From Geosiphon pyriformis uo1 (lineage: Eukaryota; Fungi; Glomeromycota), in contig JAAOMT010000718.1 of the NCBI GenBank assembly GCA_016748015.1, forward strand, positions 124,001 to 188,000: a stretch of DNA of 64,000 bases. The letters are read 5' to 3'. Below the pieces are notes generated by a model, which was not told the DNA's origin, did not search any database, and saw only the letters and a list, made by a program, of their open reading frames with translations. The position numbers and the translations under genes were made by a program. Shown here in pieces: positions 1 to 64,000 of this stretch. How positions within the stretch are numbered: position 1 is the stretch's first letter; every line of letters begins with the position of its first letter.

Positions 1-1135
1 AAAGTTAATTACATATTAAAATTACATTAATTATGTATATTATAATAAGATAAACATATATCATATTATTATTAATTACTATAAAATCATTCTTTTTTTT
101 TTAGTAAAATATGCAATCAAATATTTCATAATAATTTTATCTTATATTATAATAATATGCTATTTATAATATATAATTATAATATAATATAATTATTTTA
201 ACTTATTACATTGTTTTATTTTTTATTTATGTCTTTTATTTTCTGATTTATTGTATCTTTAATTTTATATTTTTAATTTTATTTATTGCTAAACTCTCTT
301 AATATATAAGTTTTTTTTTGTTTTTTATTTTGCATTTAAAGAGTAAAGCCCAACCACTATCTAATACATAGAACCAAACTAAAAGGTTCAAACTAATTGT
401 GATTCATGCACTTTCTATATGTGGCTAGCCACTCAGGCCAGACAAAACAACACTACACACTTATAACTACACATGGATTGGGATCCAAACCAGAAAAAAA
501 CAGACAAGACCTATGACAGCCAAAACTAACCACAAATGACTCAATAATACCAAGCATCCTAACCATTTCATCTGACAAAGCAGAGCTCATGCAACACGAC
601 AAACCTGAGATCAACCCAGCATCTCCAATCAAACCAGCCCACTCTATATCCATCCTATGCTTAGCTCTAGTCAGCCATAACCTAGAACAATACAGCTCTG
701 CCACTCTTTTTACAAAATCCACAATAGCACAAGCAGCTTTTTTCTTATCATCTAAAGTGCTAACAGCTTCTAGACACTAGTCTCTCATAAAAAAACCCTT
801 ACACAAGGATGAATACAGTCCACTATCTAAAGAACAATGACTGAGGTACAGCAAAATGGCAGAAGATAACAAAAGATGAGATCTCAGCAAAGATATCCAC
901 AATGTGGAAGCCTCAGCCAAAATATTCCTCCGAATGCCAACATTCATATCACATGAAAAGACATGGTTGGGCAACTCCATCTCACTACACAGCAAGCACA
1001 GCACACCAAGATAATGCTTGTCATACAATCTCTTTCGAACAGTCATTGGCAGATGGCAGTGAATGACTTTCATCAAATATGAACATAGACCAGAAGATTT
1101 CTGACTAGTAAAACCAGTGAGCATATGCAAATTGG

Positions 1136-2000
1136 TGTTACAGGTGATTATTTCTGCTGTCAAATTAAATAACAAACCTGTAACTTGGTGCTCAAAGCTA
1201 ATTGCAGTTGATATTGATCTGAAGGTTTAGTATCTGAAGGTTTTGGTTGAGTCCTTTGTATAATGAACAGAGATTCAATGGTGTCGATAGTAGATGTATC
1301 TTTCCAAGAGTTTTTCCAATTTCTTTCTCAGCGTGGTAGCCAGATTTAGTCTGGCAGTCGTGCCCTTCTGGTAAGCTATCTGATAATATATATAAAATCC
1401 TACTCTTATTTCTGGGTCTTTTACTAGGCTATCCTTGACGTCAATAACTCAGTACTTAATCTTTTAATTAATTAGTATACAACAAAAAATCAAAGAACAA
1501 AAGAAAATAAAATAAAAAAAAAATAAAAGAAAAAAAAGTAAAGAAAATAAGCCAAGGCAATTTGGTCCGTTAGTATCTCGTCAATAGCCGTGATCAAGAG
1601 CTATTGTTTTAGCGTGGTTAAGTATCAATTACTATCAACATAAAGTGTTGATAGTGGAGAGTGGATTGAGATATGGAATGATTATTTATTTGATGATTAG
1701 TTTCTTGGCTAAGAATTCTGTGGTATCAATTCTGTCTTTTCTGTTTCTAACACTACTGCTATATATACATAATTGAGATTCTTTAATTCCTCGATTCTTC
1801 ATGACAGGAATTCTGGAATTCCTGGAATCCTGCGATTCTGTTGAGAGGAATCCTGGAATTTTGGAATTCTGCAATCCTTCATTGAAAATCCTAAAATTCC
1901 TGGAATCTTGCAATTCCTGAGAGGAATCTTGGAATTCCATATTTACTATACCTACTTCTGATTGGCTAATAATTATGCTAAAATATTTCTATAAGTAACA
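1136..2000 (-). repeat. 3' LTR of Gypsy A (865 bp)
   Basis: Direct repeat of 10382-11246; TG...CA termini; adjacent to the PPT. Confidence 0.96.
1800..1940. repeat. Array of GGAAT(T/C)C(C/T) motifs in U3 of family A/C LTRs
   Basis: About ten degenerate copies of ggaattcc/ggaatcct. Also present at ~11050-11185, ~54090-54230 and ~63355-63495. Confidence 0.8.
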
Positions 2001-2016
2001 TTATTCCCTCCTTTTA
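2001..2016 (-). other. Polypurine tract of Gypsy A
   Basis: Minus strand TAAAAGGAGGGAATAA immediately before the 3' LTR. Same sequence in C at 54299-54314. Confidence 0.85.
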
Positions 2017-2643
2017 ATATTGAGTTCCATTGAAATCTAACTCATGTAATTCCCCCTCTTGAAGTATTTTCTGGATTTTGTTTTCAAGAATTACTTGTGT
2101 TATTTGGGTCTGTAATTCTTCAAATTGAGCATTGATGATTTTTCCCAATTGATTACTAGTCACCATATCCATTGCTCTGTTAAGCAATATTTCTGGTTTA
2201 TCCTGAAATGCTGTGTGTATTTAGTATATGGCTCGGGCTTGTGTGGATAAGTTGTTCTTTCCCAAAAAATGTTCTAATTGTTGTAGTATTCTTTTGTCGA
2301 ATAATCACTTTGTTTTATCCGTATATAGATTCTGAATATTTACATGTTGTCTCAAGTAAAAATAACAATAGTTTTGTGGAAATTGTTGTATCCACCAATT
2401 CCAAGTTTCTTTAGTCAACTCTTGATATAGTAACTCTTTTGTCGATTCTTTTATTGCTAATTTTACTTTCACCATGATTTTGTCCACAGTATTTTCAGTT
2501 TTCTTCTGTGTTCTGGATTGCAATGTCTTTCTAGTATCTTGATATTGAATAGTTTGTTAATTGATTGTAATCTCCATTTCCTGGTGTTGGATTAATTGAA
2601 AGAGTTGTTGTGCTAGTGAGTGAATGTTGTTTGTAATTTCCAT
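2014..2643 (-). pseudogene. Gypsy A ORF3 (extra 3' ORF, 210 codons, unknown function)
   Basis: MEITNNIHSLAQQLF...ELDFNGTQY*. The three internal stops can be explained by C>T changes. Same length in C; homologous to B 14910. Confidence 0.8.
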
Positions 2644-2697
2644 TTTTCTGATATTTCCTGTTGCGTCTACTATGTCTTTATATATTCTTTTGATGAA

Positions 2698-4080
2698 TCA
2701 ATTTAACGTGTTGTTGTCGATAATAATGATTGGTTCCAGATCTCATGGAATCTCATCTGGTTGGACTAGTATTCTCTGTACTCCTAATTGTGGAATATTA
2801 CTGGTAGATAGTAGTGTGATGTTGTAATATGGTTTCAGTCGATCTCCATGTGCTGCTTTGGTTAAAATTTTGTTATCCAATCTTAATTTGTAAGCTCCAT
2901 TTTCTAGAATTTTTTTTATATGAAATGGTCCATCTCATTTGGGGTCGAATTTTCCACTCCATTGTTTTTCCACTTTGGTATGATGTAGTAATACTTTGTC
3001 TCCAATCTTGAATTCAACTGGTTTGTCTGGTAGTTGACTATTATGTCTTTCTTTCTGTTTTTTTTGTGACTTTTGAATATTATCAGCTGCTCTTCTTTGT
3101 TTGTTTTCTAATGTTTCCATTAAGTCATATGTTCTTCTCAGCAATGTTTCTTGAAAATTTTCCTCTGTTATTGGTTCAGCTGGATATGTATTAATTTCTC
3201 TTTCTACTGGTAATGTTGCTATTCTCCCATACACTAATTTAAATGATGTTGTTTGTGTAGTATCTTGTTTCATTGTCTGATAAGCAAATAGTACTGATAG
3301 TATAAACAAATCCCAATTGTTCTGGTTTTTTTGGCTGAGCTTGGCTATTGCTTCACACAATGTTCTGTTGAATCTTTCTACTAATCCGTTGGTTTGTGGA
3401 TGGTATGGTGATAATAATGGTCTTTTGATTCCAAATCTTTGGCTCAATTTTGTTAATGTTTTGTTTACAAAATGAGTTCCTTGGTCTGATAATAATTCTT
3501 TTGGACATCCATATCGACAAATCAACTCCTGATGAATGAATTCGGCAACGGATTCTGCATTCACTTTTTGAATTGCTTTTGCCTCTGGCCATTTAGTGAG
3601 ATAGTCCATAGCTACTGCTATGTATCTGTTTCCTCTGCTGGTAACTGTTAATGGTCTGACTAAATCAATTCCCATATGGTCAAATGGTTGTCTCACTTTG
3701 ATTGGTCTTAATGGTTCACTGGGTCTTGTTTCTCCTTTTCACTGACAAGCATCACAATTTTGAACATATTGAATGATGTCTGGATACATTGATGGCCAAT
3801 AGTATTTTTTTCTAGTTCTTTTTATGGTTGCTTCTTTGTGAAAATGTCCTGCTGTTGGATTTGAGTGCATGTTGAATAATATTGTCTCTTTTTCTGGCTC
3901 CATAATTACTCTGGTTGGTTGATCTGGATCTCTTCTATTTTTCTGATAAAGTATATTTTGGTGAGTGATAAAATATTTTGATTGTTGTTTGATACTTCTT
4001 TGTTCCATATGAGATAAATTCTCCTTGAACTGTTGAGTATTTAGATAATGTTGCAATTGTTGATATTTTTGTATGTTCAT
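2698..4080 (-). pseudogene. Gypsy A integrase (separate ORF starting MNIQKYQQL)
   Basis: H..H/C..C zinc finger (MHSNPTAGH...CDACQ). rve core (GIDL, LSDQGTHF, YHPQTNGLVERFN). GPF-like C-terminal module. Confidence 0.92.
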
Positions 4081-4142
4081 CTTTTGTTGTATTTTCCGTT
4101 GGTATTGTTCTGGTTTTATTATATTTTTGGGTTGAAATGTTC

Positions 4143-5420
4143 TTAGATTTGTCTTATTCACAATAAGCCATCAGCATTTCCGTTGTCTTTTCCCTTTTTG
4201 TAATGTATAATATAATTGTATGATGCAAGTGCCATTTTTCATTTTGACTGTCTTCCATCTCCAAATTCTTGTTTTTGGAGTGATGTTAATCCCTTGTGAT
4301 CTGTGTATACTTCAAACTTCTGGCTCAAGTATTCTTTTCATTTCATAACGGCCCAGTATATTGCTAAGTGTTCTTGTTCCAGTGTTCCATAGTTCTTTTC
4401 GGCTGGTGTTAAATCTCTGCTGGCATATGCTACTGGATGTTCTCTGCCGTCCGATCCTCTCTGAGATAATACTGCTCCCAATGCTTGACTGGATACATCG
4501 GTGGTGATGATGAATAGTTTGCTGTAATCTGGATAGATCAGTACTGGAGCTTGGATGAGCTTTTTCCTCAGAATATCAAAAGCTTTTTGTTGACTTTCTG
4601 TTTATTCATATTTCGCATTTTTGTTTTGTAGTTGATTGAGTGGCTGCGCTATCTTGGAAAAGTTCTTGATAAAATGATGATAGTAACTGGCAAATCCCAA
4701 GAATGATTTCAGTTCTGTTATATTGGTTAGTACTGGAAAGTTCTTTACTATCTCTATTTTCTCTGGATCCGTTTTGATGCCATCTTTGCTGACTATGTGT
4801 CCTAAAAATTTGAGTTCTGTCTTGCCAAAGAAGCATTTTGTTGCATTTAATTTCAGTCTTGCTCTTCTTAGTCTTTCAAACACTTGTTGAAGATGATGAA
4901 AATGATCAACAAACGTTTTTGAGAATACATTGGTGTTGTCCAAGTATACAACTACTGATTTCCACAATAAGCCTGTGTAGACAATTTTCATTAGCCATTG
5001 GAAAGTTGCTGGGGCATTGGTTAAGCTAAATGGCATTACTTCAAATTTGAAATTCCCTTCTCTAGTAGTAAATGCTGTCTTTTTTTTGTCAGCTGGATTC
5101 ATGGCTACTTGCCAGTAACCACTGTCCAAATCTAATGTGGAGAACCATTTGTTCCCACCGAAAGCATCGAATAATTCCTGTATTCGTGAAGTTGGATAAC
5201 TGTCTCTATGAGTTACATCATTGAGTTTCCTGTAGTCTACACAAAACTGGATTTTTCCATTTTTCTTACAGATGAGTACCACTGGTAACAACCATGGACT
5301 CATTGATGGTTGAATTAGCCCATTGTCAAGCATTCTGTTTATCTCTTAACAAATAATCTCGTGGCTGGCTGGCAGCACTCTGTATGCTCTTTGTTTGATT
5401 GGTATTGCATCTCCAGTCTT
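4143..5420 (-). pseudogene. Gypsy A reverse transcriptase and RNase H
   Basis: FCVDYRKLN, LDLDSGYWQ, MPFSLTNAPATF, YLDN (YxDD), FLGH. RNase H TDVS..AYASR..NADGL, ending IRQI-TAA at 4143. Confidence 0.93.
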
Positions 5421-5974
5421 GATCTAATGTTGAATGATGTCAGTTCGGCCAAACTCATTTTTGCTGGCAAAGATGTTATTGAAATTGATGAGTAACATCT
5501 TGAGCTGCATACATTGGAGTGAATCTAAGTTTCCCATGTTCATTTGTTCCAATTGTTCTGGTTGGAGCAAATAACATTCATCTTGTCTATAGATTGTTTG
5601 TGATGTGATGTCAACATATCCACAAAGTTGTGGAAAGTCTGGAATGGGGTTTGGTGGTTGGTCTTCTATTTCTGTGGTTAAATATCCAATGGTGGTTCCT
5701 TCTGGTATGCTGATGACATTGCCAGTATTGTTGTAGATGAGAATTTTTATGCTGCTATAGCTTTTGGCTGGTATGTGGAGATTGATCAACCCAATCTCTC
5801 CCAATTCACAAAGAGTTGCTTCCGCTTCAAATATCTGTTCTTGCTCTTTTTCCTTCCTTTCTATTGCTAACATGTACTGGCTATATGGTGGGATGGAAAT
5901 AGCTTGACCAGTTGAAATAATTTCTTCTTGGCCAACAATTTCTTCCTCTGCTATGTTAATTAGTACATCTATTC

Positions 5975-6401
5975 TACCTGTGGATCTGAATCCCTGTATT
6001 CCTCTCACCGTTATTCCTAATTCCTCCCTCTTTCCTACTGATACTAATTGAGCTATTCTAACCAGAGGCAGAAATATTGCTTGTGCTATCTTTTCATTGG
6101 GCTCTATTACATAGGTCTTTTCTGAGTCATTTTGTAGCATAGTGATGATATTTCCTACATATCCCGCGTCAATTATTCCTCCTCTTATATTAATCCCTCT
6201 TTTCGCTAAACTACTCCTAGATGCTAATTGAACCATGGTTGTTGCCAGAATCTCTAGTACTATTCTCAGATCAATGTAGGTGTGTGAATGTGGTTTTAAT
6301 TTGATGGCATCTTTTCCTGGATATCTCAGATCAAACCCTGCATCAGTATTATGCACACGTTCTGGCATAATACCTTCCCCATTGTCACTATACCATTTCA
6401 A
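5975..6401 (-). pseudogene. dUTPase domain in Gypsy A pol
   Basis: All five trimeric dUTPase motifs: DAGFDL, RSSLA, GIIDAGYVG, KIAQAI, RGIQGFRSTG. Confidence 0.93.
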
Positions 6402-6579
6402 CTCTTGTTCCTTGGAGAGATTTGGTAGTGCAATGTATTGTTCATAGTTTAAATTGGAGTTTGTATCTGAGTTGGAATCATTGTCATTGTTGTTGCCATT
6501 TTGAGCGGAGCTTGAACTGTTGTTGTTATATTATTGTCGAAGTTTGAATCACAATTGATCGGCAATTCTGATTCTGATG

Positions 6580-7275
6580 CACAGCTGCTGATTGGTTCTT
6601 CCTCTTCCAGAATCATGTAGATCATGTGTGGTGGTGGATTGTAAATGAGGTCACACTTATCACAATACTGGAAGTCACAGAGAATTAGGCAGTGTTGACA
6701 TAGTCGAGTGTTCAACTGCTCTAACCATTGTTCTTGTTCTTCCCTTGTGGGTACTAATTCTTGGTAGTGTTCATGGAATTGTTCCGGATCCAGGAGGTTT
6801 ATGATGGGTTCTGCGTCCCAGTCAAGCTCTAAAGGTTCTGGGGGGTTGTCTTTGATCGTTTTTATCTCTTCTGGTGTTGCCCCTTCGATTTTTGCAAATG
6901 CCATTTGCCAAATTTTGTCGTCGTTATGTGGGCAACTGTCCAGTCACTGTACAGTTCTTCTTCAGACTGCTTCTATTGGAGTTCCTTTTCTTACCCAATC
7001 ACTTATTAGAATCATGTATTAACACAATATGTCGCACATTCCTCCACGTCCTGAAATGTTATGCCACATTCCTTTGTCCAAGAGAGTCTCTTCACAAGCT
7101 AAGCATGGCTGATTGTCCCATTTTCCTACTTGTTTTAGTCTTCCAAAGTGTTCAAGGATGCATGGGCAGCAATAGAACCTAGTTGCCATTGAATATTCCT
7201 TATCGTCCCCACAGCATGCACCCATTGACAACAATTTCTTGTCACAATTGACGCATATAAGCTTGGGTCGACAAT
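6580..7275 (-). other. Cys-rich (putative multi-zinc) region between protease and dUTPase
   Basis: CVNC..ACC..YCCPC..KWDNQPCLAC..CDILC..CQHCLILCDFQYCDKC. The pattern is conserved in B, C and the relic at 51.5-52.1 kb. Confidence 0.7.
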
Positions 7276-7599
7276 AGGTAGATTGTTGTGGTATAGTATA
7301 GGTGTTATAAGCAGTGGTGGTTTGAGTGGTCTCTTTTTCTTTTTCTTTTTCCTTCCCTTTATTTTCTTTGTTTTCTTCCCATTCCCAGCTTGAAGTCAGT
7401 TTGCTTTCATCATTGTCGGTCCATGTCAGGTCATCAGTTTCCCAGGTAAGTTCTTCTTTTTGTTTCCCTTTTTTCTTGTTGTTGTCATCTCAGGAGAGTA
7501 TTGGTGGCAGCTTATTGTGCTCTTCATCAGCCCATGATACTTGGTAGGCTTTTCAGGTAGGCTTTTCTTTCTCCTCCTCCAGCTCGATCAATAGTTTCT

Positions 7600-8010
7600 T
7601 TCTTGGAGAAGTTTTGAAATGGCCATATGTGGCTGGAACACATATGTGTTGGCCCTGATACATTAGCTGGAGTTCCTGGGTGTTCCAGTCTAATGTTGCA
7701 TTGACTTTGAATAGCCAGTCATTACCAACAAGAGCTTGGTATTGAGTGGCTTTTATTACTAGAACTTTAATGGGAGTCATGATGCCATTGACTTCAAAAG
7801 GGAAATCGTCGATTTCGCCGATTGGAGTTTTGGTCGCTCCATCAGCTGTGATGATTCTGGCACTGGCAGCTCGATCAACTCAGCAACCTAATTGATCCAT
7901 GAGTTGTCTAGTAATTATGCTGCCAGCTGATCCACTATCTAGGATGAGTTTGATGGGGTGACCATCAACTCTGGCATCCGTGTACATTGCTGTTATGAGT
8001 TTCTTTTCGA
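7600..8010 (-). pseudogene. Gypsy A aspartic protease
   Basis: LILDSGSAGSII active site; ALVGNDWL motif. Confidence 0.9.
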
Positions 8011-8199
8011 GAGCAGCTCTACTGAATAACGGTATTGGTGTGTTTTCTTCGAGTTTGAAAGGAAAGATGGCTGCTAGGAATTCATTACTAGAGATGGTTG
8101 CCGGTAGAATGGTGTTGGTAGGGATGTGCTGATTGGATTCTGTGTTGTTGGATGTGGCGTTTTCTGGGGTAACTAGGAGACTCAAATAATGTTAAGAAT

Positions 8200-10350
8200 T
8201 TGGGTTTTGGACACGACTGGTATCCAAATTCCGGGTGTGTAATCCTGATGGTGGGTTTAGCGAACTGGGGATCAGTTGGTGAACAACCATCGCCAATCTC
8301 CAGTTTTGAGTGACTCTGGATCGAAGGGGTTCTGGGTTGGTGTTTAAATTGGTTGGAATTGATAGATAATTTGTGGCTGCGGCTGATGAATCGGAGGTTG
8401 ATATACTGGTGGTTGATAGATTGGTTGCTGCGTCATGGGCAGGTAATTATTTCGATATTGGTCTTGACTCTGATTGAATAATGATTCGGAGTTTGGAACT
8501 GACAATTGGGGTTTCGATATTGATTTCCCGATTGTTGGTTATTTAGGTGCTGGCGATAGTCAATTTAGATATGTCTTTGTTTATCACAATAGTGGCAGAT
8601 ATGTATTTCCTGTTGCCACTGTTGATTGGTCAATGAAGATGAACGTGGTTGATTTTGGCCATGATTAGAATTTCCTTAATTATTGCGTTATTGTGGAGGC
8701 TGATAAATGGCATGATTGTCAGCTAAGTATCCTTCCAATCTTTTATTAATTGATTCACTGAACTTCTCCAATTTAGAATCCAATTCAGATGATCCATTCA
8801 TTACTAGGTTAATGGTTTGGGCGTGATTAGCCTCTGACTTGGCGGATTCAAAATCTCTGGTGTGTGTAACTGCATCTTGAAGGGTACCTGGATGCAATGA
8901 CTGTACATGTTGCAAGATGCTACTGCGCAGGCCACAAATAAACTGATTGAGTATCTGTGGTGCTGTGAAATAATTGGCGTCAATTGCTTGAATTTGGCAT
9001 AGGTTTTGATGGAAGCATCCCAGGTAAGTGGTGACTGCTTCAGTTTCTTCTTGTTTTATAGTGGTGAATGCATTAACTAGGCAATTGATGCTGTTATTGT
9101 TGCTGAAGTATCTTAGAAATTCCGCTTTGAAGGCATTGAAATCTTGTGGTTTATTAACCAAGCTTTGATACCATGAATTGGCAGTATTCTTGAGAAAGTA
9201 GGGAATGGCTTGCATTGCTCAAGCATCATTCCATCCGTTGGCTGTGATGGCTTTTTCTACATTGTTCAGCCATATTTGAGCATCATTCTCTTCGCCAGTA
9301 AAGTTGTCGAGTTTTGCAATTGGTGCGTAGACCATTGGATCTAAGTTAGGTGGTTGTGGTGGCTGTTAAAGCAGTTGTTGTTGTCCTGGCTGTTGGGGTG
9401 GTAGCTGAAGTGGCTGCTGTATGGGTTCAGCTATGGAATTAATCAGCAGTTGATTGATGACAATTACTGAAGGTAAGTTTTGCTGATTAATTAATTCGGG
9501 TTCTTGATTTCTTTGATTTGGTGGTGTTCGAATATTCGGAATTTTGATTTCTGGATTTTTTAACTATTGCTGAGTTTGAAGGTTCGGGGTTTCAACTTCC
9601 GGGTTTTCAGTGATTGGGTGCTGGTAAGTGAATTCTTGATCCTCTGATTCTTTTTCCTTCTTTTCTGATTCCGCTGCTTCCCACGAATCAGAAATTCTGA
9701 AATCTGGTGGAGGCAGTGATGATCAAAGTCCTGATGGAGTTGATAATCGTGAATTAAATCCCTCAAAGTATTCATCATATGGTCCTAACAATTCTGTTTT
9801 CCTTTGTCTACTTTGGAATAGGAATTGTCCAAATGCTGATGTTGCAGTTGATGTGAATGTGTCTGTTGATGATATGTTGATGGCGCTTCCAGGTGTATAG
9901 TGGTAGGATGGGTTGCTTGGAGATTCAACTCTGTTTTTTTTCCAAGCAGGTGGCTGTATTTTTCTGGGCATTACTACTGGTGTTTGTAATTTTCCCTTGC
10001 CTTTACTAGCGTATGTAATTGGATATCTTTGTTGAATGTGATGTTTAATTTCTTTGTTGATCTCAGTGATGATGGATGTGAAATTATAATTTGTTGGTAG
10101 GTTGGTGTTTTGAATTAATTTCTTATAGAAAGTTTCTCTTGCTGATTCAGTATTCACTGGTGTTCTTAATAAAGAGAAAATCTTTTCATTGACGTAGAAA
10201 TTGAAGGCTGATTTGGTGGATATATGATTGTGGTTTAATCCCAAGTATTGACAATAGTGTTGAAATAAGGATTTTGTGAATCCTAAATGGTTTGCTCCTA
10301 TAGTTTCTAATTCTGCCACTTTTGGTTTGGTGTTGTCGGTGCTGGTTTTC
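8200..10350 (-). pseudogene. Gypsy A gag with long N-terminal extension
   Basis: Capsid-like region MVYAPIAKLDNFTGE...NQFICGL. Decayed CCHC knuckle CHYCDKQRHI*IDY at ~8560-8600. The upstream 9723-10319 ORF is in the same frame. Confidence 0.85.
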
Positions 10351-10362
10351 TGTAGGATTATA

Positions 10363-10379
10363 CCTCACAAGGAGCACCA
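10363..10379 (-). other. Primer-binding site of Gypsy A (TGGTGCTCCTTGTGAGG), tRNA-Ile(UAU)-like
   Basis: TGG starts 2 nt after the 5' LTR. Complement resembles the eukaryotic tRNA-Ile(UAU) 3' end (...CCTCACnnGGAGCA-CCA). The tRNA identity is inferred from memory. Confidence 0.75.
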
Positions 10380-10381
10380 AA

Positions 10382-11246
10382 TGTTACAGGTGATTATTTC
10401 TGCTGTCAAATTAAATAACAAATCTGTAACTTGGTGCTCAAAGCTAATTGCAGTTGATATTGATCTGAAGGTTTAGTATTTGAAGGTTTTGGTTGAGTCT
10501 TTTGTATAATAGACAGAGATTCAATGGTGTCGATAGTAAATGTATCTTTCCAAGAGTTTTCCCAATTTTTTTCTCAGCGTGGTGGCCAGATTTAGTCTGG
10601 CAGTTATGCCCTTCTGGTAAGCTATCCGATAATATATATAAAATCTTACCCTTATTTCTGGGTCTTTTACTAGGCTATCCTTGACGTCAATAACTCAGTG
10701 CTTAATCTTTTAATCAATTAGTATACAACAAAAAATCAAAGAACAAAAGAAAATAAAATAAAGAAAAAATAAAAGAAAAAAAAGTAAAGAAAATAAGCCA
10801 AGGCAATTTGGTCCATTAGTATCTCGTCAATAGCCATGATCAAGAGCTATTGTTCCAGCATAGTTAAGTATTAATTACTATCAACATGAAGTGTTGATAG
10901 TGGAGAGTGAATTGAGGTATAGAATGATTATTTATTTGATGATTAGTTTCTTGGCTAAGGATTCTGTGGTATCAATTCTGTCTTTTCTGTTTCTAATACT
11001 ACTGCTATATATACATAATTGAGATTCCTCAATTTCTCGATTCTTCACGACAGGAATCCTGGAATTCCTGAAATCCTGCGATTCTGTTGAGAAGAATCCT
11101 GGAATTCTGGAATCTTGCAATCCCTCATTGGAAATCCTGAAATTTCTGGAATCCTGCAATTCCTGAAAGGAATCCTGGAATTCCACATTTACTATGTCTA
11201 CTTCTAATTGGCTAATAATTATGCTAAGATATTTCTATGAATAACA
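10382..11246 (-). repeat. 5' LTR of Gypsy A (865 bp)
   Basis: Direct repeat of 1136-2000; adjacent to the PBS. Confidence 0.96.
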
Positions 11247-13237
11247 TCAGGATGCCACACACTCGAGGTTGCCACCCAGTCCACACATCCCACCAGCTCC
11301 TTTGGGATCACATCACAGCCAGGACCAACCTTCCAATGGGCATAACAAACAGATCTAAACAAGTCCTTCACAAAATGGCAAGCATTATTAGACAAAACTA
11401 TGCTATCAGCCACTAAAAACCATTTCCGCACCCCCACAGACAAAAAAAACTGAGAACGAGTAGCAGCACCAGCAGCAAAGTCAGCCTTTACATTGCCATA
11501 AACCCCAGAATGCCCCTTAACCATCACCCAACTTACACTGAGATTCCTTTTACTGATTAAATTAAAAATATAACACTTCTCCACTCAGCATGGAACACAA
11601 AAATCAGGTACAGTAGAAGACACTTCAAACACACAGGCATTGATGGCAGCTTGGCTGTCAAGATACAATACTACTGTACAAAAAGATAGAACACACTCCA
11701 AAGCCAACACAACAGCCTGCAATTCGGTCAAAGTAGATGATAACAACCCAGAAATCTTAACACTAATACTAAGATTTACAGCAGAAAAGTAAGCAGCTGC
11801 ACCACCACCAACATCACCAGACTCAGCATTTATTAGTGAACTATTTGTAAAAACTTCAAACGAATTGGACCACAACTCATACAGACAACTCTGTATCTCC
11901 GAAAATTCCTCAGAGCCAAGAACGTCTAAACCAGAAAACCCAACAGGCCAAGAAGAGCCAGAAAACAGAGCACCCCCACCAACCAAAAACTTAACAACAC
12001 AATCAAACCAATAAGGAGTTGGCCCCCTCAGATCAAGCCTTTTCCACTGGTAGAACGTTTTCCAATTCATTATACCACCTTTTTTATCAAGCAGCCTATC
12101 AGCAAAAGCAATCCCAAAGCATTTCAAGGAGCAAACTAAATCAAAATAATGAGAACCACCCAAAACAGATGACATAAGAAAAGCACCAAGACAACAAAAA
12201 GCACTGGGCAGATTATTTGCCAAAGAAAGTTCATTATGCAAAAATATCTCAATCACACCAGCCAAAAAATTGTTAACAAGACTGATACACAACTTAACAG
12301 AAAACTGCAAAGGATTCAAAGGAGCCCAACCCACAATCTGCAAATCCAAGAATCTGTGATTGAACAAGTGTCCCAAAATGCCTTTGGCATTAGAAAAGAA
12401 GACCACAGCAGCCAGTTTGCTCTCAGACTGTAATTGTTCAAAAAATTTCAAGCCATATAATAAAGAATGATGCAAAGCTGCATCAGGAAAGTCACAAAGA
12501 AGACAAGCCTTAATTTTGAGGCTCTTCTTAATCATGACATCCTATTTGCAACACATATTTAGAGACACAAAGCTGAACTGAGTATAATAATTTACAATAG
12601 ACTGCAAAACAGCTAACACTAAATAAGAAAATTGCTTATTCATGATGGTTTTTTTGAGCACAATGTTGACAAAAAACCGAACATCAGAGTGCACCTTAGC
12701 TACACTAGGCTTAGACAGCCCATCCATAGACAAAAATATCTCCAGATAATGATAAGTTTTATCTTTCTTGGCTATAGATATAGGCCGACCACTAATACTT
12801 AAAGAAGCCACTTGAACACCCTGATTAATTGAAATAGCCATAGTCTTCTCATTGTTAATAGAAATATCATTGATTGAAAAGAACTCACTAGCAATATTTA
12901 GAGCATATTGCATGGAAGTCTGGCAATCTCCAATCCAAATTGTATCATTCACAAAAGCACTAGCTGCAAAAAATGAGACCATACCACCACAATTTTTGAC
13001 CCTGTCTGTCTTAGCCATGAAATTAGTATTAATCTGGTATCCACACAAATGTTCATGTCTCTTAACCTCACATAAGAGTGGATCATAAAAGATCCTTCAG
13101 AGAAAAGGGAAAAATACCTCATTCTGATCCAAGCCATCATGCACTCTATAACCATTCGAGAGACCAAAATCTGTTATGATCTTATTGACTCTATTCCCAT
13201 GAATGCCGCCAAAGAACTTGATAAATCTGTTACACAT

Positions 13238-14222
13238 TGTTATCAGAGGTTTTTGGTCTCTTTTCTTAAATGTTGTTAATGTTGATTTGTTGTGAATTCA
13301 CATTTCCAGGAAGTAGTTGGACCTCTAGTAACTGAATTTATCTTCAAATTATCTCCTATAATTTGAACTTGCTGGGTTTATGAGTGGAATGGCCAATTTT
13401 ATGCCAGTTGTTTTATGTAGTTATGTTATAGTAAACATCAACTCTTTCCCAGGAATTGCTCATCTGGAAGCTTACTAAAAATGTGTAGTTATTTTGCTGT
13501 GAAAGTCAACTCTTGTACAGGAATTTCATCTCTAGGCTACCCTAATGATTGTAATAAGAAAAGAAAAAAAAAATAAAAGAAATGTAAAAGAAAATAGAAT
13601 TTTGTCAAGAGAAATGTTTTCTATCCAGGCCTGGAGTCACTAATAGTTTACTGAAATTGGTAGCTAATCAATTTCGAAATGTTAGTTGGGTTTTTGGAGG
13701 TTTTTTTCAAGTACAATAATTAAAGAATTTGGTTTTTCGAATTTATTTGATATTTATTTCTTTTTGTGTGTATAGGAATGGTTCTAAGTAATAAATCTAA
13801 AGTAAGATACATTTTCTCGAAGAGAGATGCTCTTCTTTTATACAACTTGTCATAACACTATTCTATGAACTTGAACTTTGCTATTTTCTACAATTTCGCT
13901 GAACTAAAGATACATTTTGGCAAACTACAAGTTATTTCTGTGAACTATTAGATATTTCAGTGAACTATCAATTATTTCGGCAAATTTCTACAAATTTCAG
14001 CAAACTTTTGAATGTTACCTAGTTTGGGGTATTGCATGATTTGATCATCGCAATTAGGTTACATTTGTGTTGTGTACAAATTGGATTATTAATTAAATAA
14101 TAATTTCAAACATTTTGCTAATGTAATAAGTGATAATTTGAAATGATAATATATGCTAATTAATAATAGGATTTATAAGATAATTTCATGCTAAATAATA
14201 TCTCTAATTTCGTTTAGTAACA
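13238..14222 (-). repeat. 3' LTR of Gypsy B (985 bp)
   Basis: Direct repeat of 22109-23081. No evident similarity to A/C LTRs beyond the termini. Confidence 0.95.
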
Positions 14223-14910
14223 TAACTTCCTTCTCAAGACTGAGCTCTGTTGAAGTCCAAATACTGTCTGTAATTTCCAGATAGTAATCCACAATTATTA
14301 AAAAAATTTGGTCTGAAAATTGTTGAAATTTCAGTTCTGTAAGCTTTCCAATGTATTGAATCTTCAAAAGTCATAAAATTGGGTTTTGTATGACATTTTC
14401 ACAGGTGTGAAATAGGTCATAAAGTCTAAGAGCAGCTCTGAGCTTGTAGCAACTGTTTGTTGGTCCAGCTGTTGTCTTGAATTCGTTGTAGAGTTGTTTC
14501 TGAATAGCTTCTTTTGTGAGGTTTGCTGTTGTAAGTTCCAGTTTCTGTTCATAGAGTGTTTTTCCAATGTGAAAATATCTATAGATTGGAGGATATTCAG
14601 TGTTTTCCTCATTGAGACACAGTTGAAGTCTTTGTTGAATTGTAGCATTTGGTGGAATACTAATCAGAGTGAGCATTAAGTTTTCTTTTAAAGCAAGCTT
14701 TAAAAGTTCTGGCAGGTGAATTCCAGAATAACTTCTTGTGTTCTTCTTATATGGGTGATATTTTTGCAAATTTGGGGCTAAATTTGTAACTACTTCTGTT
14801 TGGATATAATTAATGTGGTTTCCAGTAACAGTAATGGATAATTCAGGTATTGTTTTTAAAGCTAACATTAGTTTTTGGGATAATTGTTGAATGTTTTGAG
14901 AAATAGTCAT
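14223..14910 (-). pseudogene. Gypsy B ORF3 (homolog of A/C ORF3)
   Basis: 179-aa ORF 14371-14910 continues past one TGA (…QYIGKLTELKFQQF…) into the PPT. Shares motifs with A ORF3. Confidence 0.8.
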
Positions 14911-15016
14911 TATAAGAGATTTGAAATAAAAGAAAATTATTTTTGGTGTATGGGTTTTTATGTTATTTTTGTTTTGATTGTTTCTAAATTATAAGAGAAT
15001 AACTAGTAAAATTAAA

Positions 15017-16402
15017 TTAAGTGTTCAGATTGAAAGATTGTTCAATGACAACTATTGGTTCTAAGTTTTGGGGAATATCTTCAGGATTGACTAAAGGGGA
15101 ATGTGTACCAATTTGTGGAATTAATGATTCAGGATTGTTTCTGGAATGATAGTGTTTCAAATGATCTCCATGTGCAACTTTTGTTAGGATTTTGTCATTA
15201 AGTCTTAGCTTGTATGATCTGTTGCCTAGGACTTTATAAATAAAGAATGGTTTATCCCATTTATTTTCAAATTTTCCACTCCATTGTTTTTCAGCTTTAG
15301 TTCTGTATAAGAGAACTTTGTTTCTGATTTTAAATTCATTGGTGACTGAAGGCAATTTGTCATCATGCTGTTCTTTTTGTCAAGCTTGAGAGTGTTCAAT
15401 ATGGGTGGCTACTATTCGTCATTTTCCTTCCAATGTGCTAAGCAGAGTGTAGGCTTTTCACTAAAGTGTTTCTTGGAAATTGTTTTCATCAATTGGTTGT
15501 GCTGGGTATGTTTCTACTGTAAAACTAATTGGTAATGTTGCTGTCCTTCCATAAGTTAAATCAAATGGTGTGTGTTTTGTGGTATTTTGTTTTAGTGTTC
15601 TGTATGTTAACAACACTGATGAAATAAAGATATCTCACTCTTGCTCAAAATCGGTTGAGACTTTGGCTAATGACTTACACAATGTTCTGTTAAAACGTTC
15701 CACAAGTCTATTTGTTTGTGGATGGTAGGATGAAAACAGAGGTCTTTTAATATTAAATCATTCGCAAATTTCTTGTATTAGGTTGTTTACAAAGTGTGTT
15801 CCCTGATCAGATAAAAGTTCAATTGGACATCCATGTCTACAAATGATGTCTTCATAGATGAAATTTGCTACTGATTTTGCATCTGCTCATTGAATGGCTC
15901 TGGCTTTGGGCCATTTAGTAAGATAGTCTACAGCTACTGCAATATAATGGTTTCCTTGAGTGGTGATAGATAGTGGTCCAACTAAATTGATACCAATTCA
16001 GTCAAAGGGTTGTCCAACTTTGATTGGATTTAATGGTTCAGTAGGGCATGTTCCTCCTCTTCTTTGACAATTATTATAAGATTCGACATATTTGTGAATG
16101 TCTTTTCTTATTCGAGGCCAAAAGTAGTATTCTAGTGTTCTTTGGGTGGTGCCATTTTTTCCGAAGTGTGCTGATGAAGAATCTGAGTGCATGTTGTATA
16201 ATATGGTTTCTTTTTCCTGTTCTTGTATTAATCTGAGTGATTTGTTTGGGTTTTTGAAATTTCGATAATAAATAATGTTGTTGTGTAGAAAATATTGTTT
16301 GGCTTGTTGTTGTAGTTGATGTTTTTCATCTGGAGACCAATCTGTTGGGATTGTTAATGTTTCCAAATATTGCTTGAGATTGTTGTAGTTTTTTGAATTC
16401 AT
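15017..16402 (-). pseudogene. Gypsy B integrase (separate ORF starting MNSKNY)
   Basis: MHSDSSSAHFG zinc finger; LSDQGTHF; YHPQTNRLVERFN; C-terminal KPFFIYKVLGNRSYKL. Confidence 0.92.
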
Positions 16403-16454
16403 TGTTTGTTGGCTCTTTTGGTTGGTTAAGTTGAGTATTGGTTTTTTGTGTTTT

Positions 16455-19400
16455 CTAATCTTGTCTTATTTTGAAGAGACAGTTAACATTGGTGTGGAGT
16501 TTTCCTGGTTTGTGATGTACTATGTATCAATAGTTTGCTAGAAATCTTGTCCATCGGATTTGTTTTGCATTCAGCTGAGTATTTTTGTTCTGAAGCCATT
16601 TGAATCCAATATTATCAGTGATAATATCGAATTTTTTAGGCCTGAGATAAAAATTGAAGTGGTGTAGAGCCCAAATTACGGCTGCTGTTTCTAGTTCTAT
16701 GGCAGAATAAATTTTCTCAGCTGGTTTTAATGTTCTGTTGGCATAGGCAATTACTCGCTTATTTCTATTGTCATTTAATTATGATATGATAGCACCAAAG
16801 GCAGTATAAGAGGCATCTGTTGCTAATCAGAATTGGTTGCTGAAATCTGGATAGGCAAGGATTGGAGCTGTTGTCAGTTTTTCCTTGAGAATTTCAAAAG
16901 CTTTTTGGTGTTCGGTAGTCCATTTGTATTCAATGTTTTTGGTGGTGAGCTGGTTGAGGGGTTTTGCAATTTTCGAGAATTCTTTGATAAACTTCTGATA
17001 GTAAGATGCTAATCCTATGAATCCTCTTAGTTCTGTAGTGTTTCAAGAAGTTTTGAAGTTTTTGACAACACTGATTTTTCCAGAGTCCGGTTTGATTCCA
17101 TCTTTACTAATGATATGCCCAAGGAAGGCCAAGCTTGTTTTTCCAAAGTAGCATTTTTCGATGTTGAATTTTAGTCCTGCTTTTTATAATCATTGAAAAA
17201 CTTCTCACAGATGTTTTAAGTGTAATTCAAATGATGGAGAATAAACATCAGTATCATCAAGATAAATGACTATTGACTTCCAAAGAAGTCCTTGGTACAT
17301 TAATCTCTGAAACATTGCTGGTGCATTGCATAATCCAAAAGGCATTACATTGAACTCGTAATTTCTGTCTTGGATGGTGAATGTTGTTTTGGGGTGATCT
17401 TTGGGATTCATAGCAACTTGCCAGTAACCACTTTCTAAATCTAGTGTTGAAAAGTATTTGGATTTTCCAAGGGCATTTAACATGTTATCAATCCAAGGAA
17501 AGAAGTAGGCATCTCCAATTGTAACACTGTTGAGTTGTCGATAGTCAACACAAAATTAGATCTTTCCATATTTTTTTTAACTAGCACTACAGGTGAAGCC
17601 CAAGGACTCATGAAGAATTGGATGAGCCTATTGTTAAGCATTCGTTGTACTTCTTTTCGAATGAATTGGTGGCTTTCTGAAGCAACTCGATATGCTTGTT
17701 GTCTTTTTGGTTTGGCATCTTCTGTATAAATTTGGTGTTGGACCAAATCGGTTCTTTCTAAGTCATTGTTGTTTTCAGCAAAGATATTAGCAAATTCTGC
17801 AATTAGCTCTTTGAGCTGGGTTTGTTGTTGTGGTTCAAGTTGTCCCATGTTAATTCGAGATAGTTTTTCCATAACAACATAGTAGTTTTCGGAGCTGGGA
17901 TTTGGGTTGATTTTTGGTAGTGAATGTCCAATAATTTCAGAGAAATTGGGAACTGTTTGGGGTAATTCTTGTTGAAATATATTACTGTGAATAACTCCAA
18001 TTTTTAAATTATTTAATAAAATTATGGGGTAATTATTGGGATTATAAAAAGTAACTCGGACTTTCTTTGTTCTTTCTGGAATATAAATGTTTGGGATTGA
18101 AATATTATGTTCCAAGCAGACTTGTTCATTGGACTCAAAAATTTGTTGTGTGGTTGTTGGCTTTGGGCAGATGTAGATTTCCAGATGTTTTCCAAAGAGT
18201 GAGATGGTAATTAGTTGTGGAAGTCTGAGAATCTGGTGGAATTTGTTCTGTGTGTTAAGAGCTATATTAACTAGAACTGTGAATCATCCAGTTGAACCAA
18301 AACCTTGGGTTTTTCTATCACTTTTTCCTAATTGTTCTCTTTGATTGACTAGTTGCAAACCTGAAATGTTGATTAGGAGTAGTTAAATAGCTTGGGCAAT
18401 TTTTTTAGCATATTTGATCTTGAATGGTCTGTCAGTTTTATTTTGAAGCATCACTGTAATGTCTCCAGTATATCCAGCATCGATTATTCCTCCTCTGACA
18501 TTGATTCCTTTGCTTGCCAGAGAGAACCGGGAGGTGATTTGAACCATTGCTCCTGGTGGGATTTCGAGTGCAATTTTGAGGTTGATTTTTGTGAAAGATT
18601 TGGGTTTGAGAACAAGAGTATCTTTGCCTGGATATTTTAGGTCATATCCAGCATCAATTTCGTGTGCTTTTTTGGGTTTTATTCCTTGTCCATTGTTGTT
18701 GAAGTATTTAAGTTGTAAGGCAGGCTGATTTTTGATAAGGTAGATAGGTGTTGTTTCAATTTTTTTTGTTGCTTTAGGTTCTCCAAATTCAATTTCGTTC
18801 TCATTATTTTCACTGGGCAAAAGGATACTAAGAGCGTAGCATTCAGAACACCACTGTTCATCACAAAGCATAATGCATTCTTCACATAGCCTAATGTTCA
18901 TTTGCTCTAATCATTGAATTTGAGCTTCTTGGATTGAGTAGGTGTGACTTGCAATTTGGTGGTAGACTTCTACTTCGTCTTCATAATCGAATCTAGCTAA
19001 TTCCATGGTGTATTCAATGTATTCTGTTTCCTTCATTTGACGAACATCTTCTTTGGTAGCTCTATTAATTAATGCCATTGCTAGGTTGAAAATCATCTCG
19101 GCATCATGGGGGTAGTAATAAAGTTTGTTGAGAGCACTGTTGTATGCCGCATTAAAGGGTGTTCCTCTTTTTACTTTTTTTGAAATTGATAAAGCATATT
19201 GGCAGGTCTGATCGCAGACTCCTTTTCTCATGGTTATATCAATCCAATTGCATTTTTCCAGTAGCATATCTCCACAAGTCAAACAAGAGGTGTTGTCCCA
19301 TTTTCCGCTCCTTTTTATTAGATGGCCCCATCGTTTTCTGTGGTAAGCTTTGCAGTAATAACAAGTATGATTTTCATATTCTTCTTCAGGTGAAATGCAG

Positions 19401-22107
19401 GCTCCCATTGATGATAGTTTCTTGTGACAGTCCTTACATTTAAGGGGAATATAGGGGCGTTGTTTCCTTGGTTCGGGTTTTGAGTAAGGAATATTCTATC
19501 CAGAGGTTTTGGGTTCAGAGTGTGGGGTAAAATGTTCTTGTTCTGTTTCATCGGCCCAGTTGGACATTGATCCAAGAGCCATGAATGTTTCAATGAGGGG
19601 TTTTTTCTCTTCTGGTTTGAATTCAAAAGCTGGGGTTTTTTCAGAGCATTTGTTAAATATACCACAAGTGGCAGGTACCTGGGCGTGTTGTTCTTAGTAG
19701 AAGATTGTTAACTTTTGTGTTTCCCAATTCAGATTAGCATTGGCTTTTTGAAGCCAATTATTTCTGATGAGAGCTTGGTACTGGGGTGCGTCCATTACAA
19801 GAACTTTGACTGGAATGGTGATTCCATCAAGAGTGAACAGAAAATTGTCAATTTCTCCTACTGGGGTCTTTTTTATGCCATCGGCAGTGACAATTACTGT
19901 TTGAGCTGGTCGGTCGACATTTTTCTTCAACTGTTGCATTAACTGGTAGGTGATAATGCTTCCAGCAGATCTACTGTCTAAGATCAAGCGAATTGTCTTT
20001 CCTTCAACTTCTGCTTCAGTGTACATAGCCGTGATTGCTTTTTGTTCATTGGCGGCTGCATTGCTAAGCAGGAATGATGACTCATTTGCTTCAAACTCAA
20101 AAAGAAATATATCTGAAAGGTTAGCGTTTTCAGCAATTCTGGCTGGTGGAATTGTAGTGGGAGTATAGGAAGGGTTTTGTTGTTGTGCTGCAGCTCTACC
20201 TTCTGAGGGTGCAGTATGATAAAAATTTTGTTCTTCTGGCATTGTTAAATAACTGGGTTGAGTGTGGTAGTGGTTGGGTCTTAGTTGATTGAAATTTCGG
20301 GGAACCAATTGGTTTTTTGAACTGATTTTATTGTTGTTTACTTGGTATCGGTTTTGTGGTGTGAATTGATTTTGTGTGATCAGTCTTCGAGCAAGTACTT
20401 GATAATATTGTGTAGGTGGTTGTTGGTATTGCTATTGGATTGGCTGTGGGGCAAGCTGATAATAGTTATTTTGGTATTGGGGTCTTGGTGGATAGTAAGC
20501 TGGTGGTGGTGGTTGATAATAAGATTGCTGTAGTAAAAAGTAACGTTGATTACTCCTATTTTGTTGGTCTTATTGTAGCTTTCTGCAATCTTTTTTCCAG
20601 TGGCCAGAGATTCCACAGTAATGGCAATTCTGAGGCTGGTTATTGGAAAGTGGTGCAAAGTTATTTTGATTTCGTCTTTGGGGTGGTTGATATTTTTGGG
20701 GTTGCTGTTGTTGTTGATTGGTGAAATAGTTTTCAACCTTCTTTGTGAGTTGGTCAATTTTTTTCTCAGCTGCTGAGCTGGTTTTTTCAATTGCCAAATT
20801 TACAAGTTTTGTACAATTGGTCTCTTTCATGGCCATTTTGTATCTTTTTGCATACTGTATGGCAGAGTTTAAATCTTCTGGCACATGTGGGTGAACCTTT
20901 TTAATTAGTTTATCTTTTAGACCAGCAATAAATTGATTCAAGATTTGAGCATCAGAATAATAATCATTTGTTTTGAGTTGGCAAATTCATCTGAGAAGTT
21001 TGTTGAATTTCCCAATATAAGTCATAACAGATTCGGAGGGTTCTTGTTTGATATTTTGAAAACGATTGCAAAGGGTGATGGAGGTATTATTGTTGATGAA
21101 CTGTTCAAGGAAGGCTGCTTTGAAAGCGTTCCAATCATTGAATGGGTGGCCAAGTTTTCAAACCATTCTCCTGCTGTTCCTTTGAGAAAGTAGGGAATTG
21201 TTCTTAACATTCTGGCAGCATTCCATCCATTTGCATCTCCAGCTTTAGTAACTTGGTCGAGCCATTCTTGGGGACTGGTCTCAATGTTTTCTCTATTAAA
21301 TTCAGGGATTTTTGTAATGTATGTTGTCATTTCGTCTTCTTTGTTTTCACTGTCTATTGATTCTTCTTCAGATATTTCAGGTTCGTTTTCTTTGTTCGCT
21401 GCTGTCTCAGAGTGTTCACTTTGATTTTTAGCTAGAAAGTCAAGAAGATTGAAACTAGTTTGAAGAGGTTTTTGTTGTCTGATGAGACTTCTGAGTGATG
21501 TAAAATCTTCTGGTCTTGCAAATCGATTCAAGGGTGAATTAGGCATTTGTGCTTGTGCAAGTAAAGCTGGAAAAGGTGTGATAGTAAGTGGAAGTTTTGA
21601 ACTGGTTCCTTGTTCAGGTGTTTGTAAATGGTTGGCAGTTGTTTTTGGTAGTGTTGGAGTATTTGGGGTGGTTTTTGAGTATTGCTTCAATTTGTTTTTG
21701 CCTTTGTTGCTTGTTTTTGTTTCCAATTCAAAATCAATAAAGTATTGAGACTGCACTAGGTATGTTTCTTTATAGTATTTGATAATGTTAAAATTAAGTT
21801 CGTGAAAGTAAGTGGCAAGTGTTTTGCTGTTAAGGTCTTCAGTTTCCAACTGTAAATAGTGTGCTAAATTATTGTAAAGGTTGCTTCTAACTTCTGAGAT
21901 CTTGTAATTTCCAAAAAGATAATTGTTGATGCAGTTTTCAATGTATTGGTATACTGATTTCTTGACAACTTCAATTCCATCTGGGATGTTGAATCTTTGC
22001 TTGCAGTGGGTGTAAATTGATTGGTAATACTCTAGAGTTGTTGCATCTGGTGTGGTCGCCACTTTGAATTTTGTTGTTGCTGTGTTATTTTCGTGGGAGA
22101 GCACCAA
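16455..22107 (-). pseudogene. Gypsy B gag-PR-Cys-rich-dUTPase-RT-RNase H polyprotein
   Basis: ORF pieces 21022-22107, 20570-20941, 19694-20308 (LILDSRSAGS), 18911-19408, 18383-18901 (DAGYDL, GIIDAGYTG, KIAQAI), 17477-18115 and 17205-17483. Ends IRQD-TAG at 16455. Confidence 0.92.
22090..22106 (-). other. Primer-binding site of Gypsy B
   Basis: TGGTGCTCTCCCACGAA starts 2 nt after the 5' LTR and shares TGGTGCTC with A/C. Confidence 0.75.
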
Positions 22108-22108
22108 A

Positions 22109-23081
22109 TGTTACTGGAGATTTTTGGTCTCTTTTCTTAAATGTTGTTAATGTTAATTTGTTGTGAATTCACGTTTCCAGGAAGTAGTTGGACCTCCAGT
22201 AACTGAATTTATCTTCAAATTATCTCTTATAATTTGAATTTGCTGGGCTTATGAATAGAATGGCCAATTCTGTGCCAGTTGTTTTATATAGTTACATTGT
22301 AGTAAATGTCAACTCTTTCCCAGGAATTGCTTGTCTGGAAGCTCACTAAAAATGTGTAGTTACTTTGCTGTGAAAGTCAACTCTTCTACAGGAATCTCGT
22401 CTGTAGGCTACCCTAATGATTGTAATAAGAAAATAAAAGAAATGTAAAAGAAAATAGAATTTTGTCAAAAGAAACGTTTTTTATCCAGGCCTGAAGTCAC
22501 TAACAGTTTACTGAAATTGGTAGCTAATCAATTTTGAAATGTTAGTTGGGTTTTTGGAGGTTTTTTTCAAGTACAATAATTAAAGAATTTGGTTTTTCGA
22601 ATTTATTTGATATTTATTTCTTTTTGTGTGTATAGGAATGGTTCTAAGTGATAAATCTAAAGTAAAATACATTTTCTCGAAGAAAGATGCTCTTTTTTTA
22701 TACAACTTGTTATAACACTATTCTATGAACTTGAACTTTGCTATTTTCTACAATTTCGCTGAACTAAAGATACATTTCGGTAAACTACAAGTTATTTCTG
22801 CAAATTATTAGATATTTGGTGAACTATCAATTATTTCGGCGAATTTCTACAAATTTCGGCAAACTTTTGAATGTTACCTAGTTTGGGGTATTGCATGATT
22901 TGATCATCGCAATTAGGTTACATTTGTGTTGTGTACAAATTGGATTATTAATTAAATGATAATTTCGGACATTTTGCTAATGTAATAAGTGATAATTTGA
23001 AATGATAATATATGCTAATTAATGATAGGATTTATAAGATAATTTCATGCTAAATAATATCTCTAATTTTGTCTGGTAACA
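22109..23081 (-). repeat. 5' LTR of Gypsy B (973 bp)
   Basis: Direct repeat of 13238-14222. Confidence 0.95.
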
Positions 23082-25100
23082 ACATCTTAATATGCTTCAG
23101 ACTAGTCTCTAAGTGATGCCAACCAACTGAGTTGTAAGCTTTGTGCATAATCTGCAGAACCAACCAAAGTTCTTGATTCTTCTCCAATGTATTCTCAACC
23201 ACCAAACCAACCACAAACACAGAAGTCTGTGTAGATGTGCCCTTCAAAATGGAAAAATTGTCCCCATGCAGAATGCCAAACTTACTACAAGCAAATGAGA
23301 TCTTATCTGAAAGAACCTTGGAGAGAATCTTCTTAGTCTCGATTAGTGTAATTGGCCTAATGTTAGTAAAAATCCCATCCCAATTGTAAGGTTTAGGAAT
23401 CATAGAGACCCAAGTCCTTCTTCACAAAACAGAAACACACTTCATCACCAGACAAGCATTCAAAATTTTCAAGAGATACTCCAATACCACCTTCTCACCA
23501 TGTTTCCAAAGTTTATTAGGAATGTTAGACAAGCCAGCAGCCTTGCTTTCTGGCAGATTCATGACAACTGAAAGTAATTCATGCTTATTGATCACACCCA
23601 TTATTCCAAAAAATGCATCATCTTTCACATAATCTAAAGGAGCATACTGGCAGGCCCAGAGATCAGATAAGGCTGGCAGCATGCTTCTTTTTCTTGTCCA
23701 TCCCTCCATAATTTCATCAACACTGAACTTCACGTCACCTGGCTCCAAAACTAGCTCATCATTCATCACCAAATGATCCAAGACCACTTTGCAGAAAGAA
23801 TGATCCAAAACACTCCTAATTATGCCACCTTTGTCTGAACAAAACTTCTCCATGCGATGCTCAATTGTCTTCTTAATAGATGCTTTCTCAGCCAACCTCG
23901 ACTTAAACAACTTAGACTTCCTGTAATCTTTACGAACCAATGATAAATGTTTAACAACTACACCAGAAGCTGCACCTGAATGGACCAAGTTGGCAAAAAC
24001 CTGGACTTTGGCTTCATCAATAGTTAACCATTTTTTCACAAAACAATCTACCTCAGACATATTATCAGAGTAGAAGCTCTTAATAATTTTGGCGACCAAC
24101 AACTCTAGCCTAAAGAACTTAAAAGAAAACTTGTTCCTAAAACACTGGAATTCACTGAACCAATGTCTCGAAAATACTTCATCTGCAGATTCAACCATCA
24201 TCTTTGATAAAATTTCCCACATAGCATCCACATCACCACAAGCAACAGCATCAGAAAACACACCTACATCCACCAAAAGCTTGCCAAAAGAGCAATCTCT
24301 AAATTTTGTCCATTTGGGACCATCTGCATTCTTGATTTTAAACTTCCAATGATCTCTATTAGCCTGTTTGCGCAGACTGTTCAACCAAATATCCAAAAGT
24401 TCATCCAAACCAATTGAGACCAAAACAGCATTGTGATCAATGTCAAAAAATTCAGAAACCAGACTGACATGATGACTTGTGATGGCAGAAGCCAAGATAC
24501 TATTGACAAAAACATAATCAATTGTTTTCTTAGTTCCTCTTGAGTTGCTCCATGTGGAAGCCCCCATTAAGTAATGATTAGCAAACACATTGACTAAACC
24601 TAAACTCAGGCAGAACTTGAAGCTTGCACTCCTATCAGAACCATTCTTATTGAAGTCCCCATCCAAAACCATGAAGGTGCTGAAGTTAACAGCCTTAGCA
24701 ATAAGAGAGTTAACCTCCAAAGCCTAACAAAAACGAGCCTTAAATGATGCACCAGCATACAAATCTAATAATATAACTGACAGCTTGCCTCTGAACAAGA
24801 GATGCACTGAAATTATCTAGCCAGGAACTTCCTCCACCTTGGACACATGTCAAGCCAGAGAATTGTTTATAATAACAGCCACCCCAGCACCCAAAAAACC
24901 TTTCTCCAAACCAGATGCAAAAACTTGAACGCCATCAAACTTATTCGCAATCCAAGGCCTAACACTGGAATGTAACTTAGTTTTTGTAATAAAAGACACC
25001 ATATTGTCTGATTGCTTATGCCAACGAATCACATCCTCCTGTTTAGCAGGGACATTGATTCTATGAACATTGTACATAGCAAATTTCCAAACCAGACCAC

Positions 25101-27055
25101 TCATTGGGATGAAGGAGAGATTAAAGAGCCCAAACCAGTACACAAAAGATCCAGCTTAGCCAAGACAGAATCAACAAATGCTTTCAGAGCCAACATCTTC
25201 AATTCCAAACCACCAACCTTAGAAGTCAGAACCTTTGAACTGCTAGAATTTAAACCATTAACTGACTCATTAACATCAGAAAGAAAAGAGAAGGATGACA
25301 CCAACACGTCATTCAGAGCCATATCTGAATCTAAAATAGAGACTACAGGTGCAGAACCAGCCAAAGAAAGGACACAAGAAGAAGACACCAATGGCACCAA
25401 ATCCACAAAACTCAGTTTTTTCAAGATGACAGACACTTGGTCTGCCATTAGCTTCATAGAGCACTCCAAAGATGCTAACCGATTGTTCAAACCAGTGAAT
25501 TCAGAGGAAAAAAACTTCAATAAGAAAGATGTCACACCAGAAATTGCACCAACACCAGAAACACCTGAAGAAATCACATGGGGAGAGGAGCTACCAGCAA
25601 TCTGGGCCCATGTTTTTCCACCAAAAAAGACTGGACAAGTGATAAAAGCTTGTTTCCTCTTATATATTCCAGCCAAGTAAACCTGATTCTGAAAAGTCAC
25701 CACTTGCTTACTGCGGCCACCAGAATTCTCATCTACCGAATACACATTTGAAATATGACCAAATTGTTTATATTTGGCACAGTGAGCCAAAGAAAGACTA
25801 ACTCAGTACAAGTTTACACCCTTAAAGACTGGAACAGAACTAATAGCAGTCAACTTGGATGCTTTATCAGCAAAACAAACCACAGCACATTTGTCATGCA
25901 CATATGAATTAGGATTACAGCCAATAAAACAAGTTTTTCTACCATATGATTCTAGCAGACCAGACAAATCATGAGCAGTTGTCCCAACTGGCAAAATATA
26001 AAGCAAAGCTCTATAATGATCCTTGATTATCCATGTTTGTTTGTTATTAATGGCCAATGCCACATGCACAGAATCTTTTTCCATATACACTGACTATTTA
26101 GAAGCAACTAGACTGGCAACCTCAGCTGATTTAAATTCCATAAGAGCTTTCTGTCATAAACCAATCAATTGCATCTTAATAGACATGATCTTACCAAATT
26201 TAGAGAAAACTGATTCTACTGCTGATTTGGGAAGATCTACTGGAATTTTCTTGATGATCACTTCCCGATCTAATTGGTTGTTTACCTTTCTAAGATTATT
26301 ATTAACAAGAATTTTTTTACAGATTGCCATTTTCTTAGCCATATTCAAACTCAATTCTGAAGTAAATGAAGATCTGATAATTTCTGGAAATTTTGAGGGA
26401 GTGGAAGCTTCCCCAAACTCATCCACTTGATAAAAAATTTTTTTTACATTGAACAATTTTTCACTGGAAGTTTTACTCGACACTGCAGAAAGCTCAATAT
26501 CAAAAGCAAAAGATTTGGTTGAATTGAAGCTCCATTTTTTCAAAACACGTGATTCAGCCAATGGGAAACACTTGGATCCAATGAACTTAGATAATAGAAG
26601 CAACATAGCATTGTTATTGTCATTGACATTGCTTATATGAGTAAACACCAGACTTTTTGGAGATTGGCTGAGCATGTAGATTTGGGTGTAAGTTTTTCAC
26701 AACATTATGTCGTCCATGTCCTCATTGACCACCGAATTGTTAGAATTCACATAACTTGTTTTCTTGGCAATCATATTTCTCATGTTTTTTACATCTGACA
26801 GACCACTGATACTACTAGCTTCGCTACCCACCTCATTGTCCCAAGACACAGTAGGCTTCCCACTAGTGCTTGCCACATCTTCAAGATTCAAAGGGCCAGC
26901 AAATGAATTGATAATACCTGCTCTAGCGACATGCTTCCTCGGTTTTTTTTGTGAAGCATCATGAGAATACACACTATCTAAACAGTTTTTTTTGCATTCA
27001 GGCGGGTCCCCAGACTAGCCAAAGCCACCAGCAAACAAGCCAACTGGTTCTATTA
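25101..27055 (-). pseudogene. LINE ORF1 (RRM-like domains plus decayed CCHC knuckle)
   Basis: VIIKKIPVDLPKSAVESVFSKFGKIMSIKM is RRM-like. CAKYKQFGHISNVY is CX2CX4HX4C with C>Y changes. The start codon has decayed, so the start is approximate. Confidence 0.75.
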
Positions 27056-27824
27056 TAACAAAAAGGGATTCGGTAGAAAAAATGGCTTGAATAAACTAAG
27101 AGAAAAGAAAAAAAAAAGCGATTTTTCCAAAAAAATTTTTGCTCCTATTGTGGTTAGGGGATCGACAAGAAAAGAATTTTTTTTTTAATATATTTGAATA
27201 TAGTTATATAGTAAACACAAAAAATTCAATATACTAAAAGTTTAATTTATATTTTAAATATATTAATATATATAAAAAATTAAAAGAAAAATTAAAAAAT
27301 ACTTAATAATTTTAATTCTAATTCAAAATTTTTTGCATTCTTTATAATCAACATTATTATTTCAAACTTTAAAACCATTTAAACTACTTTAATTTCAAAC
27401 AATTAAAAAAATTATTGTAAATAACATAACTTTTTTTAATGTTTTAGCACAGAAAAAAACTGTAAAAATTATCAATACAAGTAATAAAAAGCTTATTAAG
27501 CTTTAACAAATCTATAATTCTACTATTAACTTGAAAATTTAACATATTCTTCTCATCTGTATTACAGATTTCAAGAAAATTTTGCATAATAAGATTAAAA
27601 AAACCAAAAAATTAAAGCATTATGCAAAATACCAAAGTAAAAGTCAAATAAAAAAAGCAAAAATTTTGGAAAAATATCAAAAAATTATAAAATATAACTT
27701 ATCTAATTACCTATTTTTTTTTATCTAATATTTAAAATTACATAATTATATTTACAAATATATTAAATTTAAAGCTATAAACAAAAAAAGAAAAAAATTA
27801 TAAAAGTTAAAACTATTAATCAAA

Positions 27825-28080
27825 TTTTTTTTTTTAGTTTATGAATACAGCCCAATCACTATCTAATATACAGAAACAAAACAAATAAATCAAACTAAAT
27901 GTGGTTTATGTGCTTTTTATATGTGACTGGTTATTCAAACCAGACAAAACAGCACTATATACTTACCAAAACTTCTGTATCATTGTTCAAACCAGAAAAA
28001 AACAAACATGACTTGTGCAAACCAAAACTGATAGCAAAAAACTCAACTATATCAAGTAAATGAGCCATTTCTTCAAACAT
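27825..28080 (-). mobile_element. 5'-truncated, older 3'-end fragment of the same LINE family
   Basis: Poly(T) 27825-27835 is followed by agcccaatcactatctaatatacagaaac, matching agcccaaccactatctaatacatagaacc at ~348-376. Similarity continues for ~250 bp. Confidence 0.8.
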
Positions 28081-29919
28081 CATTTTTATAAAGCTTTAAA
28101 TTTAAAATATAATAAATATTTTTCTTATACTATTTTAAATAATTATTTATTGTTATATTAATTAATTATAATATTAGTGAAAATTTATTATTACTTAACC
28201 AATATTACAATTGCTTCTGTTTTATGAAATAAAAAAAACCATTTTAATAAATACTATTGTTTTGTTTTAATAAAAAAAGTTAAACAATTTGCAGCCTTAT
28301 TTTTTATTCAATCTGTAATTATTTTACAAAAAAATAAAACCAAAATTTTTTTTAGTATTCTTATAATTGAAAATTTTTTTCAAATTTTACAAAGTTTTTA
28401 AAAGCCAATTATATTATTAAATCATAATTTTTCAAATAATATATAGTAAAAGTTGATTCTATTAATCTATTTGTTAATAAACTTAAATTATATAAATAAT
28501 ACTTTTTGCAATAGTCAATTATCAATTTTTATTTATTTATAATATAAAATTAATACAAGTTTTGTTACTTATATAAATAACTTAAATTTATTAATACAAA
28601 ATGTTTATTTTAATAAAATATTAAAAATTAATAGTTAACTCAAACACATCTGAATTTTTTTAATTAATAAAAATCCAAACAAAAATTTCTATTATATGAA
28701 AAACTTTTTTGAATATTGTAAAATATTTCATGTATTTAATTTTGATTATTTTTTAGTTAGAACACATGTTTTTGATTAATTAACATATAATTTAGTTAAT
28801 TATAATATGACAATACTTTTTCAAAAACTTGTTAAAATAATATTACTAATTAATAAATATGGTTTTTATCTTAATTTTTAAAACCAAGTAATTAATTTAA
28901 AACTTGTAATAAAAAACTTTTATTATATTGAAAAAAGCTTATTTACTCTTTAAAAATGAGATTTTATCTTTAAAAAACAGTTATAATACAATATATTAAT
29001 AAAAAAACTTTTTTTTTGTTGATATTATATTTTTAAAATATAATAAAAAAAATACCAATAAATTTGTATCTTAATAATAGCTAAAAAATTATACTAAAAT
29101 ATATTAATATTCTTTTGACATTAAAAAATGTAAAAACACTTCTTGTTGCTTACTTAAATAATATAAAAAAACAGCTATTTTTTTTGCAAAAAATAATGGA
29201 ATTTTTTCACTTGTAACAAAAAAAAAAGATAATTATTACTTAAATTCACTTTATATATTAGAGTATTATAACAAAGTAAAAATATTTAGATATAATACTT
29301 ACTATCTTTTAACTATAAGCAATTATATTTATTTCTGTTGTTTTATTTGTAATGCATATTTTCTAATACTTTTATTGGTTGTACTATACAAAAAAAATTA
29401 ACATTTAAGATAATAAAGATGATTAACTAAACAAAAATAACTTACTAATTTAATTGATAATTTTTTTGTTTATTCTAAACAAGTGTTAGCCTTACAAAGT
29501 TGTGAAATATTTTCAAAAGGGAAATAAGAAGACAACTAAATTTTTTATAACCTGAAGCCTTAGAAAGTTTTATAATTAGGGAATGAAGAAAAAGACTATA
29601 GTTTGATAAATAAATTAGATTGCATTTCTATATTCTAATTGATTAATAAATCATGTGCCATTTAAAGTCGTAATTGGCTAATAAAATCCAAAATCACATG
29701 CCATATAAAATCATGTGAAACATGAGATTTTGAATTCCCCCCTCCACCCTTTCATAATGACGTGGATATATGTTCGTCCCCTAATAATTTGTAGGATCAA
29801 CTATTTATCAATTGCAAACGCGAACTTTTCGTGTTTAATCTACAACTCCAGTTTTAATAAAACAAATCTTCAAGGCTCCTCTGCTCTTTTTAGGTAAAAA
29901 AGTACGCAAGCTACTTGAT

Positions 29920-32900
29920 ATGCCTGTGATTAAGCTTGAAACACGCATAGAAGCTACCTTTCAACTCCCACGTCCCGTTGGCTCTGCATTTTTAAAATGT
30001 CTTGAAGGGTGGCACGACTGGGTTACAGTTCGAGTCATTCCAAATTCCTTACACATATTCTCAAAAGGAAAGCTCACTGAAATATGGCGCTTTCGAGCAG
30101 AACCTATCGATGTTTCTCTTGATGCATTGCAATCTAATTCTTCACATATGGGGAGTTCTGTATTGGTAACCACCGGAGACGGCGCTATATGGAGAATTCA
30201 AACGCCAGTGCAGCGGAAGAAAAGGTAAATTTCATTATTTGATTCTTTCATTTGCTTAAAAAATCGAAAATCATTTTTGATTTATTCATATTTTGATTCT
30301 TGAGGAATTTCGATTCACAATCTGATGAGCCATTGATTGATCATCAATCGCAAGCCTTTCTTCAAAGACAACATGAAACCTTTGTCAGCAAAGACAATCA
30401 AATCAGTCGTGTTAAAGGGCCTAAGAATGTCTCGGAGGTGGTCAATCAACCAACAAATTTGTCTAAGTTATCAAAACCTCTCTTCTATCCACCTATAATA
30501 ATAAACGTCCATGATCAAGATCGTGTCTACGACCAGGCATTTAATCAGATTTTTATCTTGAAGATTTTCAACATAGAATCATATATAGCCATTATAAACC
30601 TTTTTTATTTATACATTTATGGAACTTTAATAAAATTCAATACTACTTGAAGATCGGCATTTGTGCCTTGCATCCTTCTCAACTTTCCGATATCCATGGA
30701 ATATTGTTGTGTTGCCATGGTGGTGAATTGGTTTTTATGTCCTTGGCTTCTAAAACGCCTTCCAATCAAGTTGTTTATCGCCCTCCAAGATCATATACCG
30801 ACGACGAAAAAATAACATGCCAATTGATTGATATCCTATACAATTTCAGGCGCTTTGTTTTTTATTCATCTTCAATACTGATTCTTTAACAGGAATTAAT
30901 ACTTCGTCCGACTACTCAAGTGAATTCATCAAATGCTTATAAAAACAACGCTTCCTATAATTCTTGCAATTTGATATCAAGCGATTTTCTTCCCGTGATT
31001 TCGAGCTCTGAAAAGTAAATTTTAAATATGTATTTGTTCTAGGTGGGCCAAAAATAAATAATCACTTAATTGGAGAACAGCGTTTTTTTTGAGACCGATA
31101 TTTTATTATTAGGATCGCAATCTGGTATGGTTTATTTTCAACCGATCACTGAAAATGCCCAAGCGGACCCAGAACCTATCGCCGCTTTTACAGTAATATT
31201 TTTAATGTTAAATGATCTTGCCCAGACGTTCAATCTCATTATTAATGTCTCACTTAAATCATTTTTTTAGGGTGAGCCAGTTGCTGCAATATACACTTTA
31301 TATATTGACGACCAGCCGACGACATCATCAAATATAATGATCCAAGAAAAGCATCATAACAGTATGATTATGGTTGGGTATGTATCTGCTTGTATATAAA
31401 ATCAATACCAATTGTTGTTTTATATCAATATTATTTCAGAGCTTACGGCACTATCAATTTGATCCTCGTCTCTCGCCCATCTCACGACTCATCTCCATCC
31501 ATCATTTGCAAGGATTATTACGTTTCATGTCCCGTTTTTTCTTCCGTCCTCTTCAAAGTCGGTTAGAAATCTTTGCAAATACTCAAAAATTATGACTAAT
31601 CTCCTTGGTTATTATTAGAATCGTTTGATTATCGCGGCGCAAGACGGTCAAGCTATGCTTCTTGACTTTTCCCAGAACGTTCTGGTCGACGGTATTTCAT
31701 AATAGTGTTTGAAATTCTCGAGGTCATTGATATTGCAATTTCCGGATATTCAATCATATTATGCTTTATGTTTTAGGAAAACTTCTTCCAATAAATTTTA
31801 TACCTTTGGAACTTCCAAAAAACATCATTCGTATGTCTTGCCACGCGCAACCCTACCTAGATCCTCATGATGGCTTGCTATTTATTTTGCTACAGGATGG
31901 ACGCTTAATTCGAGTACAACTTTCCCTCATGAGGTATTGATTTCATTTAGGGAGAAAGAATATTTGATTTCAATATGAGTGAAAATTCACCCTTTTTACT
32001 TTCTACTTTACTAGCCAAGAAAAGCCACAGGCTTTACTACCAATAAATGAGCTGAAACGCGGCATAAAAGAACAATTGAATATTATTGCCGAGAATTCAG
32101 TTAATCAAGCTGAAATTGATAAAATCCAGCAGGTCCTTAAATAATAATTCATATATATCCTACGCAGTTTTCTCGGCACCTGTATTGAAATTGATCTCTG
32201 CATTTATAGCTCCTCAACTCGGCCATCATTTCGCGTAATTTAGTCATTCATGAGCTACAAGCTTTTCGCAAAAAAAGAAAAGTCTCGAAAGAAGACCAAA
32301 ATCTACCTTTTGATTTTGATTGTCTTCCTATCACAATACCAATATCCTCAGGAACTATTACCAATCGTACATATCTCAAAGTTAGATTGACGAGCCGACT
32401 TGGTATTGATTGGAGTCAAGGCTGGGCATGTGCGCACATCCCTTAGCATTATTCTGGAATTTTGGTCTTTGTTACTAACATTTTCTCTATATTGATAGTC
32501 ATAGTTATCTTAAATGATGCTATTCGGTTCCAAAATCATAATTTGAAAAATAAAGAAACAGTTTTTTCATACTCAGTTGGATTATCGGATATGACCTCAA
32601 CGTGGTAAGTTCTAATTTAAGCTTTTGGATTCAAGAACAAAAGTTGGGTTGGACAAAATCTTTTATTAGATTTAAATTCCTCGAAATCCTCGTTCAATAC
32701 TGAAATTTGAATCCTCATAATTACCATAATTTTCCAAATGCAATTAATTATCGGCGTTTTGTACGAGATTTTACGTATGTATTCCACTAACGGTCTCTAT
32801 TGTATTCCTCACGTCCTCCCATGGCCCATCAATGCTATATCACCAATCAATTGTTTTAAGGGAACGTGATTTCGAGATAAATCTACGCCATTTGCAATTC

Positions 32901-34289
32901 CCAGTTTCGGCCAAATTTGGCATGTACTTTACCACGCCATTCCCGACTTACTCAAAGTATCACAATGGGAAACGTAGGTTATGAATAATTAAATCAATAG
33001 TATTTTGATATTTTAGCTTCGCTAACCTCACTACTTTACCAAGCACGGTTGATCTATTTCCCCATTCAAACCTTACGTTACGATATCTTGGATTTCATCA
33101 CTCCGTGTCCTGAAAATCTTATTCTAAGATTCCAACAGCAACGACATTTTAGTGCTCATCCCTTACTTCCTGGCTTCAATGGTCCAATGGAAGGAGACTT
33201 TTTCTCTAATAAGGGAGATTTCAGGAAAGCCGTGGAAACGCTTTTAGCCAAATTGGCCAAGGATTTCAAGTCAGAGGTAATTTTAAATTAAGCTCATTTT
33301 TCAGTTTATAAATCAATTCTTTACTAAAAGTTTATATATTTCCCTGTTTCTAATTGGCCAGAAAACAGGATCATGGAATGAGCTCATCTCGTCGCTTAAT
33401 GTTGGAACTGCATATATAAATTTCAACCTCACGTCCGTTGATATTGATAACACAGAATTGAATGCCAAGGGGAAAAGAAAAGCCGATTCGGAAAGTGCTT
33501 GGCGACGGTGCCTGTGTATGATTTTGGGAGAATCTATTGAAGTGTATGAAATATATCTTTTTCTTTGGAAGAAAATTTCAGTCTTTTGACTAGCGTTGTA
33601 TTTTGGAACTTTTTCAGAGATCAATTACGGGAGATTGTAAAGAGTTCTGAACTTGCTATCTTTCAAGCTCCACTGAGTCTGGAACCTGTTTTTCTCAATT
33701 TAAATAGAGGCAAGTTTGAAGCATTTCACCTTTAAATTTTTTCAATCTTCTAATTAATGGATGATAACCTATCCAGTCACTCGTAACGAATCACAAGAAA
33801 ATCATAGTCAAAATATGCTTGTCATACAATTGAAAATTACATGCAACTCGAATGAAACTTTGCTTCTTGTCGAAGAAGCCTTGTTGAAACGCCTCAAAGA
33901 TTTCTCCAATCCGATCAACGACAATTTTCCCTCTGCTGAAGCATCGGATATAATGGAAGTCGACCACCTTGGTATCATTATACAAGACGCCACCATCCCC
34001 TGAATTCGAATCTTTTTTTATCTAACAAAACTTGCTAATATAAATCATTCATCTCCTAGAACATGACCCCATTGCGTTATTGGAAATTGAACAGATGATT
34101 CGTAGCCTTAAAACCCATCATCATAATTATGTGAAAGGATCTACGGTGGGCGAAAATTCAACAAGCGATAAATTGGATCAACATTCCTCCAAAAGTCTTG
34201 CGGAATTCGAGATCCTTTTGAAGGAATTAATGAAGGCGATACGAGAGCAAGGAAAAAAGATATGGCTTCCTGGGATAGTTTATATGTAG
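29920..34289 (+). CDS. Multi-exon gene, putative FAAP100-like (Fanconi anaemia core complex-associated) protein
   Basis: Many short exons join in frame. Segments LLLGSQSGMVYF..VGEPVAAI..MIMVG, GIKEQLNIIAE..LLNSAI and DWSQGWAF resemble colinear animal FAAP100 segments as recalled. The gene is well supported; the product call is tentative. Confidence 0.5.
30831..30902 (+). other. U12-type AT-AC intron
   Basis: 5' ATATCCT; branch site TTCTTTAAC at 30882-30890; 3' AC at 30901-30902. Splicing removes an in-frame stop and restores the frame into the next two exons. Confidence 0.85.
33710..33776 (+). other. GC-AG intron
   Basis: AG|GCAAGT donor and TCCAG acceptor. The join gives in-frame NR-V-TRNESQ. 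Confidence 0.7.
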
Positions 34290-34778
34290 GAAAAGATGTT
34301 AATTTTTAAAAATTGGAGCATCCCTTTATTTTCGCTGGCCAAAAGCTACATCCATCAGTACGTTAAACTTAAATAGGGTTTAAAACCAAGTCAAAATAAA
34401 AGTAATTTATTTACACAAATCCAAAAATTCTGAAACCAACATATTTGTATTTAGGTGATTTTGTCTGCAATGAATTGATGAAAAATTTTTTTAACACTCG
34501 ATTAATTTGTTTTTTGAAAGCTTAAAATATTTTTATTTAACCATTATCAAATATTATAAGTTCAAGTTTCAAATAATAATAAATGATAACAAGGATAATA
34601 ACAAAACAAATAAAAATATGTATTGATTCAAATTAAGTTTATTACAAATTTTAGTAATATTTATAATTTCCAAAATTAGATTCTGTTTGGATGGCATAAT
34701 TTAATTTATTTGCTAAATCAGATTTTAGATAAAAAATTCTAACATAAAATTCGCTTTTTTAAGCTTTCCTCTAGAAAT

Positions 34779-36496
34779 ATGTCAACTGCTTCAGAGTTTT
34801 ATTCAAAAGCCAACGATGCCTTCTTCGAAGACGATTTCGATGAAGCACTCAACTTCTACACTAAAGCAGTTGAAATTGACACGTCAAACGCTGAATATTT
34901 CATCAAGAGGTCAAAATTTCTTCAGAAATTATTTTCGAATTTCCTATTCTATGCAACGTTCAACTCTTAAAAAGTTTCGGATGCATTTACATTTAGATCT
35001 GCTACCTATTCAAAATTGAATAAAAATCAAGAGGCACTTGCTGACGCTGAAACAGCTTTGAAATTGACAGAAGGAAAAGAGGATAGTAAAGCTATAAGAG
35101 CGAGATCTTTCTTGCGAAAAGGGTGAGATCTTAAAAGTTGAAATAGTCAATGTATCATTTTTTCTTGAAATTAATAAATTTCTGGACTACACTGGTCTTT
35201 TATTAGCATTGCTTCTTTTGCCCTCAAGGATTATTATACAGCCAAATTATCATTTGAAAGTTCCAAGGAATTGAACCCTGACGAAAAATCCTTGATTACT
35301 TGGTTAAGAAAAGTTGATGCAGAGTTGGGAAAAAGTGATTAAAGCATTTTCTTTACCAATTTCCCTCTTTCTGATTTCTAATCTCCTCATTATTGGATAA
35401 AAACTTCAAATGGAATAAAGTACCTCAGAAGCCACTCGATTCCTCACCTTCTACTTCGGCTGCCTCAAAAGCTCTCGATAATTCCTCACCATCCCCAGCG
35501 TCACCCTCATCTTTTCTGTTGAAAAGTCGTGTCAGGTTTGGTTTAATTATTTCTCAAATCTCAGTTTCTTGAAAGTATTCGAAAAATAATATTTTGGACT
35601 ATATTAGACATGAATGGTTCCAGAACGAAAACTATGTCACTATTAGCATTTTTATCAAAAATGTCAAAAAAGATACGGTTGATGTCAGAATCCATAACCG
35701 TTCGGTATGTGGTATTACTGTTCACACTCTAAGGAAGTATTTGTTATTCACCATTACCATTATCTTTTAATGGACTGTTTAGATATCGGTAACGGTCAAG
35801 TTACCTAGTGGATCAGACTATTCCTTAGAGTTAGATCCTCTTGCACATGATATAATACCCGATGAGAGTAAATATGAGGTACTCTCTACAAAAATCGAAA
35901 TAAAGCTGAAAAAAGCAAATGTCGGTGTTAAATGGGGGGTTTTGGAAGGAGAAGATAATATTGCAGGCTCCATCAGTGTTAGTGATGGTTAGTAATCGGT
36001 TCTTGAATCGATTTGAGTTTTTTTGCTGATTAAAAAATGGGTTTTGATATTAGCCAAGTTAGCCTATCCATCTTCAGCTCGCAAAGCCAAAAATTGGGAT
36101 GCTTTAGAAAAGGAAATATCAAAAGAAAAGGACGCGAAAGAGGGCGAAGCTGCTTTAAACGAAATGTTTCAAGAGCTCTATAAAAACGCCGATGATGATA
36201 CGAAAAGAGCGATGTTAAAAAGTTATACCGAGAGCAGTGGCACATGTCTCAGTACCAATTGGAGTGAAGTCAAAAAGGGCAAAGTGGAAACAAAGCCGCC
36301 AGAAAGTATGGTTGCAAAAAAGGTAATCTTTTTATTTTTCAATATTTTGTACTTTTACTAATTAACAAGGCTGATCCTAATGAAATTTTTTCCTCCGGTT
36401 CTTTTATCCATTTGACCCATGATTTTAATTGGTTGATATCACTGTTAATTTTGCCTTCATTTCGACTAATCCTTTAAGTGGAACGGTGGGAGTTAA
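34779..36496 (+). CDS. SGT1: Hsp90 co-chaperone Sgt1 (TPR-CS-SGS), multi-exon
   Basis: TPR (ANDAFFEDDFDEALNFYTKA), CS (HEWFQNE..LSTKIEIKLKK) and SGS (YPSS..NWDAL..LYKNADDDTKRAMLKSYTESSGTCLSTNW) domains. Confidence 0.95.
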
Positions 36497-36729
36497 CTAA
36501 CTTGATTTGCATTATAAGGGTGAGATCAAAAACTCTGATTGAAACCTACTATATAGATAGGAATTCAAATGAGTGACATGCTTCAATAAGAGGCCCAATT
36601 CTTTTTCTTGTTTTTTTTTTTCTTAAATAAAGTTTCTATACTAACCTACGGTAAGTCGAAAGTTTTTGAATTAATTTTTTCAATAATAATGATTTTTGTT
36701 TGTCGCAGATCTTAAAATTGATGGACATT

Positions 36730-37916
36730 TTAAAGTAAAACTTTTGGGCTACCGTCTTTGATGAAACGTTGAGCTAGGGCTATTTCTGCATTCAAAATTC
36801 CACTCCCTGCTGCTCCTAAGACAGTATTATGGACCAATAACGCGAACCTAAGATCCAGCACTTTGCAAGGTCTTACTCGCCCAACAGTAACACTATAGCC
36901 ATTCCCATTATCTCTATCTAATCTGGGTTGCGGACGATCATTATTGTTATTAACAATAATGATCTTCTCTGGCGCAGAATAGCAACCTATATGTTGCGGT
37001 AAAGATACATAATTCGTCAATGCATTCATAGCTTGTTCAGGAGAAGGTGGAGGTCTATTCTTAAACTTGATCGACACGCATTCAGTGTGGCCATCAATGA
37101 CTGGAACACGATTACAAGAAGCAGAAACTTTGGTCTCGGGTAGCAAATTAAATGCAGTTGATTCTTCATTTAGATTGCCAAGAATTTTTAGGGTTTCCCA
37201 TTCCATTTTTTCTTCTTCGCCCGAGATGAAAGGAATAACGTTATCAAATATGTCGAGCGAGGCCACCCCTGGATACCCGGCTCCCGAGATAGCTTGCATT
37301 GTTGTTACAATGACCGATTCAATTGGGCCAAACGCATCTAATAAAGGTTTAAGAGCTACTACAAGTCCTGTTGTAGAGCAATTCGCATTTGTAACTAAAA
37401 ATCCTTTCTTTAGAGAATGAAGATTGCGCTGATACGGGATTAGATTAAAGTGTAGTGGGTTAACAGTCGGTACAATTATTGGGACTGTAGGATCTTGTCG
37501 ATAATTTTTAGCATTTGAAAACACTGCGAGATCTGCTTTCAAGAATTCAATTTCTTAATTAAAAGGGTAACCATGCACGATTAGTTTAGGAAAAAGAAAT
37601 GTTAAATCATAATTTCTTCAGAATCTCACATACCAATTTCTCCAGCCACATCAGAATCTAATCCAGAAAAAATGACATCACATTCTAAAAAAAATTGGGG
37701 TTTACATTCTTTAAGAACTAAAAATTTGGTAGGTTCGGGTATCGGAGTTGACATTTTCCATTTTGCTGCTAGCTCATACTGTTTCCCGGCTGAACGTGGT
37801 GAGGCCCCAAGTGAATGTATAACAAATTGTGGATGGTTTGAGAGCAGAAGAACGAAACGTTGGCCCACAGTACCAGTTGCACCTAGAATCCCTGCTTTAA
37901 GTTTTGGTGTGGTCAT
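36730..37916 (-). CDS. HOM2: Aspartate-semialdehyde dehydrogenase, 2 exons
   Basis: [13 protein letters not shown]; VFSNAKNYR; catalytic NANCST; [10 protein letters not shown]; [11 protein letters not shown]; HNTVLGAAG. Confidence 0.97.
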
Positions 37917-38089
37917 TGTTATTATTGAGCTGTCAATTATAAATAACAGCCAGCGAGAATAAAAAATTATATATTTTGGAAATGATCTTCATGACTGCAT
38001 TCTAGATATATTTTCGGATTTTCCCAGAAGAATTTGAAAAATATCATATTTCAAGTTGCCTGCCTTTTTTACTATAAACATTCTCGAAA
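37917..38089. promoter_or_regulatory. Short divergent intergenic region (likely bidirectional promoter) between HOM2 and CYB2
   Basis: Only 173 bp separate the head-to-head ATGs. Confidence 0.5.
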
Positions 38090-39562
38090 ATGCAATTAAT
38101 TTCTGCGCAAGAAATCGCAAAGCATAATAAGCGAGAAGACTGTTGGGTGATTATACACGGTAAAGTCTATGATCTTACCAACTTTCTTCCTGATCACCCT
38201 GGTGGGATTAAAGTAATACTGCAACAAGCCGGCAAAGACGCTACGGCGGCCTTTGACCCTATTCATCCGAAAGATATTATTCAGAAATATCTTCCTCCGG
38301 AAGTTTGTCTTGGGGCTGTTGACCCTAATACGGTCATAAAGACCCAAAAAGTCGAGACTGAGGAGGAAAAACGCCGTCGACTAGCATTTGACAAAAGACC
38401 CGCTTTGGGAGAAATGCTTAATTCTTTTGATTTTGAAGCTGTTGCTTCTCAGGTCTTAAGCGCTGGAGCTTGGGCCTATTATAGTTCTGGCGCAGATGAT
38501 GAAATCACTCTAAGAGAAAATTATAACGCGTTTCATCGCATTTGGTTACGCCCAAGAGTAATGGTGAATGTGAGACATGTGGATATGAGTACAAAAATTC
38601 TCGGATATCCATCTTCGTTCCCTTTATATATTAGCGCCACGGCTCTTGGAAAATTGGGGCATCCAGAGGGTGAAGTAGTTCTTACTCGTGCCGCTCATAC
38701 ACATAAAATTATTCAGATGATCCCAACATTGGCATCATGTTCTCTTGATGAGATTACCCAGGCTTGTGGCGAAGGCCAAATTCAGTTCTTTCAATTGTAT
38801 GTAAATCAGGATCGTGCGGTTACAGAACGCGTTGTAAAAGCTGCGGAGATAAAAGGTTGTAAGGGACTCTTCATTACGGTCGATGCGCCCCAATTGGGGC
38901 GCCGAGAAAAGGATATGCGCGTCAAATTTGTCGATGACGCGCCTGCTATTCAGGATGAAAAAACCGTATCGCGGGATCAAGGTGCAGCACGTGCAATGTC
39001 ATCTTTCATAGACCCTGGTCTTAACTGGAGGGATCTAGACTGGTTCAAATCGATAACAAATATGCCAATCATACTTAAGGGGATACAAACCGCTGAAGAT
39101 GCAGTTTTGGCTGCGAAATATGGATGTGCCGGTATTGTACTCTCTAATCATGGTGGTCGTCAACTTGATTTTGCTCGCTCCGGTATTGAAATACTGCCTG
39201 AGGTCATAAAGGCACTACGAAGAGAAGGATATTTAAATAAATTAGAGATCTATGTTGATGGAGGTATACGTCGAGGGACTGATATCTTTAAAGCAATTGC
39301 CTTGGGTGCAACAGCTGTTGGAATTGGCAGACCTTCACTTTTCGCCATGTCAGCATATGGACAGGTGGGCGTTGAAAGGCTGCTGCAGCTATTGAAAGAT
39401 GAGTTTGAAATGGTGATGCGCCTGGCGGGTGCTAGCTCTATTGCTGATATTCGACCCGAGATGGTTGATATTAAAAACTTGAATGATCATGTGATCACTC
39501 CAAAAAACTATTCATCATCATATGTATACGATAAGCCTACTCCCAGAAAAGTTAAATTATAA
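38090..39562 (+). CDS. CYB2: Flavocytochrome b2 / L-lactate dehydrogenase (cytochrome b5 + FMN alpha-hydroxy acid dehydrogenase), intronless
   Basis: HPGG heme b5 motif; FQLY; TVDAPQLGRREKD; SNHGGRQLD; DGGIRRGTD. Confidence 0.93.
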   Translation: MQLISAQEIAKHNKREDCWVIIHGKVYDLTNFLPDHPGGIKVILQQAGKDATAAFDPIHPKDIIQKYLPPEVCLGAVDPNTVIKTQKVETEEEKRRRLAFDKRPALGEMLNSFDFEAVASQVLSAGAWAYYSSGADDEITLRENYNAFHRIWLRPRVMVNVRHVDMSTKILGYPSSFPLYISATALGKLGHPEGEVVLTRAAHTHKIIQMIPTLASCSLDEITQACGEGQIQFFQLYVNQDRAVTERVVKAAEIKGCKGLFITVDAPQLGRREKDMRVKFVDDAPAIQDEKTVSRDQGAARAMSSFIDPGLNWRDLDWFKSITNMPIILKGIQTAEDAVLAAKYGCAGIVLSNHGGRQLDFARSGIEILPEVIKALRREGYLNKLEIYVDGGIRRGTDIFKAIALGATAVGIGRPSLFAMSAYGQVGVERLLQLLKDEFEMVMRLAGASSIADIRPEMVDIKNLNDHVITPKNYSSSYVYDKPTPRKVKL

Positions 39563-40084
39563 TTGAATATATAAAGCTGAATATTTATGTACAAAATCAA
39601 AATTCTCGCTTTATTGATATATAATATAAATTATTTCTTTAGTGGAAGATGAATATCTTTCACATACCAAAAAAGCTTTCATTACACTTCGAATTTTTAA
39701 TTTTTACTGTATAAGTTTTCTTTCTAATCTCAATTTCTACCAAGAATAATATAGGTCCAATCAATTCTTCTATTTTAGAGCTTCAAAGTGATGGAAAGAA
39801 TAGGATCATGACACCTCTTAACATATCATAAAACATTCGTTCAGTTAGGACTTAAATCCAACATTAATGTTCAGTGTTAATGACTCTCCGCATTATTTTC
39901 AATTAAAAAGGTTTTATCTTGGAAACTGTAAACTCGCCATGTGAAATCCGCATTGAAGATAAGGCATGGAAACCATGAGTGCTTTTCTTGATATAAAGTA
40001 ATATTTAGGATATCTGCACTCAAAAATAAATATAATTAACCGTACAAATGAAGAAATACTTATCCGTCACATCTATAGATAATA

Positions 40085-41194
40085 TTAATCCTCAGGCGTT
40101 CCAGTTATGAGGAGGCTCTCTTCGAATTCCCGTAAAAGTTTAAAGTCCTCCATATATGCGGCAATGATATCGTGGTGAATCTATGAAACCGAAAAAATCA
40201 TAATTCTTCATTTTTATCTTTTAGTTTCCCAGAAAATCATCGCAGAAGCTCAATTACCTGGGTAGGAGTTCTTTGTGTGATTTTGATATTCTTGGCTCTA
40301 TAAGACTTTCTTCGACGCTTGTAATCCCTTTGTTCAGCTAAAAGCTCTGCTCTCGATTTGGTTCCTTGATTTTGCTCTGTTAATACCAAAAGCTTATTAG
40401 ACCAAAAAAAATTACCAGGAAAAAAATGGTCATTTCGATTACCTTTTAGCTTTTGCACAAGTTCCCAAACTTCATCAAAGTTTTGATAGACATCGCGTTT
40501 GTGCTGTTGATTTTGTAAACGTAATTGATTTGTTGTTTGGATCGCCTCAAGATATTCGGCTCGTCTCTCATTCACTGTTAGACTCTGGCCGACATTCGTT
40601 GTAGAATGTAGTTTTGACTTTGCTGAAATTGAGTCAAGATTGATGAATTAATTACTGAGAGAGGTTAAGTTTTCTAACAAATAAACCTAACCTTTTTCTG
40701 GAAGTGACACAACAGAAGACGCGTCGTGGTAGTAAAAAGATGAACTAGGCAATTGTCGCCTCTATAATTTGGAGGATTATAGGAAGTAGTTAATAAATAA
40801 TGGTAAAATGTAATAGTAAAATATAATAGTAAAGATTAATAAAGAATTTAGCAAAACCTTTCCGCGTTCACTCTTAATGCCATGAAATTTCAGTTCACAG
40901 CGTTTATAGTGAGTCTCATAAGATTTTTTTGGAATTTTATGCGCAGGATCAAAGGGACAAAATGTGAATGTTTCTCCTTCCTGAAAATAAACACCGTCAA
41001 TACCAAGTGAAACAAGGAGCGTTTAAAATGAGGATGTTCTCGCGCTCAACTTCGTGATTTTGGAAAGGTTCAGAAGCCCAGTCAAGTTCTCTAAGCAATT
41101 CATTGAATTTTAAGTCGCACTCATGAAGTCGCTGCTGGAGACTCTTTAATAAAATTTCACGTTTACTCTGAATCTCCAACTGATCGTTTTCCAT
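40085..41194 (-). CDS. SNRNP48: U11/U12 snRNP 48-kDa protein, multi-exon
   Basis: CHHC finger CPFDPAH..H..RC at ~40.9 kb. C-terminal LAEQRDYKRRRKSYRAKNIKIT signature. Confidence 0.88.
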
Positions 41195-42195
41195 TTGGTC
41201 AAAGAGCAAAATGCATCTTAATTATTGAAAGATCTCGTGATTTTATTCTTTCAAAAACTGGGACGTGCCAAAAATCTGTGCTTGGATATTTTTTTTTTCT
41301 ATCTCATTTTTCTTATTTCTCACCTTTTAAAATTATTTTCTATAATACTCGACACTTAGGACGTGGAACCCAGAAATCAATAGTAGAGGCGTTTTTAAGT
41401 TAGATTATAATACTTTTGAAAGATAAAGCCCCTAATCTCGCGTTTTTGTACTTTTTTTTGCATATTTAAATTTTATGAAAAAAAGGGAACAATATTATTT
41501 TACAAATACACAAGTATATAATGAAGTTGGATACTTGGGAAAAACTTTACAACTCTGTTATTACCACTTGTACCGTTGGGTCTAGCACCTGTAGAGTTTG
41601 ATCCCATAATCTTACACTACCAAATCAAGATAATTTTTAAGAGTTTAAAAAAAAGGTAATTGAAGAACGTGATACCTCTCCACGCTAGATTCATCGCTTG
41701 AAGTTGGTTGTCGCCTGTTAACTTGACTTTTGTGATTATGGATTTTTTTAGGCCGGGTTGTGACGCTGTCTAAGATTAATTAAATCTTGAAATCCAAAAT
41801 GACATTAAATTTTCGTGGAACCTGGAATTAGTCCGTGAATAATATCATCTGGGATGCGTATCCTACGTCATTATCTGGTCAAACGCAAACCTGGCTAGTG
41901 TGGGAACTCCAGGCATAGTATGGTCGCCCAACAGTTCAACCACTTTTGTTTCCCACCGAAATTTAACTCACCAACCTTTTTACACGTCCTTTCGGTTTTT
42001 TGTGAAGTTCGTTTATTAGAATATCCCGTTTCTTACTTTTATTCTAAAAAAACGCGTTCCAAACTCAAAGCCCTCCTCGTATCAGCCAGTCGTTAGAAAA
42101 CGCGAAGACAGAACTTGGGAAAATACGGCAAACTCTTTCTCACGCGGCGGTTGCATATTATTAGACTACTCATCTTTTACTTCTTCAAGAAAAAG

Positions 42196-43405
42196 ATGAA
42201 GTTTCTTGAAGTTTCATCTATTGATAATATAAACAGCGTTCTCGTTTTCACTACACCAGAATGTAAGGTACTTGGTCGGATAGAGCCTTATTCATGTAAG
42301 TAAAATGTATAAATAATATAGGCGGTAGTTGTAGTGGTCCGTGTCTTTTATTAGACCGACATTTCATAGAATATTTGTCATCAATACAACAACCTTTCAA
42401 AACTCAAAACAAAACTCTAGAAAATTTCTTTTCACCATAGGCAAACTAGCTGGTACCGATAAAAAACTTTACAAAAACCTGGAAACTCGTTACAACGAAG
42501 AGCTGTCAAGCTCCTCTAAAAGTGTAAATTCCGAACATAACTTGCAATATATAATCTCGCCCTTTGGTCCCATGAGCCAATCGTCTTCCCGGAAGACGTT
42601 TTACAACCTAATTTCAACCTTAAATGCATCTTATCCTGATTATGATTTTTCGTAAGATGGCCTTTTTATTCAAATTTGAGATTTCTGCTTGTACAATGAT
42701 CCGATGACCTAAAAACTTAAATCTAATCAATAGTGACCTCACCCCGGAAAATTTCAGCAAACAACCTTCACTTTCCGTTGTGTGCAACTACATTAATAAT
42801 ACCCTTTTCAATCTTCAGCATGGTTGGATAGTCACTGAATTAAATTTATGGAAGATAATGGATGATATCATTGACTTAGAGGAATGTGAAGTTTATTCTT
42901 TTGAACCTGATATGGATTGGGATCCCAATACCGAAGAAGGAGTGATGTACGTTAAAGTTTATTCTTTTCAGCAATGTGGATCCAGAAAAAATGACATTAT
43001 GGAATTTGAAACAATATAAAATATTTTTTCAACATCTTAGATGGTCCTTTAATTTTTTCTTTTACAACAAAAAAATGAAACGTATTCTCTTCTTTACGAT
43101 GCGAGGTTTAAGGTATCTATCATTCCTAGAATATTTCAACTCATTTTACAGGAATAATATTCATATCACTGTCCATGGGTTTTAGTCTAAACGCTCCGAT
43201 TCAGGATGATGAGGTAATTAGTGAATTTTCGGTGGATTTCTCTGAATCGGCCAGTGAAAGTGGCTCTATTAACCAGTATGTATCTAAAAAATCTTGTGGA
43301 GTGAACTCACTACTAACTTATCTCACCTTTTATATTTTGAAACTTGATTCACATTCTAGTTCTCTATCATATGAAGAATATGTGATGGGAGATATCGAAA
43401 TGTGA
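42196..43405 (+). CDS. MAF1: RNA polymerase III repressor Maf1, multi-exon
   Basis: [14 protein letters not shown]|LAGTDKKL; [15 protein letters not shown]; [17 protein letters not shown]; acidic tail. Confidence 0.96.
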
Positions 43406-43901
43406 GAATCGTTTCAAGAAATTGCTTGGAGGTAAGAGAATCTGTATCGATCCATGCGCAATTAATTCTATTACGTATCCCTTTTCTCCTTTTTTTATAT
43501 CAATATTTAATGTTAAATCTGCCATTCTCCGGTTTTTATTATTTCTCTGCTAAACCCATCATCTCATTTCAAATAATTTTTCCCAGATTCTTAACCTTTT
43601 ACTTAATTTGTATAACATTGTAAATAACCCAAGTACTTGCTGCTTCAAGTGATTGAATCTGAGTTTCTAGGTGTGCCTCAATTGTCAATGTAATATGAAC
43701 AATAAAACGCAAAGAAAAAGCGGCAAGATTTATAAAAGCATTTTCAAGGATTACAGAAATCAATTGAGGACAAAAAGAAATAAAACTGGATAAGGTTCTT
43801 TGTTCTGGTTACTTTGATCGCTTCTGATTACTTTGATCACTTCTGATACAAATTTTTGTAAACAAGAACTCTATCTTCTCTTAGCTTGTGAACGAACAAC
43901 A

Positions 43902-45303
43902 TCATTGTTCAAGTTTTGCAAATTCGCCAAAACTCGTGATATAATAATCTGGAATAATGGTTGCGTCTTCACTCAGAATTTCTTGCTCAGTTGAAACTCC
44001 TGTCAAGACTAATAGCGTGGAAGCTCCACCATTGATACCAAATTGGATGTCGGTGTCAAGACGATCGCCAATCATGCAAGTTCGGTCAACATTCAAATTA
44101 AATTTTTGGATGATACAATCTAGCATTGGTTTATTAGGTTTTCCCATAACTCCATCCGGCTTACGGTTCAATGCGGTGATTAAGGGTGCGGCAAGAGATC
44201 CTGATCCTGATTTAAAAAATAAGAGCATTTATTGGCTAATTCTGACTGTTGCTAATCAAAAAGGGTGCGTAAATAACCCACCAGGAAAAAGTGTTCCATT
44301 AGAAGGATATGTGATATCATCGTTTGTTAATAGGAAGATGCAGTTTTGATTCGACCTAAGGTAGGTGAAGGCTTTTGCGAGTTTTCTATAATTGAAATGA
44401 AGATCGAAACCGCAAAGAACAGCTCCGACCTTTCAAAAAAATTCCGAATCATATACCTTTGAGATTAATTGGTAAATTGTAAGAGACCTTACCTCTGGAT
44501 CAGGTATAATCTCACTCAAGTCCATTCCTTTCATTTCTTGATTGTCTGACTAAACAAATAACTAAACATGATAGCCAATTTCAAAAGAATAATAAGACGC
44601 AAGGAGATTTCTAAAAACAATTACCGAAGAACCACAATGTCTAATTCCTTCAATATCCAGCTCATTCGTAATTCCTGATTCTCCAATTACGTAGACCTTC
44701 TTTTCTTTTGGAAAATTTAAAATATTCTTCAGATAATAGGCTGCCGTATATGCAGAACCAAAAATCTCGTCCTTTTTGGGTGAATGTTGAGCAAAATATA
44801 CAAGTTGGAATCATTTATTTCTTGATCAATTTTTTATACATAATAAAAAATACCTCGTATGCCTCAATATTCAGCCTTTTAAATTTGGCAAGATAACTCG
44901 CTCGCGATTTTGTACTGTTATTGGTAACGAATAACAGTTGTTTTCCTAATCCATTATGAGTGTCATTATAACAATGATTTTTCCCCTCTTTTTTACAAGC
45001 ATATCAAATTTTCTGCATATTAATGGAAAATTTTTTACCTTTGCTTCGAAGAAACTTTAAAGCTTCAAAAACACCCGGAAACAATCTATCAGTATCCCAT
45101 ATAACTCCTAGAAATATTTAAATATTTTATGGTTGAAACGGGAGTCGTTCGAATCACGCATCTTTGCAAAAGAAAGCAATTTTTAATGATTTCCAATCAT
45201 TATTGATATCAATACCATCGCAGTCAAGCAAGAAAGTGTCAAATTTGTTTAAAAAGGATTCGAGCGCAGCGAGGTCAGATAGTTTTCTTGGTTTTGCCGC
45301 CAT
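43902..45303 (-). CDS. PHO13: HAD-IIA phosphatase (4-nitrophenylphosphatase / phosphoglycolate phosphatase, Pho13-like), multi-exon
   Basis: FLLDCDG|VIW; FVTNNSTKSR; GKP; MIGDRLDTDIQFG; LVLTGV. Confidence 0.88.
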
Positions 45304-45569
45304 AGTTACCCACGACGTGATTAAAATTTCCAGTGATTAGTGATTTTGATAAACTTAAAAATTTTAACCTAACTGAAAATATTTATTTTAGTTCTAATGT
45401 CCCAAACATTAATTATTATTATTATTATTTGGTAACATATATTAATTTTTTTGTATTATTAAAAATGTATTTTTGATTAATTATGTAATATAATAAATAA
45501 TTATTGAATATTTGTAAACAATTATATAGTATATTAATAAATGTATAATTAAAATCAAATTTATATTTT

Positions 45570-45706
45570 TATAATTGAAATTAATTGGAGTTATATAATT
45601 TTGAATTGGAATTAATTACAATTATATAATTTTGAATTTAAATTAATTACAGTTATATAATTTTGAATTGGAGTTATATAATTTAGAATTAAAATTAATT
45701 ATGGTT
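45570..45706. repeat. Degenerate AT-rich minisatellite (~30-bp unit TTATATAATTTTGAATTGGAATTAATTACA, about 4 copies)
   Basis: Repeated ttatataattttgaatt core. Confidence 0.6.
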
Positions 45707-45979
45707 AATTTATATTCTTAGATTAATAAATTGTAACCACTTGATTAGAATTTTTTTAAATAAAAGTGGTTTATGATTAAATAGTTTTTACCAATGTATA
45801 ATAATTTAATAATATAAAGTATTGACCAAAAAGAAATTAAACGTTTAAATATTTAATTTAATTTTTAATCATCTTTTTTCGTTGTACTGCTGAATACGAA
45901 ACCAAATCAAGACGTTATGTTATAAAGTCGAATGATAGAAATTTAATTGTTAAAAATTGTTTGAACCTCATTAGAGAGA

Positions 45980-46126
<147 letters not shown>

Positions 46127-47126
46127 GGTAATAAAAGATGTTTTTTTGATAATAAATGATCTAATTAAAAATAATTATACAAGATACTTTGATTTGAACA
46201 AGGAATAAAATATTTTTAAAAAGTTTAAAGTGTTTAAAATAAAGACCTGAAAAATTAGTTATAAAAAATAGTCTTCAATAAAAAGATTGATTCCCAAAAA
46301 AAAAGTTAAATTTTAAACTCTTTTGGATATTTGGGTATACTTTGAATGAATATAAGATTTAGAGTGTCAATATCGACGGCAGAGAGCAGAGTAAATAAGA
46401 TAATAAGACTTTGAATATTACAGAAATCATATCACATATTCATTATTTGTGGTGAATTTATGTGATTATTAAAATACTAAATTAATAATAATAATAATAA
46501 TAAATCCAAAGATTTATTGTTCGCTCTTTTTAAATCTTTTAATAAATTTAAAAGTTGACATCTTTTCCTTTTTTTTTTTTTTTGGATGAGGGTAATATTG
46601 ATAAAAGATTAGAATTAATTTAACAGAAATAACAAAACAAATTTTTTACCATAAATTAATAAAGTTATCAAATATTCTTCTTTTTTTCAATAAAAATAAT
46701 TTTATTTCATATTTATTCTATCTTGCTAAAACACCATTATTTCTTTAATCGAATCAAGTTCCTTTGAATTAATTGAGCTCATAACGTTTGAATTTATCGA
46801 TTATATAATTTCAATAATTGAGGAAAAAGTAAAATAATTATTCTTTATTGTGTTTTTAAAAAGTTTAATCCTATTTAAGAGAAAATCATCTATCCTTTTA
46901 AATAATTATCTGATAATTTTTTCCTATTTACTTGTTTGTCGGTAATGTCAAAACCCACCAGATTATTCTCTATTATATAATATGACTTCAATAACATTGC
47001 CTTTTTATTTTTTTTACCTATCACAATATTCCATCCCCGTAAATAGCTTGCCTTTCAATTTTAACTATTTATCTGTCAACTAGAAAACATTACACAAAGT
47101 GAAACTCCTCTATAAGACAAAAAGAG

Positions 47127-48932
47127 CTAGCTTTTTCTCGGCTTAATAAAAACCTTGGCACCAAGACATATATTGCCAAAATGAAATTTACTCTTAATTG
47201 GTTTATCGGCATCCACTAATTCAATATCAAATTTGCGATAAAGCAACACAATCATCACTTTCAAATATACAATAGCTTGAACTTGACCAGGGCAAAATCT
47301 TAATCCACCACCCCAAGAATAAAATTCCTTTTTTTTATGGTTCACATTAAGAAATCGTTCAGGGATAAACTTTTGAGGATTTTCCCACGATTTTTTGTCC
47401 CAATTTGAGGCTAAAATGTTAAGCCCGAATTGAGTCCCTGGTTCCCAAATATAGCCTTCTATCTCATCTTCTTTTTCGTTGGTTCGGTATAAGACTGAGG
47501 TGGCCGGAGTTAATCGAAGTGCTGAAAATATTTGAAATACCATATTTTTAATGTGAGATTTGAAAAATAAAAAGTAAAATTTTTAGTTTACCGTTTAAAT
47601 TCAAAAACACTTACTTTCATCAATTACTGCCTGAATATATTTCAATGATAATAAGTCTTCATAAACAATCTTAAATTCCTTATTAAGTGGAAATTTTTCA
47701 TCAATTTCCTGTCTAATATTTTTCAAGACCCTTTCATCTCGACCAATATATTCCACAATAAATCCAAAAGTATGTGCAGTCTATTAAAGAAAATGAAAAT
47801 CATATTTAACCATGCATGCAGTTTGGAATTCAATATTTATGTTAGAGAATTTTCTCTCAATATATATTCATTCCTAATTTACCGTGGCAATAGCTCCGAA
47901 AATCGGTTCCACTAAAACTCCTTGTATTTCTTTATCATTCGACAATTCGATTAACTTGTCATCCTTATCATAATTTTTTGAACTCGGATCCCTTCCGATC
48001 ATAATAAGCAATTGATCCAAGATATCCAAGTTCACAATGGGTTCACTCTCTGAATGCATACCAGTGGACTTCCTTCGTTCTCGGATCAAACCTATCAAAA
48101 TTTCTTTCAATTGATATCGTGCTTTCATGTATTTGTTTTTCAAATGCAGAAAAACGGTCCATCTCAAGAAATTTGGAAATAACATAAAGAAATGAACTCC
48201 TTTCAATATGTCCATATATAACTTGACAAAACTTTCCATCCATTTTTCCATTATAGGGTCAATTTCAATTCTCTTATTCAGGTCTTTGCAAAGAGAATTA
48301 AAATATTGTGCTGTAAACTGAGTTTTTTTACCCACAGTAGATAAATATATAAGATCAGAAAAAAATGGTATGATCCAAGCTGGCAAATCAATCATCACTT
48401 TTTCACCTCGCCCAATCTCATTCCAATACCACACCAACTCTTCAAAATTTTTTTCCAGATTTAAAATTGTCTCTTGTAAAAAACTCGGTCTCGTTACAGC
48501 TTTTTCAAGAATCTTTCGATAGTAACGAGCTTTTTCCAGATCACGATTAAAACTTATTCCATGTGAGGTTCCCCATTCCTCTAATCCTTGGCTATAGGCC
48601 CATCGACGATTGAAATTACTCTTAGTCGAGGGTTGGTTGATTTTCGAGATCACATCTATATTACTTAACCAAATTTGACGTTGTGAACCGATTCGGAGCT
48701 CGAAAATTTTACCATGTTTAAGGGACAACTGATGAATCCACTTGGGAAAGTCACTCTCGCTCTGATGAATATTGCCGATTAATGGGAGGGGAAATGGACC
48801 AGGAAGTGGATTTTTACGAGTGAAATAACCGAGATAAAACTGTCCAATGTAAAGAACTGGGATTAGAGCGAGGATGCTTATTATAGTGATGGGGTCAAAA
48901 TATCTATCTAGTAAAGTAGGAAAGGAAATCAT
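47127..48932 (-). CDS. Cytochrome P450, 3 exons
   Basis: N-terminal TM plus PGPFPLPLIGN; ETLR across an intron; FIPERF; heme motif WGGGLRFCPG. Confidence 0.93.
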
Positions 48933-49159
48933 TTTAAGGAAATTAAGAAATTGATAAGAAGGAAAAGTCAAATGAATGGGATTTTAATAATAATTGAGCT
49001 TATTAATAAAATAAATCAATTTAGGTAAAAGCATTTAAACGATCGAAAAAAAAATTTGTAGTTACAATCGAAAAAAAAACTGGTTAGATAAAGCATCGAT
49101 CCGAAAGATCAATATTTATATTAAAATATTTTGTGTATATTATCATGATTAAAAAAGAT

Positions 49160-50207
49160 GCCGCCTCATTGATCCTACTAACCCAATTATGATTTTGAGG
49201 CATTCTTTTTCTACATTCTTTTTAACAATAACCCAAAGGTTTTCTATTGGGTTTAAGTCGGGACTATTAGATGACCACCCCAACAATTCAGTTGTATTCT
49301 CAACAATAAATTCTTTGGCAAGCTTGCTAGTATGCTTGGGGTCATTATCTTGTTGGAATCGCCCAATTATTCCCCAGCATTGCTCTAATTTCAGGTAAGT
49401 GGTTACGAAGAATATTTATATAAAATTAAGCATTCATTATTTGAACAAAACAGAATAAATTAGTTTTTCCTTTTTTGTAGAAACCCCTCCACATGAGAAT
49501 TTTTGTTCGATCTTTAGGCATAGGACGAATTGGTCGAGTATCTTTATGCCAACGTTTTACCATGCTTTGAAAAAGTTGAAAAGATATTTCGTTAGTAAAA
49601 ACTGTTCTTTTCCAATCGTCGTTCAGGTGTTTTTTGGCCCATTCTAAATGTTTTCACTTATGCTCTTCGGTCAGTATTGGAGTTGCTCTAGGAAGACTTT
49701 TTTTTATAATTAAGATTGGATAAATGGTTTACATAGTAACATGAGAAATATTTATTCTCTTCTTAGCCAACTTTATTGCTAAATATCTGGACGAAACGGA
49801 AAAATCTCTACGAATAATCTGTCTTTAATACTTTCGAAGCATTTCCCGTAATTTTTTTTGGGCGATCATTACCATTCGCATGCTTTATTGTTCCTTTTTA
49901 TTTTTTGAGTTTTTCGAGGATATTATAAATTGTAGAAAGGGGTATATTCATTTTATTCTGTATTTCTTTCGCCTTTCGTATTCCTTGCTTCCAAAAATGT
50001 AATACGACTTGCCATTGCGTTTCTTGCTTTGAAGTTTTCATTTTAAAGACAAGTTTTAAAAAAAACTATTAGTTAATACACAAAAAAATGTTTTTAGAGC
50101 CTAATATTCTGTTTCCATTTTTACTGTTACAAAACTTACCAAAAATGGTTAAACCAAATGCAATCTTAGTAGATTCATATTTTTCCAATTTTTTTCTTAC
50201 CAGACTG
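49160..50207 (-). mobile_element. Tc1-family DD34E DNA transposon relic (one end retained)
   Basis: Minus strand: ATG at 50041, HTH region, WKRTVFTNE, FQQDNDPKHTS...WSSNSPDLNPIENLW (34 residues between D and E). TA|CAGT terminus at 50209-50204. Frameshifted; the other TIR was not found. Confidence 0.9.
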
Positions 50208-51479
50208 TATGAAGACTTTTAATGAATACCTATAGCTTATATTATCTGTAAACAGATGTGACTAACATTAAATAACCAAATTAAAAATAGACAGATAGTT
50301 TTATTTATAATAATAACATGTTTAATATAGGATTATGCCTATATAAAAACATTAATATAAAATTAATTTACATTAAATTTATCATAAAACCCAAGAATTA
50401 CAACATTATTAGAAAAATTTTAAGAAGAAACTTTTTAAAAATATTTAAATAAAGAGAAATTTACTTATAAAATTTATTAAAAAAAATAATATATAATAAA
50501 CCAAAAAAGAAATAAAAACTTTAATTGTTAATATAATTAATATTATAAAAAATAAACAGTTTTATTTAATAATAATTAATATTATTAAATTTTTATTTGA
50601 TTTTTTTTTATCAAATAGATAAATTTTTTTAAAGTACATAATTACTTAAGTTAATTAATTATAATTATTATTTTTTTACTTAATAATTATTTAATTAAAT
50701 TTATACTAAAACAAAAAAAAATTATTAATGTTTTTTAAATAATTAAAAATTTGTTGTAATTTAATTTTATTATTATTATATAAAATAATAAATAATAATT
50801 TAAATTTAAACAAAAAATGATTTTCTTTTAATAAAAACATTTTTTTATATTATTAAGAAATTTACAATTAAAATTTTTGTAAAAAAGTTAATTTTTACAA
50901 TAAAATAATTAATATTATTAAAAAATTTACAATTAAAAATTTTTGCAAAAGATTTAATTTTATTGTAAAATAATTATATATAATAATTAACATAAAATTG
51001 GTTATTTTAATAATATAAATAATTAAAACTTAGAAAATAAATTAGTAAATTAAAATTTTAATAATTTTTATTAACAATAAAATTAATAATAATTTAGTAT
51101 TAACAATATTAAAAAAAATAATTAAAATTTTTAATAACAATATTATATAATTTCAAACCAAATATTTTAAATTTTAATACTTAAAATAATATTAATAATT
51201 AAAAGAAAACTTTTTTTTTTCTTTGTTCCAAATTTCCAAAAAAAAGTTATAAAGTTTTTGAAAGAAGTTTTTAATTATTTAGTATAATAAATTTAAATTG
51301 TTTTTGCTTTATTATGAGACTATTATTGACTTTAGTATTACTGTCTTAAAAAAGTTTGTTAAAAACTCTGGCCCAATTATGAATACTAAACCTGTATTAT
51401 CAAGAAAAAAAAAAGAAATGATGTCTTAAAGAACATTGTTGGTGTTAAAAAAGTTTTTAATAGAGAATTAAGTAATTGT

Positions 51480-52110
51480 TCTTCTTGCTATTTTCCAGAT
51501 TTTGTTTTTATTATGTAAATAACTATTCAAATATGAGAGTATTCAGTTCTATGCAGTATTAAAAAATATTTCTTTGCTTATTTAGTTACTTATAAAAATT
51601 GTGTATTGGTATAATATATTGTATATTTTTCTATAATTAGAAATGTTATTTCATATTTTTTTATTAAGTAGCATTTTTTCACAACCAAAACATGATTTAT
51701 TGTCTCACTTTTTTTGTTATTTTGAATATCTAAAGCATTTTTTGTGACATGTTTTACAATAATAACAGGTATGTGTTTTATAATCTTTTTTGATCAAGAT
51801 CTAAGCTCTTATAGATAAAATCTTTTTCTTGTAGTCTTTGTATTTAAGTAAGATATAAGGTAGTTGTTTTTTTAGTTTTGGAATTAAATATAATATATGC
51901 TAACTGCTAACTGTTTTTTTAGTAGCAATAATGATTTGAAGTTTATTTTTTTCCTTTTTTTTCTTTTTTTCTTCTTAGGAAAGTATTAGTAATAGTTTGT
52001 TGTAATTATTTTCAGCTCACAAAATTTAATAAACTTTCCAGATAGATTTTTTTTCTTCTAGCTTAATCAATAGTTGTTTTTTTGAAAAAGTTCTAAAGTA
52101 ACTACAGATA
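51480..52110 (-). mobile_element. Highly decayed relic of a related Gypsy pol (post-protease/Cys-rich region)
   Basis: Minus translation LLIKLEEKKSIWKVY..PYILLKYKDYKKK..THTCYYCKTCHKK..DNKSCFGCEK aligns with A (LLIELEEEKEKPT) and B (PYIPLKCKDCHKK..HTCYYCKAYHRK..DNTSCLTCG). Confidence 0.8.
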
Positions 52111-53430
52111 AAGTTTTAATGTTTGGTCTAGTTTAGTTCAAGTTCAATTAAATAATTGAACTGAACCAAATTCAAACAAAAAATTTGCCAAAATTTTGAA
52201 CTTAAATTCAAATTAAACTTAAAATTACTAAACTTGAACTGAACCTAAACACATACAATAAGTTTGGTTTAAGTTTAGTTTAAAATTTATGAACATATTT
52301 AGACTTAACTATTAAAAACATTATATTATATTATAATTATTTAATTTTTTTTAATGGTTTCTGTATTTATAATCGAAAATATTATAATGTTCTTATAGTT
52401 TTAAGCACTAAGCAAAATCTCATATTTGTAATCATATTTTCACCTACAAAAAAAGTGTATTCAAAAACAACAAATGATTCTTGAATTGCCAAATAATTAA
52501 AAACTATATATATAAGACAAAAAAATTGTGTTTAATATACCTAAATATTAAATTATTAATAAAATGTTAATTCAAATAAATATTTTTTGTAATATATCTT
52601 CTATTATGCTATTATATTTATTTTCTTATTGGCCAATTTTTTAGAAATATAATAATTAATTTTGTTAAGTTTTTTTTCCTTATTATTATTAAAATCTATT
52701 TTTAATATAAATTGTATAACTAATGCTATAATATTATTAAAATTGTCATTCAACAAAAAACTGTTATTTAATATTAATATAATATCCAGTATATACTCTA
52801 TTTCAAAGAAAGTATATATTTTAAAAGTTTTATTTATTGTATAAAAGTTGGAAAATAAAATTATTTAAATAAATTAATAACTTACAATTCTTTTATTTTA
52901 TTAAAATTGTCATTCAAAAAATTTTTTTTTGTAAAATAATAAAATTTTCTCCTTAGATCCAATATAATTCAAAGTATTACAGTTGTATATATTTTAAAGT
53001 AATATTTAACCAATTTTTTTCTTGCTGTTTTAGCCATTATAACAAGTAATAAATCTAATATTAAATGTATTAAATAAATAACTAAATAAATACAATTGAG
53101 ATTATAATGTTTTATCAGATTTATTATTATTAACTGTGTTTTTGACATAATTAAAAATGATATTAAAGAGAAAAATAATCAAGAAAGCAGTATTATTTAA
53201 ACTGACTAATATTTTAATTATAATATCTTTAAATAGTTTAAGAAATTTAGCAATTTTATCAAAAACAGCTTACTAATTATGTAAAATAACATATTAATAG
53301 AAGTTAATATAAGTGCTAATAAGGATGTTTAATGCCTATAAATTTACAGTTAGAATTTTTGTATTTAAAATATACAGAATCAGAAATAAACAACTTGTTA
53401 ATTTAAAAAATAACCCATTTTTGATCATGT

Positions 53431-54298
53431 TGTTACAGGTGATTATTTCTGCTGTTGAATTAAATAACAAATCCATAACTTGGTGCTCAAAGCTACTTCC
53501 GTGGATAAGGTTCTGTAAGTGTTGTATCTGAAGGTTTTAATGGAGTCCTTTGTATAATGGACAAAGATTCAATAGTGTCAATAGTAGATGTATTTTTCCA
53601 AGAGTTTTCCCAATTTTTTTCTCAGCATAGTGGCCAGATTTAGTCTGGCAGTCGTGCTCTTCTGGTAAGCTATCCGATAATATATAAAATTCTATCCTTA
53701 TTTTTGGGTCTTTTACTAGGCTATCTTTGACATCAATAACTCAGTGCTTAATTTTTTAATCAATAGTATACAACAACAAAATCAAAAAAAAGAAAATAAA
53801 ATAAAGAAAATAAAATAAAAAAAATAGAGAAAATAAGCCAAGGCAATTTGGTACGTTAGTATTTTATCAATAGCTGTGATCAAGAGCTATTGTTCCAGCG
53901 TGGTTAAGTATCAATTACTATCAACATGAAGTGTTGATAGTGAAGAGTGGTTTTGAGATATGAAATATTGATTTATTTAATGATTTATGTTCTGAGTTAA
54001 GGATTCTGTTGTATCAATTCTGTCTTTTCTGTTTCTAACACTACTGTTATATATACATAATTAAGATTTCTCAATTCCTCAATTCTTTACAACAGAAATC
54101 CTGGAATTTCTGTAATCCTGCGATTCCTATGAGAGGAATTCTGGAATTCTGGAATCCTGCAATCTCTTGTTGGGGAATCCTGAAATTCCTGGAATCCTGC
54201 AATTCCTGAAAAGAATCCTGAAATTCCACATTTACTATGTCTACTTCTGATTGGCTAATAATTATGCTAATATATTTCCTATATTTCTATAAGTAACA
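53431..54298 (-). repeat. 3' LTR of Gypsy C (868 bp)
   Basis: Direct repeat of 62709-63563; similar to the A LTRs. Confidence 0.95.
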
Positions 54299-54311
54299 TT
54301 ATTCCCTCCTT

Positions 54312-54941
54312 TTAATATTGAGCTCTGTCAAAATTCAACTCATTTAATTCCTCCTCTTGAAGTATTTTCTGGATTTTGTTTTTGAGAATTACTTGTGTTA
54401 TTTGGGTCTGTAATTCTTTAAATTGAGTATTAGTGATCTTTCCCAATTGATTACTGGTAACCATATCTATTGCTTTGCTATGCAATATTTCTGGTCTATC
54501 CTGAAATGCTGTGTGTATTCAGTATATGGCTTGGACCTGTGTGATTAAGTTGTTCTTTCTCACAAAATGTTCTAATTGTTGTAGTATTCTTTTGTTAAAT
54601 AATTGCTTTGTTTTATCTGTATATAGATTCTAAATATTTATGTGTTGCCCCAAGTAAAAGTAACAATAATTTCTTGAAAATTGTTGTATCCACCAATTCC
54701 AAGTTTCTTTAGTCAGCTCTTAATATAGTGCCTCTTTTGTTGACTCTTTTATTGCTAATTTTACTTTCGCAATGATTTTGTCCACCATATTTTCAGTTTT
54801 CTTCTTTGTTCTGAGTTGTAATGTCTTTTTAATATCTTGATATCAAATGGTTTGTTGATTGATTGTAATCTCTATTTCCTGGTGTTGGATCAATTGAAAA
54901 AGTTGTTGTGCTAGTGAGTGAATATTGTCTGTAATTTCTAT
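54312..54941 (-). pseudogene. Gypsy C ORF3
   Basis: 630 nt, colinear with A 2014-2643; start codon decayed ATG>ATA. Confidence 0.8.
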
Positions 54942-54995
54942 TTTTCTGATATTTCCTGTCGTGTCTACCATGTCTTTATATATTCTTTTGCTGAA

Positions 54996-56378
54996 TCAAT
55001 TTAACGTGTTGTTGTTGATAATAATGATTGGTTTCAAATCTTGTGGAATCTTATCTGGTTGAACTAGTATTCTTTGTACTCCTAATTGGGGAATATTACT
55101 GGTAGATGGTAGTGTGATGTTGTGATATGGTTTCAGTCGATCTCCATGTGCCACTTTGGTTAAAATTTTGTTATCCAATCTTAATTTGTAAGCTCCATTT
55201 CCTAGAATTTTTTCTATGTAAAATGGTTTGTCCCATATAGGGTTAAATTTTCCACTCCATTGTTTTTCCGCTTTGGTATGATGTAGTAATACTTTGTCTC
55301 CAATCTTGAATTCAACTGGTTTGTCTGGTAGTTGACTATTATGTCTTTCTTTCTGTTTTTCTTGTGACTTTTGAATATTATTAGCTGCTCTTTTTCATTT
55401 GTTTTCCAATGTTTCCATTAAGTCATATGTTCTTCTCAGCAATGTTTCTTGAAAATTTTCTTCTGTTATTGGTTCAGCTGGATATGTATTAATTTTTCTC
55501 TTTACTGATAACATTGCTGTTCTCCTATACACTAATTCAAATGGTGTTGCTTGTGTAGTATCTTGTTTTATTATCCGATAAGCAAATAATACTGATGGTA
55601 TGAACAAATCCCAATCATTCTGGTTTTCTTGGCTGAGCTTAGCTATTGCTTCACACAATGTTCTGTTGAATCTTTCTACTAATCCGTTGGTTTGTGGATG
55701 GTATGGTAATGATAATGGTCTCTTAATTCCGAATCTTTGGCTCAATTCTGTTAATGTTCTGTTCACAAAATGAGTTTTTTAGTCTGATAATAGTTCTTTT
55801 GGACATCCATGTTGACAAATCAAATCCTGATGAATGAATTTGGCAACGGATTCTGCATCTGCTCTTTGAATTGCTTTCGCCTCTGGCCATTTAGTGAGAT
55901 AGTCTATAGCTACTGCTATGTATCTGTTTCCTCTGCTGGTGATTGTTAATGGTCCAACTAAATCAATTCCAATACAGTCAAATAGTTGTCCCACTTTGAT
56001 TGGTCTTAACGGTTCACTGGGTTTCATACCTCCTCTTCGCTGACAGGCATTACAATTTTGAACATATTGGATGATGTCTGGATATATTGATGGCCAATAG
56101 TATCTTTTTCTGGTTCTTTCTATGGTTACTTCTTTATAAAAATGTTTTGCTGTTGGATTTGAGTGCATGTTGAATAATATTGTCTCTTTTTCTGGCTCTG
56201 TAATCACTCTGGTTGGTTGATCTGGATCTTTTCTATTTTTCCAATAAAGTATATTTTGGTGAGTAATAAAATATTTTGATTGTTGTTTGATACTTTTTCG
56301 TTCTGTTTGAGATAACTTCTCCTTGAACTGTTGAGTGTTTATATAATGTTGAAGTTGTTGATATTTTTGTATGTTCAT
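54996..56378 (-). pseudogene. Gypsy C integrase (separate ORF starting MNIQKYQQL)
   Basis: ORF pieces 55779-56378, 55395-55766 and 54996-55178. Confidence 0.92.
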
Positions 56379-56439
56379 CTTTTATTATATTTTTTGTTGG
56401 TATTGTTCTGGTTTTGTTATTTTTTGTGTTAAAATGTTC

Positions 56440-59400
56440 TTAGATTTGTCTCATTTATGACAAACTATCAGCATTTCCGTTGTCTTTTCCTTTCTTATAG
56501 TGTATAGTATAAGTATATTGTGATAATACCATTTTCCATCTGGATTGGTGGCCATCATCAAATTTTTGCTTTTGAAGTGATGTTAATTTTTTATGATCTG
56601 TGTATATATCAAACTTTTGGCTCAAGTATTCATTCCACTTTATGACTGCCCAATAGATTGCTAAATGTTCTAATTCGGGTGTTCCATAGTTCTTTTCGGC
56701 TGGTGTTAAACCTCAGCTGGCATATGCTACTGGATGTTCTTTGCCATCTGGTCCCTTCTGAGATAGTACTGCTCCCAATGCTTGACCAGATGCATTGGTG
56801 GTGATAATGAATGGTTTGTTGTGATCTGTGTAGATCAGTACTAGAGCTTGAATGAGCTTTCTTTTCAGAATATCAAAAGCTTTTTGTTGATTTTTTATCC
56901 ATTCATATTTGGTATTTTTGGTTTGCAGATTATTGAGCAGTTGAACTATTTTTGAAAAGTTCTTTATAAAGTGTCGATAGTAGCTTGCAAATCCCAAGAA
57001 TAATTTCAATTTAATCACATTGGTTGGTATTGGAAAGTTCTTTACTATCTCTATTTTCTCTGGATCTGTTTTGATGCTGTCTTTGCTGACTATGTGTCCC
57101 AAGAATTTTAGTTCTGTCTTGCCAAAGAAGCACTTTGTTGCATTTAACTTTAGTCCTGCTCTTCTCAGTCTTTCGAACATTTGTTGAAGATGATAAAGAT
57201 GATCATCAAATGTTTTTGAGAATACATTGGTGTCGTCCAAGTATACAACTACTGATTTCCATAATAAGCCAGTATAAACAATTTCTATTAGCCATTGAAA
57301 AGTGGCTGGTGTATTGGTTAAACCAAATAGCATTACTTCAAATTCAAAATTCTCTTCTCTCATGGTGAATGCCGTCTTCTCTTTGTCAGCTGGATTCATG
57401 GCTACTTGTTAGTAACCACTGTCCAAATCTAATGTTGAGAACCATTTGTTTTTACCAAAAGCATTGAATAGTTTTTGTATTCGTGGAGTTGGATAGCTGT
57501 TTCCACGAGTTACACTATTTAGTTTTCTGTAGTCTACACAAAATCAGATCTTTCTATTTTTCTTTTGGACAAGTACTACTGGTGATGACCATGGGCTCAT
57601 TAATGGCTGAATTAACCCATTGTCAAGCATCTGGTTGATTTTTTGATGGATGATTTCATGGCTGGCTGGTGGTACTCTGTATGCTTACTGTTTGATGGGT
57701 ATTACATCTCCAGTATTGATCTGATGCTAGATAATATCAGTTTAGCCAAACTCATTTTTGCTGGCAAAGATGTCATTGAACTGGTTGAGCAACATCTTGA
57801 GTTGCATATGTTGGAGTGGATCTAAGTTTCTCATGTTCATTTGTTCCAATTGTTTTGGTTGGAGCAAATAACATTCACTTCGTCCATATATTGTTTGTGA
57901 TGTGATATCAACATATCCACAAAGTTGTGGAAAGTCTGAAATGGAGTTTGGTGGTTGATCCTCCATTTCAGTAGTTAAGTATTCAATAATGATTTCGGTG
58001 GGTATTTCTATGACATTTCCTGTATTGTTGTAGATGGAAATTTTGATATGGCTGTAATCTTTGGCTGGTATGTGGAGATTGATGAGTCCAACTTCTCCTA
58101 ATTCAAAAAGACTGGCTTTTGCTTCAAAAATTTGTGCTTGGTCTTTTTCCTTCTTTTCTATTGCTAGCATATACTGGTTATATGGTGAAATAGAAATAGC
58201 TTGACCAGTTGAGATAATTTCTTCTTGGCCAACAATTTTTTCCTCCACCATATTAACTGGTATATCTATTCTACCTATTGATCTGAATCCTTGTATTCCT
58301 TTCACTGTTATTCCTAATTTCTTTCTCTTTCTTACTGATACTAACTAAGCTATTCTAACCAGAAGCAGGAATATTGCCTGTGCTATCTTTTTGTTGGGCT
58401 CTATTATATAGGCCTTTTCTGAGTTATTTTGTAGTATAGCGATGATATTTCCTACATATTCTGTGTCAATTATTCCTCCTCTTATATTAATCCCTCTTTT
58501 TGCTAAACTACTTCTGGATGCTAATTGAACCATTGTTGTTGCCAGAATTTCTAGTGCTACTTTCAGATCAATGCAGGTGCATGAATGTGGTTCCAATTTG
58601 ATGGCTTCTGTTCCCGGATATCTCAGATCAAATTCTGCATCAGTATTGTGCACGCATTCTGGCATAATACCTTCATTATTATCGCTAAACTATTTCAGTT
58701 CTTGTTTCTTGGTGAGGTCAGAAAGCACAATATATTGTTCATAGCTTGAGTCAGAGTTTGAATCTGAGTTGATATCATTGTCATTGTTATTGCCATTTTA
58801 AATGGAACTGGAACTATTATTCTTGTTGTCATCGTTGTCGGGGTTTGAATCAGGATCGAGTGGCAATTCCGACTTCGATGCGCAGCTGCTGATTGGTTCT
58901 TCCTCTTCTGGGATTGTGTAGATCATGCATGATGGTGGATTGTAAATGAGGTCACAATTGTTACAATATTCAAAGTCACTGGGAATTAAACAATGGCGAC
59001 ACAGGCTTGTATTCAACTGTGCTAGTCATTGTTTTTGTTCCTCTCTAGTGGGTGCCAAGTTTTGGTAGTATTCATGGAACTTTTCTGGTTCCAAAAAATT
59101 TATGACTGGTTTTGCATCCCAGTTAAGCTCAATGGGTTTTGGTGGATTGTTTTTAATTGTCCTAATTTCTTCTGGCGACATGTCTTCAATTTTAGCGGTT
59201 GCCATCCACCATAATTCATTGTCATTGTGTGAACAACTGTCCAATCACTGTACAGCTCTTCTCCAGGTGGCTTCTATGAATGTTTCTTTCTCGACCCAGT
59301 TACTGATGAGAATCATGTATTGGCAGAACACATCGGATGTTCCTCCTCTCCCCAGAATGTCGTTCCACATTCTTTCATCTAGCAGGGTTTTCTCACAAAT

Positions 59401-62400
59401 GAAACAAGGTTGGTTATCCCATTTTCCTTGCCTCTTTGGTCATCCAAAGCATTCGAGTAAGCATGGATGACAGTAAAACTTTGTTGCGGTGTGGTATTCC
59501 TTATTGTCACTACAGCATGCACCCATTGACAACAGCTTCTTGCCACAATCAACGCATACAAGCCTTGGCCATCAATAATTAGATTGTTGTGGAGTGTAGT
59601 GGGTGTAGGAATTATAAATAGTGGTGGTTGGTAGTGTTCCTTCTTCTTTTTTTTTTCCTTTTCCCTTATCTTCGTTCTATTCCCAACTGGAAGTTTCTTC
59701 TTGTTCGTTGTCGGTCCAAGTCAGATTGTTGGTTTCCCAGGTAAGTTCAGTTGTCTGCTTTCTTTTCTCGTTGTTATCCCAAGAGAGTATTGGTGGCAGC
59801 TCATTGTGTTCTTCGTCAGCCCATGACACTTGGTAGGCTTCCCAGGTAGGTTTTGGTTTTTTTTCCTCAAAGTCAATTAATGGTGTTGTGGTGTTGGTAG
59901 CCTTGAAGTGGCCACACATTGCTGGTACACACGTGTGTTGCCCGTTCTGACTGAGTTGGAGCTCTTGTGTATTTCAATCCAGAGTGGCATTTGTCTTGGA
60001 CAGCCAGTCATTACCAACTAGAGCTTGGTATTGGGTGGCTTCCATAACGAGTACTTTGATTGGTACTATGATGCTGTTAATTTTGATTGGTAAGTCATCG
60101 ATTTCGCCGATTGGAGTCTTGGTCACTCTATTAGCCGTGATGATTCTGGTGCTAGCAGCTTGATCAACTCAGCGACCTAATTGATCCATGAGTTGTCATG
60201 TGATGATGCTGCCTACTAAACCACTGTCAAGAATTAGTTTGATATGATGTTCATCAATTTTTGCATCAGTGTACATGGCAGTAATTGGCTTTTCTTCCAG
60301 TGTAGCTCCACTAAATAATGGTGTGTTTGACAGTTTCTCAAGTTCGAATGGAAAAATGGCATCCAGTGATTCGTCGTTGATGACTGTTGCTGGTGGAATA
60401 TTGCTAGTATGTGTTTGTTGTTTTTGGGTGGGTTCCTGGTTGCTGGGTGAGGCATTTTTTGGGGTAACCAGGAGACTTAAATAGTTCTGAGAATTCGGGT
60501 TTTGGGGATTCCTGGTGCCTGAATTTCATTGACAAGATTCTGTTTGATTGAAGAAACTGGAGATTGGCTAATGAACTATCATCAACGATCTCCAGTTTTG
60601 CTGTGTGATTCTCGGCCTTTGGACTCCACTGGCCGGTAAGTTTTGTGGCAAAGTCTGAATCATTTGGGGTTGATAGATTGTTGGCGGTTGTGGTTGATAC
60701 ATTACCTGTGGCTGTTGCTGATAAATTGGGGCCATTGGTTGATAAATTGGCACTTGATATACTGGTGGTTGATAAATTGATTACTATGTTATTGGCAGGT
60801 AAGTAGTTTGATATTGTGTTGAGTTTGATTGATGATTCGGAGTTGAGAACTGGTAATCGAGTTTTTGATATTGATTTCCTGATCATTGATTATTTAAATG
60901 TTGGTGGCAGTCAATTTGAATATGTCCTTGTTTACCATAATAATGGCAGATATGTGTTTTTTGTTGCCACTGTTGATTGGTTGATGAAGATGGATGTGGT
61001 TAATTTTGGCCACGAGTAGAGCTTCCTTGATTGTTGTATTGTTGTGGAGGCTGATAAATGGCATGATTGTCAGTTAAGTATTCTTTTAATCTCTTATTAA
61101 TTGTTTCACTGAACTTCTCCAATTTGGAATCCAATTCAGATAATCCGTTCATTACTAGATTAATGACTTGGGCGTGGTTGGCCTCTGACTCCATGGATTC
61201 AAAATCTTTGGTGCATGTGACTGCATCTTGAAATGTGTCTGGATGCAATGGATGTACATATTGCAGGATGCTGTTGTGCAGACCACAGATAAACTGGTTA
61301 AGGATCTATGGTGCTGTGAAGTAGTTGGTGTCAATTGCTTGAATTTGGTGCAGATTTCGATAGAAGCATTCCAGATAAGTGGTGACTGCTTCAGTTTCTC
61401 TTTGTTTCATGGTGGTGAATGTGTTGACTAGGCAATTGATGCTGTTATTGTTGCTGAAGTATCTCAGGAATTCTACTTTGAAGGCATCAAAATCTTGTGG
61501 TTTATTAATCAAGCTCTGGTACCATGAATTAGCGGTATCCTTAAGAAAGTAGGGAATGGCTTGTATTACTTGGGCGTCATTCCATCTGTTGGCTGCAATA
61601 GTCTTTTCTATATTATTCAGCCATACTTGAGCATCATTCTCTTTGCCAGTAAAGTTGTCAAGTTTTGCAATTGGTGCATAGGCCATTGGATCTAAGTTGA
61701 GTGGTTGTGGTGGCTGTTGCTGGAGTTGTTGAAGAGGTAACAGTTGTTGGAGTGGTACTTGAGGTGGTTGAATTGGCTCACTGATAGGCTCAATTGGTGG
61801 TTGATCAATAACAATAACTGGAGGTAGGTTTTACTGATAAATTAACTCAGGGTTTTGATTTCTTTGATTTGGCGGAGTTTGAATATTCAGCATTTCAATT
61901 TCCAAATTTTCTAAATGTTGCTGAGTTTGAATGTTCAGGTTTTCTAGGATCAGATTTTGGTAATTAAATTCCTGATCCTCATCTTCTTTTTCTTTTGATT
62001 CAGTAATTTCTCAGGGACTGATGATTCTGAAATCTGGCTGATGAGGTGGTGATCGAAATCCTGATGGTGTTGGTAATCTTGATTTAAATCCTTCAAAATA
62101 ATTGCCATATGCTCCTAATAGTTTGTTTTTCTTTTGTTTACTCTGAAACGCAATTCTTGTTAGCAGTGTTTTTGTACTAGTGGATGCATCTGCTGATGCG
62201 ATGTTAATGGTACTTCTTGGTGTGTGATAGTATGATAGATATATTGGAGATTCAATTCTTTGTTTCTTCCAGTTAAGAATTTGTATTCCTTTGGGTGTTA
62301 CTGCTGGTGTCTGTAGTCTTCTCTTGCCCTTGTCCTGATAAGTAATAGGGAATGTCCTTTGTGTATATCTTTTAATTTCTTGGTTGATTTCTCTGATGAT

Positions 62401-62680
62401 GAGTGCAAAGCTGTGATTTCTTGGTAAGTTGGTGTGTTGGATTAGTTCCGAATAGAAATTTTCTCTTGCTAATTCAATGTCAACTGGTCTTCCTAAGAAA
62501 TCGGTAATTCTTTCATTGACATAGAAGTTGAAAGCTGATTCTGCTGGGTAATAGTTGTTGTTTAGGCCTAGCTGCTGGCTGTACTGTTAAAATAAGGATT
62601 TTGTGAATCCTAGATGGTTTGTCCCTATTATTTCTGATTCTGCCACTTTTGGTTTGGTGTTGTTGGTGCTGGTTCTCTGT
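56440..62680 (-). pseudogene. Gypsy C gag-PR-Cys-rich-dUTPase-RT-RNase H polyprotein
   Basis: ORF pieces starting at 61686, 61248, 60753, 59919, 59244, 59016, 58665, 58305 and 57399 share one frame. Ends MRQI-TAA at 56440. Confidence 0.93.
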
Positions 62681-62708
62681 AGGATTATATCTCACAGGGA
62701 GCACCAAA

Positions 62709-63563
62709 TGTTATAGATAATTATTTCTGCTATTGAATTAAATAACAAACCTGTAACTTGGTGCTCAAAGCTACTTCCATGAATGAAGTTCTGTAAGTAT
62801 TGTATCTGAAGATTTTAATGGAGTCCTTTGTATAATGGATAAAGATTCAATAGTGTCGATAGTAAATGTATCTTTTCAAGAGTTTTTCCAATTTTTTTCT
62901 CAGCATGGTGGCTGGATTTAGTCTGGCAGTTGTGCCCTTCTGGTAAGCTATCCGATAATATATAAAATCCTACTCTTATTTCTGGGTCTTTTACCAGGCT
63001 ATCCTTGACATTAATAACTTAGTGCTTAATCTTTTAATCAATTAGTATACAACAACAAAATCAAAAGAAAGAAAATAAAATAAAGAAAATAAAATAAAGA
63101 AAATAGAGAAAATAAGCCAAGGCAATTTGGTATGTTAGTATTTTATTAATAGCCATGATCAAGAGCTATTGTTCCAGCGTGGTTAAGTATCAATTACTAT
63201 CAACATGAAGTGTTGATAGTGGAGAGTGGTTTTGAGATATGAAATATTGATTTATTTGATGATTTGTGTTCTGGGCTAAAAATTCTGTTTTTTTTGTTTC
63301 TAATACTACTGTTATATATACATAATTAAGATTCCTCAATTCCTCAATTCTTTATGACAGGAATCCTGGAATTTCTGTAATCCTGCAATTCCTATGAGAG
63401 GAATCCTGAAATTCTGGAATTCTGCAATCCCTTATCGGGAAATCCTGAAATTCTTGGAATCTTGTAATTCCTGAAAGGAATCCTGGAATTCCATATTTAC
63501 TATGCCTATTTCTGATTGACTAATAATCATGCTAATATATTTCCTATATTTCTATGAGTAACA
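62709..63563 (-). repeat. 5' LTR of Gypsy C (855 bp)
   Basis: Direct repeat of 53431-54298; adjacent to the PBS. Confidence 0.95.
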
Positions 63564-64000
63564 ATGTTAAAAGTAGAATTTCATTGAATAAAACAATCCA
63601 GAATAGATTTATGGTATTTAATTTGATATATATTACAGATGTATTTAGAAAACTTAAAACATTGAGACAAAATATGGATTGCAGAATTAAGTTCTTTATC
63701 TTTAATTTATACAAAGTTTATATTAAGAAAATTTCAAGTAAATATATTTAGTTTAGTAGTTCTGCAAGAAAATAGTTTATGTATATATTTTAAAACCATA
63801 TATTTATCTGTTTTTTTTTGTTCACTTAAATTTATTAAAATAGTTCTATACTTTATTTTGAAAACTATGTTTACCAAATATATTAATATTTGAATTATTT
63901 GAATTATCAAATTTTATTATTTTGAATTTTGAATCTTTGATAATATTAAATGATATCAACAATGAATTTATTTTGGTAAATTGAAAAGTAGAATTGTTAT

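Follow-up and report, generated by a model that had tools for sequence, protein, structure and literature searches.

A conserved accessory gene behind a separate integrase reading frame in Ty3/Gypsy-type elements of Geosiphon pyriformis

LTR elements make up 41% of the Geosiphon pyriformis genome, according to the available part of PMC11952901. In a 64,000-nucleotide stretch of this genome (strain uo1, contig JAAOMT010000718.1, positions 124,001 to 188,000; hereafter the window), a reading frame named ORF3 is found between the integrase (IN) and the polypurine tract (PPT) of such elements. This raises the question of whether ORF3 is a gene at all, and if so, how its product is made and what it may do for the element. 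The original prediction, made from the sequence alone, described ORF3 as a retained, soluble, helical, non-env accessory protein shared by two divergent Gypsy families, with targeting, anti-silencing, or nucleic-acid binding as examples of what it might do. The present analysis finds that ORF3 is a conserved accessory gene that belongs to no recognized family, and that the Ty3/Gypsy-type lineage carrying it has an unusual plan of three frames. A separate IN reading frame, which was absent from the original prediction, changes the way in which ORF3 is read. The matter also touches the G. pyriformis gene catalogue, in which more than 200 annotated hypothetical proteins are wholly or partly ORF3 (115 and 120 listed matches with two queries).

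Three LTR elements and their detached integrase

The minus strand of the window carries three full-length LTR elements, namely A (1136-11246), B (13238-23081), and C (53431-63563), all of which have TG...CA LTR ends, a PBS (TGGTGCTC), and a PPT (Table 1). The 4-bp target duplications are exact in B and C; in A, the two copies differ by two transitions. Identity between A and C is 82% along their whole length, and B is approximately 66-68% identical to A/C in parts of pol. Profile matches above the cut-off (PF19259, PF03732, PF00078, and PF00665) indicate a Ty3-type capsid and the order protease (PR), RT, RNase H (RH), IN, with protease and RNase H identified by motifs read from the sequence, and Ty3 RT is the closest solved-structure relative of the RT (E 3e-55). 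In C, the gag-to-RNase H stretch contains 26 stops in the coding frame versus 122 and 144 in the other two frames. Between protease and RT lies a dUTPase domain (5424-6530, 18383-18910, and 58345-58689), which in A matches PF00692 with E 1e-20. The linker ahead of it is rich in Cys, contains several CxxC pairs, and matches nothing in Pfam. A long N-terminal gag extension (9723-10364, 21022-22110, and 62011-62586), without a family match in A and B, changes faster than the capsid.

Table 1. Coordinates of the element features in the window and of RNase H-IN spacers in related elements
Feature	Position	Strand	Remarks
3' LTR of A	1136..2000	-	5' LTR 10382-11246, 94% identical; PBS TGGTGCTC behind 5' LTR
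GAGCTC-type motif (GAACTC in A) and polypurine tract	2001..2027	-	ORF3 stop overlaps tract
ORF3 of A	2014..2643	-	209 codons with 3 internal stops; may extend by 10 codons, to 2673
IN-ORF3 spacer of A	2644..2697	-	54 nt, in frame; upstream start site 2673-2671
Integrase ORF of A, stand-alone	2698..4080	-	own Met 4080; core rve match; terminal TGA 2700-2698
RNase H-IN spacer of A	4081..4142	-	62 nt, 8% G, no ATG; RNase H stop 4145-4143
gag-protease-dUTPase-RT-RNase H region of A	4143..10364	-	stops and small indels break frame; protease motif read from sequence
3' LTR of B	13238..14222	-	5' LTR 22109-23081, 93% identical; target duplication ATGT
ORF3 of B	14191..14910	-	239 codons, 1 internal stop; reads through PPT into 3' LTR
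IN-ORF3 spacer of B	14911..15016	-	106 nt, 2% G, out of frame
Integrase ORF of B, stand-alone	15017..16402	-	Met 16402; RNase H stop 16457-16455; 52-nt spacer
3' LTR of C	53431..54298	-	5' LTR 62709-63563, 90% identical; target duplication ACAT
ORF3 of C	54312..54941	-	209 codons with 4 internal stops; aligned start is ATA, in-frame ATG at 54971
Integrase ORF of C, stand-alone	54996..56378	-	Met 56378; RNase H stop 56442-56440; 61-nt spacer
gag-PR-dUTPase-RT-RH ORF of C, single frame	56440..62586	-	about 2040 codons
Other RNase H-IN spacers	window 16403-16454, 56379-56439; L001 775-798; L007 944-1251; L008 4487-4603		

In all six junctions available, i.e., those of A, B, and C and of the related elements L001, L007, and L008 outside the window, pol stops after RNase H and IN starts at its own Met. 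The pol stop lies 10, 11, 22, or 275 codons past the RNase H end motif; in the 275-codon case (L007, 116-943), the extended frame contains an acidic stretch and Cys/His clusters and has no Pfam match. The IN start is conserved as Met-x4-Tyr-x2-Leu, also in a further relative, L006, and an A is present at -3 in six of six printed starts. The RNase H-IN spacers measure 24-308 nt and take all three frame offsets, and those of A, B, C, and L001 contain 0-8% G and no ATG. Five of the seven members of the L007 integrase cluster are 409-aa stand-alone IN gene calls. At its other end, upstream of the IN stop, the IN tail gives an SH3-like match (PF24626, E 1e-5 to 1e-4, below the cut-off), and no Pfam match to a chromodomain was obtained in the IN frame.

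The plan of these elements is thus gag-PR-dUTPase-RT-RH / IN / ORF3, in three frames. ORF3 stands directly behind the detached IN in all five elements with both ends visible, a co-occurrence that may reflect shared descent only. Inspection by eye revealed neither a splice acceptor nor a frameshift signal ahead of IN or ORF3 that was consistent across all elements, and a conserved programmed frameshift does not fit because the frame offsets vary. The use of separate starts by IN and ORF3 would be the simplest reading, and judging from the reading frames it is very likely that the two are translated separately.

Among the substitutions between the LTRs of the three pairs, 175 of 177 are transitions, and the pairs differ at 47% of CpG sites and at 14-24% of CpA, CpT, and CpC sites. 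This pattern resembles hypermutation of the RIP type or driven by methylation in a broad sequence context. According to the available part of 10.1101/2021.03.30.436303, no RIP signatures were found in either Gigaspora margarita or Mucoromycotina. Outside the elements, CpG is not depleted at 36700-39600 (0.89 versus approximately 0.3 in the elements). This stretch is part of an island of ordinary host genes (36017-48983), presumably encoding aspartate-semialdehyde dehydrogenase, cytochrome b2, SGT1, MAF1, a phosphatase, and a cytochrome P450, to judge by their likeness. Based on ORF translations, B appears to be inserted in a decayed non-LTR (LINE-like) element and A adjoins similar sequence, the LINE-like stretches being 1-1135, 11247-13237, 23082-27014, and 27825-28079. 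A very AT-rich stretch at 50443-51204 contains imperfect 65-nt direct repeats and long palindromic self-matches.

ORF3 as a gene family and its predicted protein

For A and C, the original prediction gave open frames of 630 nt at 2643-2014 and 54941-54312; the positions and strand hold, but the frames are not open. For B, the start at 14910 was correctly placed, but the end near 14225 was not: the frame crosses the PPT and extends for some 10 codons within the 3' LTR, to a stop at 14193-14191, and the resulting length agrees with that of 239-aa database proteins. Stops occupy 5-12% of the stop-prone codons in ORF3 versus 4-28% in other parts of the elements, and since this rate is no higher than elsewhere, the breaks are ascribed to ordinary decay after insertion. 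A stop-free relative of the A ORF3, protein P0001, is 89% identical to it. Family A/C has a second in-frame start site 10 codons upstream (2673-2671 in A), which is ATG in C and in 74% of the summed contig depth for family A. The aligned blocks quoted earlier for A and B are present in the sequences, and the homology that they were taken to indicate is above chance, as seen from BLASTP (23% identity over 208 columns, E 1e-6), profile-profile comparison (E 2.3e-5 over 186 columns), and global alignment (score 103.5 versus a maximum of 49.6 in 200 codon shuffles). The ORF3s of B and L001 align with a score of 190.7 versus 26.7 for the best of 200 shuffles.

The original prediction confined ORF3 to two families, a restriction that is lifted by database searches. 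All 115 matches of the A query are G. pyriformis proteins, as are all 120 listed of the 202 matches of the B query, with up to approximately 90% identity in both cases. When 1.84 billion representatives were searched with a profile, 113 matched; one further search gave 16 matches, and look-ups covered 27 ORF3-family entries plus two more proteins. The word-index search admitted candidates of 0.55-1.75 times the query length; the representative search had no length limit, and its long matches look like gene-model chimeras of ORF3 and flanking transposon sequence. Ten lineages can be told apart, namely, six from Geosiphon (A, B, B', D, E, and F), three of metagenome proteins (P0263, P0267/P0321, and the P0351 group), and L007. 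They are mostly 20-40% identical; nine are linked by pairwise phmmer (E 1e-103 to 1e-2, within this small set), and L007 joins weakly (best 6e-4). Near-full-length, stop-free copies (at least 90% of the reference covered, no gap of 5 or more) among the fetched proteins comprise 47 of B type, 34 of B' type, and 2 of A type; as these are gene models, short stops may in part have been spliced out. In B' and E, ORF3 is likewise placed behind IN by chimeric gene models (P0231, P0242, P0258, P0276, and P0283), in which the IN tail continues into ORF3.

Relatives with their surroundings intact were found in metagenomes, where two of 324 candidate stretches were confirmed. In the first, L001, RT-RH and a stop are followed by an IN that has its own Met and a single internal TGA; after a spacer of 316 nt comes an ORF3 of 230 codons, which is intact and continues through the PPT into the LTR. 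The second, L002, is another copy of the LTR end of L001. A scan of prokaryote bins for IN confirmed four of 47 stretches. The IN cores of L006-L008 are 60-64% identical, and these three, filed in bacterial MAGs, are likely LTR-retrotransposon fragments present as eukaryotic contamination; the L007 integrase carries the annotation Bacteroidetes transposase. In L007, an intact IN of 409 aa is followed by a U-rich spacer of 131 nt and then by an ORF of 146 codons, which ends at the PPT. On the family profile this ORF scores 12.9 bits versus 9.6 for the best shuffle (above 2000 of 2000) and matches with E 0.0014 over 45 columns, and it is probably a distant ORF3 relative lacking the N-terminal module. 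Behind the L007 LTR (approximately 3064-3457) come a PBS and another gag, which means that one LTR is shared by elements in tandem. The contigs of L006 and L008 stop short of the ORF3 position. Scans of viral contigs found three distant integrases without an ORF3 signal and no ORF3 relative, two single IN queries were without a match there, and phage records gave no match.

Taken as a protein-coding sequence, ORF3 is almost certainly a real gene: it is recognizable between families in which synonymous sites are at the random level (pS 0.66-0.85). Ratios of selection have to be read with care. The transition-only ratio for A versus C is 0.74 in ORF3 and 1.03 and 1.09 in its other frames, but the IN core gives 1.24, which leaves this test without power. 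Between-family dN/dS is equally low in shuffled controls and hence biased, and that figure was set aside. For one diverged contig over the B ORF3, 14 of 21 differences are listed; four are private to the window copy, all of them non-synonymous, and of the other ten, eight are at third positions and seven are synonymous.

At its 3' end, ORF3 runs into a conserved DNA motif. GAGCTC, or a form one transition off, is found at 2022-2027, 14242-14247, and 54320-54325, at approximately 3092-3097 in L001, and at approximately 3039-3044 in L007, i.e., this palindrome is kept 19-21 nt ahead of the 3' LTR in very distant elements. Adjoining the PPT, it is a candidate cis signal. The last codons of ORF3 cross GAGCTC-PPT-TGTTAC in different frames in A/C and B/L001, which implies that the tail is kept as DNA.

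The earlier description of the product as soluble, mostly helical, and not an env is supported. A membrane segment is usually called at a Kyte-Doolittle mean of approximately 1.6; the best 19-residue mean is 0.27-1.29 in all eight proteins analyzed, and the ORF3 proteins have no hydrophobic N-terminal stretch. The pI is above 7.7 in six of the eight, the other two being acidic (5.4 and 5.9). An AlphaFold model from 24 sequences (pLDDT 74.9, pTM 0.65) has a helix and hairpin at residues 1-36 (pLDDT 54-66), a disordered linker at 39-49, and a helical domain at 51-203, with pLDDT 72-92 over residues 51-190. The protein is thus predicted to have three parts: a helix and hairpin at the N-terminus, a linker that is basic and disordered, and a compact domain made of helices. 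Its conserved core reads Y-x-Y/F-x-I/L-G, K/T-N, R-L/I-Y-x2-F, and G-K-I/L-T-x3-F, with the Arg of R-[LI]-Y conserved in at least 90% of the family alignment. In six of the ten lineages, a PY-NLS-like motif (R/K/H-x2-5-PY, the form given in the available part of PMC2408616) falls at residues 41-55, in the low-confidence linker. The chance of this is 2-6% in each lineage, and the six are kin and therefore not independent; the motif is missing in A/C and in three other lineages, one of them a fragment.

Searches of ORF3 against Pfam, PHROGs, and NCBIfam returned nothing near the cut-off and no recognized DNA- or RNA-binding domain. The best NCBIfam match was FtsQ (E 5e-4, 19.5 bits versus a cut-off of 366), and no profile of a chromodomain or a routine IN C-terminal domain matched, in line with the original prediction. 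By sequence against the PDB, importin-5 appeared at E 0.09 with the first profile, and a wider one matched nothing. Structure matches of a first fold (pLDDT 44) were noise. With the second fold, Foldseek returned nothing at E 0.001 (best E 0.85 in the PDB and 0.16 among viral structures), VIA-align wide gave none of 48,161 at Z 5 (best Z 4.0, rmsd 5.3, 76 residues aligned, with residues 1-47 barely covered), and another structure comparison reached Z 2.8 at best; the missing match does not show that the fold is new. In the ESM Atlas, the whole B protein had no match at 0.9. For the P0267 core, the matches were two Mucoromycota clusters (0.94 and 0.93), a cluster of closterovirus coat proteins (0.92), and a repressor of translation from a phage (0.90). 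All of these are no more than leads, the Mucoromycota clusters pointing to a possibly wider ORF3 family.

Possible roles of ORF3

The reading preferred here, tentatively and at somewhat less than an even chance, is that the product of ORF3 is made separately and acts in the nucleus as a trans-regulator of how its own element is expressed. IN and ORF3 would be translated from their own AUGs, either on shorter or spliced RNAs or by reinitiation over the G-poor leaders. The ORF3 protein would then be imported into the nucleus via the PY-type signal in its linker and act in trans by binding the element's own DNA or RNA. In this way it could determine how strongly the downstream genes are expressed and keep full-length gag-pol RNA and IN-producing RNA in balance, a role that may be likened to that of the 3'-end accessory regulators of complex retroviruses, e.g., foamy virus Tas and lentiviral Rev. 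A nuclear and nucleic-acid role is weakly suggested by sequence features. More doubtful is the wider proposal of a complex-retrovirus-like three-gene program, in which IN is freed from pol and the ORF3 protein, encoded across the PPT and with a fold unmatched in the PDB, would serve as a switch or adaptor for the split cycle. Two alternatives, an integrase cofactor and an anti-silencing factor, fit nearly as well as the trans-regulator.

An IN made outside the Gag-Pol polyprotein needs another route to the particle or to chromatin, and ORF3 might provide it by binding IN and either carrying it to the particle or tethering it to chromatin in place of a chromodomain. This would suit the detachment of IN in every junction, the position of ORF3 directly 3' of IN in all five complete 3' ends, and an IN that ends in an SH3-like domain instead of a chromodomain, and the nuclear signal is equally compatible. 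A partner of IN is nevertheless a rather unlikely identity for a protein that diverges much faster than IN does (A and L001 are 32% identical in ORF3 and 60% in IN), and L007 has a conserved IN but no N-terminal module of ORF3.

The same rapid divergence would suit an arms race, with ORF3 counteracting cytosine methylation, C-to-T hypermutation, or small RNAs. Host pressure on these elements is strong, as the almost exclusive transitions between their LTRs indicate, and small RNAs from Gypsy loci are reported for Rhizophagus in the available part of 10.1101/2021.03.30.436303. Such an anti-silencing function is judged unlikely, given that ORF3 has no likeness to profiled suppressors and that its stop rate, about that of other parts of the element, gives no sign of local protection.

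It is very improbable that ORF3 serves to spread the element between nuclei or hyphae, as an unusual kind of env, movement, or coat-like protein. Its position is env-like and the closterovirus coat protein cluster of the ESM Atlas shares 146 of 256 features with it, but none of the eight proteins has a membrane segment and Closter_coat matched none of the 24 alignment members at E 0.1.

Highly improbable, too, is an ORF3 that extends the C-terminus of IN, whether by stop readthrough or by fusion through an ancestral CGA, as the original prediction had considered. It had rightly noted that in A and C, ORF3 is in frame with IN behind one TGA and 18 open codons, and in one partial gene model among those fetched (P0081), no stop separates the IN tail from ORF3. 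It had also noted that ORF3 is 106 nt from IN and out of frame in B, and the IN-ORF3 spacers of A, C, B, L001, and L007 (54, 54, 106, 316, and 131 nt) indeed take three frame offsets. In family A, the IN stop is TAA in 27,829 of 86,756 of the summed contig depth (32%; one DNA run), and no change at 2700, the first base of this stop, was seen at the 3% threshold in the 40 of 41 rows listed, so that no CGA row is among them; a copy-specific stop 45 nt further upstream is open in 53% of the same contigs. These stop data, together with the out-of-frame spacing of 106-316 nt in B, L001, and L007, make an IN-ORF3 fusion unlikely.

Hardly any credence is given to a stretch kept solely as a cis-acting DNA or RNA signal with an incidental protein: the frame-independent GAGCTC-PPT-TGTTAC block would fit, but it is limited to the last 10-25 codons, whereas the other 200 are conserved as protein over randomized synonymous sites and residues 51-190 fold with confidence in the model.

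Comparison with known systems

Extra ORFs at the 3' end of LTR elements are already known in kind, and few have a function. The detached IN raises a question of its own, namely, how it is made and how it reaches the particle without a polyprotein, and ORF3 is the obvious candidate for serving it. Complex retroviruses encode small soluble products near or into the 3' LTR, such as foamy virus Tas, Rev, and Nef (Nef overlaps U3), and their enzymes do not all come from one polyprotein. No sequence or fold link of ORF3 to Tas, Rev, or Nef was found, and the likeness is one of position and logic only. Tat, Rev, and Nef are mentioned in the available part of PMC7264820. Among the available papers on such elements and their host, none was found that describes this ORF3 or a fungal Gypsy element whose integrase has an ORF of its own; these families may already be part of the curated TE library used in PMC11952901.

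Among fungal Gypsy elements, PosPlaTy3-5 and Tmt1 also have a dUTPase between PR and RT according to the accessible part of PMC2864245, where they are surveyed as chromoviruses; they are likened here by description and not by sequence. According to a figure legend in the same part, some element also has an extra ORF whose function is unknown. LTR elements of bdelloid rotifers likewise bear a dUTPase and a non-env ORF3, but those ORF3s are a GDSL esterase and a DEDDy exonuclease (PMC5408684, as far as its available text goes), whereas the present ORF3 belongs to no Pfam family, and none of its 24 alignment members matches the GDSL esterase or DEDDy exonuclease families at E 0.1. Grande also has a conserved extra gene at its 3' end, whose product, in the part of the source available, is nuclear, expressed from its own promoter, and proposed to be regulatory. 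Compared with Grande-type extra genes, ORF3 is on the sense strand, lacks membrane segments, and accompanies a detached IN, and profile scans gave no sequence link.

With the Metaviridae (Ty3/Gypsy), the elements have in common the LTRs, PBS, PPT, Ty3-type capsid, and the order PR-RT-RH-IN (PMC7879559). In the ICTV profile of that family, the number of genes is one to three, IN is part of pol, and the third gene is env (PMC7879559). In the elements described here, IN is a separate ORF, the third gene encodes a protein without a membrane segment, and a dUTPase lies between PR and RT. With IN outside pol, they are filed as Ty3/Gypsy-type elements and not as canonical Metaviridae.

Follow-up and report, generated by a model that had tools for sequence, protein, structure and literature searches.

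How does an LTR retrotransposon express and package its integrase (IN) when the enzyme is not encoded as part of Pol? Retroviral IN enters the particle within Gag-Pol. The IN of Ty1 and Ty3 is likewise delivered as a part of Gag-Pol, according to the accessible text of the source (PMC4974528). The window analyzed herein, a stretch of 64,000 nucleotides of the glomeromycotan fungus Geosiphon pyriformis uo1 (contig JAAOMT010000718.1), holds three elements in which RNase H ends in a stop codon and IN begins behind it with an ATG of its own. An earlier sequence-only reading had taken these for polycistronic elements and for a strong candidate for an undescribed system.

Architecture of the three window elements

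The three elements (A, B and C; Table 1) each possess LTRs with TGTTA...TAACA ends, a primer-binding site (PBS) and a polypurine tract, and their LTR pairs are 90–94% identical. The target-site duplication is an exact 4 bp in B and C and differs at two of four letters in A, as CpG decay would give. A and C share about 82% DNA identity, and B and C are 57% identical in IN and 51% in RT-RNase H. In A, Pfam families occur in the order gag, protease (weak), dUTPase, RT, RNase H and integrase; Integrase_H2C2 was found in the IN of all three, and rve in A and weakly in C, whose cores were the two scanned. The common layout is LTR, a single-frame gag-PR-(dUT)-RT-RH, stop, IN, ORF3, polypurine tract and LTR.

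Table 1. Coordinates of the elements and their parts in the window
Feature	Positions	Strand	Remarks
Element A	1136..11246	-	full-length decayed LTR retrotransposon; LTR pair ~94% identical
A 5' LTR	10382..11246	-	TGTTA...TAACA ends
A primer-binding site	first position 10379	-	
A gag-PR-dUTPase-RT-RNase H region	4143..10380	-	decayed; ends TAA 4145-4143
A Pol/IN spacer	4081..4142	-	62 nt, 58% A, without ATG, predicted unpaired
A integrase cistron	2698..4080	-	Met-Asn start (ATG 4080); zinc-binding and DDE core; 3 internal decay stops
A ORF3	2014..2643	-	209 codons, 3 internal stops; stops at polypurine tract
A 3' LTR	1136..2000	-	preceded by polypurine tract, ~2004-2015
Element B	13238..23081	-	full-length, decayed, second family; LTRs ~93% identical; 4-bp target duplication
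B stop codon TAG, RNase H end	16455..16457	-	
B spacer	16403..16454	-	52 nt, 60% A, without ATG
B integrase cistron	15017..16402	-	Met-Asn start (ATG 16402); decayed
B ORF3	14191..14910	-	ATG 106 nt past IN stop; frame differs from IN; 1 internal stop
Element C	53431..63563	-	full-length, decayed, A's family; LTRs ~90% identical; 4-bp target duplication
C gag-PR-dUTPase-RT-RNase H, one frame	56440..62706	-	ends TAA 56442-56440
C spacer	56379..56439	-	61 nt, 64% A, without ATG
C integrase cistron	54996..56378	-	460 codons, Met-Asn start (ATG 56378), DDE, SH3-like C-terminal domain; 2 internal decay stops
C ORF3	54312..54971	-	decayed; in-frame ATG 54971; A's ATG codon is ATA in C

The RNase H stop, the lengths of the A-rich spacers on re-measurement and the Met-Asn starts all agree with the earlier description. 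The single frame running from gag to RNase H in C was also confirmed, with 30 stops in about 2090 codons vs. 127 and 144 in the other two frames. The frame shift of IN that had been described is present in every copy but is not uniform, with an offset of +2 for A against +1 for the other two copies; a 1-nt indel distinguishes the spacer of A from that of C.

These copies are decayed, with 8 stops in A and 6 in C over 874 aligned RT-RH/IN codons. Moreover, the Arg of the RNase H sequence NADxLSR, five codons before the terminal stop, is itself a stop in both A and C, so that a stop common to the copies could be a decay hot spot. That the stop and offset arose by post-insertion decay of an ordinary continuous Pol would thus be compatible with the heavy decay of all three copies and with the nearby stop shared by A and C, and the case that the split goes beyond chance is carried by intact relatives, not by the three window copies by themselves. 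In one DNA sequencing run, 12,595 contig pieces align to window positions 55900-56900. The junction stop and the ATG are absent from the 40 listed of 188 run-vs-window differences, but so is the nearby decayed codon, and no conclusion is drawn from this. The loose ends of nine run contigs keep the RNase H end and the stop, and those of 18 show, weakly, a shorter spacer followed by ATG.

Several further features of the window were recorded. An identical PBS core occurs in A, B and C (10372-10379, 22099-22106 and 62699-62706, reverse strand), which appears similar to the 3' end of an isoleucine tRNA. From the PBS onward, the gag frame runs open without an early Met (10382-11246 and 62709-63563), and gag may start inside the LTR, a reading suggested by relatives with collapsed LTRs (L016). 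Protease and dUTPase are separated by a long insert rich in Cys and His (6452-7489, reverse strand, in A, with matching parts in B and C), which gave no Pfam match. Element B appears to be inserted into a decayed LINE-like element, which flanks it at 11585-13096 and 23422-26696 (reverse strand) with endonuclease- and RT-like pieces recognized by eye and a weak RNase H match. Between B and C lie host genes for an aspartate-semialdehyde dehydrogenase-like protein (36730-37554, reverse strand), a cytochrome b2-like protein with cytochrome b5 and FMN dehydrogenase parts (38078-39562, forward strand) and a cytochrome P450 (47127-48983, reverse strand).

Relatives and phylogeny of the split layout

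A search with the IN of C (E <= 1e-30) returned 1345 proteins. The best 120 of these are 43–51% identical and 392–453 aa long; 118 of the 120 begin with Met, and 99 with Met-Asp, Met-Glu or Met-Asn. As this search was length-limited and gene callers begin at Met, longer proteins were searched too. Among the best 120 of 495 long matches, four reach at least 41% IN identity and the others at most 38%. All four are Cetraspora or Rhizophagus gene models; three are devoid of the IN N-terminus, and one joins gag to IN without RT. The close matches that look fused (P0122, P0123, P0127, P0329 and P0330) are eukaryotic gene models in which RNase H is incomplete, the IN N-terminus is missing, or both, and from the protein models alone we read their fusions as probable products of predicted introns spanning the junction.

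Metagenomic contigs yielded 80 loci, 33 of them with RNase H upstream of IN after exclusion of four loci with IN before RT. The split layout was found in 24, a fusion in 7, and 2 were too broken for a call. At IN identities of at least 40%, 21 of 21 loci are split, and the fused loci lie at 29–39%. The IN frame is open over its aligned part in 18 of the 24 split loci. On the other side of the junction, long RT-RH relatives include IN-less Gag-Pol proteins of up to 1819 aa. Of the in-clade IN-less Pol proteins, 43 of 51 terminate no more than 30 residues from where RNase H finishes, mostly 1–8 residues past D-x-L-S-R, which is the stop site of the window copies. Named members of the clade belong to Glomeromycotina (Rhizophagus, Cetraspora and Entrophospora); one relative labeled as an Acidobacteria MAG is probably mis-binned. 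IMG/VR contained only three integrase loci, all unrelated. In addition, a Pol tail of 280–585 aa past RNase H was observed in the subclade near the RNA motif described below (L005:3500-4438, L014:2420-3271 and L026:4948-6702), with no confident Pfam match.

Relatives that are open on both sides of the junction thus stop at the same place, and a sense codon with an in-frame RH-IN linker is not what they carry. Post-insertion decay is refuted as the source of the split by the split metagenome loci and the Pol protein ends, and we give it next to no credence. A separate, ATG-initiated integrase cistron and a polycistronic gag-pol / IN / ORF3 organization, both proposed from the window, are thereby upheld, and the split layout, with its RNase H stop and its own IN gene, is conserved over a deep clade with near certainty. 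They do not amount to a wholly new kind of system: the layout is a variant, and the elements are otherwise standard Ty3/Gypsy ones.

A single origin of this layout is likely. In a FastTree phylogeny of 235 RT-RH rows, all 21 split rows and the 51 IN-less proteins fall in one branch (support 98), together with four fused rows, namely three Rhizophagus clarus models and P0302. Two of the three R. clarus models were inspected, and both jump from within RNase H into IN. P0302 is truly fused, with an IN identity of only 36%, and IQ-TREE places it among the fused rows. In the IQ-TREE analysis of 72 chosen rows, 29 of 30 were grouped with a support of only 86; the group took in a long fused row and left out L062. 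One clade was not rejected by the AU test (p 0.83), and the constrained tree scored higher. In an IN tree of 136 rows (roughly one in three of the database proteins, with chosen rows added), stand-alone INs are interleaved with LTR-borne ones (support 89), along with one long-branched fused row, P0130. P0130 and P0302 were noted as divergent fused Pol-IN proteins near the clade. In the former, the Met of the IN start is retained, and this protein may be either basal or re-fused.

Junctions, ORF3 and the expression of integrase

The relatives' junctions bear directly on how IN is expressed. Across 27 of them, IN lies in frame 0, +1 and +2 relative to Pol in 8, 8 and 11 cases, respectively. Since all three frames are in use, a fixed recoding event is excluded. 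The shifty-stop frameshift suggested earlier accordingly falls away, as does the weight placed on spacers that are not a multiple of 3, with offset 0 in 8 of the 27. Any programmed frameshift or stop readthrough that yields a Pol-IN fusion would solve packaging, and is suggested by the position of IN close behind RNase H and by the Met kept at the IN start of the divergent fused P0130. Against it stand, besides the offsets, in-frame stops shortly before the IN Met in many loci, a Met column that is invariant in the aligned full-length matches and the lack of a common slippery site; recoding is therefore considered highly improbable.

Junction gaps range from -8 to 827 nt. Overlaps occur in 4 of 27 (-8, -4 as ATGA, -4 as ATGA and -1 as TAATG; none in the window copies), short gaps of 24–163 nt in 19 and long gaps of 365–827 nt in 4. 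The 19 short spacers contain 5 ATGs vs. 13.1 expected (Poisson p 0.01, the kin elements being non-independent), and the window spacers are predicted to be unpaired. At 45 IN starts, position -3 is a purine in 39, vs. 60% at 267 internal ATGs. Position +4 is occupied by G in 36 and position +5 by A in all 45, and these two preferences may reflect protein constraints. Gaps at the IN/ORF3 junction resemble this range, with values of -8, -4, +2, 34–137 and 316 nt. Upstream of the stop, k-mer enrichment recovered only words from the conserved RNase H peptide. Motif 1 of the calicivirus TURBS is UGGGA, and it was found in 0 of 24 junctions within 90 nt upstream of the stop. A hairpin before the stop of C (z -3.0) was dismissed as it is unsupported in A, B and L001.

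Altogether, the use of all frames, the overlaps, the ATG-poor spacers and the Kozak-like context fit termination-reinitiation with short scanning best. Judged from these sequence features, IN would on balance be translated from the full-length RNA, by ribosomes that finish Pol at its stop and then reinitiate. A fraction of 40S subunits would remain on the RNA past the Pol stop; in some relatives they would restart at an overlapping AUG, and in the window copies they would reach an AUG of Kozak type by crossing the short A-rich spacer, which is ATG-free and predicted to be unpaired, with a second reinitiation possible at ORF3. Since gag and pol share one frame, IN output would lie far below that of Gag and RT without a need for frameshifting. 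With less support, IN made on an RNA that is soon packaged might enter the particle by binding that RNA or neighboring Gag-Pol, and ORF3 is a candidate helper for this packaging. Without a helper, reinitiation is expected to be inefficient past an ORF as long as about 6 kb. Precedents are at hand: termination-reinitiation has been proposed for LINE-1 and shown for SART1 and fungal viruses, including a victorivirus and a hypovirus, in the portions available of these sources (PMC5972666, PMC10275272, PMC5902531).

The long gaps are harder to accommodate. They contain 7–18 ATGs; the one in L004 is due to a premature stop within the long Pol tail, and those of L007 and L026 are hard to reconcile with simple scanning. 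An extra ORF of 83 aa was seen between the Pol stop and the IN start of L039 (868-1392), and some members may have four cistrons. Because of the long gaps, the main rival remains that IN and ORF3 come from their own shorter mRNAs, made from an internal promoter, by splicing from the 5' leader or by cleavage of genomic RNA. Gap length and frame would then be free to vary as they do, and ATG-rich gaps (L007, L026 and L039) would do no harm; the Kozak context and the ATG-poor leaders fit such subgenomic mRNAs equally well. Short transcripts of Ty1 and Ty3 are documented, as far as the accessible portion of the source goes (PMC4974528). However, a splice acceptor near the AUG is not conserved (in 8 of 27 junctions, the 30 nt that precede the IN ATG are free of AG), and recurrent stop-start overlaps at two different junctions would be unexpected. 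Shorter mRNAs are therefore held to be unlikely, though a serious contender.

A further clue comes from a motif of 37–39 nt that ends 3–32 nt before the IN ATG in 14 of the 80 loci (L005 at 4464-4500, L004, L006, L010, L013, L014, L015, L018, L021, L023, L025, L036, L044 and L047). Three of these 14 show an upstream RNase H, and the 62-nt spacer of L005 is taken up by the motif. In a proposed three-way junction for 13 aligned copies, 98.6% of cells are paired and four pairs change on both sides, the model having been drawn from the same sequences on which it was scored; 0 of 500 shuffles reached its 13 both-side-changed cells. RNAalifold recovers both main helices and folds the interior differently. 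The IN tree places 11 carriers (one a weak match) in one subclade, along with four proteins known as protein alone. Rfam gave no match to the motif at E <= 5 in 20 loci, with one chance-level match elsewhere in a locus; no exact-pattern match was found in viral or prokaryote contigs, and the window does not contain it. From its sequence and position, it is a candidate initiation element or small ribozyme. A second candidate motif, whose core CTGCGTAAGGATA apparently closes a stem, was observed shortly upstream of the IN start in L026 (7398), L055 (28), L058 (56) and, more weakly, L063 (117).

The structured motif that one subclade carries right next to the AUG may instead indicate internal entry or RNA processing, the latter in keeping with shorter mRNAs. 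Under internal ribosome entry, the A-rich spacer, or the 37-nt structure in that subclade, would recruit ribosomes without translation of Pol, and the A content of the window spacers and the covarying motif before the AUG are what would be expected. On the other hand, the spacer sequence is not conserved clade-wide, some spacers being U-rich and some absent through overlap, and the motif is missing from the window. Internal entry is thus regarded as quite improbable, and termination-reinitiation is retained as the preferred reading.

A third ORF follows IN in A, B and C and terminates close to the polypurine tract. Its three versions match one another and the ORF3 of L001, the nearest relative of the window copies in the trees (E 5e-21 to 8e-5). 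In A and C, ORF3 shares the IN frame downstream of IN's TGA, so that a decayed Arg codon and an IN-ORF3 fusion are possible in this family, whereas in B it is out of frame. In 12 other loci, the ORF3 family measures mostly 143–160 aa, up to 230, with its start placed between -8 and +137 nt relative to the IN stop. A profile of this 12-locus family with the window-type ORF3s collected 529 representatives at E <= 0.001, and the family model is a confident helical fold (pLDDT 95). Scored against the broad-family profile, B reached 6.9 bits and A and C fell below 0, the best of 900 shuffles being 8.8. The window ORF3s may belong with the broad family, to judge from a shared Y-x-(L/I)-G ... A-x-R-x-Y pattern recognized by eye and from an alignment-seeded model whose helices follow a similar order, the profile score being not significant.

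ORF3 matched no Pfam family, no solved sequence relative and nothing in Foldseek at E <= 0.001. The best VIA Z of 5.8 is ordinary for helical bundles, and Atlas results were blank or weak; none of this shows that the modeled fold is new. For an envelope glycoprotein, there was no Pfam, PDB or viral-fold match, and the models are small and mainly helical. A fourth ORF in some loci was set aside as probably the next gag start in collapsed-LTR contigs (Retrotrans_gag in L016).

Taken as one account, it is a tentative possibility that an LTR clade of arbuscular mycorrhizal fungi has abandoned the rule that IN belongs to the polyprotein. Serial reinitiation would yield Gag-Pol, IN and ORF3, the 37-nt RNA would steer the IN start in one subclade, and IN would be packaged independently of Gag-Pol, with the helical ORF3 possibly acting as an adaptor or a TAV-like reinitiation factor.

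Novelty and comparison with known systems

The split-IN layout is apparently undescribed in the searchable literature, where no paper describing it was found (Repbase, GyDB and most subscription papers lay outside the scope of the search). The consulted parts of two studies of mycorrhizal-fungus transposons (10.1101/2021.03.30.436303, PMC11952901) and one of fungal Gypsy elements (PMC2864245) make no mention of it, and "separate ORF" is used in other senses in the accessible portions of PMC6431247, PMC4427930 and PMC5911963. Since a widespread clade integrates normally with a free IN gene, the coupling of IN to Gag-Pol appears dispensable. The clade therefore offers a natural system in which to study how eukaryotic ribosomes restart past a very long ORF and how integrase is packaged on its own. 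The layout also accounts for many stand-alone "integrase" gene models in Rhizophagus, and intact members are liable to be called broken, or spliced across the junction, by annotation pipelines.

The elements share with Ty3/Gypsy the TG...CA LTRs, the PBS, the polypurine tract and the gag-PR-RT-RH-IN order. RT and IN are of Gypsy type, the best solved relative of the DDE integrase is that of Ty3 (E 9.5e-47), and the trees place the elements among Gypsy relatives. Every Ty3/Gypsy feature tested was found except IN inside the Pol polyprotein, which is the usual layout and not the basis of the family's phylogenetic definition. A dUTPase between protease and RT is known in fungal elements, as stated in the available text of PMC6431247. 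Ty3 IN is freed from Gag-Pol by the protease within the particle, in the part of PMC4974528 at hand; here, by contrast, IN is a cistron with its own Met, gag-pol occupies one frame, and ORF3 lies behind. Unlike in chromoviruses, the IN C-terminus of C matches SH3_Tf2-1 only, and no chromo family occurs in the best 120 of 1345 IN matches.

Two other groups also depart from the usual integrase arrangement, namely the Ginger transposons, in which a Gypsy-type IN is a stand-alone protein, and the Gmr1-like Gypsy elements, in which the position of IN is altered. In contrast to Ginger, IN resides here within LTR elements, behind RNase H and together with RT-RH; inverted repeats of at least 60 nt were not found in the window. 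Gmr1-like rows keep IN fused and before RT and fall outside the clade, whereas the IN of A, B and C is not upstream of RT. Caulimoviruses, which are not known to have an integrase, are similar in being reverse-transcribing elements with consecutive ORFs on one RNA, and their TAV shows no sequence or fold match to ORF3. Their pregenomic RNA is polycistronic and TAV is a reinitiation activator, as described in the accessible parts of PMC5902531 and PMC10275272.

The closest parallels to the junction itself come from systems that reinitiate. The ATGA and TAATG overlaps of L019, L062 and L009 recall those of the victorivirus HvV190S, the hypovirus CHV1, caliciviruses and influenza B, UAAUG/AUGA stop-start overlaps being reported for the latter two in the available text of PMC10275272. 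These viruses differ in that the window copies are gapped by 52–62 nt, and TURBS motif 1 is absent from the junctions searched. Both junction types of the clade are known from non-LTR elements, with a 63-nt spacer in LINE-1 and a UAAUG overlap in SART1 (PMC5972666, as far as its accessible text goes). In LINE-1 and SART1, however, the downstream ORF encodes RT and endonuclease; in the present elements that place is taken by an LTR-element integrase, behind an ORF of about 6 kb.
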